From Chloroflexota bacterium (GTDB taxonomy: Bacteria > Chloroflexota > Dehalococcoidia > Dehalococcoidales > RBG-16-60-22): a stretch of 49,201 nt of DNA. Positions 1 through 49,201 of the stretch are shown in pieces. The notes beneath the pieces were generated by a model, which was not told the DNA's origin, ran no database searches, and saw only the letters and a list, made by a program, of their open reading frames with translations. Where the stretch lies: assembly GCA_043818095.1 (NCBI GenBank), contig JBDRGD010000104.1, positions 1-49,201 on the forward strand. The letters run 5' to 3'. Position numbers and translations under genes: made by a program. The number at the start of each line of letters is the position of its first letter. Position 1 is the first letter of the stretch.

Positions 1-1
1 C

Positions 2-250
2 ACCGCCGTCGGCGCTTCCGGCGCCGTCTTCGCCATTGCCGGGTCCCTGGTGGCGATAGTGCCCCGGCTGCCCGTGCGCCTGTATTTTTTCATTCCCATG
101 CCGCTCTGGGTGCTGGTGCTCGTCTTCATGGTCTTCTTCTCCTTCATTCCCGGCATCGCCTGGCAGGCGCACCTGGGGGGCCTGCTCTTCGGGCTGGCGG
201 TGGGCTACTATTTCCGCCGGACGCAGCGCCGCCGCTACTACTACGGATGA
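2..250 (+). CDS. Rhomboid family intramembrane serine protease (5' partial, runs off window start)
   Basis: The frame is open from the window edge. The translation TAVGASGAVFAIAGS... carries the rhomboid catalytic GxSGA serine motif, and the downstream AHLGGLLFGLAVG is the catalytic His motif. The protein is hydrophobic throughout. Stop TGA at 248-250. Confidence 0.8.
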   Translation, partial: TAVGASGAVFAIAGSLVAIVPRLPVRLYFFIPMPLWVLVLVFMVFFSFIPGIAWQAHLGGLLFGLAVGYYFRRTQRRRYYYG

Positions 251-274
251 TGCTTTCGGACAATGAAATTCTGC

Positions 275-304
275 TTGACTTTTTTCCATGTCCTTCTTTA
301 TAAT
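275..304 (+). promoter_or_regulatory. Candidate sigma70-type promoter for the tRNA/tuf cluster
   Basis: TTGACT (275-280), 18 nt spacer, TATAAT (299-304), about 40 nt upstream of the first tRNA. Confidence 0.45.
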
Positions 305-342
305 ACGTAGGCTGTTTGCCATCAGCCCGGATGGTTCGGGAT

Positions 343-415
343 GCCCGAGTGGCGCAATGGTAGCGCAACCGATTTGTAATCGGTAGGTTGACGGGTTCGA
401 ATCCCTCCTCGGGCT
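343..415 (+). tRNA. tRNA-Thr (anticodon UGU)
   Basis: Cloverleaf folded by eye. Acceptor GCCCGAG/CTCGGGC, D arm GCGC-AATGGTA-GCGC, anticodon arm ACCGA-TTTGTAA-TCGGT (anticodon TGT), GTTCGAAT T loop. The T stem is irregular (GACGG vs CCCTC, one mismatch or bulge). Confidence 0.8.
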
Positions 416-440
416 GATTCCTGTGTCCGGCAGGCGTTAG

Positions 441-524
441 GGAGGGGTGCCGGAGTGGTTAATCGGAGCAGACTGTAAATCTGCCGCCCTAAGGGCTACG
501 CAGGTTCGAACCCTGCCCCCTCCA
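441..524 (+). tRNA. tRNA-Tyr (anticodon GUA), long variable arm; CCA encoded at 525-527
   Basis: Acceptor GGAGGGG/CCCCTCC, anticodon arm GCAGA-CTGTAAA-TCTGC, long variable arm CGCCCTAAGGGCTAC, T arm GCAGG-TTCGAAC-CCTGC, discriminator A followed by CCA. Confidence 0.93.
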
Positions 525-544
525 CCATTAACGTTAAGCAAGTA

Positions 545-574
545 TGGACAAATACGGTGGGAAATCGTTATAAT
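545..574 (+). promoter_or_regulatory. Candidate internal promoter upstream of tRNA-Thr(GGU)/tuf
   Basis: TGGACA (545-550), 18 nt spacer, TATAAT (569-574), 10 nt before the tRNA start. Confidence 0.35.
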
Positions 575-583
575 GAAACCGAT

Positions 584-656
584 GCCCACATAGCTCAGTC
601 GGTAGAGCACCATCTTGGTAAGATGGGGGTCATCAGTTCGAATCTGATTGTGGGCT
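584..656 (+). tRNA. tRNA-Thr (anticodon GGU)
   Basis: Acceptor GCCCACA/TGTGGGC, D arm GCTC-AGTCGGTA-GAGC, anticodon arm CCATC-TTGGTAA-GATGG, T arm ATCAG-TTCGAAT-CTGAT. All stems are perfect. Confidence 0.93.
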
Positions 657-676
657 TGGAATTAACGGAGGTTGAA

Positions 677-1882
677 ATGGGAAAGCAGAAATTCGATCGC
701 ACTAAACCGCACGTAAATGTGGGCACCATCGGGCACGTTGACCACGGCAAGACGACCCTTACCGCAGCCATCACCCTGGTGCTCTCGAAGCAGGGATTCG
801 GCACCACCTTCCGCGCGTTCGATACGATTGATAACGCGCCGGAGGAAAGGGCGCGCGGTCTGACCATCGCCATTGCCCACATCGAATATGAAACTGCCAA
901 ACGGCATTATGCCCATATCGACTGTCCGGGACACGCGGACTTCATCAAGAATATGATTACCGGCGCGGCGCAGATGGACGGTGCCATCCTCGTCGTCAGC
1001 GCGCCGGACGGCCCCATGCCCCAGACGCGGGAGCACGTGCTGCTCGCCCACCAGGTGCAGGTTCCCAAGATGGTCGTCGCCCTCAACAAGGTGGACATGA
1101 TGGACGACGAGGAGCTGCTGGAACTCGTCGAGGTAGAGGTCCGGGACCTGCTCAACAAGTACGAGTTCCCCGGAGACGATACCCCCGTTGTCCGTGTCAG
1201 CGCTCTGAAAGCCCTTGAGTGCGGCTGCGGCAAGACCGAGTGCCAGTGGTGCGGCGGCATTCTGAAGCTGATGGATGCGGTAGACAATTTTATCCCGATG
1301 CCGGACCGCCCCAAGGACCTGCCCTTCCTGATGCCGATTGAAGACGTTTTCAGCATCAAGGGACGCGGCACCGTACCCACCGGCAGGGTGGAACGCGGCA
1401 CCATCAAGTCCGGGGACGAGGTGGAAATCGTCGGTCTGCACCACGAGGCCAAGAAGGTCGTGGTCACCAGCATGGAAATGTTCCACAAGACCCTGGATTA
1501 CGCGGAAGCCGGCGACGCCGTTGGCTGTCTGCTCCGCGGCGTGGAAAGGGAAGACATCGAGCGCGGCCAGGTACTGGCGGCACCGGGGTCCATCAAGCCC
1601 CACACCCAGGCCGAAGCCCAGGTCTACGTTCTCTCCAAGGAAGAAGGCGGCCGGCATACCCCCTTCTTCAACGGCTATAAACCGCAGTTCTACATCCGCA
1701 CCACGGATGTCACCGGCTCCATCGAGCTGCCCCAGGGCATGGAAATGGTCATGCCCGGAGACAACGTGGTGATGAAGATAAAGCTGCTCTATCCCATCGC
1801 CCTGGAGCAGGGGCTACGCTTCGCCATTCGTGAAGGCGGCCGGACGGTAGGCGCGGGCACCGTCAGTAAGATATTAGAGTAA
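677..1882 (+). CDS. tuf: Elongation factor Tu
   Basis: [36 protein letters not shown] and NKVD GTPase motifs. GGAGG RBS at 668-672. The upstream part of track ORF 557..1882 overlaps tRNA-Thr and is rejected; M41 of that ORF is 677. Confidence 0.97.
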
Positions 1883-1883
1883 T

Positions 1884-2051
1884 ATGGCCAAGAAAGCAGA
1901 AGCGAGAAACATCATCCATCTCGCCTGCACGGACTGCAGGGAGAGGACCTATACGACATCCAAGAACCGGAAGAACGACTCTCAGCGGCTGGAGCTAAAG
2001 AAATACTGTCCCCGCTGTCGCGTCCACACTCTTCACCGGGAGGCCAAGTAA
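1884..2051 (+). CDS. rpmG: 50S ribosomal protein L33
   Basis: 55-aa ORF below the track cutoff: [55 protein letters not shown]. It has the L33 CxxC...CxxC zinc ribbon and the conserved position between tuf and secE. Confidence 0.9.
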
Positions 2052-2087
2052 CACCACGCTACCGGAAGAAGCGGGGAGGTTCCTGAG

Positions 2088-2303
2088 ATGACACATCAGA
2101 CGGCAAGCGCGCGGCAGGGTCGCTTCAGGCTTCGCTATATCGTCGAGATTGTGAACGAACTGAAGAAGGTGGTCTGGCTCAGCCGGAGAGAGGCCACCTA
2201 CCTGACCGTACTGGTGATTATCGTCTCGGCGTTCTTTGCCCTTGTCCTGGGAGGGCTCGACTATATCTTCAGCAAGTTGATTACGTTGTTTATCGGCGGG
2301 TGA
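2088..2303 (+). CDS. secE: Preprotein translocase subunit SecE
   Basis: 71 aa with the ELKKVVWLSRREA motif followed by a single TM helix. GGGGAGG RBS. Conserved position upstream of nusG. Confidence 0.85.
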   Translation: MTHQTASARQGRFRLRYIVEIVNELKKVVWLSRREATYLTVLVIIVSAFFALVLGGLDYIFSKLITLFIGG

Positions 2304-2380
2304 AGCGCGCATGCCGGTTTGCGGTGCGCCTTACGCCCGCCTGGCGATTTTTCACAGCAGGGAAGAAGTGAGGGTATCTC

Positions 2381-2920
2381 TTGGCGGAGAAAGATGATTC
2401 CAAGAAGTGGTATGTGATTCACACCTACTCCGGGTATGAGGAGCGGGTGAAGAAGAACCTTGAGCAGCGTGTCAAGTTCATGGACTCCAGCAACGAGATA
2501 CTCCAGATTGTCATCCCCACGGAGGACGAGGTGGAAGTCCGCAGCGGGCGCCGCCGCACGGTCACCAAGAAAATCCTGCCCGGCTATGTCCTGGTGGAGA
2601 TGAATATGACGGACAACTCCTGGAGCGTGGTGCGCAATACCCCCGGCGTGACCGGCTTCGTGGGCGGGGGCGGTAAGCCCACTCCCCTGCCGCAAGCCGA
2701 GGTGAGCGAAATCCTGAAACAGATGGCGGCGGATACCCCGAAGGTCAAGGTGGGTTACCGCAAGGGCCAGAGCGTCCGCGTGATTGACGGACCGTTTATT
2801 GACTTCGTCGGCCTAGTGGACGAAATCAACCAGGAAAAAGGCAAGCTGAAGGTCCTGCTCTCCCTCTTCGGGCAGGAAACGCCGGTGGAACTGGACTTCC
2901 TTCAGGTGGATAAACTGTGA
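2381..2920 (+). CDS. nusG: Transcription termination/antitermination factor NusG
   Basis: KKWYVIHTYSGYEERVKKNLE NGN domain and a C-terminal KOW (GQSVRVIDGPF). TTG start with a purine-rich RBS upstream. Confidence 0.93.
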   Translation: MAEKDDSKKWYVIHTYSGYEERVKKNLEQRVKFMDSSNEILQIVIPTEDEVEVRSGRRRTVTKKILPGYVLVEMNMTDNSWSVVRNTPGVTGFVGGGGKPTPLPQAEVSEILKQMAADTPKVKVGYRKGQSVRVIDGPFIDFVGLVDEINQEKGKLKVLLSLFGQETPVELDFLQVDKL

Positions 2921-2938
2921 CGGAGGGGAGAAGGTAAG

Positions 2939-3361
2939 ATGGCGAAAAAGGTAAAGACAATCATCAAACTGCAAATCGCGGCCGGGCAGGCAAACCCGGC
3001 GCCGCCCGTGGGCCCCGCGCTGGGCCAGCACGGGATAAACATCATGGGCTTCTGCAAGGAATACAACGAACGCACCGCCGCCCAGGCGGGGTCCATCGTC
3101 CCGGCGGAAATCACCGTTTATGAGGACCGCTCCTTCACCTTCATCACCAAGACGCCGCCCACCGCCGACCTGCTGAAGAAGGCGCTTGGACTGGAAAAGG
3201 GCAGCGGCAATACCGGACACGATGAGGCCGGCACCCTCTCCCGGCAGAAGCTGCATGAAATCGCTGAGATGAAGGCCAAGGACCTGAACGCCAAGAGCCT
3301 GGAAGCCGCGGAAAAAATCGTGGCGGGCACCGCCCGCAGCATGGGAATTAAGGTGGAGTAA
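2939..3361 (+). CDS. rplK: 50S ribosomal protein L11
   Basis: [35 protein letters not shown] is the canonical L11 N-terminus. Confidence 0.97.
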
Positions 3362-3362
3362 G

Positions 3363-4076
3363 ATGACCAGACACGGAAAGAAATACGAAGCCGCGGTGGC
3401 GCAGATTGACCGCAACGCCGCCTATACCCCGGAGGAAGCGGTCTCCCTGGCGAAGAAGACCGCCCCCGCCGCTTTTGACGAGACCGTAGAGTTGCACCTG
3501 CGCATGGGGCTGGACCCCCGGAACGCCACCCAGCAGGTCAGGGGGGTGGCTTTGCTGCCTCACGGCCTGGGGAAGCAGATACGCGTCCTCGTCTTCGCGC
3601 AGGGTGAGGCGCAGAAGATTGCGGAGACCGCCGGGGCGGACTATGCCGGCGGGGATGAACTGGTGAAAAAGGTAGAGGGCGGCTGGCTGGAGTTCGATAC
3701 CGCCATTGCCACGCCGGACATGATGAGCAGGGTAGGCAGGCTGGGTAAAGTCCTGGGCAGACGGGGCCTGATGCCCAATCCCAAGTCCGGCACCGTCGTC
3801 GCCGCGGAAGACCTGCCCCGCGTTATCGAAGACAGCCGCAAGGGCCGCGTCGAGTTCAAGCTGGACCGCACCTCCATCATTCACCTCCCCCTGGGCAAGG
3901 TCAGCTTTGAAGAGAAGACGCTGCTGGAAAACCTCACCGCCATCGTCGAAGCGGTTATGAAAGCCAAGCCCAGCGGCGCCAAGGGGCAGTATGTCCGGAG
4001 CGCTTTCCTCACCACCACCATGGGACCGGGCATCAAGCTGGACCTCCGCCCTACCCTCTCCCTGACCGCCAGCTGA
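3363..4076 (+). CDS. rplA: 50S ribosomal protein L1
   Basis: KKYEAA...DETVELHLRMGLDPR..QQVRG, an L1 signature. It starts 1 nt after the rplK stop. Confidence 0.97.
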   Translation: MTRHGKKYEAAVAQIDRNAAYTPEEAVSLAKKTAPAAFDETVELHLRMGLDPRNATQQVRGVALLPHGLGKQIRVLVFAQGEAQKIAETAGADYAGGDELVKKVEGGWLEFDTAIATPDMMSRVGRLGKVLGRRGLMPNPKSGTVVAAEDLPRVIEDSRKGRVEFKLDRTSIIHLPLGKVSFEEKTLLENLTAIVEAVMKAKPSGAKGQYVRSAFLTTTMGPGIKLDLRPTLSLTAS

Positions 4077-4262
4077 CTTTACAGGCACGCCGCGGGTGTG
4101 CTAATATTGTAGACAACTGAATAATCGTCCCGAGACAGCGGGTGCCGGAAAAGGCTTAAAGCTTGCCTGCCGAGGACTGGATAAAGCGGGTATCTCCCGA
4201 AAACAAGTCCTTGTGCGTCCGGCACGGGGACTTTTTATTTTACCGGGAACCGGAGGTGAATC
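4077..4262 (+). promoter_or_regulatory. rplJ (L10) leader region with attenuator hairpin
   Basis: 186-nt untranslated spacer between rplA and rplJ, the position of the ribosomal protein L10 leader in many bacteria. It contains a strong hairpin plus U tract immediately before the rplJ RBS (GGAGGTGA). Confidence 0.55.
4206..4241 (+). terminator. Intrinsic terminator/attenuator within the L10 leader
   Basis: 11-bp stem AGTCCTTGTGC / GCACGGGGACT (two G-U pairs), loop GTCCG, followed by TTTTTATTTT. It ends about 20 nt before the rplJ ATG. Confidence 0.55.
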
Positions 4263-4802
4263 ATGCCGACACGAGAAAAGAACCGGGAAAAGAAGGGCCA
4301 GGCCATTGAGGACCTGCAGGAGATCCTGGAGAATGCCGAGATAGGCATCTTCACGGACTACCGCGGGCTGACCACGGCGGAGCTGAATGCCCTGCGCCAG
4401 AAGCTGGACGCGGTACAGGTCAATTACCATATCGTGAAAAACACCCTGGGGCGTTTCGCCGCCACCAGGATGGGACGGGAAGACTTGGTCGCCTTTTTCC
4501 GGGGGCCGCTGGCCATCGCCTTCAGCCAGGGAGAAATCACCGAGTGCGCCCGGGTGCTGACCCAGTACATCCGGGAGGCCAAGTCCGTGATGACCGTCAA
4601 GGGTGGTTTCCTGAGCAACCGGACGCTGACGGCGGCGGAGGTCGAGACCCTCGCCAGACTGCCGTCCCGTGAGGTGCTCATCGCGAAAATGCTGGGCGGG
4701 ATGCAGAGTCCCATTACCGGTCTCGTAAACTGTCTCGCCAGCCCGTTGCGGGGCGTTATGGGCGTTTTACAGGCTAGAATCAAACAGTTGGAGGGAGCAT
4801 AA
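4263..4802 (+). CDS. rplJ: 50S ribosomal protein L10
   Basis: Position upstream of rplL, L10-like sequence ([18 protein letters not shown]), RBS GGAGGTGA. Confidence 0.95.
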
Positions 4803-4804
4803 AC

Positions 4805-5281
4805 ATGGCAGACGAAGTTACCGCTGAAGCAACCGCAGAAGCAGCCGCGGAAGAACCCAAGAAACCCAAGGCAGCCGCCGCGGGCAAGGCGAAGAAGTCC
4901 GCTTCCATTGACGAGCTCATGGTCACCATCAAGAACATGACCGTCATGGAGCTGGCGGACCTGGTCAAAGCGCTGGAGACGGAGTTCGGCGTGAGCGCCG
5001 CCGTACCGGTCGCCGCAGTCGCCGCCCCGGGCGCGGGGGAAGCCGGACCCGCTGCCGAAGTCGAGGAGCAGACCGAGTTCACCGTTATCCTCAAGGAAAT
5101 CGGCGCCAACAAGATTAACGTCATCAAGGCAGTGCGGGAACTGACCTCTCTCGGGCTCAAAGAGTCCAAGGACCTCGTTGAGGCCGCCCCCAAAGCGGTA
5201 AAAGAGGGCGTCAACAAGGAAGAGGCCCAGACCGCCAAGCAGAAGCTGGAAGCCGCCGGCGCTACCGCGGAAATAAAATAG
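4805..5281 (+). CDS. rplL: 50S ribosomal protein L7/L12 with about 34-aa Ala/Glu/Lys-rich N-terminal extension
   Basis: [32 protein letters not shown] is the L12 N-terminal domain, and the C-terminal domain reads [23 protein letters not shown]. Strong GGAGGGA RBS 8 nt before the ATG at 4805. Confidence 0.93.
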
Positions 5282-5320
5282 CCCCGCCGGTGGGTTTTAC
5301 CAGCGATTAGCGGGCAGAGC

Positions 5321-5398
5321 TGCCATTGCGATGAGCATAGCGGCGAAGCAATCACGCTTCCCGGGCCTGGAGATTGCTTCGCTCCGCTGGCAATGACA
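5321..5398. repeat. Two-tier palindromic REP/MITE-like element, copy 1
   Basis: Left arm GCCATTGCGATGAGCATAGCGGCGAAGCAATC, right arm GATTGCTTCGCTCCGCTGGCAATGAC. It shares the cores CATTGCGA...GAAGCAATC / GATTGCTTCG...GCAATGAC with the copies at 8593, 31270 and 32161. Confidence 0.8.
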
Positions 5399-5503
5399 TT
5401 AATGCTAACCGGACGGACCTCTCCGGTGCCCGTCTTGCAAATCGGGCGGGTTTGGTGTATGGTTTTACCACCAGAACACCTTGCCTGAGGAGACTGCGGG
5501 ACG

Positions 5504-5776
5504 ATGGCAAACGGAGAATACATCTTTCTGATTATCGTGGGGGGCGTGTTCCTGCTGCTCGGACTGGCGGCGATGTTCTGGGGGCAGCGGGAAGAAAAGG
5601 GCTATTTTAACGACCTGGCAACGCGCGCCGACGATTTGAGGGAGTTCATGGACCATTGGCCCTCCCGCCCCCAGCCCGGCGCCCTGAAACTGGGCGGCTG
5701 GCTCGCTATCACCATCGGAATACTGCTGGGCGTCCTGGGACTGATTCTACTCCTGCTGAACCAGGGCGCCATCTAG
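5504..5776 (+). CDS. Small hypothetical membrane protein (two predicted TM helices)
   Basis: 90-aa ORF with hydrophobic stretches IFLIIVGGVFLLLGLAAMFW and WLAITIGILLGVLGLILLLL. No recognisable family; weak RBS. Confidence 0.45.
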   Translation: MANGEYIFLIIVGGVFLLLGLAAMFWGQREEKGYFNDLATRADDLREFMDHWPSRPQPGALKLGGWLAITIGILLGVLGLILLLLNQGAI

Positions 5777-5785
5777 CCCGGAAGC

Positions 5786-6280
5786 TCAGTTTCCCGCCGC
5801 CGCACTCTGAAGGCTCAGTTCCTGCAGTTCCGCTTCGATGCGCAGGGCATTACCCTCCTGCTCCCGGGACGGCACTATCCTGCCGTCGCGATAGACCAGC
5901 CAGGACGCCTGCCGCCAGATTTCCGGATAGTCCCACGGGGAAACGGCCGTCATGTCCACCATCACGTTCCAGACAGTTGAGCCGTCGGTAAAGCGGACCA
6001 GCGCCACGTTCCAGTTGTCAGACGCGGCATAGAAGTCCGCCAGGTACAACTTTGCGGCCGAGCTCCCGGCGAGGGCCAGCAGGTGCTCGTAGACCGCCAG
6101 CTCCGCCTGGTCGGCGCTATTGACGGCGGCCTTCTCCGGGGGTTTCGGGGCAGGCGCCGGGGCCTCCGGGGCGGGAGCCGGGGCGGGAAACTGCTGGAAG
6201 TCTTCACACGCGCTCAGACTCAGCAGGACCAGGCCTGCCAGCACGGGAATCAAGCACCACCGGACAAAAGACTGTCTCAT
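5786..6280 (-). CDS. Hypothetical lipoprotein
   Basis: Signal peptide with lipobox LLSLSAC followed by a PAPAPAPEAPAPAPKPP linker. Strong GGAGGTGA RBS upstream on the minus strand. It sits directly downstream of the comM-like gene. Confidence 0.7.
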   Translation of the reverse strand: MRQSFVRWCLIPVLAGLVLLSLSACEDFQQFPAPAPAPEAPAPAPKPPEKAAVNSADQAELAVYEHLLALAGSSAAKLYLADFYAASDNWNVALVRFTDGSTVWNVMVDMTAVSPWDYPEIWRQASWLVYRDGRIVPSREQEGNALRIEAELQELSLQSAAAGN

Positions 6281-6301
6281 TTTCCTCTCACCTCCTGCCT
6301 C

Positions 6302-7822
6302 TCACTCCGTCCGCCGCGGGCGGTACTGGATGGCCTCGGCGACGTGGTGCGCCTTTATCACCTCTGCGCCCTCCAGGTCGGCAATCGTCAGCGCCAGCTT
6401 GAGCACCCGGTGGAAGGCGCGCGCGGAGAGATAAAGCTGCTTCATCGCCGTCTTGAGCAGGCCCTGCGCGGCGTCCTCCACCCGGCAGAACTCGCGGATT
6501 TCCCCGGGCCGCATCTCGGCGTTACAGGTCAGGCGGCTGCCGGCAAAACGCCGCAGTTGTACCTCCCGGGCGGCCTGCACCCGCGCCCGCACCGCTTTCG
6601 ACGGCTCGCCGAGGCGGTCGTCCGCCAGCTTCTCGTAATCGATGCGCGGCACCTCCGCGAAGATGTCCACCCGGTCCAGGAAAGGCCCGCTGATGCGGTG
6701 CTGGTAGCGGGAGACCATGCCCGGAGAGCAGGTGCAGGGACGGAAGGCATCGCCGTAATATCCGCAGGGGCAGGGGTTCATCGCCCCCACCAGCATGAAA
6801 TGGGCGGGAAAAGTGAACGTGCCCTGCGCGCGGCTGATGGTCACCACGCCGTCTTCCAGCGGCTGGCGCAGCACCTCCAGCAGGGAATGCCCGAACTCCG
6901 GCAGCTCGTCCAGGAAGAGGACGCCGCGGTGGCTCAGGCTGATTTCCCCCGGATGGGGCACGCGCCCCCCGCCCACCAGCCCCACGTCCGAGATGGTGTA
7001 ATGCGGGGCACGGAAGGGACGCTGCCGGACCAGGGGCGTTTCCGGCGGCAGCAGCCCGCCGACGCTGTAAATCTTGGTCACCTCCAGGGCCTCCGCCGCG
7101 GTCATCGGGGGCAGCACGGAAGGCAGCGCCCGCGCCAGCAGGGTCTTGCCGCTGCCCGGCGGCCCGGACATAATCATGTTGTGCCCGCCTGCGGCCGCCA
7201 CCTCGAGGGCGCGCTTGACGTGCTCCTGCCCTTTAATGAAGGAGAGGTCCGTCATCTCGGGAGCAGGCGACGGGTCGTCCGCCAGCGCGGCCTTGGCCGG
7301 CTCCGGCGCCGGTATCTCCCCCCGCAGGTACTCGGTCAGCCGGGAAAGCGTGGCGAAGGGGATGATTTTCACACCGTCCACCAGGGACGCCTCCCGGGCG
7401 TCAGCTTCCGGCACGATGACCGCGGGGACACCTTCCTCACGCGCCAGGATGACCATCGGCAGCACGCCGTTGGTGTGCCGCAGGCCGCCGTCCAGGGAAA
7501 GCTCGCCCAGGAAAAGCACACCATTGACATCGGCGGACACCTGCCCGGAACTCATGAGGATACCGAGGGCGATGGGCAAATCATAAGAAGGCCCCGCCTT
7601 TTTCAGGTCCGCCGGGGCGAGGTTGACGATGACGCGTTTCATGGGGAAGGTGCCGCCGGAGTTGCGTATCGCCGCGCGGACCCTTTCTTTCGCCTCCTGG
7701 ACGGCCGCGTCCGGCAACCCGACAATCGTAAAGGAGGGCAGCCCCGGAGCGATGTCCACCTCAGCCTCCACCACCCTGCCCTCCAGCCCCACGATGGCGG
7801 CGGTCCTCACCTTAGCCAGCAT
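6302..7822 (-). CDS. comM: YifB/ComM family Mg-chelatase-like ATPase
   Basis: MLAKVRTAAIVGLEGRVVEAEVDI N-terminus, Walker A MSGPPGSGKT, Walker B VLFLDELPEF, C-terminal ChlI-like domain. The start is M253 of track ORF 6302..8578; GGAGG RBS. Confidence 0.9.
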   Translation of the reverse strand: MLAKVRTAAIVGLEGRVVEAEVDIAPGLPSFTIVGLPDAAVQEAKERVRAAIRNSGGTFPMKRVIVNLAPADLKKAGPSYDLPIALGILMSSGQVSADVNGVLFLGELSLDGGLRHTNGVLPMVILAREEGVPAVIVPEADAREASLVDGVKIIPFATLSRLTEYLRGEIPAPEPAKAALADDPSPAPEMTDLSFIKGQEHVKRALEVAAAGGHNMIMSGPPGSGKTLLARALPSVLPPMTAAEALEVTKIYSVGGLLPPETPLVRQRPFRAPHYTISDVGLVGGGRVPHPGEISLSHRGVLFLDELPEFGHSLLEVLRQPLEDGVVTISRAQGTFTFPAHFMLVGAMNPCPCGYYGDAFRPCTCSPGMVSRYQHRISGPFLDRVDIFAEVPRIDYEKLADDRLGEPSKAVRARVQAAREVQLRRFAGSRLTCNAEMRPGEIREFCRVEDAAQGLLKTAMKQLYLSARAFHRVLKLALTIADLEGAEVIKAHHVAEAIQYRPRRTE

Positions 7823-7893
7823 TGGAATCCTCCCGCCCTTTAACCACGGACTCATTGTAACGGAAACCGCCGGGAGTGGCAAACGTGGGGATA

Positions 7894-8484
7894 CTAGGCA
7901 ATCAGGCCGAAAAAATGAAAGACGGCGAGCATGGCCGCCGCGGAAAGCGCCGCCCCCGCCGCCACCTGTGCCGGGGTATGGTGCTCCAGTTCCACACGCG
8001 ACCAGGCCATCACGGGCAGGAGCACCAGGGTAAAAAGAATTCCCGGCACCCGGTACATGATGATAAGCAGCATCAGTGACGCCGCCAGGAAACCGGTGTG
8101 CACACTGATTTTCCACCAGAGATTGATGCACAGATAGAGCCCGATCGCCAGGAGGGCGGTAACGAAAGCGGCCAGAAGCTCCCGCGGCGCGCCGAGGTAG
8201 TACAGTATCCCGATGCTCACCAGGACACAGACACTTGCCAGGAGATAAATCCTGTGCCGCTGCTGGCGGGCGCGGATAAAGATGCCCTCCAGCTTTTCGT
8301 TGTGCACCAGGACCAGGATAACCACCAGCACCGGCAGGATGCTGAAAGCGACGGACAGCAGGGACCACTTGAGCCCCTCTGCGAAGCTGGCGGCGTGGCG
8401 GAAAGAAAGCAGCACAATCATCACCAGACTGATGGAAAAGGGATTGATGATGTCCGAAACCAGCCGCGCGATTTTTCTTCTCAT
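7894..8484 (-). CDS. PAP2 superfamily (phosphatidic acid phosphatase type 2-like) membrane protein
   Basis: Multi-TM protein with the PAP2 C2/C3 motifs ISVHTG and WSRVELEHHTPAQVAAG. The start is set at M45 (MRRKIARL) because the upstream part of the track ORF runs into the palindromic repeat. Confidence 0.75.
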   Translation of the reverse strand: MRRKIARLVSDIINPFSISLVMIVLLSFRHAASFAEGLKWSLLSVAFSILPVLVVILVLVHNEKLEGIFIRARQQRHRIYLLASVCVLVSIGILYYLGAPRELLAAFVTALLAIGLYLCINLWWKISVHTGFLAASLMLLIIMYRVPGILFTLVLLPVMAWSRVELEHHTPAQVAAGAALSAAAMLAVFHFFGLIA

Positions 8485-8592
8485 CGTAGTCAGGCGGGAC
8501 CTGCTGTAAAATCCCCACGCCCATGATACCACAGCATCCCGGAATCCTGCATGTCCCCGGGAGCAGTCTCTTACACAATCCTGGTTGTCGCC

Positions 8593-8668
8593 GTCATTGC
8601 GAGCAAAGCGAAGCAATCCCGTACAAAGGAAAAAGAGATTGCTTCGTCACTACGCTCCTCGCAATGAC
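8593..8668. repeat. Two-tier palindromic REP/MITE-like element, copy 2
   Basis: GTCATTGCGAGCAAAGCGAAGCAATC ... GATTGCTTCGTCACTACGCTCCTCGCAATGAC, located between the divergent PAP2 gene and prfA. Confidence 0.85.
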
Positions 8669-8696
8669 TATCAAGAATGGGAAGAACCCGGCAGTC

Positions 8697-8725
8697 TTGG
8701 CTTTACTCCTGAAGGGCGTTATAAT
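8697..8725 (+). promoter_or_regulatory. Candidate promoter of prfA-prmC
   Basis: TTGGCT (8697-8702), 17 nt spacer, TATAAT (8720-8725), 30 nt upstream of the prfA ATG. Confidence 0.45.
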
Positions 8726-8754
8726 ATTCATGAATAGCCGAAGGATGCGGTACG

Positions 8755-9825
8755 ATGCTGGAACAACTGAAAAAACTCTCCCTTCATTATGAGGAAATCA
8801 GCCTCAAGCTGGCGTCCCCGGAGGTCGCCACCGACCTGCCCAGGCTCCAGGCTCTGGCACGGGAGCGCGCCGAGCTCGAGGGCGTGGTCACCCGCTACCG
8901 GGATTACGAAGCCACCGCCCGCGAGCTTGAGGAGACCAGAGCCATGCTCGCAGAAGGGGGCGACGAGGAGATGACCTCCATGGTCAAGGAGGAACTCACC
9001 ACGCTGGAAGCGAAGCTGGAACGCCAGCACCGTGAACTGACGGCGGCCCTGCTGCCGCGTGACCCTAATGACGCCAAGGACATCATCATGGAAATCCGCG
9101 CGGGGACGGGGGGCAACGAAGCCGCCATCTTCGCCGCCGACCTCTTCCGCATGTACAGTCGCTACGCCCAGGCCAAGAACTGGAAAGCGGAAATCATCAG
9201 CATGAGCGAAAGCGGTAAGAGCGGCATGAAGGAAATCATCTTTGAAATCAGGGGCAAGGGCGCTTACAGTCGATTGAAATACGAGCGGGGCGTGCACCGG
9301 GTGCAGCGGGTACCCATCACGGAGGCTTCCGGGAGGATTCATACCTCCACCGCCACGGTGGCCGTCCTGCCCAAGGCGGAGGAGGTGGACATCGATATCA
9401 GCCCGGACGAACTGAAGTTCGACATTTTTCACAGCGGCGGCGCCGGGGGGCAGAACGTCAACAAGGTGGCCACCGCCGTCCGCGTTACCCACCTCCCCAC
9501 GGGGATGGTTGTGGCCTGCCAGGACGAGCGCTCCCAGCTCCAGAATAAAATCAAGGCGCTCTCCGTCCTGCGCTCCCGCCTGCTGGACATCGAGCGGCGC
9601 AAGCAGGAAGAGCAGATTACCGCGGACCGCCGCGCCCAGGTGGGCACGGGGGAACGTTCCGAGAAGATACGCACCTATAATTTCCCGCAGGACCGCATCT
9701 CGGACCACCGCCTGGGGAAGAACTTTCACAACCTGCCCCGCATTATGGACGGGGAGCTCGACGAGATAATCGGCGAACTGGTTTCCCTGGGCCAGGCGGA
9801 GCAACTCGAGGAATCGCGGATATGA
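8755..9825 (+). CDS. prfA: Peptide chain release factor 1
   Basis: GGQ motif HSGGAGGQNVNKV; RF1-type tripeptide region RVQRVPITEASGRIHTSTATV; typical length of 356 aa. Confidence 0.97.
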   Translation: MLEQLKKLSLHYEEISLKLASPEVATDLPRLQALARERAELEGVVTRYRDYEATARELEETRAMLAEGGDEEMTSMVKEELTTLEAKLERQHRELTAALLPRDPNDAKDIIMEIRAGTGGNEAAIFAADLFRMYSRYAQAKNWKAEIISMSESGKSGMKEIIFEIRGKGAYSRLKYERGVHRVQRVPITEASGRIHTSTATVAVLPKAEEVDIDISPDELKFDIFHSGGAGGQNVNKVATAVRVTHLPTGMVVACQDERSQLQNKIKALSVLRSRLLDIERRKQEEQITADRRAQVGTGERSEKIRTYNFPQDRISDHRLGKNFHNLPRIMDGELDEIIGELVSLGQAEQLEESRI

Positions 9826-10679
9826 GACGCCGGGAAGCCATGACCCGGGCGCGGCGGACCCTGGCGGACGGGGGCATCGCGGAGGCCCCGCTGGAAGCGG
9901 AATTGCTGCTGCGCCACGCGCTGGGTATCGACCGCGCGCAGCTATACACCGAGCCGGATGCCGTCCTCACCCCGGAGCAGGCGGATGATTATCAAAAATT
10001 GTTATTCCGCCGCCACCGCGGCGAACCCTCCGCCTACATCACCGGACACCGGGAGTTCTACGGGCTTGACTTTTATGTCAATCCAGCGGTGCTCATCCCC
10101 CGCCCCGAGACGGAGTTGCTGGTGGCGGAGACCATCGCAATCGCCCGACGGTTTCCCTCCCCCACCGTCGCGGATATCGGCACCGGGTGCGGCGCCATCG
10201 CCATCAGCCTGGCATGGAACCTGCCGTCTGCGGTCATCTACGCCACCGATGTTTCCCCGGAGGCGCTGGCCGTCGCGCAGCGCAATAGCGGGCGGCACGG
10301 CGTCAGTGACCGGGTGCGCCTGCTGCAAGGCGATTTACTGCAACCCCTTCCGGCTCCGGTGGACATCATCGTCGCCAACCTGCCCTACGTGCCCCGGGGA
10401 GAGCTGGAGCGGTTGCCGGACCTCCGCTGCGAGCCCGGAGGGGCGCTGGACGGCGGAACGGACGGCACGGCGCTCATCGCGGAGTTGTGCCGCCGGCTGC
10501 CGGAGAAGCTGAATCCCGGGGGCTGGGCATTGCTGGAAATCGGATTGGGGCAGGCGGAGGCGGTGGCCCGCATTTGCCGGGAAACCTGCCCTGCCGCGCC
10601 CGTGACCGTCTTGCCCGACGGCGCCGGTATCCCCCGCGTCATCCGGTTTCAATTGACGGCGCAAGCCGCACAATGCTAA
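9822..10679 (+). CDS. prmC: Release factor glutamine N5-methyltransferase (PrmC/HemK)
   Basis: ATGA overlap with the prfA stop. SAM motif ADIGTGCGAIAI. The catalytic tetrapeptide region reads IVANLPYV, a variant of NPPY. Confidence 0.9.
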   Translation: MRRREAMTRARRTLADGGIAEAPLEAELLLRHALGIDRAQLYTEPDAVLTPEQADDYQKLLFRRHRGEPSAYITGHREFYGLDFYVNPAVLIPRPETELLVAETIAIARRFPSPTVADIGTGCGAIAISLAWNLPSAVIYATDVSPEALAVAQRNSGRHGVSDRVRLLQGDLLQPLPAPVDIIVANLPYVPRGELERLPDLRCEPGGALDGGTDGTALIAELCRRLPEKLNPGGWALLEIGLGQAEAVARICRETCPAAPVTVLPDGAGIPRVIRFQLTAQAAQC

Positions 10680-10745
10680 AATACCCGTGGTTCGAACGGG
10701 AATAATTACTTTCCCGTGATGTCCACAGAGGGAGGTCCAAGCAGC

Positions 10746-11537
10746 ATGAACACGATTGTCTGCGTGAAACAGGTTATCGACCCCGAAGCCCCGCCCGCCA
10801 GCTTCAAGATTGACGCCGGGAAAAAGCAGGCGGTCATGCAGGGGGCGCCGCCCGTGATTGACCCCTACGGAGAATACGCGGTGGAAGCCTCCCTGAAAAT
10901 CAAGGAAGCGCAGGGCGGCAAGGTAACCGCCGTCAGCCTGGGCAACGGCCTCCTGCGGGAGGTGGTCAAAAAGCCGCTCTCCATGGGGGCGGACGCTCTC
11001 ATACTGCTGGAGGACCAAGCCTTCGTCGGCGGGGACAGCTGGGCCACCGCCCACGCCCTGGCCGCCGCCATCCGGAAAATCGGGGAATATGACCTTATCC
11101 TCTGCGGACGGGAAGCCTCGGACACCAACGCCGGACAGGTGGGCGTGGGCATCGCGGAGATACTGGGGCTGCCCAGCGTAACCCTCGCCAAGAAGATTGA
11201 GATTACCGACGGCAAAGCGAAAGTGGAACGGGTCACCGCGGACGGCTACGAGGTCGTCGAGGTCACCATCCCCGCCGTCATCACCGTCAGCAATGAAATC
11301 GGCGAGCCGCGCTACCCCACGATAAAGGGCATCATGGCCGCCAAGAAAATCGAGCCGGTGGTCTGGAAACCGGCGGACATCGGGGTGGAAAAGACGGGCG
11401 CCGCCGCATCCAGGGCGGAAATGCTCAAGCTCTTCCAGCCGACCCGCGAGGGCAAATGTGAAATCGTCGAAGGGGACAACCCGGAAGACGCGGGCGCCAG
11501 GCTTGCCCTGAAACTCAGGGAAGCCAAGGTTTTCTAG
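10746..11537 (+). CDS. etfB: Electron transfer flavoprotein subunit beta
   Basis: MNTIVCVKQVIDPEAP... is a typical EtfB N-terminus. GAGGGAGG RBS before the ATG at 10746 (M11 of the track ORF). Confidence 0.9.
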   Translation: MNTIVCVKQVIDPEAPPASFKIDAGKKQAVMQGAPPVIDPYGEYAVEASLKIKEAQGGKVTAVSLGNGLLREVVKKPLSMGADALILLEDQAFVGGDSWATAHALAAAIRKIGEYDLILCGREASDTNAGQVGVGIAEILGLPSVTLAKKIEITDGKAKVERVTADGYEVVEVTIPAVITVSNEIGEPRYPTIKGIMAAKKIEPVVWKPADIGVEKTGAAASRAEMLKLFQPTREGKCEIVEGDNPEDAGARLALKLREAKVF

Positions 11538-11575
11538 AGGACCCTTCACCGGGAAATTGAGGAGGTAACCGGAAA

Positions 11576-12568
11576 ATGGCAGGAAAAACAGGCGTAATGG
11601 TATTCTGTGAAATCAACGACGGTAACCTCGCCGCCATCGCCACGGAAGGGCTGGGCATCGGCCGGAAGCTGGCGGACGGGATGGGGCAGGGGCTTGCCGC
11701 CGTTATTATCGGGAACAAAATCGGAGAGTGCGCCCAGGAAGCCATCTCCTACGGCGCGGACCGGGTGCTCGTCGCCGATGACCCCCTGCTCAAGGACTAC
11801 CGCACGGACGCTTATACCGCGGTCCTCGAGAAACTGGTCAAGGAGAACGAACCGCAGGTCGTTATCGTGGGCCACACCGCCACCGGGCGGGACCTGGCAC
11901 CCCGGCTGGCTTTCCGGCTGGGCACCACGGCCACGATGGACTGCATCGACCTGGCGCTGGAAGGCGGTAAGCTGCTCCAGACGAAGCCCATCTACGGCGG
12001 CAACGCCCAGGCGGTCTTCAGCGGCAGCACCTCCCCGCAGGTGGTCACCATCCGCACCAAGGCGATGACACCCCTGGCCGCGGACCAGGGGCGCAAGGGG
12101 GAAATCGTGAAAGCCGCTGCCGGCCTAGACGCCGGCGCCATCCGCACCAGCGTCCTGGAGAAGGTCAAGGAGGAAGTGGAGGGGGTCAAGCTGGAGGACG
12201 CCGAGGTCGTGGTGGCCGGGGGCAGAGGCATCGGCAATGCCGATGGCTTCAAGCAGCTGGAGGACCTGGCGAAACTGCTCAAAGGCGCCATCGGCGCCAG
12301 CCGCCCGCCCTGTGATAACGGCTGGCTCGCAGAAACGCTGCAAATCGGCCTGACCGGGAAAATCGTGGCGCCACAGCTCTATTTCGCCATCGGCATCTCC
12401 GGCTCCAGCCAGCACATGAGCGGCTGCTCCGGTTCCAAGAACATCATCGCCATCAACAAGGACCCGGAAGCCAATATCTTCCGGGAAGCCCGTTTCGGCG
12501 TCGTCGGGGACTGGAAAAAGGTGTTGCCTGCGTTCACCGAGAAGGTAAAGGAGCTGCTGGCCGGGTAG
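11576..12568 (+). CDS. etfA: Electron transfer flavoprotein subunit alpha
   Basis: C-terminal FAD-binding region VVAGGRGIG...LYFAIGISGSSQHMSG; adjacent to etfB. Confidence 0.92.
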   Translation: MAGKTGVMVFCEINDGNLAAIATEGLGIGRKLADGMGQGLAAVIIGNKIGECAQEAISYGADRVLVADDPLLKDYRTDAYTAVLEKLVKENEPQVVIVGHTATGRDLAPRLAFRLGTTATMDCIDLALEGGKLLQTKPIYGGNAQAVFSGSTSPQVVTIRTKAMTPLAADQGRKGEIVKAAAGLDAGAIRTSVLEKVKEEVEGVKLEDAEVVVAGGRGIGNADGFKQLEDLAKLLKGAIGASRPPCDNGWLAETLQIGLTGKIVAPQLYFAIGISGSSQHMSGCSGSKNIIAINKDPEANIFREARFGVVGDWKKVLPAFTEKVKELLAG

Positions 12569-12735
12569 CCGGGTAACCGGGCGATTTGAATTTAGCCCGC
12601 GGACTTGCTATCATTAGATTATTACTTGACTTTTACTTAACAATCGGGGACTATAATGCGATTATAATCCCATTTTAGCTCGCTTCAATATTTTTATTTT
12701 TGTCGTATAACCAACGTGGTATCGAGGTGATTGAG

Positions 12736-13599
12736 ATGAAGAAGATGAAGCTTTTCCGCGTCGTCTGCCTTTTCCTGGCAGCTCTGGCGCTGGCGGTTAC
12801 GCCCGCGGCAGTCTTCGCCCAGGAGCAGCCGCCGCCGGAAGTCGTCATCCAACCAACTTACCCCAGTCTGAAAAACATCGCCGGGGCCAACTTCGAGTTT
12901 GAGGTGTCCCTCAGCTTTTTACGCGGCACCGAGCCGCGCGATTTCGACCTGACCACCTCGGCGCCCCCCGGCTGGGAAGTCTACATGACCCCGCCGTATG
13001 AGAAAGAGAAGAAGGTCACCGCCATCCGGCTGGAGCCTACCTTCTCCGCGCCGCAAAAACTGCGGGTGGTCGCCACCGCCCCCTTCTGGCCCCTGCCCGA
13101 CCCCGGGGACTACCCGATAGGGGTGACCATCTCCTCCGGAGACCTGAAATCCACCGCGAACATGATTGCCAAAATCGAGGCGAAATACATCCTCACCGTG
13201 ATTCCCACCGCGGAAAGGTACAATACCAGGGCCCTGCCTAACCAGGACAATTTCTTCTCTATCGACGTGCATAACCTCGGCACCGCCCCGGTCGAGAACA
13301 TCAAGTTCACCACCACCAAGCCGGACGGCTGGACGATGGACTTCAACCCGGACACCATCGAGACTCTGGACGCCTTCGACAGCCAGACGCTCGAACTAAA
13401 TATCAAGCCGCCCACGGATACCGTCGCCGGGGACTATAATATTACCCTCCGCGCTTCCGGTACCCAGGTAACGGCGAACGAGGTCGCCCTGCGGGTAACC
13501 GTGGAGACGCCCACCATCTGGGGATGGGTCGGCGTCGGTGTCATCGTCGTCGTTGTTGCCGGCCTGATATTCGTCTTCATGCGTTTCAGCAGGCGGTAA
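12736..13599 (+). CDS. Secreted/cell-surface NEW3-like (COG1470-type) protein with C-terminal TM anchor
   Basis: Signal peptide MKKMKLFRVVCLFLAALALAVTPAAVFA; repeated Ig-like segments ending in AGDYxI motifs (DPGDYPIGVTI, VAGDYNITLRA); C-terminal TM WGWVGVGVIVVVVAGLIFVF. RBS GAGGTGA before the ATG at 12736. It sits directly upstream of an ABC ATPase and permease. Confidence 0.7.
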   Translation: MKKMKLFRVVCLFLAALALAVTPAAVFAQEQPPPEVVIQPTYPSLKNIAGANFEFEVSLSFLRGTEPRDFDLTTSAPPGWEVYMTPPYEKEKKVTAIRLEPTFSAPQKLRVVATAPFWPLPDPGDYPIGVTISSGDLKSTANMIAKIEAKYILTVIPTAERYNTRALPNQDNFFSIDVHNLGTAPVENIKFTTTKPDGWTMDFNPDTIETLDAFDSQTLELNIKPPTDTVAGDYNITLRASGTQVTANEVALRVTVETPTIWGWVGVGVIVVVVAGLIFVFMRFSRR

Positions 13600-13601
13600 T
13601 C

Positions 13602-14537
13602 ATGACTGATACTCTCGCCATAGAAACCAAAGACCTCACGAAGAGGTACGACGGGGTGACGGTGGTCGACCGTCTCAATCTCACCATCAAGGAGAACGAG
13701 ATTTTCGGCCTGCTGGGGCCTAACGGCGCCGGCAAGACCACCACCATCCTGATGTTGCTCGGCCTGACCGAGCCGGCGGACGGCACCGTGAAGGTGTGCG
13801 GCTTCAATCCCACCCACGAACCCCTCAAGGTGAAGCGCATCACGGGCTACCTGCCGGAGAACGTGGGCTTCTACGAAAACCTGACCCCCCGGGAAAACCT
13901 CACCTTTATCGCGGAGCTTAACGGCATCAGCTACCAGGAAGCCGGCAGCATGATTGGCGAGGTGCTGAAAACAGTGGGGCTTGAGGAACAGGCTGAGCTC
14001 GCCGTGGGGAAGTTTTCCCGCGGGATGAAGCAGCGCCTGGGCATTGCGGAGGTCCTCATCAAGCGCCCCCGCATCGCCATTCTTGACGAGCCCACCTCCG
14101 GACTCGACCCCAAGGGCATCAACCAGCTCCTGGACATCATCGCCGCGCTGCCCAAGATGGGCACGACGGTGATTCTTTCCTCGCACCAGCTTTACCAGGT
14201 GCAGCGGGTCTGTCACAGCATCGGCATCCTGTCCCGTGGGAAGATGGTCATCGAAGGCTCGCTGGAAGAGTTGAGCCGGGATACCCTGACCGGCGGGAAC
14301 TTCGTCATCGAGGTGGAAACGGAGCAGCCCACGCCGGAGCTGACGGAAACCATCGGCAAAATCGACGGCGTGATTAAAGTAGACGCCAAGGAAAACACCC
14401 TGCTCATCAGCACCAAGGCCGACATCCGGAAGGAAATCTCCAAGGCGATTGTCAACAACAACTTCCCGCTGACGGAGGTAAAGATCCACGAGTTTTCCCT
14501 GGACGATATTTACATGAAGTATTTCAAGGAAGGATAG
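13602..14537 (+). CDS. ABC transporter ATP-binding protein
   Basis: Walker A GPNGAGKTT, signature FSRGMKQRL, Walker B IAILDEPTSGLD. The start is M27 of the track ORF, 3 nt after the upstream stop. Confidence 0.93.
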   Translation: MTDTLAIETKDLTKRYDGVTVVDRLNLTIKENEIFGLLGPNGAGKTTTILMLLGLTEPADGTVKVCGFNPTHEPLKVKRITGYLPENVGFYENLTPRENLTFIAELNGISYQEAGSMIGEVLKTVGLEEQAELAVGKFSRGMKQRLGIAEVLIKRPRIAILDEPTSGLDPKGINQLLDIIAALPKMGTTVILSSHQLYQVQRVCHSIGILSRGKMVIEGSLEELSRDTLTGGNFVIEVETEQPTPELTETIGKIDGVIKVDAKENTLLISTKADIRKEISKAIVNNNFPLTEVKIHEFSLDDIYMKYFKEG

Positions 14538-14546
14538 CAGAGAAAA

Positions 14547-15476
14547 ATGCGCGCGATTTTTCGCAAGGAAATGGCGGACTATTTCAACAGCATCCGCTTC
14601 GTCGTCTTTTTTATCCTGGTGTTCCTTGCGGCGGCGGCGGCGCTCTTCGCCGCCTACCAGGGCATCCGCGGGGCCAATCCGCCGCGGGGCTTCGTCTTTC
14701 TGAGCCTCTTCACCACGTCCGGGCAGTCGCTGCCCTCGCTGGCGTTCTTCCTGAGCATCCTTATCCCGCTCATCGGTATTGCCCTGGGCTTTGACGCCAT
14801 CAACAGCGAGCGGGCGGGCGGCACGCTGAGCCGCATCATGTCCCAGCCTATCTACCGGGACAACGTGATTAACGGCAAGTTCCTGGCGGGACTGACCACG
14901 ATGATCATCATGGTGGCGACGACGATAATGCTGGTCGGCGGTTACGGCCTGCGCATGATTGGCGTCCCGCCCAGCGCTAACGAGATTATCCGGCTTTTTA
15001 TTTTCTTTGTCCTGACGATGGCCTACGGGACGTTCTGGCTGGGACTGGCCATACTGTTTTCCATCACCATGCGCAAGGTAGCGACTTCGCTGCTCATGGT
15101 ACTGGCGGTGTGGCTCTTCTTCAGCTTCTTCATGCTGCTCATCGCGCCGTCAATCGCTAACGCCATGGCGCCGGTCAGCCAGGCAAGCAGCCAGGTGGAA
15201 CTGGTGCGGAACGCGGAGATACAGCAGACCGTCTCCCTCTTCTCCCCCACCACCCTCTATTCCCGCGCGACGGCCGCTTTACTGATGCCGGTGGCGGTGG
15301 GAACGCTGGGGGTCATCACCCCCGCCCAGGTCTCCATGATGCTGCCCAATCCCCTGAACCTGACCCAGAGCCTGGTGCTGGTCTGGCCCTATCTCACCAG
15401 CCTGATAAGCCTGAGCGTCATCTGCTTCGGGGTGAGCTACATCATCTTCATGCGGCAGGAAATCAGGGCCACCTGA
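14547..15476 (+). CDS. ABC-2 type transporter permease
   Basis: 309-aa polytopic membrane protein immediately downstream of the ATPase. The N-terminus MRAIFRKEMADYFNS is typical of ABC-2 permeases. Confidence 0.8.
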   Translation: MRAIFRKEMADYFNSIRFVVFFILVFLAAAAALFAAYQGIRGANPPRGFVFLSLFTTSGQSLPSLAFFLSILIPLIGIALGFDAINSERAGGTLSRIMSQPIYRDNVINGKFLAGLTTMIIMVATTIMLVGGYGLRMIGVPPSANEIIRLFIFFVLTMAYGTFWLGLAILFSITMRKVATSLLMVLAVWLFFSFFMLLIAPSIANAMAPVSQASSQVELVRNAEIQQTVSLFSPTTLYSRATAALLMPVAVGTLGVITPAQVSMMLPNPLNLTQSLVLVWPYLTSLISLSVICFGVSYIIFMRQEIRAT

Positions 15477-15486
15477 AGAACCCCGG

Positions 15487-17535
15487 CTATTCCTTCTCCG
15501 CTTTTTCCTCTGCCTGTCTCTCCGCGATTATCTTCTGGGACAGGTGCGCGGGCACCTCTTCATAGTGGCTGAAGGTCGCCGTATAGTTGGCGCGCCCCTG
15601 CGTCATGGACCTCAGGTCGATGGCGTAACGCTGGACTTCCGCCAGCGGGGCCTGCGCCTCGATTTCATTCCAGTCACCGGCGGGGTTCATCCCCAGCACC
15701 CGGGCACGCTTGGTGTTAAGGTCGCCGATGATGTCCCCGGTGAGGTCGTTCGGAACCATTATCTTCATGATGACCACCGGTTCCAGCAGTATCGGCTGCC
15801 CCTGGGAGAGCCCCCTCTTCAGCGCCTGCGACCCGGCGATTTTGAAGCAGATTTCCGAGGAGTCTACCGGGTGGAAACTGCCGTCATAGAGCACCGCTTT
15901 GACATCCGTCACGGGATAGTGCGCCAGCACCCCCGCATGGAAGCCCTCGTTGACCCCCTTTTCCACCGCCGGGATGTAGTTCTTGGGAACGGAGCCGCCT
16001 ACGACCCTCTCCCCGAACTCATTGCCCGTGCCCCGCGGTAAAGGCTCCACTTCCAGGAGCACGTGGCCGTACTGACCGTGTCCGCCCGTCTGCTTCCTGT
16101 GCTTGTATTCGGACTTCGTTGGCGTCATGATGGTTTCCTTGTAGGGGACCTTGGGCGTCGCCAAATCCACGTTGACGCTGAACTTGCGCGCCATCTTCTC
16201 CGCCGTTACCTCCAGGTGGGTCTCCCCGATACCCAGCAGCAGCACCTCGGCGGTATCCATTTCCCGCCGCACCCGGATGGCCATATCTTCCTCCGCCATG
16301 CGCGCCAGCGCGGGACCCATCTTGTCTACGTCTACCTTGGTGCGGGGATAGACCGACAGCGAGTAAATCGGCTCCGGGAAGTCCACGGGCTCCAGCTTTA
16401 CCGGCTTGTCCTGGCGGCAAAGGGTATCGCCCGTGCTGGTGACGTTCAGTTTCGCCACGGCGCCGATGTCCCCCGCCACCACCCTGGCCACGGCTTCCTG
16501 GTTCTTGCCCCGCAGCATGTAAAGCTGCCCGATGCGTTCGGCGGCATTCCGGTTGGCGTTCCACGCCTGGGCGTTGCTCTCAATCGTGCCGCTGTAAACG
16601 CGGAAGTAGGTCAGTCTGCCCACGTAGGGGTCGGCACTGGTCTTGAACACCAGCGCCGCCAGCGGGCCCGCCGGGTCTGGTTTCAGGTCACTTCCCGCGG
16701 CGCTCACCGCCGGCGAGGGCAGATAGGCGACCATCGCGTCCAGTAAAAGGCCCATGCCGACGTTCTGCAACGCCGAGCCGACCATTATCGGGACAAGGCT
16801 GCCGCCGGTGATAGCCTTGCCGATGTTCGCCCCCAGTTCTGCCGCGGTCAGCTCTTCCCCGCCGAGGTATTTCTCGATAAGTTTATCGTCGGTCTCGGCA
16901 ATCGCCTCCACCAGTTTCTCGCGGAAAGCCGCGGCCGCGGCCTGGGCCTCCGCGGGGGCCTCCCCTTCCTTCCCTTCCGTGCCGAGATACGCTTTCTGCG
17001 ACAGGACATCCATGACGCCCTTGAAAGTGGTATGAGCTCCGATGGGCACCTGCATGGGCAGACACTTGCTACCGAACCTGTCCTGGATGTTGGCGACCAC
17101 CTTGGCGAAGTCCGCGTTTTCCCGGTCCATCTTGTTCACGAAGATGAAGCGGGGCAGCTTCCGTTCCTCGCAGTAGCCCCAGACCTGGTCCGTGCCTACC
17201 TCCACCCCGGAGTAAGCGTCCACCACGATCAGCGCGGTATCGCTGATACGCAGAGCGGCTCTCACCTCGCCGACAAAGTCCGCGTAGCCGGGGGTGTCCA
17301 GCAGGTTTATCTTGGTATCCTGCCACTCGCAGGGCAGGATGGAAAGGTTGATACTTATCTGGCGCTTGTTCTCTTCCGGGTCATAATCGGAGACCGCAGA
17401 GCCCTCGGACACCTTGCCCAGGCGCGTCGTCGCCTTGGCGGTAAAGAGGATTGCCTCCGCCAGCGAAGTCTTCCCCGCTCCCGAGTGGGACAATAAGACC
17501 GTATTCCTGATAGCCTCCGTGCCGTATTCCTTCAT
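15487..17535 (-). CDS. Elongation factor G paralogue (EF-G2-like translational GTPase)
   Basis: 682 aa. G1 SHSGAGKTS, G3 DTPGYADF, G4 NKMD, and EF-G domains II-V (GGHGQYGHV segment). It lies outside the str operon context. Confidence 0.9.
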   Translation of the reverse strand: MKEYGTEAIRNTVLLSHSGAGKTSLAEAILFTAKATTRLGKVSEGSAVSDYDPEENKRQISINLSILPCEWQDTKINLLDTPGYADFVGEVRAALRISDTALIVVDAYSGVEVGTDQVWGYCEERKLPRFIFVNKMDRENADFAKVVANIQDRFGSKCLPMQVPIGAHTTFKGVMDVLSQKAYLGTEGKEGEAPAEAQAAAAAFREKLVEAIAETDDKLIEKYLGGEELTAAELGANIGKAITGGSLVPIMVGSALQNVGMGLLLDAMVAYLPSPAVSAAGSDLKPDPAGPLAALVFKTSADPYVGRLTYFRVYSGTIESNAQAWNANRNAAERIGQLYMLRGKNQEAVARVVAGDIGAVAKLNVTSTGDTLCRQDKPVKLEPVDFPEPIYSLSVYPRTKVDVDKMGPALARMAEEDMAIRVRREMDTAEVLLLGIGETHLEVTAEKMARKFSVNVDLATPKVPYKETIMTPTKSEYKHRKQTGGHGQYGHVLLEVEPLPRGTGNEFGERVVGGSVPKNYIPAVEKGVNEGFHAGVLAHYPVTDVKAVLYDGSFHPVDSSEICFKIAGSQALKRGLSQGQPILLEPVVIMKIMVPNDLTGDIIGDLNTKRARVLGMNPAGDWNEIEAQAPLAEVQRYAIDLRSMTQGRANYTATFSHYEEVPAHLSQKIIAERQAEEKAEKE

Positions 17536-17569
17536 CTAAGCACCTGCCCTTTCTCTTGGTCAACGCCTT

Positions 17570-17599
17570 ATTATACTTACCTTTAAGGGGGAACGGCAA
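17570..17599 (-). promoter_or_regulatory. Candidate promoter of the EF-G paralogue
   Basis: On the minus strand, TTGCCG (17599-17594), 18 nt spacer, TATAAT (17575-17570), about 35 nt upstream of the ATG at 17535. Confidence 0.35.
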
Positions 17600-17757
17600 G
17601 CGCATCAGCCCGGAAGGAAATAAATGAGGAGACCCCCTCTTCTAAATTTAAGTAAATATCCCGAAAGCCGGGGAAATCAAGCCTGCAATAACGGCGGGAA
17701 AGCAGGAAAAACCCTTAACTCACAATATCGATAGACGGCTTGGCGATGAATCACCTA

Positions 17758-17787
17758 TTGACGGTTAATCTCCGGCAGGAATATAAT
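17758..17787 (+). promoter_or_regulatory. Candidate promoter of the TRAP transporter operon
   Basis: TTGACG (17758-17763), 18 nt spacer, TATAAT (17782-17787). This implies a 5' leader of about 135 nt. Confidence 0.4.
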
Positions 17788-17928
17788 TATTGTTATACCA
17801 CAAAGTAACTCATTGAACCTGAAACGTGCGAAGAGGAGTTAAAAGGGGGTGAGGTCAGCACAAGTCATAAATATTATAAAAGCAAAAGTGACTTTTCATC
17901 GTCGGAATGAATCCAGGAGGATATGGTA

Positions 17929-19017
17929 ATGGGAAGAAAAAATCTGGCGGTCCTGTTAATAAGCGTCTTATTAATCTCCTTATTCATGTTTTCGTCTTTC
18001 ATGGTATCCTGTTCTCAACCGGCGCCAGCGCCATCACCGGCGCCGTCATCGGCCCCGGCGTCCTCAAAAGTATTTGAGCTGACCTTTAACGCGGTATGGC
18101 CGGAAGCCTGGCCGGGCACCCCGGCCATGAAGCGTTTTATCAGTGAAGCCGATGCCCGCAGCGGTGGCCGGATTAAGATGACTTTCTACCCGGCCGGAGG
18201 TCTCGGCACGAATGGCGAGAGTATTGAGAACCTGGGCAAGGGCGTCATCGATATTACCGGCGACTCACCGCTTTTCGTCGCCGGCGCCTTCCCGATAAGC
18301 ACCCTCGCGACCCTGCCCTTCCTTTTCTCGCCCCAGGCAAGCCAGCCGGCAATCTTCTGGGACCTCTACTACCGCGGATACCTCAAGGCGGAATATGACC
18401 GCCGCAACATGGTGCCGCTGGCAATGGTAGGCACCGAGGTGTTCCGTCTTTTCCTGAAGGGAGACAAGATTACCAAACTGGACGACTTCAAGGGCAGGCT
18501 CATCAGGGACCCCGGCGGATACTGGTCCCAGTTCCTGAAAGCACTGGGGGCAAGCCCCACGGTAGTCATCCCCCCGGAAGTCTACAATGCGCTTGAGCGC
18601 GGCATGGTAAGCGGCGGCGTCATGGGCAGCGGCCTTTCCAAGGCTTTCAAGATGGACGAGCAGTGGACTTCAGTCCTGATGGAAGGGTTTGGCCAGACGG
18701 CCAACGGCATCTACATGAACCGCGACAAGTGGTACGCCCTGCCGGACGACCTGAAGGCGATTATGCTGGAGCTCCGCCCCGAGTTTGAAGGGTGGCTGCT
18801 GGACGGCATGGATCAGGGTGACCGGAGTTACACCGCCGAGATGGCGGCCAAGGGGATTGAGCTTTACCGGCTCGACCCCGCCGAGCTGAAGAAATGGCAG
18901 GACGCCGCCAAGCCGATACTGGCTGGCTGGATTACCGACATGAACAGCCAGAGCATCCCCGGGCAGGAAATCATGGATATCGTGCTCAAGGACCTGCAGA
19001 AATATAACTGGCGGTAA
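17929..19017 (+). CDS. dctP: TRAP transporter substrate-binding lipoprotein (DctP family)
   Basis: Signal peptide with lipobox MVSCS, a Pro/Ala/Ser linker, then a DctP-like fold. It is followed by DctQ and DctM genes. GGAGG is 8 nt before the ATG at 17929; an alternative in-frame ATG lies at 17923. Confidence 0.8.
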   Translation: MGRKNLAVLLISVLLISLFMFSSFMVSCSQPAPAPSPAPSSAPASSKVFELTFNAVWPEAWPGTPAMKRFISEADARSGGRIKMTFYPAGGLGTNGESIENLGKGVIDITGDSPLFVAGAFPISTLATLPFLFSPQASQPAIFWDLYYRGYLKAEYDRRNMVPLAMVGTEVFRLFLKGDKITKLDDFKGRLIRDPGGYWSQFLKALGASPTVVIPPEVYNALERGMVSGGVMGSGLSKAFKMDEQWTSVLMEGFGQTANGIYMNRDKWYALPDDLKAIMLELRPEFEGWLLDGMDQGDRSYTAEMAAKGIELYRLDPAELKKWQDAAKPILAGWITDMNSQSIPGQEIMDIVLKDLQKYNWR

Positions 19018-19043
19018 CCGGTAGCAACATCTGGTTATACAGA

Positions 19044-19556
19044 GTGAGTAAAAGCAACCGCGGAATCATACACAGCCTGAAAAAAAGCGGGAACACGGCA
19101 AGCCAGGGGTCGCTCTGGCTTGCCGTGATTGCATTGACGGTCCTGGTGCTGCTGATTGTCGTCCACGTGGCGGGACGCTACTTTTTCAAAGCGCCGGTGC
19201 AGGGCGCGGTGGAGATTGCCCAGTCCGCCATGGTGCTCATCGTTTTCGCATCCATGGCCTATGTTACCCTGAAACGGGGCAACGTCAAGGTTACGCTTGT
19301 TACCACCCATTTTCCGGAAGGTGTCCAGACCTATTTGGAGGCGGCAATGAGCCTCATCGGCGCCGCTATCTTCGCCATCATCAGCTGGCAACTGGCTCTG
19401 ACGATAATAGAAGCGTGGCAGCAAAACATGTACACAGACTCCCTGAGGTTACCGGTCTTCCCGCTGAAAGTGGTGGCGACGATCGCCACCCTGGTAATGT
19501 GCGCCGAGCTCCTGATAAGGTCTGTCAGGCTGCTGCTGAAAAGGGGGGGGCGATAA
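19044..19556 (+). CDS. dctQ: TRAP transporter small permease (DctQ family)
   Basis: 170 aa with four hydrophobic helices, a GTG start, and position between the binding protein and the large permease. Confidence 0.8.
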   Translation: MSKSNRGIIHSLKKSGNTASQGSLWLAVIALTVLVLLIVVHVAGRYFFKAPVQGAVEIAQSAMVLIVFASMAYVTLKRGNVKVTLVTTHFPEGVQTYLEAAMSLIGAAIFAIISWQLALTIIEAWQQNMYTDSLRLPVFPLKVVATIATLVMCAELLIRSVRLLLKRGGR

Positions 19557-20861
19557 ATGTCGCCGCCCCTGGTTGGTGCCATCGGGTTCGTGGTGATGCT
19601 CCTGCTCATCCTGCTCGGCTTGCCCATCGGCTTTTCCATGATGCTCATCGCCGTCGTCGGGACGGCTTACTTCACCAATCTACACGCCAGCTTCTCTCTC
19701 GTGGGCATCATCCCTTACACCACCTCCTTCAGCTATCTCTTCGCGGTGGTGCCCCTTTTTACCTTTATGGGGATGATCAGCTATGAAATCGGAATAACTA
19801 CCGGGGCCTACCGGGCGCTGTACAAATGGCTGGGGGCGCTGCCGGGAGGACTGGCGATGGCGACCATCGGGGCCTGCGCCGCTTTTGCGGCGACCTGCGG
19901 TTCCAGCCTGGCGGGCGCTGCCAGCATGAGCAAAGTGGCGGCACCGGAAATGTTCCAGTATAAATATGACCCCAAGCTGGTGACCGGCTCTATCGCCGCG
20001 GGCGGCACCCTGGGCATCCTGATTCCCCCGAGCATCGGCTTTATCGTTTACGGGATGATTACGGAAACGTCCATCGGGCAGCTTTTCATCGCCGGCTTTT
20101 TCCCCGGCCTGCTCCTCTCCGGTCTGTTCATGCTCGGTATCTACGTCATGGTGAAGCGCAACCCGAAGATGGGACCTCCCGGACCCGGAACGAACTGGCG
20201 GGAAAGGCTCATTGCCATCAAGGACTTCTGGCAGATAGCTTTCCTGTTCCTGCTGGTCATCGGGGGAATTTATGCCGGCGTTTTTACGCCTACGGAAGCC
20301 GCGGCGGTGGGTGCCTTCGTTGCCGTGGTCCTCGGCCTGGTGCAGAAGAAGCTTACCGGGGAAAAACTGATGCGCTCTTTCCGGGAGACCGTGCATACCA
20401 CGGGCATGCTTTTTGTAGTGGTGATTGCCGCCATGCTCTTTAACTACTTCATCGGATTGAGCCGGATTCCCCTCGTCCTCGCCGATATCATCGGCGCCCT
20501 GGGTCTGTCCCGGTATCTAATCCTGACTTTTATCCTCGTTGCCCTTATCTTCCTGGGCTGCATCATGGATGCCATGGCGATGATTCTGCTGACCATGCCC
20601 ATCCTGTTCCCGGTGGTCATCGGGCTCGGGTTCGACCCCGTCTGGTTCGGTGTCATCACCGTCATCATGATGGAGGCGGGGCTGATTACGCCGCCGATTG
20701 GCCTGAACGTATACATCGTCTCGGGGGCTATCCCGGAAGTGCCCCTTGAGGACGTCTTCCGGGGGATACCGATTTTCCTGCTACTGATGATTGTCTGCGT
20801 CATCATCCTGACGTTTTTCCCGCAGATTGCCCTCTTTCTCCCTAATCTGACCATGTCCTGA
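19557..20861 (+). CDS. dctM: TRAP transporter large permease (DctM family)
   Basis: 434-aa polytopic protein. Its ATG directly abuts the dctQ stop. DctM-like sequence throughout. Confidence 0.92.
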   Translation: MSPPLVGAIGFVVMLLLILLGLPIGFSMMLIAVVGTAYFTNLHASFSLVGIIPYTTSFSYLFAVVPLFTFMGMISYEIGITTGAYRALYKWLGALPGGLAMATIGACAAFAATCGSSLAGAASMSKVAAPEMFQYKYDPKLVTGSIAAGGTLGILIPPSIGFIVYGMITETSIGQLFIAGFFPGLLLSGLFMLGIYVMVKRNPKMGPPGPGTNWRERLIAIKDFWQIAFLFLLVIGGIYAGVFTPTEAAAVGAFVAVVLGLVQKKLTGEKLMRSFRETVHTTGMLFVVVIAAMLFNYFIGLSRIPLVLADIIGALGLSRYLILTFILVALIFLGCIMDAMAMILLTMPILFPVVIGLGFDPVWFGVITVIMMEAGLITPPIGLNVYIVSGAIPEVPLEDVFRGIPIFLLLMIVCVIILTFFPQIALFLPNLTMS

Positions 20862-20895
20862 TACCGCCGGTATCACCCCTTCTTTTGTTTTCCCT
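20860..20895 (+). terminator. Possible terminator after dctM
   Basis: Palindrome GATACCG-C-CGGTATC overlapping the stop codon, followed by a T-rich tract CTTCTTTTGTTTTCC. The stem is short, so support is weak. Confidence 0.3.
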
Positions 20896-20949
20896 CAGGC
20901 TGATGTGCTATTCTACTAATAATCCCGAGTTCCGACTGGAGGTAACGCA

Positions 20950-21759
20950 ATGAGCGTGTTAACCGTAGAGGGCCAGCAGTATGCAGGTATGAAACCCGCG
21001 GAATTCCGTGAAATAGCGCGGCGCGGAGAGTACACGGGAAATACCAGGGACGTCTGCCGGGGCTACGCCCGCTTCGCCGTGGCCATCATGCCCAGGGAGT
21101 ACGCCCTCGACTTTTTCATGCTCAGCCAGCGCCAGCCTGCTACTTTTCCGATTATCGATGTCACCGACCCCGGTTCACCGCATCCGGGACAAACGGCACC
21201 GCGGGGGGACCTGCGTACCGACCTCACCAGCTACCACGTTTTCGTTAACGGGAAACTGGAGGCGGAGGTTAACGACATCACCTCCTACTGGCGTGACGAC
21301 CTTGTCGGCTTCCTGACCGGCTGCAGCGTGGGCTTCGATTCCGCGTTAGAGGCCGCCGGTATCCAGTTCCGGCTCCTGGGGGTCTACAACACGGACCGGC
21401 AAATGTCCGGCGGGCGGCTGCACGGCACCATGCGCACTACGGGGCGGCTGGTGAAAGGGGGCCGGGACGTTGTCCGGACGATTCACATCGCTTCCCGGTA
21501 TCCTGCTTATCACGGGGCACCGATACACGTGGGCGACCCGGCGCTCATCGACATTAAAGACCTCTACCACCCGGATGTGTTCGCCATGAGGGAAGCTATC
21601 CCGCCCCGGGAACCGGACGAGGTCCCCATGTTCTGGGGCTGCGGCATGAGCCTGAAATCGGTAGCGATGGAGAGCAAAATACCGCTGCTGATTACGGACG
21701 GCGTCGCCGCGATGTTCGTCACGGACCTGAAGGAAAGCGACCTGGCGATTATCCCCTGA
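20950..21759 (+). CDS. DUF1445/UPF0317 family putative hydro-lyase (D-glutamate cyclase-like)
   Basis: RGYARFAVAIMPREYALDFFMLSQRQPATFPIIDVTDPGSPHP matches the conserved N-terminal block of the DUF1445 putative hydro-lyases. 269 aa. Confidence 0.8.
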   Translation: MSVLTVEGQQYAGMKPAEFREIARRGEYTGNTRDVCRGYARFAVAIMPREYALDFFMLSQRQPATFPIIDVTDPGSPHPGQTAPRGDLRTDLTSYHVFVNGKLEAEVNDITSYWRDDLVGFLTGCSVGFDSALEAAGIQFRLLGVYNTDRQMSGGRLHGTMRTTGRLVKGGRDVVRTIHIASRYPAYHGAPIHVGDPALIDIKDLYHPDVFAMREAIPPREPDEVPMFWGCGMSLKSVAMESKIPLLITDGVAAMFVTDLKESDLAIIP

Positions 21760-21770
21760 CGACGACCTGT

Positions 21771-22319
21771 TTACCTGACGAGCAGCGGGGTAATAAACGT
21801 CTCGATAATGGCGGCGGGGAGCAGCAGCAGCGCGGCGATACCCAGGTATTTCAGGTTCTGCTTGAATTTGGGCAGCAACTCCAGCCGCGCGTCCGGTAAT
21901 ACCACGGCGCGCATCATCGCGACGCCGAAGTTGAGCGCCGCCGCCCCGCCCAGAATCAGCGCCGGCAGCTCGAAAACGCCGTGCGGCAGGATACCGGCCA
22001 GGACAAAACCCAGGGACCTCTGCGAGACGACCATCGCCGCGATGAAGGCAATCAGCCAGCCGTTGAGCAGCATGGATATTATAGGCATGAGGCACAGCAG
22101 CGGGCTGAAAGCGAAGCTGACCAGCAGCGCCGTGACGTTTTTCAGGTAGATAAAGACCGCCGTGCCGAAGGTAAACGGGGTGAGAATTCCCGCCAGCTCG
22201 CGGAGACGGGCGATATCCCCCCCCAACAGTTCGGCGAGCGGCTGCGTGACCGTCAAGCCCAGGGCAAAACCGCTGAAGAAGAGCCCCGCCGCGATAACCA
22301 CCCACCACCGGAACCTCAT
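21771..22319 (-). CDS. Stage II sporulation protein M-like (DUF95) membrane protein
   Basis: 182 aa with several TM helices and the LPHGVFELPALILGGAAAL motif typical of the SpoIIM/DUF95 family. TAATG overlap with the upstream gene. Confidence 0.7.
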   Translation of the reverse strand: MRFRWWVVIAAGLFFSGFALGLTVTQPLAELLGGDIARLRELAGILTPFTFGTAVFIYLKNVTALLVSFAFSPLLCLMPIISMLLNGWLIAFIAAMVVSQRSLGFVLAGILPHGVFELPALILGGAAALNFGVAMMRAVVLPDARLELLPKFKQNLKYLGIAALLLLPAAIIETFITPLLVR

Positions 22320-22894
22320 TACTTCACCTGCCCGTATCTTTCGTAGAAAATGATCTCGGCAAGCTCTTTCCTCCCAGGGTTTTTCCCCTCCTGTTCCGGG
22401 TAACCCAGCGGCGTGAGAGAGACCACGGCATGGCTCTCCGGAACGCCCAGCAGCGCCGCCACTCTGGCGGCGTCGAACTGGCCGACCTGCACCGTGCCGA
22501 GCCCCAGGGCATGGGCGGCCAGCGCCAGGTTCTGCATCGCCAGGGCGACATCGAACATATACCAGTCACCCTTGTCCGTCGCCGGAATGCCCGCGTCGTA
22601 GCCCGACTTCCCCAGCACCGCACAGCCCACAATCACCACGGGGGCGTTGATAATCGCTTTTGTCGAGGGGTTGTCCCTCAGCCCGTCCGGCACGGAAATC
22701 TTGATGAGGCACTCCGCCAGCGCGGCCTTTACGCCCGCGTCCCGGACAACGATAAAGCGCGCGCACTGGGTATTTTTCCAGGAAGGCGCCCACCGCGCCG
22801 CTTCCAGGACCGCCTGCACCGCGTCATCCGCCACCGGGTCGGCAGTATACCTGCGGATACTCCGCCGGGTCCTGATAGCTTCCATCACGTCCAT
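22319..22894 (-). CDS. Nitroreductase family protein
   Basis: The N-terminus AIRTRRSIRRYTADPV and the motif AARWAPSWKNTQ are typical of the NADH/FMN nitroreductase fold. Confidence 0.85.
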   Translation of the reverse strand: MDVMEAIRTRRSIRRYTADPVADDAVQAVLEAARWAPSWKNTQCARFIVVRDAGVKAALAECLIKISVPDGLRDNPSTKAIINAPVVIVGCAVLGKSGYDAGIPATDKGDWYMFDVALAMQNLALAAHALGLGTVQVGQFDAARVAALLGVPESHAVVSLTPLGYPEQEGKNPGRKELAEIIFYERYGQVK

Positions 22895-22904
22895 CGTGCG
22901 CCTC

Positions 22905-23549
22905 CTATGAGCTTTCTTCTTCCCAGGCTTCCTCCCCTATCAGGGAGACGAAACGGCAGCCGCCCAGGTTCTGCACCCGGTTATTCTTCTCGCCGCGGGT
23001 AATCCTGGTGAGTTCCTGGAGGTAACGGGAGCCGACCGGAATCATCATCCGCCCGCCCACGGCCAGCTGTCTCATCAGCGCCGCCGGTACTCGGGGCGCC
23101 GCCGCCGTGACGATGATGGCCTCGTAGGGCGCTTCCGGGGGCCAGCCCAGCTCTTTCCCGGCGGGATGGAACTCGATGTTGCGGTAGCCCAGGCCGTCCA
23201 GGGTCATCCGCGCCTGCGCCATCAGCGGCGCCAGGCGCTCCACGGTGATGACCCGCGCCGCCAGCCCGGCGAGGAGCGCCGTCTGGTAGCCGCTGCCGGT
23301 GCCGACCTCCAAAACCTTTTCCCCGCCCGCAAGCTCCAGGGCCTCCGTCATCAGGGCAATAATATAGGGCTGGGAAATGGTCTGTTCCAGACCGATGGGG
23401 AGCGGCCGGTCTTCGTAAGCCTGGTGCCTGACCTCCGCGGGGACGAACTGCTCCCGCGGCACCCGTGACATCGCGGCGAGTACCCGCTTGTCCCTGATTT
23501 CCGTGCCGAGGTGAGCCACCAGTCCGGCTCGCTGTGCTGCAAAGTCCAT
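22905..23549 (-). CDS. pcm: Protein-L-isoaspartate O-methyltransferase
   Basis: RVPREQFVP, QTISQPYIIALM and the SAM motif VLEVGTGSGYQTALLA. Confidence 0.92.
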   Translation of the reverse strand: MDFAAQRAGLVAHLGTEIRDKRVLAAMSRVPREQFVPAEVRHQAYEDRPLPIGLEQTISQPYIIALMTEALELAGGEKVLEVGTGSGYQTALLAGLAARVITVERLAPLMAQARMTLDGLGYRNIEFHPAGKELGWPPEAPYEAIIVTAAAPRVPAALMRQLAVGGRMMIPVGSRYLQELTRITRGEKNNRVQNLGGCRFVSLIGEEAWEEESS

Positions 23550-23570
23550 CTTGACGCGGGGACCGCCCGA

Positions 23571-23861
23571 CTATTTTACGAAAATCGCCAGAATCACGAG
23601 GATGACGATGATGATACCGGCGAAGATACCAATCTTTTTCAGCTCGTCCAGGACGTAACCGTAGCGCGCCGGCGCCGGCCTGGCGGAAACGCCCGGCGGC
23701 TTTGCGGCGGCGGGAATGTTCGCCGGACGCGGGGTGGCTTTTATCTCCACGGGTGCAGCGGGGGTCGCTACCGGCGATGGTCCCGTCACGGAACGCTGCA
23801 TCGCCCGGCTCTTCTTACTGGTAAGCCGCTTTGCTTTCGCGTGTTTTCCTTTTCCTGCCAT
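23571..23861 (-). CDS. Hypothetical tail-anchored membrane protein (basic, Pro/Ala-rich N-terminus)
   Basis: 96-aa ORF with a C-terminal TM IGIFAGIIIVILVILAIFV. AAGGA RBS. It lies 17 nt downstream of xerD. No family recognised. Confidence 0.45.
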   Translation of the reverse strand: MAGKGKHAKAKRLTSKKSRAMQRSVTGPSPVATPAAPVEIKATPRPANIPAAAKPPGVSARPAPARYGYVLDELKKIGIFAGIIIVILVILAIFVK

Positions 23862-23878
23862 ATGCTCTTATTCCTTAA

Positions 23879-24838
23879 TTATTCCTTATCCGCCGGCGGT
23901 ACGGAGGCCTTTTTCCTTTCCGTCTCCGTCTTTCCGGCGCGGGGATGCGCCCTTTCGTAAGCGCGCCGGACGTGCTCCGTGGTCAGGTGGGTGTATATCT
24001 GGGTGGTCGCGATGTTGGCATGTCCCAGCAGCTCCTGCACGGCGCGGAGGTCCGCCCCGCCGCTCAGCATATGCGTGGCGAAGCTGTGCCGCAGCGTGTG
24101 GGGGCTGATTTCCGTCCCCAGGTTCGCTGTCCTGGCGTACTCCTTCAGCTTCTGCCAGAAGCCCTGGCGCGTCAGCCTGTCCCCGCGGGGGTTAAGGAAA
24201 AGGGCGGTCTCTCCTCTGGAACGCTGCAGGCGGGGGCGCACCGTTTCCTGATAGTCCTTCACCAGCTCCGCCGCCTGCGGGTAAATCGGGATGATGCGCT
24301 CCTTGTGACCCTTGCCAAAACAGCGGACGAATCCGCCGGGGATATCCACGTCGCCCACGTTCAGGGCCACCAGCTCGCTGATACGCATCCCGCTGGCGTA
24401 AAGCAGCTCCAGCATGACGCGGTCGCGCTTGGCCTCCGGCGTGTCATGCTTCGCCGGCTGCTCCAGGAGCTGGCGCACCTGGCTGATGGAAATCGGCTTG
24501 GGCAGTGCCTTGCCCACGCCGGGTGAGGCCATGTTCTCCGTCGGGGATACCTTGATTATCCCATCGCTGACGAGAAACTTGAAGAAAGACTTGGCCGCGG
24601 CGACCTTGCGGGCCACCGTGGCCGCGGAATAGCCCCGCTCCTTGAGGTCCAGCAGGTAAGCAAGCATCGACTGGCGGCTGAAGTCCGCCCAGGAAAAGGC
24701 CGCTCCCTGCTTTGCCGCTGCCTCCCCCGCGAAGTCCGCGAGCTGCGAAAGGTCATTCCCGTAGGCGTCGGTGGTGTTCTTCGAGAAACCCTTCTCCACC
24801 GCCAGGTACTTCAGAAAACCGGCAACCTCTTTCTGCAC
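23879..24838 (-). CDS. xerD: Site-specific tyrosine recombinase XerC/XerD family
   Basis: N-terminal core-binding domain FLKYLAVEKGFSKNTTDAYGNDL. Catalytic residues R (ASGMRISE), HTLRHSFATHML and LGHANIATTQIYTH. It has a short Lys/Glu-rich C-terminal tail. Confidence 0.88.
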   Translation of the reverse strand: MQKEVAGFLKYLAVEKGFSKNTTDAYGNDLSQLADFAGEAAAKQGAAFSWADFSRQSMLAYLLDLKERGYSAATVARKVAAAKSFFKFLVSDGIIKVSPTENMASPGVGKALPKPISISQVRQLLEQPAKHDTPEAKRDRVMLELLYASGMRISELVALNVGDVDIPGGFVRCFGKGHKERIIPIYPQAAELVKDYQETVRPRLQRSRGETALFLNPRGDRLTRQGFWQKLKEYARTANLGTEISPHTLRHSFATHMLSGGADLRAVQELLGHANIATTQIYTHLTTEHVRRAYERAHPRAGKTETERKKASVPPADKE

Positions 24839-25050
24839 TGACAGCCCTCACAAAACCCGTTTCGCGTAAGTATTTTAACATAACTAGAGAAAATGCAAAA
24901 GTACCGTCCGGGAATTTCTTTGCCCGGGAATCCCTCTCCGATTAAGTTTCAGCTTCCGCTGTTTTCAAATCGGGGTTACCCTTTAATTAAATTGGGCGTA
25001 GACGTGATTGCTGGCGCAGGCCGGGTTGATTAGTCTGATAACAAGGGGGT

Positions 25051-25130
25051 GGACGTATACGTCCTATGACCAAAGGACTATTGTCCCCGGAGGACAGTGA
25101 AGCTAAGATAATCGAGGACATATGTGCCTC
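25051..25130. promoter_or_regulatory. Cluster of GGAC...GTCC palindromes upstream of pilB (candidate operator sites)
   Basis: GGACGTATACGTCC (25051-25064, perfect 14-mer), GGACTATTGTCC (25075-25086), and GAGGACATATGTGCCTC (25114-25130, imperfect). All lie within 105 nt of the pilB ATG. Confidence 0.35.
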
Positions 25131-25154
25131 CACTCTGCAGCAGTGAAATAAACC

Positions 25155-26675
25155 ATGCCAAAAACAGACCCCGTACAGAAAAAGGCTGACATGTTGAAGT
25201 GGCAGCCGGACCCGACGGCGGTGCAGCTCATCCCGGAGGTGATGGCGCGTAAATATAACGCCATGCCTCTGGCCGTTGAAGATGATACCCTGCGGGTGGC
25301 GATGGCCAATCCTACCGATATCTTCGCCCTGGAAGCCATGGCCAGCCACAGCCAGATGCGTGTTGAGCCGGAAGCCGCCGGTCTGGAAGAAATCCTCGAA
25401 GCAATCGATTTCAACTACAAAGCCTACGATGAGATTGAGAAGCAGGTCTCCAACATTTCCCTGCAGGGGGGGCAGGCGACCATCGACCCGTTTAAAATCG
25501 AGTCCACGGTGGACGCTCCCGTGGCCCAGGCGCTCTCCCTCATCATCGATGAAGCGGTCAAGGCGCGCACCTCGGACATCCACCTGCAGCCGGAGGAAGA
25601 CAAGCTGCGGGTGCGCTACCGCATCGACGGCAGCCTCCATGACATGTTCTCCCTCCCCCTGGCGACGGCCACCCCCCTGGTCTCCCGGATTAAAGTCCTC
25701 GCCAGCATGAACATCGCGGACCACCACCGCCCCCAGGACGGGCAGTTTTCCATCAAGACGAACAACCGGCTGATTGATATCCGCGTCGCCACCATCGCTA
25801 CCGTTTACGGCGAGATGGCGGTCCTGCGGCTCCTGGACAAGCGCCGGGCGACCCTCACCCTGCCGGAGTTGGGCTTCCTCCACGGCAGCCTGGAGAAATA
25901 CGAAAGCATGCTGAAGGTGCCCTACGGCATGCTCCTGGTCAGCGGTCCTACGGGCGCCGGGAAGACCACCACCCTCTATGCCTCGCTGAACACCCTGGAC
26001 CGGGTGGCGCGGAACATCATCACCATCGAAGACCCGGTGGAGTACCGCTTCAAGAACATTAACCAGATACAGGTCAATCCCCGCTCGGGGATTACTTTCG
26101 CCAGCGGCCTGCGTTCCATACTGCGGCTGGACCCGGACGTCGTCCTCGTCGGCGAGATACGGGACGCGGAGACGGCGAACATCGCCGTCCAGGCGGCGCT
26201 CACCGGCCACCTGGTGCTCTCCTCCATCCACGCCAATGACGCCATCGGCGTCGTCATGCGCCTCGTGGACCTGGGGGTAGAGCCCTTCCTGGTGTCCTCC
26301 GCCCTCATCGGCGTCGTCGCTCAGCGGATGGTGCGCCAGATATGCCCCAACTGCGGCCGCCCCGTCGAGGTGCCGACTATCGAGCAGATAAGCTACGCCC
26401 GGGAAACCGGGGAAGACCGGCACGAGTTCCACTATGGCGCCGGCTGCAACGCTTGCTCCAATAGCGGCTACCGGGGACGCACCGGTATTTTCGAAATACT
26501 CGCCATCAGCGATGCCATCAGGACGATGATACTGAAGGAAGCGACCGCCACCGAACTGCACAGCCAGGCGATTAAAGAAGGCATGCTGACCCTGATGCGG
26601 GACGGCATGCTTAAGGTCAAGGAAAACATCACCACCCCGAGCGAGGTCCTGCGCAACGCTTACACGGTGGAATAG
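25155..26675 (+). CDS. pilB: Type IV pilus assembly ATPase PilB (GspE family)
   Basis: T2SSE N-terminal domain (ARKYNAMPLAVEDDTLRVAMANPTD), Walker A SGPTGAGKTTT, Asp and His boxes, and a tetracysteine motif CPNCG...CNACSNSGYRGRTG. Confidence 0.93.
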   Translation: MPKTDPVQKKADMLKWQPDPTAVQLIPEVMARKYNAMPLAVEDDTLRVAMANPTDIFALEAMASHSQMRVEPEAAGLEEILEAIDFNYKAYDEIEKQVSNISLQGGQATIDPFKIESTVDAPVAQALSLIIDEAVKARTSDIHLQPEEDKLRVRYRIDGSLHDMFSLPLATATPLVSRIKVLASMNIADHHRPQDGQFSIKTNNRLIDIRVATIATVYGEMAVLRLLDKRRATLTLPELGFLHGSLEKYESMLKVPYGMLLVSGPTGAGKTTTLYASLNTLDRVARNIITIEDPVEYRFKNINQIQVNPRSGITFASGLRSILRLDPDVVLVGEIRDAETANIAVQAALTGHLVLSSIHANDAIGVVMRLVDLGVEPFLVSSALIGVVAQRMVRQICPNCGRPVEVPTIEQISYARETGEDRHEFHYGAGCNACSNSGYRGRTGIFEILAISDAIRTMILKEATATELHSQAIKEGMLTLMRDGMLKVKENITTPSEVLRNAYTVE

Positions 26676-26701
26676 GCACAGCCGCGGAGACAGCAGAAAA
26701 A

Positions 26702-27907
26702 ATGATTTTCGAATACGTTGCCTACAATACCAGCGGAGAAGTGGTCAAGGGCAGACTGCCCGCCAGCAACGAGGACACCGCCAGTGACCTCCTGGGCTAC
26801 GCGGGCTACAAGACCATCACCATCAGGCCGTATGTCCCCTTTTTCAGTTCCGACCGGCTTTCCGCCGAGTTTTTCCGGGTAAAACCATCGGAAGTCATCC
26901 TGTTCTATCGCCAGCTGGCGCTGCTGCTGGAGTCCGGCATCAACATTGTCACCTCCCTGGAGCTGTTACTCGGGCAGACCGCCAACCGGGCGATGAAAAA
27001 GGTGCTGGAAGACATCATCAGTGACCTCAGGCGCGGCAACCAGCTCTCCGCCGCCATGGGCAAACACCCGGAGGTTTTCCCGCCCATCAGCTGCCGGACT
27101 TTGAGCATCGGCGAGCAGACCGGCGGACTGGAGGAGATGCTCCGGCAGATGGCAGACTACCTGGAGAAGGAACAGGAAGCCAGCAAGGGCATCAAGAGCG
27201 CCCTGATGTACCCTATCATCGCCGCCGTGGTCACCGTGATCGTCGTGGTGATAATGGCCGTCTTCGTGCTTCCCGCCTTCAGCGACCTTTACAGTTCCCT
27301 GGGCGCGGAAATGCCGGCGTTGACCCGCTTCGTCATTGACGGCGCGAACAAGCTCCGCGAAAACGGGCTTATCATCATGTTGGGACTGGTTGTCGGCGGC
27401 GGCCTGCTGGCGGCGTACGTGAAGACCCCGGAAGGGAAATTCCGCATGGATAAATTGGCCTTAGAGCTGCCCCTGATAGGCAGGGTGAACCAAATTAGCG
27501 GTCTATCCCGCATGTGCCGGAGCATCTCCCTGCTCTTCCGCTCCGGGCTTCCCCTCACCGAGATTATGCCCCTGATCATCCAGGGCACCGGCAACCGGGT
27601 GATGGCGGAAGCCCTGAAAGACGTCCAGCAGGAGATGCTGCGCGGCCACGGGCTTTCCCAGCCCATGCAGAAGAACCAGGTCTTCCTGCCCATGATGGTG
27701 CAGATGGTCAAGGTAGGCGAGGAAACGGGTAACCTGGACATCACCCTGCTCTCCGTCGCCCAGAGCTACGAGACGGAGGCGGAAGACGCCACCCGCTCCC
27801 TCATCGGCATGATTCAGCCGGCAATGACGCTCATCATCGCGGTTATCGTGGGGGTCATCGCCATGTCGCTGGTCTCCGCCATGTACTCCATCTACGGGCA
27901 GACATAA
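26702..27907 (+). CDS. pilC: Type IV pilus platform protein PilC (GspF family)
   Basis: 401 aa with duplicated T2SSF domains (FYRQLALLLESGINI and MCRSISLLFRSGLPL) and three TM segments. Confidence 0.92.
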   Translation: MIFEYVAYNTSGEVVKGRLPASNEDTASDLLGYAGYKTITIRPYVPFFSSDRLSAEFFRVKPSEVILFYRQLALLLESGINIVTSLELLLGQTANRAMKKVLEDIISDLRRGNQLSAAMGKHPEVFPPISCRTLSIGEQTGGLEEMLRQMADYLEKEQEASKGIKSALMYPIIAAVVTVIVVVIMAVFVLPAFSDLYSSLGAEMPALTRFVIDGANKLRENGLIIMLGLVVGGGLLAAYVKTPEGKFRMDKLALELPLIGRVNQISGLSRMCRSISLLFRSGLPLTEIMPLIIQGTGNRVMAEALKDVQQEMLRGHGLSQPMQKNQVFLPMMVQMVKVGEETGNLDITLLSVAQSYETEAEDATRSLIGMIQPAMTLIIAVIVGVIAMSLVSAMYSIYGQT

Positions 27908-27949
27908 GAAGAATTAACGCAGTACCGAAAAGGCACAAGGAGCATAACG

Positions 27950-28570
27950 TTGAAACTGGGAAGAACTAGCTGGGTCATCCTGATACTGGGGGTGCTCATC
28001 ATCGCCTTCGGCAGCCTGGGGATAGCGCGCGCCCAGCAGGTTGAGGAGCGGAAACAGATTTCGGAAGACCTCACCATCGCGGAAAAACGCCTGACAAACC
28101 TGCAACTCCGGGAGCTGCAATCGCAAAAGCTCAACCTGGAGCAGGGGCTGGAACAGGAGAAATATCTGCTGGATAACGCCCGCATCGCGCTGGACCAGAC
28201 GATTGACAGCATCCCCGTCACGGACGAGCTGTTCGTCATCGCCGCCGCCACTAGGGTTAAGATCATGGAGCTTACCTCCACGGGCGTCAAAAACGGGGAC
28301 TTTCAGGACGTCCCGGTAACCGTAATCAAACTGAACATCACGGCGGACGGGGAAGTGCTCGACCTGATTAACTTCGTCACCCGGCTGAATACCGACATTC
28401 CCACGGGGGCGGTCCAGTCCGTGGATATCGCCACCGAGGAACTGGATGTGGAGGACGTGGAGGCCGGGACCTCCGGCAGCGAGAACGTCACGGTGGAAGA
28501 GGAGGAGGAAGAAGCCATCCCCCGCGCCCGTATCGCCATGGATATTTACAGCTACAGTAAGGATAACTGA
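27950..28570 (+). CDS. PilO-like type IV pilus assembly protein
   Basis: N-terminal TM WVILILGVLIIAFGSLGIA, a coiled-coil segment, a C-terminal alpha/beta domain, and an acidic tail (EEEEEE). TTG start with an AAGGAG RBS 7 nt upstream. The family assignment rests on architecture and context only. Confidence 0.55.
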   Translation: MKLGRTSWVILILGVLIIAFGSLGIARAQQVEERKQISEDLTIAEKRLTNLQLRELQSQKLNLEQGLEQEKYLLDNARIALDQTIDSIPVTDELFVIAAATRVKIMELTSTGVKNGDFQDVPVTVIKLNITADGEVLDLINFVTRLNTDIPTGAVQSVDIATEELDVEDVEAGTSGSENVTVEEEEEEAIPRARIAMDIYSYSKDN

Positions 28571-28572
28571 CG

Positions 28573-30078
28573 ATGACAGGTAAACTGGTAACTCTCTATA
28601 TTGATAATACGCAGATAAAGCTGCTGGTTACCGGCGGCAAGCGCATCAAGAAGATGGCGGAGCTGCGCTTGGAGCTCACCTCGCGGAAAATCAGCGCGGG
28701 AGAGAGAGAGGCGGAAATCGCCAGCAAGATCCAGCAGCTGCTCACCGCCAAGAAAGTCAGCGCCTCGAAAATCATCCTCGGCTTAAGCGGGCTACACTGC
28801 CTGACCCGCCCCTTCTCCCTGCCCCAGCTGCCCAAGACGATGCAGACAGAAGCGGTCATGCGCGAAGCGAAGAGGGTCCTCCCGGTGCCCATAGACCAGC
28901 TTTATATCTCCTGGCAGATTTTCCCGGGAATAACGGAAGGACAATCCCGGGGCTTTCTCGTGGGGATACCGCGCAAGACCGCGGACATGTACGTTAACGT
29001 ATTGCGGCGGGCAGGGCTTAAGCCCTACCTCGTGGACTTGAAGCCGCTGGCCATCTGCCGCCTGGTCCAGGATGATACTGCCATCGTCGTGGACATCCAG
29101 CCGGCGGATTTTGACATCGTCGTGATGAGCAAAGGCATCCCCCAGCCTATCCGGACTGTTTCCTTCCCCCAGGAAAATCTGCCCCAGGAAGAGAAACTGG
29201 CGCTGGTCAAAGAGGAAATCACCCGGACAATCGATTTCTATAACGCGAACAGCGAAGAAGGCCAGATAAACAAGAACGTGCCCCTGTACGTTTCCGGGGA
29301 ACTGGATGACGTCACGGAGGCCGCCACCAGCCTGTCCGGAGACCTGGGTCTGACCCTGAAGGAGCTGGCCTCCCCGCTGAAATGCCCCAAGGAACTGGAC
29401 CCCTCCCATTACCTGGTGAACATCGGGCTGGCGTTGAAGGAAATGGTCACGGAAAAAGAACCGGCCTTTTCCCTGGTAAATATCAACGCCCTCCCCACTC
29501 CCTACCGCCCCAAACCCCTGCCGCTGATGAAACTCCTCAGCGTTCCGGTGGCGGTATCCGTGGTCGGCATCATCACCTTGATGGGGATGTTCGTCTATAA
29601 CGCTTCCGCCAGCATCGCCGCAGCGCGCACAGAACTGGACACCACCAACCAGATAATCGAGACCCGGCAGACCCAGAAGGAAGAGCTTACGAAAACCATC
29701 GCCGGTCTGGAGACAAAGATTTCCCAGACCAAGGCAGCCACCCGGACCTTCCTGACGGTGCAGAACCTGATTGACCGACAGGGCGGTCTGATTAATGGCG
29801 ACCTGTCGACCTCCGCAGCCCAGCTGATTGCCGATATGCAGTTGACCGGCATCAACCACAGTAACGGCGCGCTGACCATCCGGGGCAGCACCCTCACCGA
29901 GGAGGAAATCCTCACCTACGCCCGCCGGCTGGAACAGAGCGGCCGCTTCGGTGCCGTGAACATCTCCAACATCCTCCGGGTAGTAAACGAGGAGGAAACG
30001 GAGGTCGGAATAGAGACTACTGAGACCATGACGTTCACTATCGCTCTCGAACCGGAGAAAGAAACTGAAGAAGAATAG
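28573..30078 (+). CDS. PilM-PilN fusion protein (actin-like ATPase fold + TM + coiled coil + extra C-terminal domain)
   Basis: The N-terminal 300 aa or so are PilM-like (LYIDNTQIKLLV, ILGLSG, DIQPADFDIVVM, ITRTIDFYNAN). These are followed by the PilN-like NINALPTPYRPKP motif, the TM LLSVPVAVSVVGIITLMGMFVY, a coiled coil, and a 110-aa C-terminal domain. Confidence 0.8.
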   Translation: MTGKLVTLYIDNTQIKLLVTGGKRIKKMAELRLELTSRKISAGEREAEIASKIQQLLTAKKVSASKIILGLSGLHCLTRPFSLPQLPKTMQTEAVMREAKRVLPVPIDQLYISWQIFPGITEGQSRGFLVGIPRKTADMYVNVLRRAGLKPYLVDLKPLAICRLVQDDTAIVVDIQPADFDIVVMSKGIPQPIRTVSFPQENLPQEEKLALVKEEITRTIDFYNANSEEGQINKNVPLYVSGELDDVTEAATSLSGDLGLTLKELASPLKCPKELDPSHYLVNIGLALKEMVTEKEPAFSLVNINALPTPYRPKPLPLMKLLSVPVAVSVVGIITLMGMFVYNASASIAAARTELDTTNQIIETRQTQKEELTKTIAGLETKISQTKAATRTFLTVQNLIDRQGGLINGDLSTSAAQLIADMQLTGINHSNGALTIRGSTLTEEEILTYARRLEQSGRFGAVNISNILRVVNEEETEVGIETTETMTFTIALEPEKETEEE

Positions 30079-30081
30079 CTG

Positions 30082-31206
30082 ATGGACATTTTTGAGATAC
30101 TGCGCCTAGCCAAGGAAAAGGGGGCTTCCGACCTGCACATGGTCTGCTCCGTCCCGCCGCTCTTCCGCGTCCACGGTGATATCCGCCCGGCGGAGGGTCT
30201 GCCGGTGCTGCGCGGCATGGACATGGAGCAGGCTTTCCAGCATTTAACCACGGAAGCCCAGCAGGCGGACTTCCAGCGTAACCTGGAGCTGGACTTCGGC
30301 TACGATGTCCCGGAAGTAGGCAGGGTCCGCTGTAACGCCGCCCGGCAGAGGGGCACCATCAGCATGGTTATCCGCCTCCTGCCACCCGACATCCCCGAAC
30401 TGGAGCAGCTGGGTGTCCCCGACGTCTGCAAGGAGCTGGTATTGAAACGGCGCGGGCTGGTGATGGTCAGCGGCCCCACCGGCAGCGGTAAGTCCACCAC
30501 CCTGGCCGCCATGATTAACTACCTGAACCACACGGAGTACCGGCGGGTGGTCACCATGGAAGACCCCATCGAGTACGTTTACCAGAGCGCCAACTGTACC
30601 ATCACCCAGCGGGAGCTGGGCGCGGATACTCACTCCTTCGCCGACGCCCTGAAGCACGTCCTGAGACAGGACCCGGATGTCATCCTCGTCGGCGAACTGC
30701 GTGACCTGGAGACCGCCTCCGCGGCATTGACCGTCGCGGAAACGGGCCACCTTGTCCTCACCACCGGCCACGCCCCCAGCGCCGCCCAGGCAATCGAAAG
30801 AATCACCGACCTGTTTCCGCCCCACGAGCGCCACATGGCGCAGTCCCAGTTGGCTTCGCTCCTCGTCGGGATACTCTGCCAGGCGCTGGTACCGAAGACC
30901 GACGGCTCCGGCCGGGTCGCAGCGGTTGAGGTGCTCCTGGCAAACTCGGCGGTGAGGAACCTGATACGGGACGGCAAGGTTTTCCAGATTCCTAACGCCA
31001 TGCGGATGCACACCCAGGCGGGGATGCAGCTCCTCGACCAGTCGCTCCTCAAGCTCTTCCGCAAGGGTATCATCAGCAGCGACAGCCTGTTTTCCTTCTG
31101 CAACGACAAGGAGGAAATCGCCAAGCTGTCCGGCATGGAAGTGCCCGCCGCGCACGCCTCGCTGGAGCAGGCATCCGAAGAGAGCGTCGCCAGCGGCCTC
31201 TTCTAA
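30082..31206 (+). CDS. pilT: Type IV pilus retraction ATPase PilT
   Basis: 374 aa with GASDLHM, Walker A SGPTGSGKSTT, Walker B/Asp box VILVGELRD, His box LVLTTGHAPSA, and the PilT-type AIRNLIRDGK-like motif AVRNLIRDGK. Confidence 0.93.
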   Translation: MDIFEILRLAKEKGASDLHMVCSVPPLFRVHGDIRPAEGLPVLRGMDMEQAFQHLTTEAQQADFQRNLELDFGYDVPEVGRVRCNAARQRGTISMVIRLLPPDIPELEQLGVPDVCKELVLKRRGLVMVSGPTGSGKSTTLAAMINYLNHTEYRRVVTMEDPIEYVYQSANCTITQRELGADTHSFADALKHVLRQDPDVILVGELRDLETASAALTVAETGHLVLTTGHAPSAAQAIERITDLFPPHERHMAQSQLASLLVGILCQALVPKTDGSGRVAAVEVLLANSAVRNLIRDGKVFQIPNAMRMHTQAGMQLLDQSLLKLFRKGIISSDSLFSFCNDKEEIAKLSGMEVPAAHASLEQASEESVASGLF

Positions 31207-31269
31207 CAACCCCTCAAAACCGGGTACTTCCGGGGAAACTCTACTTTTTCCCCAGCAGGCTTACCCTCT

Positions 31270-31340
31270 GTCATGGCGAGGGGCGTGCCAGCCCCGCGCG
31301 CAATCCCATTTAAAGTTTGCTTCGCTGCGCTCGTAATGAC
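31270..31340. repeat. Two-tier palindromic REP/MITE-like element, copy 3 (degenerate)
   Basis: GTCATGGCGAGGGGCG...GCGCAATC ... TTGCTTCGCTGCGCTCGTAATGAC. It is recognisably related to the other three copies but carries substitutions in both arms. Confidence 0.6.
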
Positions 31341-31394
31341 TGGATAAAAACCCCGGGACAGAAAGCACCGGGGTAATGCGAATCCTCTGTCGGT

Positions 31395-31443
31395 GAAAAA
31401 CAGAAAGCCTGCCGGTGGGGATATCCCCATTGCCGGTCAGGCT
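31395..31443 (-). terminator. Intrinsic terminator downstream of the pilin gene
   Basis: About 15 bp of pairing: outer AGCCTG/CAGGCT, middle CCGG/CCGG, inner TGGGG-ATAT-CCCCA. On the minus strand it is followed by TTTCTGTTTTT. It lies 73 nt after the pilin stop. Confidence 0.55.
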
Positions 31444-31515
31444 CTCCGCTCCGTTGCTATCGTTAAATTTATTTCTTCTCTTAAACTATGCCGTCGCTAA
31501 CGGCGGCGCTATCTG

Positions 31516-31893
31516 TTATGGTACAACCTGCGATACCGTGCCGTCATTGGCGAAGGAATAGGTGCAAGGGGTTTTCACACTGGTACCGTTTAAGCCGGTC
31601 AGGTAATCGCTGAGAATCAGCCCGTCGGTGGACAGAACGGTAGACATGTCAACAACCCCAGGGCCGATCGGCGTCAGGTTGCCCGCGGTGCTGTCCGCCA
31701 GCATGGCCATCACGGCCGTCTGGATGTTGTGGAGCTCAGTCTCGTAAGACTCCGTTTTACCCTTGCCGATGAATTTACCGACGTTCGGGACGGCTACTGC
31801 GGCCAGGACGCCCAGGATGGCTACGACAACCAGCAGCTCGATGAGGGTGAAACCCTTCTCGCCATAATGGAACTGCTTCAAAATCTTCTTCAT
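31516..31893 (-). CDS. Type IV pilin (prepilin with class III signal peptide)
   Basis: MKKILKQFHYGEKG|FTLIELLVVVAILGVLAAVAVP. It has Gly at -1, Phe at +1, Glu at +5 and a hydrophobic alpha1 helix. 125 aa, GGAGG RBS. Confidence 0.9.
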   Translation of the reverse strand: MKKILKQFHYGEKGFTLIELLVVVAILGVLAAVAVPNVGKFIGKGKTESYETELHNIQTAVMAMLADSTAGNLTPIGPGVVDMSTVLSTDGLILSDYLTGLNGTSVKTPCTYSFANDGTVSQVVP

Positions 31894-32160
31894 TCAGGCA
31901 CCTCCGTTGATATTTTTTTCCTTTTGAACTTGTTCCCAATTCAGCTTAGCATAACGGGATTTGTATTCAATGGGGTTTTAGTCACCCCCCGGCATGAGAA
32001 TAAAGTCCTACATATCTGCTCCCCTCCTTTTTGGTCACGGTGATACTTTACCCCCGGAAGGCTTAACCGCCCATAAACGAAAGGGGGTGTTTCGTAAATA
32101 TTCCGTGAATATTGGCTCTTCCTCTTGACGCTCCTGGCAGCCCTCAAAGGTGTTGTGTTT

Positions 32161-32238
32161 GTCATTGCGAGGAGCGTAGCGACGAAGCAATCTCCTTTCC
32201 CGGATTGAGGATTGCTTCGCCTTCGGCTCGCAATGACA
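32161..32238. repeat. Two-tier palindromic REP/MITE-like element, copy 4
   Basis: GTCATTGCGAGGAGCGTAGCGACGAAGCAATC ... GATTGCTTCGCCTTCGGCTCGCAATGAC, located between the divergent pilin and pilD genes. Confidence 0.85.
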
Positions 32239-32318
32239 GCACCACCAACCGCATACAAATAGAAATCCGTAAAAGACGGGTTGACGCGCCCCGGGGAAAA
32301 GGGGCAAAATAGGACAAC

Positions 32319-33116
32319 ATGGAAGCCGTGCTGACGATACTGTTCATCCTGGGGGGGATTGCCATCGGCAGTTTCCTCAACGTCCTCATTGACCGACTTC
32401 CGGCGGGAGAGTCCATCGCCTATCCCCCCTCCCACTGCGCCGACTGCCAGCACAAGCTGGCGCCGTGGGACCTCATCCCCATCTTCAGCTACCTCTGGCT
32501 GCGGGGCCGCTGCCGCTACTGCCGCGCGCAGATACCCTTGCGGCTGCCGCTGATAGAAGCGGGTACCGGTCTCCTCTTCTGGCTCGCCTTCTGGCGCTAC
32601 GGGCTAAGCGCCGAGTTCGCCCTGACCGCCCTGTACACCGGCGTCTTCATCATTATTATTTTCATTGACATGGAGCGACAGCTCATCCTGAACAAGGTGC
32701 TTTACCCCGCCGCCCTGTTCACCGTCCTGCTGTACCTGGCGGACATCTGGCTGCCCGCGCCGGGGCTCTTCCCGGCATTTCGTTACCTCCCCGCCATCAA
32801 GGTGGTCAGCAGCCTTATCGGCGGAGTGACGGGTTTCCTCTTCTTCTTCATCGTTTACGTCCTCGCCCGGGGCGGTATGGGCGCGGGAGACGTCAAGCTG
32901 GCAGGGTTCATCGGCCTGGTCGCCGGTTTCCCGCTGGTCTTCCCGGCGCTCTTCATCGGCATCGTCGCCGGCGGGCTGGTCGCCATCATTTTCCTTCTCC
33001 TGCGGAAAAAGGGCCGCAAGGAAGTCCTCCCCTACGGGGCTTTCCTGGGCATCGGGCCCATCATCACGCTGCTCTGGGGACAGGCAATCATGGACTGGTA
33101 CCTCCACCTCTTTTAG
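32319..33116 (+). CDS. pilD: Prepilin peptidase PilD (A24 family aspartic protease/N-methyltransferase)
   Basis: N-terminal CxxC...CxxC (HCADCQH, RCRYCRAQI), polytopic membrane topology, and the active-site Asp motif GMGAGDVKLAGFIG. Confidence 0.92.
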   Translation: MEAVLTILFILGGIAIGSFLNVLIDRLPAGESIAYPPSHCADCQHKLAPWDLIPIFSYLWLRGRCRYCRAQIPLRLPLIEAGTGLLFWLAFWRYGLSAEFALTALYTGVFIIIIFIDMERQLILNKVLYPAALFTVLLYLADIWLPAPGLFPAFRYLPAIKVVSSLIGGVTGFLFFFIVYVLARGGMGAGDVKLAGFIGLVAGFPLVFPALFIGIVAGGLVAIIFLLLRKKGRKEVLPYGAFLGIGPIITLLWGQAIMDWYLHLF

Positions 33117-33171
33117 CGCCGCACGGCACTCTTCCAACCGTTTTTTTTCCTCAAATTTGCCCGGAAAACCG

Positions 33172-33227
33172 TTGACTTCCCTCCTGCCGGACACTACAAT
33201 GTTTAGGTTGGCCGGGACTATAGTCCC
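33172..33227 (+). promoter_or_regulatory. Promoter plus palindromic operator of the winged-helix regulator gene
   Basis: TTGACT (33172-33177), 17 nt spacer, TACAAT (33195-33200). A perfect 14-bp palindrome GGGACTATAGTCCC (33214-33227) sits between the -10 and the ATG at 33242. Confidence 0.5.
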
Positions 33228-33241
33228 AGGACGTAAGTCAT

Positions 33242-33556
33242 ATGGATGAAGCCTTTTCCGGTAGCGCACCCAACCCCCCGGCGGTCCTCAACCGCCGGCG
33301 CTCGAACATCGAGATTATCGCCGATATGCTGCGGGCGGGGGAAAACGGCGCCGGCAAGACCCACATCATGTACAACGCCAACATGAGCTACACCCAGATA
33401 CAGAAATACCTCGACTTTCTGGTGACCCACGGTTTCCTGGACAAGACGGAACCGGGCTTTACCAACACCACCTACCAGGTCACCGACAGTGGACTGAAAC
33501 TCCTCCGCCTGATTGACAGTCTCACCGATATGCTGGGCATCAGCGAAGTAGAGTAA
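33242..33556 (+). CDS. Winged helix-turn-helix regulator, archaeal COG3432/HTH_45-like
   Basis: 104 aa. RRRSNIEIIADMLRAGENGAGKTHIMYNANMSYTQIQKYLDFLVTHGFLDK matches the pattern of the small archaeal-type wHTH family (R..EII..IL....GA.KT.IMY.ANLSY.Q...YL..L...GLL). Confidence 0.75.
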   Translation: MDEAFSGSAPNPPAVLNRRRSNIEIIADMLRAGENGAGKTHIMYNANMSYTQIQKYLDFLVTHGFLDKTEPGFTNTTYQVTDSGLKLLRLIDSLTDMLGISEVE

Positions 33557-33590
33557 CGCCCTTCTCCCTGCCGCAGAAATCAGCCCCGTG

Positions 33591-33613
33591 AAACCGCCGA
33601 ATCCGGTTTTTTT
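33591..33613 (+). terminator. Possible intrinsic terminator after the wHTH gene
   Basis: Stem AAACCG/CGGTTT with a 7-nt loop, followed by a T run (TTTTTTTC). The stem is short. Confidence 0.4.
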
Positions 33614-33752
33614 CTTTCTCCGGACCTCTTTAACCTGCCTTCATTTAATAAAAATTTACTAAATATTTATGGAAACTTAACGCTTATTTATGCGCTGCTT
33701 TATCACCGCAGGCTAGAATCAGAGATAGAGGAAGAAAAAAAGGGTATTTCGC

Positions 33753-34121
33753 GTGACCAAGAGAATCCTGATACTGGATGAAGAGGCGCTGGTGCTCGTC
33801 GCCGATAAAGATATCGTGCACCAGGTGGACGCCAACCGCGGCGAGTTGACACGTTCCGAGTTCGTCAACCTGCTCATCCAGAGCCAACTGAGGAGAAGCA
33901 CCCGGCAGTATGTGAGCCGGGAGGAGTTCTACCACTTCGCCCAGGAAATCAAAGACACCCTGCGCAATCTCCTGGAGTTCTTCCTCTCCTGGAAGATACC
34001 TGCTGCCTCACTGGAACAGGAAGGCAATCTTCAGAACTGGCTCCACAAGGTAGAGAGCATCGACGAGGCCGTCAGTGAGGCCGGGTCTCCTGACGACCCA
34101 CCCGAGGAGACCACACCCTAA
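33753..34121 (+). CDS. Hypothetical protein (possible ribbon-helix-helix-like N-terminus)
   Basis: 122-aa ORF with a GTG start. The segment GELTRSEFVNLLIQSQL resembles the helix of CopG/RHH proteins, and the C-terminus is acidic. No firm family assignment. Confidence 0.45.
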   Translation: MTKRILILDEEALVLVADKDIVHQVDANRGELTRSEFVNLLIQSQLRRSTRQYVSREEFYHFAQEIKDTLRNLLEFFLSWKIPAASLEQEGNLQNWLHKVESIDEAVSEAGSPDDPPEETTP

Positions 34122-34264
34122 CCCAACCCTCCCCAGATAGAATAGAACTATATTCTAGAACTCTCTACTATATTACAGTCCTATAACATAATCCCTTCTC
34201 AAGCTGGCGTATTCCTGTCATCATTTTCCCGTCGACACACGCGAGCGGGGGGAGGTTTTTCTTT

Positions 34265-35929
34265 ATGCCCACGGCGGCGGACTTACTCCGGCAGGGCCGT
34301 TCCGAGGACATCTGGCAGCGCTACTGCGGCTTCACCGACCTGAACCTGGAGCAGTTCATGACCATCCAGAAACGGCTCCTCCTGGAGCAGATTGAGCTGC
34401 TGAACGCCAGTCCCCTGGGCGCCAGGATTATGGGGGGCAACCGCCCCGAGACCATCGAGGAGTTCCGCCAGTGCGCCCCCCTCACCACCTACAGTGACTA
34501 CTGCCCCGAGCTCCTGGAGCAGCGGGAAGATATGCTCCCCGTAAAACCCGCCATGTGGGTGCATACTTCCGGCCGTTCCGGGGAATACCCCTTCAAGTGG
34601 ATACCGCTGACCCCGGCTTTCGCGGAGGCGCTGAGCATCACCCTTTACGGCGTGGGGAACCTTTCCCACTGCCGGGAACGCGGAGACACCACCCGGCTGA
34701 CCCCGCACCCCAAAGTGGTTTACACCGTGGCGCCCCGGCCCTATATCTCCGGAACGATGGCGAGCCTCATTGAAATGCAGACGCCGCTGGACTTCTTCCC
34801 CCAGCTGGAAAAAGCGGAGAACCTTACCTTCGACGAGAGGATAAAGCTGGGCTTCCAGCAGTCCCTCTCGGCGGGGATGGACTACTTCTTCGGGCTTTCC
34901 CTGGTGCTCGTCGCCGTGGGGGAAAAGTTCCAGCAGTCCTCCGCGAAGGTAGACCTGCGCCCTTACCTGAAACACCCCAAAGCCCTGCTGCGTCTGGCCC
35001 GGGGGGTGGCCAAGAGCCGCATGGCGCGGCGTTCCCTGCTCCCCCGTGACCTCTGGCAGGTCCGGGGCATCATCAGCAGCGGACTGGACAGCTGGGTCTA
35101 CCGGGACCGCATCCGGGAACTCTGGGGGAGGTACCCCCTGGATATCTATGCCGGCAGCGAGGGCGGGGTTTACGCCACCCAGACCTGGGACTTTTCCAGC
35201 ATGACCTTCATCCCCAACCTGAACTTCCTGGAGTTTATCCCGGAAGAGGAACACTTCAAGTGGCAGCTGGACCGCAGCTACCCCTGCCGCACCGTCCTGC
35301 TCGATGAAGTCCGGCCCGGGGAAAACTACGAGCTGGTCATCACCAACTTCCACGGGGGCGCCCTGGTCCGCTACCGCGTCGGGGACCTGGTGAAGATTAC
35401 CGCCCTCCGCAACGAGCGCCTCGGTATCGAGCTGCCGCAGATGGTCTTCGAGCGGCGCGCGGACGGCCTCCTGGACTTCAACGTCATCCGCCTCTCCGAA
35501 AAGGAAATCTGGCAGGCGCTGGAAAATACCGGCATCGGCTACGCGGACTGGATGGCGCTCAAGAACACCGGGGACATGTCCCTCCATCTTTTCGTCGAGC
35601 TGAAGAACGGTTCCCAGGTCAGCGAGGAGGCCCTCGCCACGGCGGTCTATGACCAGCTGGCCCGTTCCGATAGCGATTCCGCCGGCACGGAGATGCTCGA
35701 CGATACCTTCCGGATGCACGGTTTCGGTATCAAGGTCAAGCTGCTGCCGCGGGGCACCTTCGCCAGCTACACCGCCGCGCGGCAGGCGGAGGGGGCGGAT
35801 ATCGCCCACATCAAACCCCCGCACATCAACCCCTCGAAGAGGGTGCTCAGCATGATGGGCATCAGCGCGGGGCGCCAGGGCGTGGAAATCAGGGGCAGCG
35901 AAGAGGCGGACAAGGTGGCAGCGTCATAG
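34265..35929 (+). CDS. GH3 family (acyl-acid amido synthetase-like, adenylate-forming) protein
   Basis: 554 aa. The N-terminal region (QRYCGFTDLNLEQFMTIQKRLLLEQIELL), FRQCAPLTTYSDY, the HTSGRSG nucleotide motif and YRVGDLVKI are consistent with bacterial GH3 auxin-responsive-promoter family proteins. Confidence 0.8.
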   Translation: MPTAADLLRQGRSEDIWQRYCGFTDLNLEQFMTIQKRLLLEQIELLNASPLGARIMGGNRPETIEEFRQCAPLTTYSDYCPELLEQREDMLPVKPAMWVHTSGRSGEYPFKWIPLTPAFAEALSITLYGVGNLSHCRERGDTTRLTPHPKVVYTVAPRPYISGTMASLIEMQTPLDFFPQLEKAENLTFDERIKLGFQQSLSAGMDYFFGLSLVLVAVGEKFQQSSAKVDLRPYLKHPKALLRLARGVAKSRMARRSLLPRDLWQVRGIISSGLDSWVYRDRIRELWGRYPLDIYAGSEGGVYATQTWDFSSMTFIPNLNFLEFIPEEEHFKWQLDRSYPCRTVLLDEVRPGENYELVITNFHGGALVRYRVGDLVKITALRNERLGIELPQMVFERRADGLLDFNVIRLSEKEIWQALENTGIGYADWMALKNTGDMSLHLFVELKNGSQVSEEALATAVYDQLARSDSDSAGTEMLDDTFRMHGFGIKVKLLPRGTFASYTAARQAEGADIAHIKPPHINPSKRVLSMMGISAGRQGVEIRGSEEADKVAAS

Positions 35930-35972
35930 TACTTTAGTCAGCACTACCTTGGTGTACGCAGTTCAGCTTGCC

Positions 35973-36001
35973 TTGACACCTGGCAATTTTGGGTCAATAA
36001 T
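35973..36001 (+). promoter_or_regulatory. Candidate promoter giving a leaderless or near-leaderless transcript for the GGDEF/HD-GYP gene
   Basis: TTGACA (35973-35978), 17 nt spacer, AATAAT (35996-36001). The ATG is at 36010 and no Shine-Dalgarno sequence lies between them. Confidence 0.4.
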
Positions 36002-36009
36002 GACTTATA

Positions 36010-39000
36010 ATGAATATCTATGCCATTTTTCCGCTGCTGGCGACCCTGGCGTATATCCCGCTACTGGTCACCACGGTGAGCAGCCGTCCCTGGCAACGGC
36101 GCTACACGCTCTTCGTGCTTTTCCTCATCGCCGCCATGGCATGGGGACTTTTTGACTATTTCTTCCGCGGCAACGTCTTCCCCGGGCAGATTATCCTTGT
36201 CTGGAAGATAGCACTCATCTGCTTCCCGGTGATGGCGACAGCCTTCCACGCCTTCACCTCCTCCTTTTTCCCACGGGGACAGGGGCGCTGGCTCCCCTTT
36301 GCCTTTATCTCGCTGGGGGCGATAACTGTCCTCACCATCACCGGCTACATCGGCGAGGGGGTGGTCGTCTCCGGGAACAAGCTCTACCCGGACTACGGCT
36401 CGGGCATCATCTTCATCGCCGCCCCCCTGCTAATCCTGGCCGCCAGGAACTTTTACGTATTCAGCAAGACCCTGCGCCACCTGGACAACCCGGTACTCTA
36501 TAACCAGATAATTGCGCTGGTCATCGGCGTTATCGTGATTATCTTCTTCTCCATGCTAGCGATATTGCCCTGGGGCAGAGAGGTCCCGCTCAGCCACCTG
36601 GGCGCCATCATCAACGCCTTCGTCCTCAGTTACGCCGTCATGAGGCACCAGCTGGTGGACATCAGAATCGTCCTGCGGCAGGGGTCAGCGCTGGTAATAC
36701 TGGCGTTCTTCGGAGCAATCTGTTACTGGCTGCTACTCATCTTCTTCCACGGCATCTTCGATTTCGTTCTGGACATACGGGCAGCCTTTTCCGCCACCGT
36801 CGTCGCTATCCTGGTCGCCGCTTTCCTTTTCCGGCTGCGCGGCTTCTTCTTCGACACGATGAGCCGCGCCTTCCAGGGAGAGATTTACGACTACCGCGGA
36901 AAGCTCTCCAACTTCACCAACACGATACAGAGTATTTTCAGCCTGAAGAAGCAGGGCGGCGAGTTCCTGGAACTCATCACCAGGGCGGTCAATGTCAGGC
37001 ATGCCTGCCTGCTTTTCCCGGAAATCGGCGGGACGGATTTCCACGCCCAGATTGTCGAGCCGCGGAGCGGCGACAATCCCCTGGACATGCTGAAAATCCG
37101 CAATGACAGCCCCATCCTGAAATACCTCCGCCAGAAACAGGTGCCCCTGATGCGCGAGGAGCTGAATATCAAGCCGGAGTTCCTCGGCCTTTGGGACCAG
37201 GAAAAAAGAGAAATCGAGGAGCTGGAGATTGAACTCTTCGTGCCCCTCATCAGCCGCGACCGCCTGATTGCCCTGCTGGCGGTGGGGAAAAAGGTGTCCG
37301 GGCGGTACTCCCTGGAAGACGTCAACCTGCTGGTCAACGTCACCGAGCGCGTCGCCGTCAGCATGGAAAAAGAATATCTCCGCGAGGAACTCCGGCAACG
37401 TGAGGAGGAGCTCCGCGTCCTCAACCGCGCTAGCGCCATCATCACCTCCAGCCTGGACCTCCAGGAGACCTTCGGCGGCTTTATCGAGGAAATCCGCAAG
37501 GCCGTGGACATCAACTGGGCCGCGATTATCCTCGCCGAGGAGAGCGGCCTTTTCTTCCTCACCGTGGCGCCGACGTCGGAAGCGCCCTGGCAGATCGGGG
37601 AAAGGGTCCCGGCAAAGGACTCCATCACCGAATGGGTCATCAGGCACAAGAAGACCTTTGTCGAGAATAACCTCACGGAGCAGAGCAAATTCACCTACGG
37701 AAAATACCTGTCCCGGCACGGCGTGCGCTCTCTTGTCTGCCTGCCGCTTTTGGTCAAGGGCGAAGCCATCGGCAGCCTGACCATCGCCAGCAGGAACCGG
37801 GATGCTTACAGCCGCCAGCATCTCATGCTGCTGGAACAGCTTGCTTTCCAGACAGCGATGCCGGTGGAGAACGCCCGCCTCTACGCCCAGGTGGAGCAGA
37901 AAGCACGCGTTGACGAGCTTACCGGACTGCTCAACCGCCGCTCCCTGGACGAGTTAATCGTCAATGAAATCGGGCGTCACTCCCGCTACGGCGGCATCTT
38001 CTCCCTGATTATCCTCGACCTGGACAACTTCAAAGCATACAACGATAACTACGGGCACCTCGCCGGCGACCACCTGCTCCAGCAGATAGGCATTATATTG
38101 AAAGGCGCCGTCCGCACCGCGGACCAGGCTTTCCGCTATGGCGGCGACGAGTTCGCCATCCTCCTCCCGCAGACCGCCGTGGACGCGGCGGACCGCGTGG
38201 CCCAGCGGGTGCGCCGCCAGATTGCCCTCAAAGTGAAGTCCGACCAGGTGCCGATTACCGCGAGCCTGGGCCTGGCCTGCTGGCCCGCGGACGGCGTAAC
38301 CCCCAACGAAATCATCAGCTCGGCAGACGCGGCGCTCTATCACGCCAAGAGGGGCGGCGGCAACCGCAGCCACTGTGCCTCGGGGATGCTGCTGAATCTG
38401 GAAGAGCTGCCGGTGGTCCCCAACAAGTCCAAGGAGGACAACGGCATTCTGAATACGATTTACGCCCTGGCGGCGACCGTGGACGCCCGCAATCCCTCGT
38501 CCACGGACCATTCCCAGAAGGTGAACGAGTATACCCAAACCCTGGCCAATGCCCTGAAGCTTTCCTCCCGGGACAAGAACCGGCTGGAAATCGCCGCCCT
38601 GCTCCATGACATCGGCAAACTGGGTATCAGCGACACTATTCTCAACAAGCCGGACAAGCTGGACGAGCAGGAATGGGTCATCATTAAAGAGCATCCCCGG
38701 CTCGGCGCGGTGATTGCCAGCCGCGCCCGCCAGCTGGCACCCTGCATCGCCGGCATCCTGCACCATCATGAGCGCTATGACGGCACCGGCTACCCCAAGG
38801 GACTGCGGGGCGATCAAATCCCGCTGGACGCCCGTATTCTCGCCATAGCTGATGCTTATACCGCGATGACTTCTTTCCGCCCCTACTCCGAGACCCTTTC
38901 CCGGGAAGACGCCCTTGCGGAAATCGAAGGGGGGGCGGGCTCCCAGTTCGACCCCCACCTCGCGCAGATATTCATCGCGGAGATGAGAGAACAGGAAGTG

Positions 39001-39015
39001 CTACCCCAGAAATAA
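36010..39015 (+). CDS. Membrane sensor protein: 7TM N-terminal domain - GAF - GAF - GGDEF (diguanylate cyclase) - HD-GYP (c-di-GMP phosphodiesterase)
   Basis: About 290 aa with multiple TM helices, followed by two GAF-like regions. The GGDEF domain carries the RYGGDEF motif (GGDEF at 38140-38154) and an RTAD (RxxD) I-site 5 residues upstream. The C-terminal HD-GYP domain carries HDIGKLG and HHHERYDGTGYP. Confidence 0.9.
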   Translation: MNIYAIFPLLATLAYIPLLVTTVSSRPWQRRYTLFVLFLIAAMAWGLFDYFFRGNVFPGQIILVWKIALICFPVMATAFHAFTSSFFPRGQGRWLPFAFISLGAITVLTITGYIGEGVVVSGNKLYPDYGSGIIFIAAPLLILAARNFYVFSKTLRHLDNPVLYNQIIALVIGVIVIIFFSMLAILPWGREVPLSHLGAIINAFVLSYAVMRHQLVDIRIVLRQGSALVILAFFGAICYWLLLIFFHGIFDFVLDIRAAFSATVVAILVAAFLFRLRGFFFDTMSRAFQGEIYDYRGKLSNFTNTIQSIFSLKKQGGEFLELITRAVNVRHACLLFPEIGGTDFHAQIVEPRSGDNPLDMLKIRNDSPILKYLRQKQVPLMREELNIKPEFLGLWDQEKREIEELEIELFVPLISRDRLIALLAVGKKVSGRYSLEDVNLLVNVTERVAVSMEKEYLREELRQREEELRVLNRASAIITSSLDLQETFGGFIEEIRKAVDINWAAIILAEESGLFFLTVAPTSEAPWQIGERVPAKDSITEWVIRHKKTFVENNLTEQSKFTYGKYLSRHGVRSLVCLPLLVKGEAIGSLTIASRNRDAYSRQHLMLLEQLAFQTAMPVENARLYAQVEQKARVDELTGLLNRRSLDELIVNEIGRHSRYGGIFSLIILDLDNFKAYNDNYGHLAGDHLLQQIGIILKGAVRTADQAFRYGGDEFAILLPQTAVDAADRVAQRVRRQIALKVKSDQVPITASLGLACWPADGVTPNEIISSADAALYHAKRGGGNRSHCASGMLLNLEELPVVPNKSKEDNGILNTIYALAATVDARNPSSTDHSQKVNEYTQTLANALKLSSRDKNRLEIAALLHDIGKLGISDTILNKPDKLDEQEWVIIKEHPRLGAVIASRARQLAPCIAGILHHHERYDGTGYPKGLRGDQIPLDARILAIADAYTAMTSFRPYSETLSREDALAEIEGGAGSQFDPHLAQIFIAEMREQEVLPQK

Positions 39016-39033
39016 GTGGTGAGGAGGTAAACC

Positions 39034-39741
39034 GTGGCCGTTAAGGAGAACCATAGCCCGGTAACAGGTAATACAAAGATACAAGTGCTGCTCATCAGCC
39101 AGCAATCGCTTTTTCAGCAAGGCATCGAGCATGCCCTCGCCAGCCGCAAAGACGTGGCGATAACCTTTGTCCCCGAGGTGACCAGCGAGCTTTTTACCTC
39201 CATCGACACGGCGCCGCCGGACGTTATCCTGATGGACATCGACGGGCCGGGAGACAACGGCCTGGATATAGCCCGGAAGATGAAGCAGCGCTCGCCGAAC
39301 GTGGGCATCGTGGTGCTGACCTCCAATCCTAACGACGCCCAGCTCTTCCAGGCGCTGAAAGCCCAGGCGATGGCCTACATCGGCAAGAACCTGACCGCGG
39401 ACCAGCTGGTGGCACTCATCAAACGTGTCTCCACCGGCGAGCACCCTATCAATGAGAGCCTGGTGACCCGCCCCAAGGTGGCCGAGCAGGTCCTCAAGCA
39501 GTTTCAGGAGCTTTACTGGCGCGACCAGGCGGAAACCATCATCTCCCCGATTACCCCACGCGAGACGGAAATCCTCACCTACATCGCCCAGGGATTTCTC
39601 AACAAGCAGATCGCCGCGGAACTCGGCATCAGCGAACAGACCATCAAGAACCATGTCACCTCCATCCTGCGCAAGCTGAACGCCAACGCCCGGACGGAAG
39701 CCGTCGTCGTCGCCATTAAGCAGGGACTGATTTCCCTCTAG
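39034..39741 (+). CDS. LuxR/NarL-family response regulator with atypical receiver domain
   Basis: C-terminal HTH_LuxR (TPRETEILTYIAQGFLNKQIAAELGISEQTIKNHVTSILRKL). The receiver domain retains the acceptor Asp (VILMDID), Thr (VVLTS) and Lys (YIGKN). The N-terminal acidic pair is replaced (VLLISQQS instead of the usual DD). GTG start 18 nt after the upstream gene. Confidence 0.88.
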   Translation: MAVKENHSPVTGNTKIQVLLISQQSLFQQGIEHALASRKDVAITFVPEVTSELFTSIDTAPPDVILMDIDGPGDNGLDIARKMKQRSPNVGIVVLTSNPNDAQLFQALKAQAMAYIGKNLTADQLVALIKRVSTGEHPINESLVTRPKVAEQVLKQFQELYWRDQAETIISPITPRETEILTYIAQGFLNKQIAAELGISEQTIKNHVTSILRKLNANARTEAVVVAIKQGLISL

Positions 39742-39832
39742 CCGCGGCGGCCTTCCCCACCGCGCGCCCGGCGTCCCTCTTTGCGCCCGCAAGGTGCTGT
39801 GCTAGAATATTTCTGGGAGCACGAGGGGGAAT

Positions 39833-41656
39833 ATGCCGAGCAGCCTGATTACGGAGCAACTCCAGCACCTGCCGCCGCAGCCCGGAGTCTATCTTTTCAA
39901 AGACAGCGGGGGCAACATCCTGTACGTGGGTAAGGCCGCCAGCCTGCGCGCGCGGGTCCGTTCCTATTTCCAGAAGGGACAGCAGGTGACGCACAAGCTG
40001 CAACAGCTGGCTACCCGCACCGGCGAAATCGAGTTTTACATCACCGGCTCGGAGCAGGAAGCCCTCATCCTGGAATTGAACCTGGTCCAGCGTCACAATC
40101 CTCCCTTCAACGTCCTCCTCAAGGACGGGAAAACTTTCCCCTACCTGAAAATCAGCACGGAGGAAGAGTTCCCGAGGGTCTACGTCACCCGCCGCCCACG
40201 TGGGGACGAGGGCCGCTACTTCGGCCCCTTCAGCAGCGCCCACTCCGTCCGCCAGACGCTGAAGGTCCTCAGGGGCATCTTCCCTTTCCGGAACTGCACC
40301 CGCCACATTACCGGGAAAGACCCCCGCCCCTGCCTGGAGTTCCACATGGGGCGGTGCCTGGCGCCCTGCACCGGCGCCGCCGGCGCCCGGGAATACGCGG
40401 AGGTCATCCGCGCCGTGACCCACTTCCTGGAAGGCAAGCGGGACTCGATTATCCGGGAGATGGAGCGCAAGATGCGCCGGGCGGCGAAAGACCTCGACTT
40501 CGAGAAGGCCGCCCGCTACCGCGACCGTATCCAGGCGATGAAGCAGGTCATCGAAGGGGAGCACATCGCCACCACCGTCCGCGGTGAGCAGGACGCCATC
40601 GCTTTCGCCACGGAGAAGGACCTGGCCTTCGTGCAGGTCTTCCTCGTGCGCCAGGATAAGCTGGTGGGGCGGGAAAGCTTCGTCCTCCAGGGCGCCCGGG
40701 ATGAGACCCCCCGGGAGATTATGACCGGCTTTATCAAGCAATTTTACGCCACTAACCCCTCCATTCCCCCGCAGCTTCTCCTCCAGTACGCGGTCACGGA
40801 GAAGACCGTACTGACGGAATGGCTCCTCGGCAAGCGCGGGGGGCCGGTATCCATCCGGGTACCCCGGCGTGGTCCCAAGAAGGAGCTGCTGGACATCGTA
40901 GCGGAGAACGCCCGGCAGGGGCTGGCGCAGCTCAAGATCAAGCAATCCACCACCCCCCGGGATGTGGAAGCCGCCCTCGAGGAAATCGGGCGCATCCTCA
41001 ACCTGAAGGGCCCGCCGCAGCGCATGGAGGCTTACGATATCTCCAATATCCAGGGCAGGTCCGCCGTGGGGAGCATGGTGGTCTTCGAGAAAGGGAGGCC
41101 CAAACCGGCGCACTACCGCCGTTTCCGAATCCGCACCGTCACCGGGGCGGACGACTACGCCATGCTCCGGGAGGTTATCCAGCGTCGCTTCCGCCCGCGG
41201 GACCGGGGCGGGACCACCACACCTGACAGCTGGGCGCTGCAGCCCGACCTGGTGCTCATCGACGGCGGAAAGGGGCAGCTGAACGCGGTGCTCGCCGCCG
41301 TGGGCGCGGCAAGCCCGGTGCCTTTCGCCAGCCTGGCCAAGGAAAACGAGGCCATCTTCCTCCCCCACCGGAAAGACCCTATCCTGCTGCCGGATTCCTC
41401 CGCGGCGCTGCACATGCTCCAGCGCCTCCGGGATGAGGCCCACCGCTTCGCCATCGGCTACCACACCCGGCTACGCCACCGGGAAGGCTTGACCTCCCGG
41501 CTGGACGCCGTCCCCGGCATCGGCCCCAAGCGCCGGCGCAAGCTGCTCCAGCATTTCGGCTCGGTGAGCGCCATCCGGGACGCCTCCGTGACCGCGCTGG
41601 CCGCCGCCGCCGGGGTAAGCGAGGAACAGGCGAATAAAATCAAGGAGCAACTTTAG
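39833..41656 (+). CDS. uvrC: Excinuclease ABC subunit C
   Basis: GIY-YIG N-terminus (PGVYLFKDSGGNILYVGKA), a UVR domain (LDFEKAARYRDRIQAM), an endonuclease V-like domain and a C-terminal (HhH)2. Confidence 0.96.
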   Translation: MPSSLITEQLQHLPPQPGVYLFKDSGGNILYVGKAASLRARVRSYFQKGQQVTHKLQQLATRTGEIEFYITGSEQEALILELNLVQRHNPPFNVLLKDGKTFPYLKISTEEEFPRVYVTRRPRGDEGRYFGPFSSAHSVRQTLKVLRGIFPFRNCTRHITGKDPRPCLEFHMGRCLAPCTGAAGAREYAEVIRAVTHFLEGKRDSIIREMERKMRRAAKDLDFEKAARYRDRIQAMKQVIEGEHIATTVRGEQDAIAFATEKDLAFVQVFLVRQDKLVGRESFVLQGARDETPREIMTGFIKQFYATNPSIPPQLLLQYAVTEKTVLTEWLLGKRGGPVSIRVPRRGPKKELLDIVAENARQGLAQLKIKQSTTPRDVEAALEEIGRILNLKGPPQRMEAYDISNIQGRSAVGSMVVFEKGRPKPAHYRRFRIRTVTGADDYAMLREVIQRRFRPRDRGGTTTPDSWALQPDLVLIDGGKGQLNAVLAAVGAASPVPFASLAKENEAIFLPHRKDPILLPDSSAALHMLQRLRDEAHRFAIGYHTRLRHREGLTSRLDAVPGIGPKRRRKLLQHFGSVSAIRDASVTALAAAAGVSEEQANKIKEQL

Positions 41657-41662
41657 ACTGCC

Positions 41663-42640
41663 ATGCCTGCGAACCTGACCCCTCAATATTACGAAGCCGA
41701 GCGGAGATTCCGGGCGGCAAAAGGCCCCCTGGAGAGGATTGCCAGCCTGGAAGAAATGCTCTCCATCATGCCCAAGCACAAGGGCACCGACCACCTCCGC
41801 GCTGAGCTGCGCACCAAAATCGCCAAGCTCACGCAGTCGCTGGACAAGAAGACCGCCACCCAGCGGGCGACGATGATGATTGAGAAGGTGGGCGCGGCGC
41901 AGGTGACGCTCGCGGGAATGGCGAACAGCGGCAAGTCCCAGCTCGTCGCCCGCCTGACCAACGCCACGCCGACCGTCGCCGCCTACCCCTTCACCACCCA
42001 GGCCGCCCTGCCCGGAATGATGCCCTTCGAGAATATCCAGATACAGCTCATCGATACCCCACCCCTCACTGACCAGCCCCCGGAGTGGTGGCTGCCCCAC
42101 CTTTTCCGCCGCGCCGACGGACTGCTCCTCATCGTCGACCTCAGTATCGACCCGCGGGAGCAGCTGGCGTTGCTCCGCGAGCAGATGGCCGCCAGCCGCA
42201 TCGCCCTGACGGAATCGAAAGCCGCGCAGGAGGAAGTCACCCTGACACTCAAACCGGTGCTGGTCGTGGGCAACAAGAAAGACCTGGACCCGGAAGGGCG
42301 CAACCGCGCCGCCCTCCAGGCCGAATGCGACGACGATTTGCCCCTGGCGATAGTCTCGGCGGAGCACGGCGAAGGACTGGACGACCTGAAGAAGGAAATC
42401 ATGGGAATGCTGGACATTATCCGGGTCTACACCAAGGCGCCGGGCAAAAAGCCGGACTTCACGGACCCGATTATCCTGATGCGCGGGGACACGCTGGAAG
42501 ACGCCGCCGCGTCCGTCCACAAAGACTTCGCCCGGAAGATGAAATATGCCCGCATCTGGGGTTCCGGAAAGCACGAGGGCATGATGGCGAAGCGGGACCA
42601 CGTCCTCCAGGACGGCGATATTATCGAGCTACACCTCTAG
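41663..42640 (+). CDS. DRG/Rbg-like OBG-family GTPase with C-terminal TGS domain
   Basis: The N-terminal helix PKHKGTDHLRAELRTKIAKL resembles the DRG motif (KNKATE.HLG.LKAKLAKL). G1 GMANSGKS, G2 YPFTT, G4 NKKD, G5 SAE, and a TGS-like C-terminus (IRVYTK...DGDIIELHL). G3 reads DTPP rather than DxxG. Confidence 0.85.
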   Translation: MPANLTPQYYEAERRFRAAKGPLERIASLEEMLSIMPKHKGTDHLRAELRTKIAKLTQSLDKKTATQRATMMIEKVGAAQVTLAGMANSGKSQLVARLTNATPTVAAYPFTTQAALPGMMPFENIQIQLIDTPPLTDQPPEWWLPHLFRRADGLLLIVDLSIDPREQLALLREQMAASRIALTESKAAQEEVTLTLKPVLVVGNKKDLDPEGRNRAALQAECDDDLPLAIVSAEHGEGLDDLKKEIMGMLDIIRVYTKAPGKKPDFTDPIILMRGDTLEDAAASVHKDFARKMKYARIWGSGKHEGMMAKRDHVLQDGDIIELHL

Positions 42641-42650
42641 CCGGACCGGG

Positions 42651-42869
42651 CTAGGCCTCCTTGCCCTCGTACTTGAAAGAGACCCTGACCTTGGCGCGGT
42701 AGGCGCGTATCTTGCCGTCTTCCAACTGCATATCCAGCTCTTCCACCTCGGCGATACGCAGTTCCCGTAACGATTTAGCAGCAGTTTCCACCGCCGCCGC
42801 CGCCGCTTTCTCCCAGGACTCGTTGCTGGTACCCACCAGGGTGATAACCTTGTACACACTGTTCGGCAT
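42651..42869 (-). CDS. Dodecin family flavin-binding protein
   Basis: 72 aa. VYKVITLVGTSNESWEKAAAAAVETAAKSLRELRIAEVEELDMQLEDGKIRAYRAKVRVSFKY matches the dodecin pattern. Confidence 0.8.
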   Translation of the reverse strand: MPNSVYKVITLVGTSNESWEKAAAAAVETAAKSLRELRIAEVEELDMQLEDGKIRAYRAKVRVSFKYEGKEA

Positions 42870-43025
42870 GTTACTCTCCTTCCGCCCGGCGTCCCGGACT
42901 TCTTCTGATAGAGTCTTGATTCTAGCGGGAAAAGGGATGGTTTGTCAAGATTATACCGAGCGGCGACCTTGCAAACTAATTAATAGCAAATAAAACCCGT
43001 GCCGCTCCCGCCGGTTTGTGCTAAG

Positions 43026-43271
43026 ATGGTTACCATGGCGGATCCGGCTACCATCAATCCGGGAGAAGTCCTGAAGTGGGTGGCGCTCGTCTTTGCCGCG
43101 GGCTTTGTCGGCTACTTCGGGCGCTACCTCGGCATGCTTATCATCGACCGGCTCCGCCGGAAACGGGACCGGCAGACTGCAGATAACCCTGCCGGTACCG
43201 GGACGGAGAAGAAACGGCTCAAGGCGATGGTAAAACAGGCCAAGAAAGCCGGCAAGGAGAAAAGCGGCTAA
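43026..43271 (+). CDS. Small hypothetical membrane protein with basic C-terminal tail
   Basis: One TM (WVALVFAAGFVGYFGRYLGMLII) and then a Lys/Arg-rich tail. The start is uncertain: ATG at 43026 chosen, with an alternative GTG at 42999. Confidence 0.4.
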   Translation: MVTMADPATINPGEVLKWVALVFAAGFVGYFGRYLGMLIIDRLRRKRDRQTADNPAGTGTEKKRLKAMVKQAKKAGKEKSG

Positions 43272-43293
43272 CCCCCGCCGCGCCCGGAGAAAG

Positions 43294-44076
43294 ATGATGT
43301 TTTCCCCCGGACAGGATACCGCGCCCCTCAAACCGCTGAAATTCTACCAGGACCTCGCCACCCGGAAAGGGCGGCGGGAACACGGGGCCTTTATCGTAGA
43401 GGGGGAAAAAGCCGTCCGCAGAATCATCAAGACCCGCCCGGAGTCGATTCTGGAAATCGTTAGCGCGGCGGAGGCTCCCCGCGGCATGGGCGACTACCCC
43501 GCGCGGACGGTAACCGCCGCGCAGTTTTCCGGCATCGCCACCAGCAAGACGCCCCAGGGACTGCTGGCGGTGGTGCGTATCCCCGCGGACGTCTCCTCCC
43601 CGGGGCTGCCGGCGGACGCGGGCGACCGGGTGCTGCTGCTGGAGGACATCCAGGACCCCGGGAACGTCGGCACGCTGCTGCGCACCGCCGCCGCTTTTGG
43701 TTTTTCCGGAGCTATCCTCACGGAGAAATGCGCCGACCCCTTTTCCCCGAAGTGCGTCCAGGCAACCGCCGGCACCGTGCTCTCTTTATGGCTGCGGCGG
43801 ACATCCGAATGCCTGGAAATGCTGGCGGCATTGCGGCCGCAGGGCTACTCCCTGGTCGCTACCGAGTTGAACGGGAAAGAGGATACTGCCGTGCTGAAGC
43901 GCCCGCGGCTGCTGCTGGCGCTGGGTAACGAAGCTGCCGGGCTCTCTCCGGCGGTGTTGCACGCGGCCGACTTCCGGCTGAGAATCCCCACCGCCACCGG
44001 GGCGGAATCCCTGAACGTGGCCGCGGCGGGCGCGATCTGCATCTACCTCAGCACGCGGGAAAAAACCGCCCGGTAA
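43294..44076 (+). CDS. TrmH/SpoU family RNA 2'-O-methyltransferase
   Basis: SPOUT motifs LLEDIQDPGNVGTLLRTAAAFG, LLALGNEAAGLS and IPTATGAESLNVAAAGAICIY, plus an N-terminal substrate-binding domain. Confidence 0.85.
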   Translation: MMFSPGQDTAPLKPLKFYQDLATRKGRREHGAFIVEGEKAVRRIIKTRPESILEIVSAAEAPRGMGDYPARTVTAAQFSGIATSKTPQGLLAVVRIPADVSSPGLPADAGDRVLLLEDIQDPGNVGTLLRTAAAFGFSGAILTEKCADPFSPKCVQATAGTVLSLWLRRTSECLEMLAALRPQGYSLVATELNGKEDTAVLKRPRLLLALGNEAAGLSPAVLHAADFRLRIPTATGAESLNVAAAGAICIYLSTREKTAR

Positions 44077-44327
44077 CGGCCGTCCCTGACCTTTACCGCC
44101 ACCGCCGCCTTCTCCCGGTTGATGCCCGACTTCAGGACAATCCGGAAAGCGCGGAAGCCGGAAGGTATCAGCCCGAAGGCGCCGACCGCGGAGGTGAAAA
44201 GCCGGTCCGGCAGAGGCAGCGGACGCAGCCACGCCAGCAGCAGTACCACCATGCCGGAAATTCCGAAAAAGAAAACGAGCATGATGTCCAGCCCCCGGTC
44301 CCTCATTTCACTATCTCTGTCCCTCAT
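44043..44327 (-). CDS. Hypothetical small membrane protein (uncertain)
   Basis: 94-aa ORF with a GAGGGAG RBS and two hydrophobic segments. It overlaps the 3' end of the TrmH gene by 34 nt. No family recognised. Confidence 0.3.
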   Translation of the reverse strand: MRDRDSEMRDRGLDIMLVFFFGISGMVVLLLAWLRPLPLPDRLFTSAVGAFGLIPSGFRAFRIVLKSGINREKAAVAVKVRDGRYRAVFSRVLR

Positions 44328-44499
44328 CTCGTTCTCTCCCTCAGGTTTCTTACCAGTTAAAACGTCCCGCCCGGTGGTTTGGTTAGCCCCCTTTCCGGAA
44401 TTGTTGCCCCGGTGAGACGAAAATCACAGCCATAAGTTCCCGGTTAAGTTAAATTAGAAACAGGAAATATTCTATTCGCCAGAGATTTAAGGAGGAAAC

Positions 44500-44724
44500 A
44501 TGGTCACCAAAGAGAAGATTGAAGACGCCCTGAAGGCTATCCGGCCCGCATTGAACGCGGACGGGGGGGACGTGGAACTCGTCGACGTGGAGGACGGGGT
44601 GGTCAAGGTACGCCTGACCGGCGCCTGCGGCGGCTGTCCGATGGCCACGCTGACGCTGCGGCAGGGCGTAGAGCGCGTTCTCCGGGAAAAGGTCCCCGAT
44701 TTGAAAGAAGTCGTCGCTGTCTAG
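44500..44724 (+). CDS. NifU-like (Nfu C-terminal domain) Fe-S cluster protein
   Basis: 74 aa. IRPALNADGGDVELVDVEDGVVKVRLTGACGGCPMATLTL is the Nfu/NifU C-terminal domain with its CxxC. AAGGAGG RBS. Confidence 0.88.
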   Translation: MVTKEKIEDALKAIRPALNADGGDVELVDVEDGVVKVRLTGACGGCPMATLTLRQGVERVLREKVPDLKEVVAV

Positions 44725-44748
44725 GGACCGGGAGGAGAGGCATTAACG

Positions 44749-45576
44749 GTGAAAGGACTATCGAGAGTCGGTATCATCATTGTCGTGGGGCTGGGAGTTC
44801 TCGCTGCCGCCCTGGCCGGTTTCCGGGGAGCCCGTGAGGAGGAAAACACGATGAACGCTGCCAGCGAACCGACCGCCGGGATACCGCCGATGGATATGAA
44901 CGTCCCCGTAAAATTCGCCACCGCCACCTTTGCCCTGGGCTGATTCTGGGGACCTGACTCCCGGTTTGGGAGTTTAGACGGCGTTATCCGGACCCGCGTG
45001 GGCTACTCCGGCGGCGCGACGGTAAACCCCGACTACGAAAACGTCGGCGACCACTCGGAGACGGTAGAGGTGGACTACGACCCGACGCGTATTAGCTACG
45101 AGCAGATTCTGGAGGTCTTCTGGCAGAGCCATGACGCCATCGGCCCGGTATGGTCACCGCAATACCGCTCCGCAATCTTCTACCAGGACGCCGCCCAGAA
45201 GGAAGCGGCGGAGCATATGAAGGCGCTCCTGGAAGAGGAGAAGGGCACGGAACTGAATACGGCCATCATCCCCTTGGAGAAGTTTTACCTGGCGGAAGGT
45301 TATCACCAGAAATACGAACTGCGCCTCGCCGGCGTAATAGCTAACGAGTATCTGGCGATGTATCCGCGCATGGAGGACTTTATCAACTCCACGGCGGTCA
45401 CCCGCGCCAACGCCTACGCCGGCGGTAACGGCTCTCCGGAGCAACTGGAAAAAGACATCGGCCAGCTGGGGCTGTCACCGGCGGCACAGGAAAAGCTGCG
45501 GGACCAGTTCAGCGCAATGGTCGAGATAGGGGCGGGCTGGTGCCCGCCGCCGCTCGCGGAAGCCCCGGCGCCGTAG
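44749..45576 (+). CDS. msrA: Peptide methionine (S)-S-oxide reductase MsrA, probable selenoprotein (in-frame TGA at 44941-44943 read as Sec), with N-terminal membrane anchor
   Basis: Track ORFs 44749..44943 and 44998..45576 are in the same frame and are separated only by one TGA. Read-through gives ATFALG-U-FWGPDSRFGSLDGVIRTRVGYSGG, which is the GCFWG active site with TGA at the Cys position. Downstream MsrA blocks are GDHSETVEVDYDP, QYRSAIFY and FYLAEGYHQKY. GTG start with a GGGAGGAG RBS. Confidence 0.75.
44954..44977 (+). promoter_or_regulatory. SECIS-like hairpin downstream of the msrA UGA
   Basis: Upper stem ACUCCC/GGGAGU (44957-44962 pairing with 44968-44973), loop GGUUU, a bulged U at 44974, and a lower stem CUG/UAG with one G-U pair. 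The hairpin base starts 11 nt after the UGA. Confidence 0.5.
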
Positions 45577-45593
45577 ATAACGATAAAGTTTTT

Positions 45594-45622
45594 ATCGGGG
45601 GCGAGGCAAACTCGCCCCCGAT
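45594..45622. terminator. Strong hairpin between convergent msrA and ridA-like genes (probable terminator)
   Basis: Perfect 12-bp stem ATCGGGGGCGAG / CTCGCCCCCGAT with loop GCAAA, followed on the plus strand by the pyrimidine/T-rich TCTCCTCTTCC. It is preceded by a small AT hairpin CGATAAA-GTT-TTTATCG. Confidence 0.5.
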
Positions 45623-45639
45623 TCTCCTCTTCCCTCGAT

Positions 45640-46074
45640 TTAAGGTATAGCAGCGATAACGACGATTTCGACAACCATTCCTTTTCTGCCCAGACCGGAT
45701 ACGCCGATAAGGCTGGCCGCAGGAGGGTTCTCAATGAATTCCGGGCAGTGCTCGGCCCAGAATTCCCGGAGTGCCCGGGTTCTTTCCTGGCAAATGGGGT
45801 CGCTGGTGATACCGTCGGGAAACTCTTTACCGACGATATAAGTCCAGATGTGACAGATATTCTGTAGAGACGTACCGAGTTCCTCCAGCCTCTCCTTGAT
45901 TTTCACCAGGGCAAGCCTGGTCTGAGCGTAAGCCCCCTCCACCACCTTATCCGTTTCGGGGTCGATGCCTTCGGTCCCGCTGAGAAAGACGAAACCCGAG
46001 GACTCCCTGACCGCCGTGCCCGCCGACCACATTTTCTTGCCACCGTAGTACAGGTTGTATCTTTTTAACTCCAT
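45640..46074 (-). CDS. RidA/YjgF/TdcF family protein
   Basis: 144 aa starting at MELKRYNL (M27 of the track ORF; GGAG RBS). GFVFLSGTEGIDPETDKVVEGAYAQTRLALVKIKERLEELG is a RidA-like pattern. Confidence 0.8.
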   Translation of the reverse strand: MELKRYNLYYGGKKMWSAGTAVRESSGFVFLSGTEGIDPETDKVVEGAYAQTRLALVKIKERLEELGTSLQNICHIWTYIVGKEFPDGITSDPICQERTRALREFWAEHCPEFIENPPAASLIGVSGLGRKGMVVEIVVIAAIP

Positions 46075-46233
46075 TCCTTCTCCTTTCACCTCCGGTGACC
46101 GATTACCGCATTTTACTCCATCCCGGAGCCGATGTGCCAAGCGGAAACACAATGCGTAAGGGATGGATGGAAACCTTTAATTGCGTGTGCGGGGCGCTGC
46201 AAATATCAAGGAAGCGGTCAAAGGAACCTGCGC

Positions 46234-47403
<1,170 letters not shown>

Positions 47404-47405
47404 GG

Positions 47406-48257
47406 CTATGAGCGGGAGCCCTTCATGCGGGTGTAGTAGTTACGCAGGAAATACTCGTGGTCGAACTCTTTCTTAAGGAGGGTGCCCGCGAAGGGGACCT
47501 CCGCGGCAACCTTTTCCCGGGGGATGCCCCCGGCGAGCAGCGCGCGTATCCAGTCGATAAGCTCGCTGGTGGAGGGTTTCTTGCGGAGCTCTTCCAGCTC
47601 CCGCAGGCTGTAGAAGGTGTCCCGCGCCGCCTCGAGCAGCTTTTGCTGGATATCAGGGTAGTGCACGCGGACGATTTCCTCCATCAGCTCCGGTGAGGGG
47701 AACTCGATGTAATGGAAGATGCAGCGCCGCAGGAAGGCGTCCGGCAGCTCTTTCTCCGCGTTGCTGGTGATGATGGTGATAGGGCGGTGGTTGGCGGAGA
47801 CGGTCTCGTTGATTTCCGGGATGTAGAAGCACATCTCATCCAGCTCGTTCAGGAGGTCGTTGGGGAACTCCAGGTCCGCCTTGTCAATCTCGTCGATGAG
47901 CAGGACCACCTGCTCGTCCGCGGCGAAAGCCTGCCCCAGCTTGCCCAGCTTGATGTACTGCTTGATATCCGACACGTCCTTGTCCCCGAAGCGGCTGTCA
48001 TTAAGGCGCTGCACGGTGTCATAGACGTAAAGCCCCTCCTGCGCCTTGGTGGTGGACTTGATGTTCCAGACCAGCAGCTTTTTGCCCAGCGCCCCGGCGA
48101 CGCTGTGCGCCAGGAGCGTTTTGCCCGTCCCCGGCTCCCCCCGGATTAACAGCGGCCTGCCCAGGGCGATGGAGCAGTTCACCGCGTTGCGCAGGGGCTC
48201 CGAGGTAACGTAGTCCGCCGAGCCCCGGAACCGGTCAAAACCGTCATGATGCGTCAA
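47406..48257 (-). CDS. MoxR/CoxD-like AAA+ ATPase
   Basis: Walker A GEPGTGKT and Walker B VVLLIDEIDKAD; 283 aa. TTG start preceded by a GGGAGG RBS. Confidence 0.9.
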   Translation of the reverse strand: MTHHDGFDRFRGSADYVTSEPLRNAVNCSIALGRPLLIRGEPGTGKTLLAHSVAGALGKKLLVWNIKSTTKAQEGLYVYDTVQRLNDSRFGDKDVSDIKQYIKLGKLGQAFAADEQVVLLIDEIDKADLEFPNDLLNELDEMCFYIPEINETVSANHRPITIITSNAEKELPDAFLRRCIFHYIEFPSPELMEEIVRVHYPDIQQKLLEAARDTFYSLRELEELRKKPSTSELIDWIRALLAGGIPREKVAAEVPFAGTLLKKEFDHEYFLRNYYTRMKGSRS

Positions 48258-48381
48258 TGGTCTGCCTCCCGAGAAAGAGATTTTACGCTAACAGAGGGGT
48301 AAATAGATATCTGTTTAGGTATTATAGCAGAGGAGATATATAGGGGGGAAATGGGGGGATGATTTTGGGTGATTCCAGATA

Positions 48382-48464
48382 CTCACCCCCTTTATCCCCC
48401 TCTTCAGCCAGTAACACCCCGGTTTCCGGCGATGCCGCTGGCTGGAGAGGGGGCAGGGGGTGAG
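48382..48464. repeat. Long imperfect G/C-rich hairpin downstream of the HAD hydrolase gene
   Basis: Left arm CTCACCCCCTTTATCCCCCTCTTCAGCCAG pairs with right arm CTGGCTGGAGAGGGGGCAGGGGGTGAG in blocks of 10, 8 and 7 bp. The 26-nt loop contains CCGGTTTCCGG. Confidence 0.5.
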
Positions 48465-48501
48465 GTGAGCACGATAACCGGAGTGAAGTGAAAATTCCCC
48501 C

Positions 48502-49201
48502 TCACCCGAAATATCTCTCTATCGCCGCCGCCAGCCCCTGCTCCTCCACGTCCCCGGTCACGAAATCGGCAATCTCCTTGAGCTCCTCGGGCGCGTTCCC
48601 CATGGCGACGCCCTCCCCCGCGGCGGCCAGGAGAGACAGGTCGTTCAGCCCGTCGCCCACCGCCACGATTTCCGCCACCGTGACCCCCAAATGTTCCGCG
48701 AGCTGACCCAAAGCCCTGCCCTTGGAGACGCGGGGGGCGAGGATATTGTGAAAGACCACCCCGGGATAGGCGGGCGTCCGCGCCGGGGAAAAGTGCACCT
48801 TCCCGCCGAAATGCTCCTGGAAAAGCGCCGCCTGAGCAAACTCTCCGGCGGTGGTACTCACCAGCCCCACCTTGACGATGCGCTCCCGGGCGACCACCAG
48901 GTCGAAATCCGCGAACTCGGGTTCTACGGTAAAATACTTGCGGTGCGCCGCCGTGGACCAGGTCTCCCGCGCGGCGAAATACTCCGTGGTGCTGAAAAGC
49001 TCCAGGTCGATTCCCCTCCCCCGGGCGAAAGCCACCATTTCCTCCACCACGGCTCTACCCAGCGGGGTGACGGACACCTCGTGGCTGAGGTCGTGGTGGC
49101 CCACCACCGCCCCGTCGAAGAAGATGGGATCGCTGTCCAGGGAAAGCCGCGCCAGGACCCGCCGGCAGGAGCGGAACGACCGCCCGGTGGAGAGCGCCAC
49201 C
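48502..49201 (-). CDS. Cof-type HAD-IIB family hydrolase (N-terminus beyond window end)
   Basis: C-terminal HAD motifs ISPARTP-like region ...KGRALGQLAEHLGV...VAVGDGLNDLSLLAAAGEGVAMGNAPEELK. The ORF is open to the window edge. Confidence 0.85.
   Translation of the reverse strand, partial: VALSTGRSFRSCRRVLARLSLDSDPIFFDGAVVGHHDLSHEVSVTPLGRAVVEEMVAFARGRGIDLELFSTTEYFAARETWSTAAHRKYFTVEPEFADFDLVVARERIVKVGLVSTTAGEFAQAALFQEHFGGKVHFSPARTPAYPGVVFHNILAPRVSKGRALGQLAEHLGVTVAEIVAVGDGLNDLSLLAAAGEGVAMGNAPEELKEIADFVTGDVEEQGLAAAIERYFG

Follow-up and report, generated by a model that had tools for sequence, protein, structure and literature searches.

Within the 49,201-nucleotide window analysed here, which comprises a whole contig of a Dehalococcoidia-like Chloroflexota bacterium, an ORF scan reveals two forward-strand open reading frames in identical frame, 44749..44943 (GTG start, 64 amino acids) and 44998..45576 (192 amino acids). 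The sole stop separating them is the TGA at 44941-44943, which confirms the coordinates and the frame given in a preliminary description of this DNA. Translation across the TGA yields ...VKFATATFALG-[TGA]-FWGPDSRFGSLDGVIRTRVGYSGG... and leaves the later MsrA blocks GDHSETVEVDYDP, QYRSAIFY and FYLAEGYHQKY unbroken. The complete read-through ORF (44749..45576, plus strand), referred to as msrA in the following, comprises 275 codons including that of the proposed selenocysteine (Sec65) and ends with the TAG at 45574-45576; its GC3 is of the coding type on either side of the TGA. The read-through protein matches the Pfam family PMSR (PF01625, E 9e-42) as well as the NCBIfam model TIGR00401 for msrA (120.6 bits compared to a cut-off of 108.1). 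The catalytic PMSR domain defined by the Pfam match extends over residues 58-190 (44920..45318, plus strand) and is followed by a C-terminal helical domain of the CoMsrA type (residues ~194-249; 45328..45495, plus strand) recognised by alignment with the CoMsrA sequence. Taken together with the comparative data described below, we consider it very likely that 44749-45576 is one gene which codes for a 275-residue Sec-containing peptide-methionine (S)-S-oxide reductase (MsrA) of the CoMsrA type with a SECIS-decoded UGA at residue 65. MsrA selenoproteins are of an established kind, and the window gene is a further member of this known selenoenzyme family.

Genomic surroundings of msrA

A Shine-Dalgarno-like sequence (GGGAGGAGAGG; 44730..44740, plus strand), read directly from the DNA, ends 8 nt 5' of the GTG start and is situated directly 3' of the TAG stop (44722-44724) of an nfu-like gene. 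This NifU-like (Nfu) gene (44500..44724, plus strand; PF01106, E 5.7e-30), which ends 24 nt 5' of the msrA start, is probably co-transcribed with msrA and is not kept beside msrA at other loci. On the other side, a 12-bp inverted repeat, ATCGGGGGCGAG-gcaaa-CTCGCCCCCGAT (45594..45622), likewise read from the sequence, lies between msrA and a convergent RidA-like gene and is possibly a bidirectional terminator; a rule-based terminator scan missed it since it has no T-run. With Nfu-like and RidA-like genes as neighbours, the window harbours no thioredoxin-like reductant and no CcdA/DsbD fused or adjacent to msrA. Nor is any redox-partner neighbour conserved, each neighbour family being limited to at most 6 of the 77 loci.

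Neither the 49 kb window nor any of 38 related loci contains a tRNA-Sec gene, and no SelA, SelB or SelD domain is found among 40 window proteins. All same-frame ORF pairs of the window which are split by a single TGA were scanned and provided no credible candidate for a further selenoprotein gene: a ComM-like ORF was rejected because of its normal end, and so was 5282-5776, which represents a small transmembrane protein preceded by a non-coding stretch.

The in-frame TGA and the hairpin following it

The TGA at 44941..44943 (plus strand) occupies the catalytic position of the G-U-F-W-G motif. In alignments its column coincides with the catalytic Cys of GCFWG in the MsrA chains of the PDB and in genomic relatives, and in an alignment of 23 proteins the surrounding Gly64, Phe66 and Trp67 are invariant, in agreement with the earlier claim that TGA replaces the catalytic Cys codon. 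Genomes and metagenomes together provided 80 homologous genes with TGA at the catalytic codon and 8 with TGY. The TGA-bearing homologues include those of the three closest GTDB genomes (Gemmataceae, Slackia heliotrinireducens and Dehalococcoidia MAGs), while MsrA genes farther from the window gene have TGT or TGC at this codon. Such a recurrence is far beyond chance. Gene callers mishandle these genes, as had been anticipated: an impossible “W” stands at the catalytic position in 23 of the 120 best-matching database homologues, and for the one whose DNA was inspected, P0012, the underlying codon proved to be TGA. Within the window TGA ends 10 of 46 genes, the conserved nusG among them, and hence serves as an ordinary stop in a host that uses the standard genetic code. 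Chloroflexi include known selenoprotein users (PMC1794560), and we count the affiliation of the host to Chloroflexota/Dehalococcoidia, as indicated by the UvrC encoded in the window, in favour of a Sec-MsrA.

The preliminary description had called Sec-containing MsrAs rare. This holds for MsrA overall, as published surveys find the Sec form infrequently (9 Sec versus 4,678 Cys homologues in the GOS survey; PMC2398784), but not for the CoMsrA-like clade, in which, of the 80 metagenomic relatives that are nearest, about 75 show TGA at the catalytic codon. Judged by its catalytic codons, the Sec form is the norm within this clade and not the exception.

A check of 44941-45000 for a bacterial SECIS (bSECIS) had been recommended, and a hairpin of suitable properties is present at 44956..44974 (plus strand; GACUCCC-GGUUU-GGGAGUU, stem 44956-62/44968-74, loop 44963-67). 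Published bSECIS criteria comprise a loop of 3-9 nt with G in its first two positions, a stem of 4-16 bp, a distance of 16-37 nt from the UGA and a minimum free energy of ≤ -7.5 kcal/mol (PMC13188914). Located 19 nt after the UGA, with a 5-nt loop (GGUUU) starting with GG, a stem of 7 bp and -9.9 kcal/mol, the window hairpin falls within every one of these limits. A compliant hairpin with a spacing of 18-20 nt and a GUU-containing loop is present in 76 of 77 TGA-type genes, although only 54 of the 77 reach -7.5 kcal/mol or less if the bare hairpin is scored. Its stem positions are paired in 86.7% of cells, compared to 30-53% in slid-register controls, and double-sided (compensatory) stem changes number 12 versus 1.9 expected, a count attained in none of 500 shuffles. 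The third codon positions within the hairpin have an entropy of 0.0-0.3 bits, whereas flanking Gly/Pro codons reach 1.8-1.9 bits. These frozen synonymous sites are confined to TGA-type genes: for Gly9, 70 of 74 TGA-type genes use the codon GGG, compared to only 2 of 8 Cys-type genes (p = 1.5e-5), the latter being a small comparison set of which three are haloarchaeal. On these grounds, the hairpin is SECIS-compliant and evidently under evolutionary constraint at the RNA level.

Folding energy as such is not distinctive, with a z-score of about 0 over the 50-60 nt 3' of the TGA; as this coding region has a GC content of 60%, the z-score is uninformative and the comparative tests were used instead. 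RNAalifold did not recover the window hairpin in its consensus but gave a weak alternative rich in GU and devoid of covariation (-2.28 kcal/mol), which we rejected as a SECIS. An Rfam scan at gathering and at permissive thresholds gave chance matches only and no match to a SECIS family; Rfam holds no model for the in-ORF element.

The reading of TGA 44941-44943 as a Sec codon, already suggested in the preliminary description, is strongly supported by sequence comparison and almost certainly correct, given that CoMsrA is the nearest characterised relative, that dozens of orthologues retain the TGA together with the hairpin and that TGA otherwise acts as a stop. A Cys-type msrA whose TGC or TGT has turned into TGA, in reality or as a sequencing or assembly artefact, would leave a gene that is dead or mis-read. 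Such an origin would need the exchange of just one nucleotide and would accord with the lack of Sec machinery within the 49 kb window. The window gene, however, has the full synonymous signature of TGA-type genes in its hairpin (UCC-CGG-UUU-GGG-AGU), which is missing from Cys-type genes and would not be produced by a recent error in one of them. Since, in addition, the TGA is common to 80 homologues and the gene contains no further stops or frameshifts while all catalytic residues are intact, we regard a pseudogene or an error as highly improbable; the intactness of the later MsrA blocks had been put forward against a decaying pseudogene from the outset.

No more probable are two separate products, namely a 64-residue membrane peptide ending at the TGA and a truncated MsrA-like protein which starts from GTG 44998 and is devoid of the catalytic residue. 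Standard ORF calling leads to precisely this outcome and, as Sec insertion at a UGA is invariably in competition with termination, some 64-residue product is to be expected under limiting selenium. Yet the downstream ORF, which lacks the GCFWG site and the first β-strand, has its other catalytic residues conserved, the region from the TGA to GTG 44998 is conserved as coding in all homologues, and Cys-type homologues are single continuous proteins that share this N-terminal architecture. Least probable of all, in our view, is the decoding of TGA as a standard amino acid, be it by reassignment of the codon (to Trp as in code 4 or to Gly as in code 25) or by efficient near-cognate read-through. 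While the “W” which some gene callers place at the catalytic site of homologues would fit, such decoding conflicts with the use of TGA as a stop within the window, nusG included, and with the occurrence of TGA-type genes in unrelated phyla using the standard code. Moreover, Trp or Gly in place of the nucleophile would abolish MsrA chemistry, and the conserved 3' hairpin is a hallmark of SelB-dependent recoding.

N-terminal segment and tail cysteine

Hydropathy and homology predict residues 1-25 of the protein (MKGLSRVGIIIVVGLGVLAAALAGF; 44749..44823, plus strand) to be a signal peptide or membrane anchor. Lys2 and Arg6 are followed by a hydrophobic 12-mer with a Kyte-Doolittle maximum of 3.1; a lipobox Cys is lacking, and an A-L-A|G motif is a possible cleavage site. 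The segment is homologous to N-termini which end in a lipobox, e.g. those of the relatives L133 (MIGLTRVTKIVVVGVSVVVLALGGLLAAC) and P0008. According to heuristic scoring, 65 of the 77 Sec-type genes encode a comparable hydrophobic N-terminal segment, accompanied by a lipobox in no fewer than 29 cases, and one relative scores above the cut-off of the TAT signal model TIGR01409 (17.5 compared to 16.7), with two others just under it. These features point to a likely export or anchor signal in the window MsrA, which is probably membrane-anchored, and the majority of the Sec-MsrA clade appear to possess N-terminal signal, lipoprotein or Tat-like sequences. An internal ATG (Met35, 44851-44853), preceded by GAGGAGGA (44836-44843; together 44836..44853, plus strand), might serve as an alternative start giving rise to a cytoplasmic isoform. 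An ATG 24-41 codons 5' of the TGA occurs in 61 of 77 Sec-type genes, but a Shine-Dalgarno-like motif accompanies only 34 of these 61; in view of this mixed support we mention the dual-isoform idea as an aside only.

The protein's sole cysteine, Cys265 (TGC, 45541..45543, plus strand), resides in a Pro-rich C-terminal tail (GAGWCPPPLAEAPAP) and may be regarded as a candidate resolving residue. A tail Cys, often within a C-P-x-P-like motif, is found in 10 of 70 complete Sec-type genes, while 60 of the 70 clade members have none; a core Cys is absent from 58 of 70. Because of Cys265 the window protein does not conform to the 1-Cys type and represents a minority sub-variant. Neither the N-terminal signal or anchor nor the single tail Cys had been remarked on in the preliminary description.

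Relation to characterised enzymes, proposed mechanism and implications

The best PDB matches of the read-through protein are the CoMsrA structures 4U66, 4LWJ-M and 7C13 (E 7e-54), which are Cys versions of the natural selenoprotein from Clostridium (Alkaliphilus) oremlandii OhILAs. Window residues 53-249 align without gaps to residues 4-200 (of 209) of CoMsrA, i.e. to its catalytic and helical domains, with about 50% identity across both, and residue 65 corresponds to CoMsrA residue 16. The two proteins have in common the Sec at the GUFWG position (proposed in the window protein), the C-terminal helical domain and identical active-site residues, which map onto U65, F66, W67, Y96, E104, Q138, Y139, H186 and Y189 and are all conserved. 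CoMsrA is reportedly also the subject of a study by Kim et al. from 2009. In its natural Sec form CoMsrA is 20-fold more active than in its Cys form (PMC4333827, PMC4479559), and the helical domain formed by its residues 145-209 is indispensable and specific to certain selenoprotein MsrAs (PMC4333827). The differences concern the host, a Clostridium in the case of CoMsrA and a Dehalococcoidia-like Chloroflexota in the present case, as well as both termini. CoMsrA is a cytosolic protein of 209 amino acids which begins four residues ahead of the first β-strand, whereas in the window protein an N-terminal extension of 52 residues contains the predicted signal or anchor together with a conserved IPP(I/M)D motif. 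Furthermore, CoMsrA, which contains no Cys, is of the 1-Cys type and is regenerated by glutaredoxin and through dimerisation, while the C-terminal Pro-rich tail of the window protein carries its only Cys.

Catalogued bacterial Sec-MsrAs (Syntrophobacter fumaroxidans, GOS marine sequences and the GUFWG/H family; PMC1794560, PMC2398784, PMC13188914) belong to the same selenoprotein family and resemble the window gene in the position of the Cys/Sec pair and in an in-ORF bSECIS. In the literature searched we found no description of export signals for the Sec-MsrA family. Extracytoplasmic Msr systems of the Cys type are known from Neisseria (PilB), Streptococcus pneumoniae (MsrAB2 with the Etrx1/2 lipoproteins and CcdA) and Haemophilus influenzae (periplasmic MsrAB) (PMC3914529, PMC9404787). 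The likeness to these lies in the predicted extracytoplasmic location by means of a signal peptide, lipoprotein or transmembrane anchor and in the MsrB-MsrA fusions found among clade members (L138, L148). In contrast to the proposed catalytic Sec of the window protein, these systems use a catalytic Cys; they also have fused or adjacent thioredoxin-like partners and CcdA/DsbD electron supply, whereas no such partner is adjacent to msrA here or at related loci. The 3-Cys MsrAs of Escherichia coli and cattle carry their recycling cysteine or cysteines on a flexible C-terminal tail, a location comparable to that of Cys265, which may play such a role in the window protein; they differ in having a catalytic Cys, in lacking the helical domain and in being reduced by thioredoxin.

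In the mechanism we propose, the hairpin at 44956-44974 within the coding sequence would act as bacterial SECIS during translation and, while the ribosome pauses at UGA 44941-44943, recruit SelB-GTP-Sec-tRNA(Sec) to it, which would lead to the insertion of Sec at residue 65 of the G-U-F-W-G active site. The selenolate would attack methionine-S-sulfoxide, upon which Met would be released and a selenenic acid left behind. Residues 1-25 may direct the enzyme to the outer side of the cytoplasmic membrane or anchor it there, and Cys265 might resolve the selenenic acid to a selenenylsulfide, to be reduced subsequently by a thiol reductant. Beyond the individual gene, we tentatively suggest, with slightly less than even confidence, a large undescribed environmental clade of exported Sec-MsrAs (lipoproteins, Tat/Sec substrates and membrane-anchored forms) which would serve anaerobes in methionine sulfoxide repair beyond the cytoplasm and use Sec by default. 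In a subset including the window gene, a newly acquired Cys in a C-terminal C-P-x-P tail would form a selenenylsulfide, thereby converting the 1-Cys mechanism of CoMsrA to a Sec/Cys two-residue mechanism with an extracytoplasmic reductant.

If most of these enzymes are indeed exported or anchored, selenium-dependent extracytoplasmic methionine repair would be widespread in anaerobic environmental bacteria, which would raise the question of what reduces the selenenic acid or the selenenylsulfide outside the cell. Meanwhile, public protein databases list the window gene and dozens of its relatives in truncated or split form or with Trp in the active site, and as a consequence the use of selenium by Chloroflexota and by sediment communities is undercounted.

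Reading frame and relation to CoMsrA

An ORF of 64 codons with a GTG start (44749..44943) and an ORF of 192 codons (44998..45576) lie in the identical frame of the window, and re-reading of the sequence agrees with the preliminary description in that the TGA at 44941-44943 is the sole stop separating them. Reading through this codon yields an ORF of 275 codons (44749-45576, forward strand; ...FATATFALG-[TGA]-FWGPDSRFGSLDGVIRTRVGYSGG...) which ends with TAG at 45574-45576, and the GC content by codon position displays a coding-like pattern on both sides of the TGA. With Cys put in for the TGA, residues 58-190 of the translated protein match Pfam PMSR (PF01625) with an E value of 9e-42, and the MsrA equivalog-domain model NCBIfam TIGR00401 is passed with 120.6 bits at a cut-off of 108.1. 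Between msrA and the convergent RidA-like gene a perfect 12-bp inverted repeat is present at 45594-45622 (ATCGGGGGCGAG/CTCGCCCCCGAT, loop GCAAA), which is not called by a rule-based terminator scan because it is not accompanied by a T-run.

The best solved structures for the window protein (4U66, 7C13 and 4LWJ-4LWM; E 7e-54) are those of Cys versions of CoMsrA, the natural selenoprotein MsrA of Clostridium (Alkaliphilus) oremlandii (PMC4333827, PMC4479559). CoMsrA, an enzyme of 209 aa, carries Sec at residue 16 and is otherwise free of Cys ("1-Cys type"); the activity of the Sec form exceeds that of the Cys form 20-fold, and regeneration of the enzyme is accomplished by glutaredoxin, not by thioredoxin (PMC4333827, PMC4479559). 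Window residues 53-249 align without gaps to residues 4-200 of the chains, and this alignment sets the TGA opposite the Cys of "falgCfwgpd", confirming its earlier assignment to the catalytic position. At a constant offset of 49, C16, F17, W18, Y47, E55, Q89, Y90, H137 and Y140 of CoMsrA correspond to U65, F66, W67, Y96, E104, Q138, Y139, H186 and Y189 of the window protein. Judged from the alignment and this residue mapping, the gene encodes a two-domain CoMsrA-type MsrA whose active site is intact apart from the TGA.

Recurrence of the TGA and the hairpin following it

When one genome per GTDB species was scanned, no close relative of the window MsrA emerged, the best match being 54% identical. 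The three nearest matches, which originate from MAGs of a Gemmataceae member, of Slackia heliotrinireducens and of a Dehalococcoidia member, all have TGA as catalytic codon, while TGT or TGC is present in haloarchaeal and more distant MsrAs. Among the 80 best loci kept from a metagenome scan with the subfamily alignment as query, about 75 have TGA at this position; all fetched loci together comprise 80 TGA versus 8 TGY genes. In the 120 best clusters kept from a collection of 5.8 billion proteins, the catalytic residue is C in 96 cases, "W" (GWFWG) in 23 and S in one. P0012, the only "W" protein examined as DNA, has the codon TGA followed by a hairpin as in the window gene and is therefore a TGA gene to which code 4 was applied in translation. 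The other 22 entries (P0003, P0006, P0009, P0014, P0017, P0022, P0026, P0030, P0032, P0035, P0036, P0038, P0039, P0041, P0042, P0053, P0073, P0075, P0084, P0092, P0112 and P0116), together with which the DNA locus L081 (510-512) is listed, are most likely likewise Sec genes which gene calling with code 4 has mistranslated, the GWFWG entries then representing a database artefact which conceals selenoproteins.

In the window gene, the UGA is followed after 19 nt by the hairpin GACUCCC-GGUUU-GGGAGUU (44956-44974) with 7 bp, a 5-nt loop beginning with GG and -9.9 kcal/mol. It agrees in every respect with the bacterial SECIS model, which calls for a loop of 3-9 nt, an upper stem of 4-16 bp, G in the first two loop positions, a UGA-to-loop distance of 16-37 nt and an MFE <= -7.5 kcal/mol (PMC13188914). 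By thermodynamics alone the region following the TGA is not distinct from shuffled sequence (z ~0), and the RNAalifold consensus is a weak alternative structure and not this hairpin; hence, we rely on comparative tests. A compliant hairpin with a spacing of 18-20 nt and a GUU-containing loop is found in 76 of 77 TGA-type genes, whereas the Cys-type genes, a small set of eight, show scattered hairpins only, two of them at <= -7.5 kcal/mol. In the ungapped alignment of 74 distinct TGA-type 60-mers from the 80 TGA genes, which are related and from which the helix itself was derived, 86.7% of the cells are paired compared to 30-53% with the 3' arm slid by 1-3 nt. Both helix sides are changed in 12 cells versus 1.9 in shuffles (0/500), with paired changes such as C-G to A-U (eight sequences) and U-A to G-U or G-C (four); several of them come with amino-acid changes. 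Third-position entropy in the hairpin codons of the TGA-type genes amounts to 0.00-0.30 bits (Ser/Ala xCC in 74/74, Gly GGG in 70/74), compared to 1.8-1.9 bits in the directly flanking Gly and Pro codons. Gly9 is GGG in 70/74 TGA-type versus 2/8 Cys-type genes (Fisher p = 1.5e-5), and codon 6 ends with C in 74/74 versus 5/8 (p = 6e-4). The synonymous constraint in the hairpin is thus specific to TGA-type genes.

The codon signature also bears on the possibility that a Cys-type gene acquired its TGA by a recent error from TGC: the window gene has the full TGA-type signature, which argues against such an error. TGA terminates ten of the 46 window genes (TAA 19, TAG 17) and is therefore a normal stop in the window. 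Taken together with the homology to CoMsrA, the recurrence of TGA and the conserved hairpin, this supports the preliminary proposal of a selenoprotein, and we consider it very probable that the window gene is a genuine msrA decoded with Sec.

The window is a piece of ordinary chromosome with three tRNAs, tuf, nusG, rplKAJL with L10 leader, RF1/PrmC, ETF, EF-G, a TRAP transporter, type IV pilus genes, UvrC and others. Its UvrC shares 62-68% identity with Chloroflexota, Dehalococcoidia or Dehalococcoidales proteins. Chloroflexi include selenoprotein users (PMC1794560); in the 49,201-bp window, which is the whole contig, neither selA, selB, selD nor tRNA-Sec is present. Unusually, TGA is the least-used stop although the contig has 60.6% GC and TGA is normally dominant in GC-rich genomes. 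In the 4805-8578 region, the rplKAJL cluster (L10 leader 4111-4246) continues without rpoB/rpoC: beyond rplL there is a small ORF with two TM segments (5504-5776), while the opposite strand contains an unannotated ORF of 164 aa and a ComM/Mg-chelatase-like gene of 758 aa that is extended N-terminally by 270 residues. A type IV pilus or T2SS-like cluster (25155-33116), here in a Dehalococcoidia-like genome, comprises a PilB-like ATPase, PilC-like, PilN-like and PilT-like proteins, a prepilin with N-methylation motif and a prepilin peptidase.

Putative export signals, tail cysteine and gene neighbourhood

The window protein has 52 residues preceding the start of CoMsrA. Its N-terminus (MKGLSRVGIIIVVGLGVLAAALAGF) consists of a positive n-region and a hydrophobic segment of 18-19 residues, followed by an acidic linker and a conserved IPP(M/I)D..P motif. 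Putative N-terminal hydrophobic signals are encoded at 44749-44823 of the window and 5' of the TGA in most of the homologous loci (L003, L081-L162). In the 77 distinct Sec-type genes, a TM-like segment occurs in 65, a lipobox in at least 29 and a twin-arginine motif in about 12 (e.g. SRRSLMK...ISAC); a curated TAT-signal model finds one relative above and two just below its cut-off. These features suggest a clade of exported or lipoprotein selenoenzymes. The window N-terminus has homologous counterparts in family members whose hydrophobic segment closes with a lipobox (...LLAAC in L133, ...ILTGC in P0008, ...ALAGC in P0012); lacking a lipobox Cys, the window protein would itself carry a cleaved signal peptide (possibly cleaved between A-L-A and G) or a signal anchor. 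About 30 codons before Sec, a conserved internal Met (ATG 44851, 44836-44853 region), preceded by GAGGAGGA, could serve as alternative start for a cytoplasmic isoform. Of 77 relatives, 61 have an ATG between -24 and -41 codons, 32 of them exactly at -33, and an SD-like motif accompanies it in only 34 of the 61. Ahead of the catalytic domain, IPP(I/M)D..AP is nearly invariant clade-wide (I45-P-P-M-D49 in the window, 44881-44895; columns ~87-91 of alignment A2), D49 being invariant and P46 conserved to >= 90%; CoMsrA begins downstream of this motif and hence does not contain it.

Like CoMsrA, 58 of the 70 complete Sec-type genes have no core Cys. The only Cys of the window protein, Cys265 (45541-45543), lies in a Pro-rich tail (GWCPPP). 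A tail Cys is present in 10/70 complete Sec-type genes, often in a C-P-x-P-like context (GCALP, GCAVP, FCPVP, YCPTP, TCPVP), the loci listed besides the window being L094, L099, L107, L110, L122, L123, L135 and L150. The MsrAs of E. coli and cattle carry recycling cysteines on the tail and, by analogy, Cys265 is a plausible candidate for the resolving residue. Neither a thioredoxin-like, CcdA or DsbD partner nor a sel gene adjoins msrA in the window or is conserved in the related loci, the commonest neighbour family occurring in 6/77 of these. In L138 (~3350-4061) and L148 (~2980-3660), the Sec-type MsrA is located 3' of a signal/anchor and MsrB, forming an MsrB-MsrA(U) fusion. Four other loci (e.g. 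L140:395-1504) contain a separate Cys-type signal-MsrA-MsrB gene just upstream of Sec-msrA. The window MsrA domain also weakly matches the MsrA-like part of NCBIfam NF041383 ("VPGUxxT family thioredoxin-like (seleno)protein, type 2"), and there is thus a curated selenoprotein family in which a Sec-Trx module is fused to an MsrA domain. This fusion may bear on the question of which reductant serves Sec-MsrA.

Place within the Sec-MsrA family

The Sec-MsrAs with their GUFWG/H motif form an established family of bacterial selenoproteins (PMC13188914), catalogued in Syntrophobacter fumaroxidans (PMC1794560) and represented in the GOS data by 9 Sec versus 4,678 Cys homologues (PMC2398784). As Sec-MsrA has already been characterised (C. 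oremlandii) and catalogued, the window gene is a further member of this family and no new kind of system. The literature searched contains no description of TGA dominance in a CoMsrA-like environmental clade, nor of the prevalence of export signals or a tail-Cys sub-variant in Sec-MsrAs; on a heuristic basis, these traits appear to go beyond it. The value of the finding lies in the correction of the annotation and in an entry point to a clade of probably extracytoplasmic selenoenzymes.
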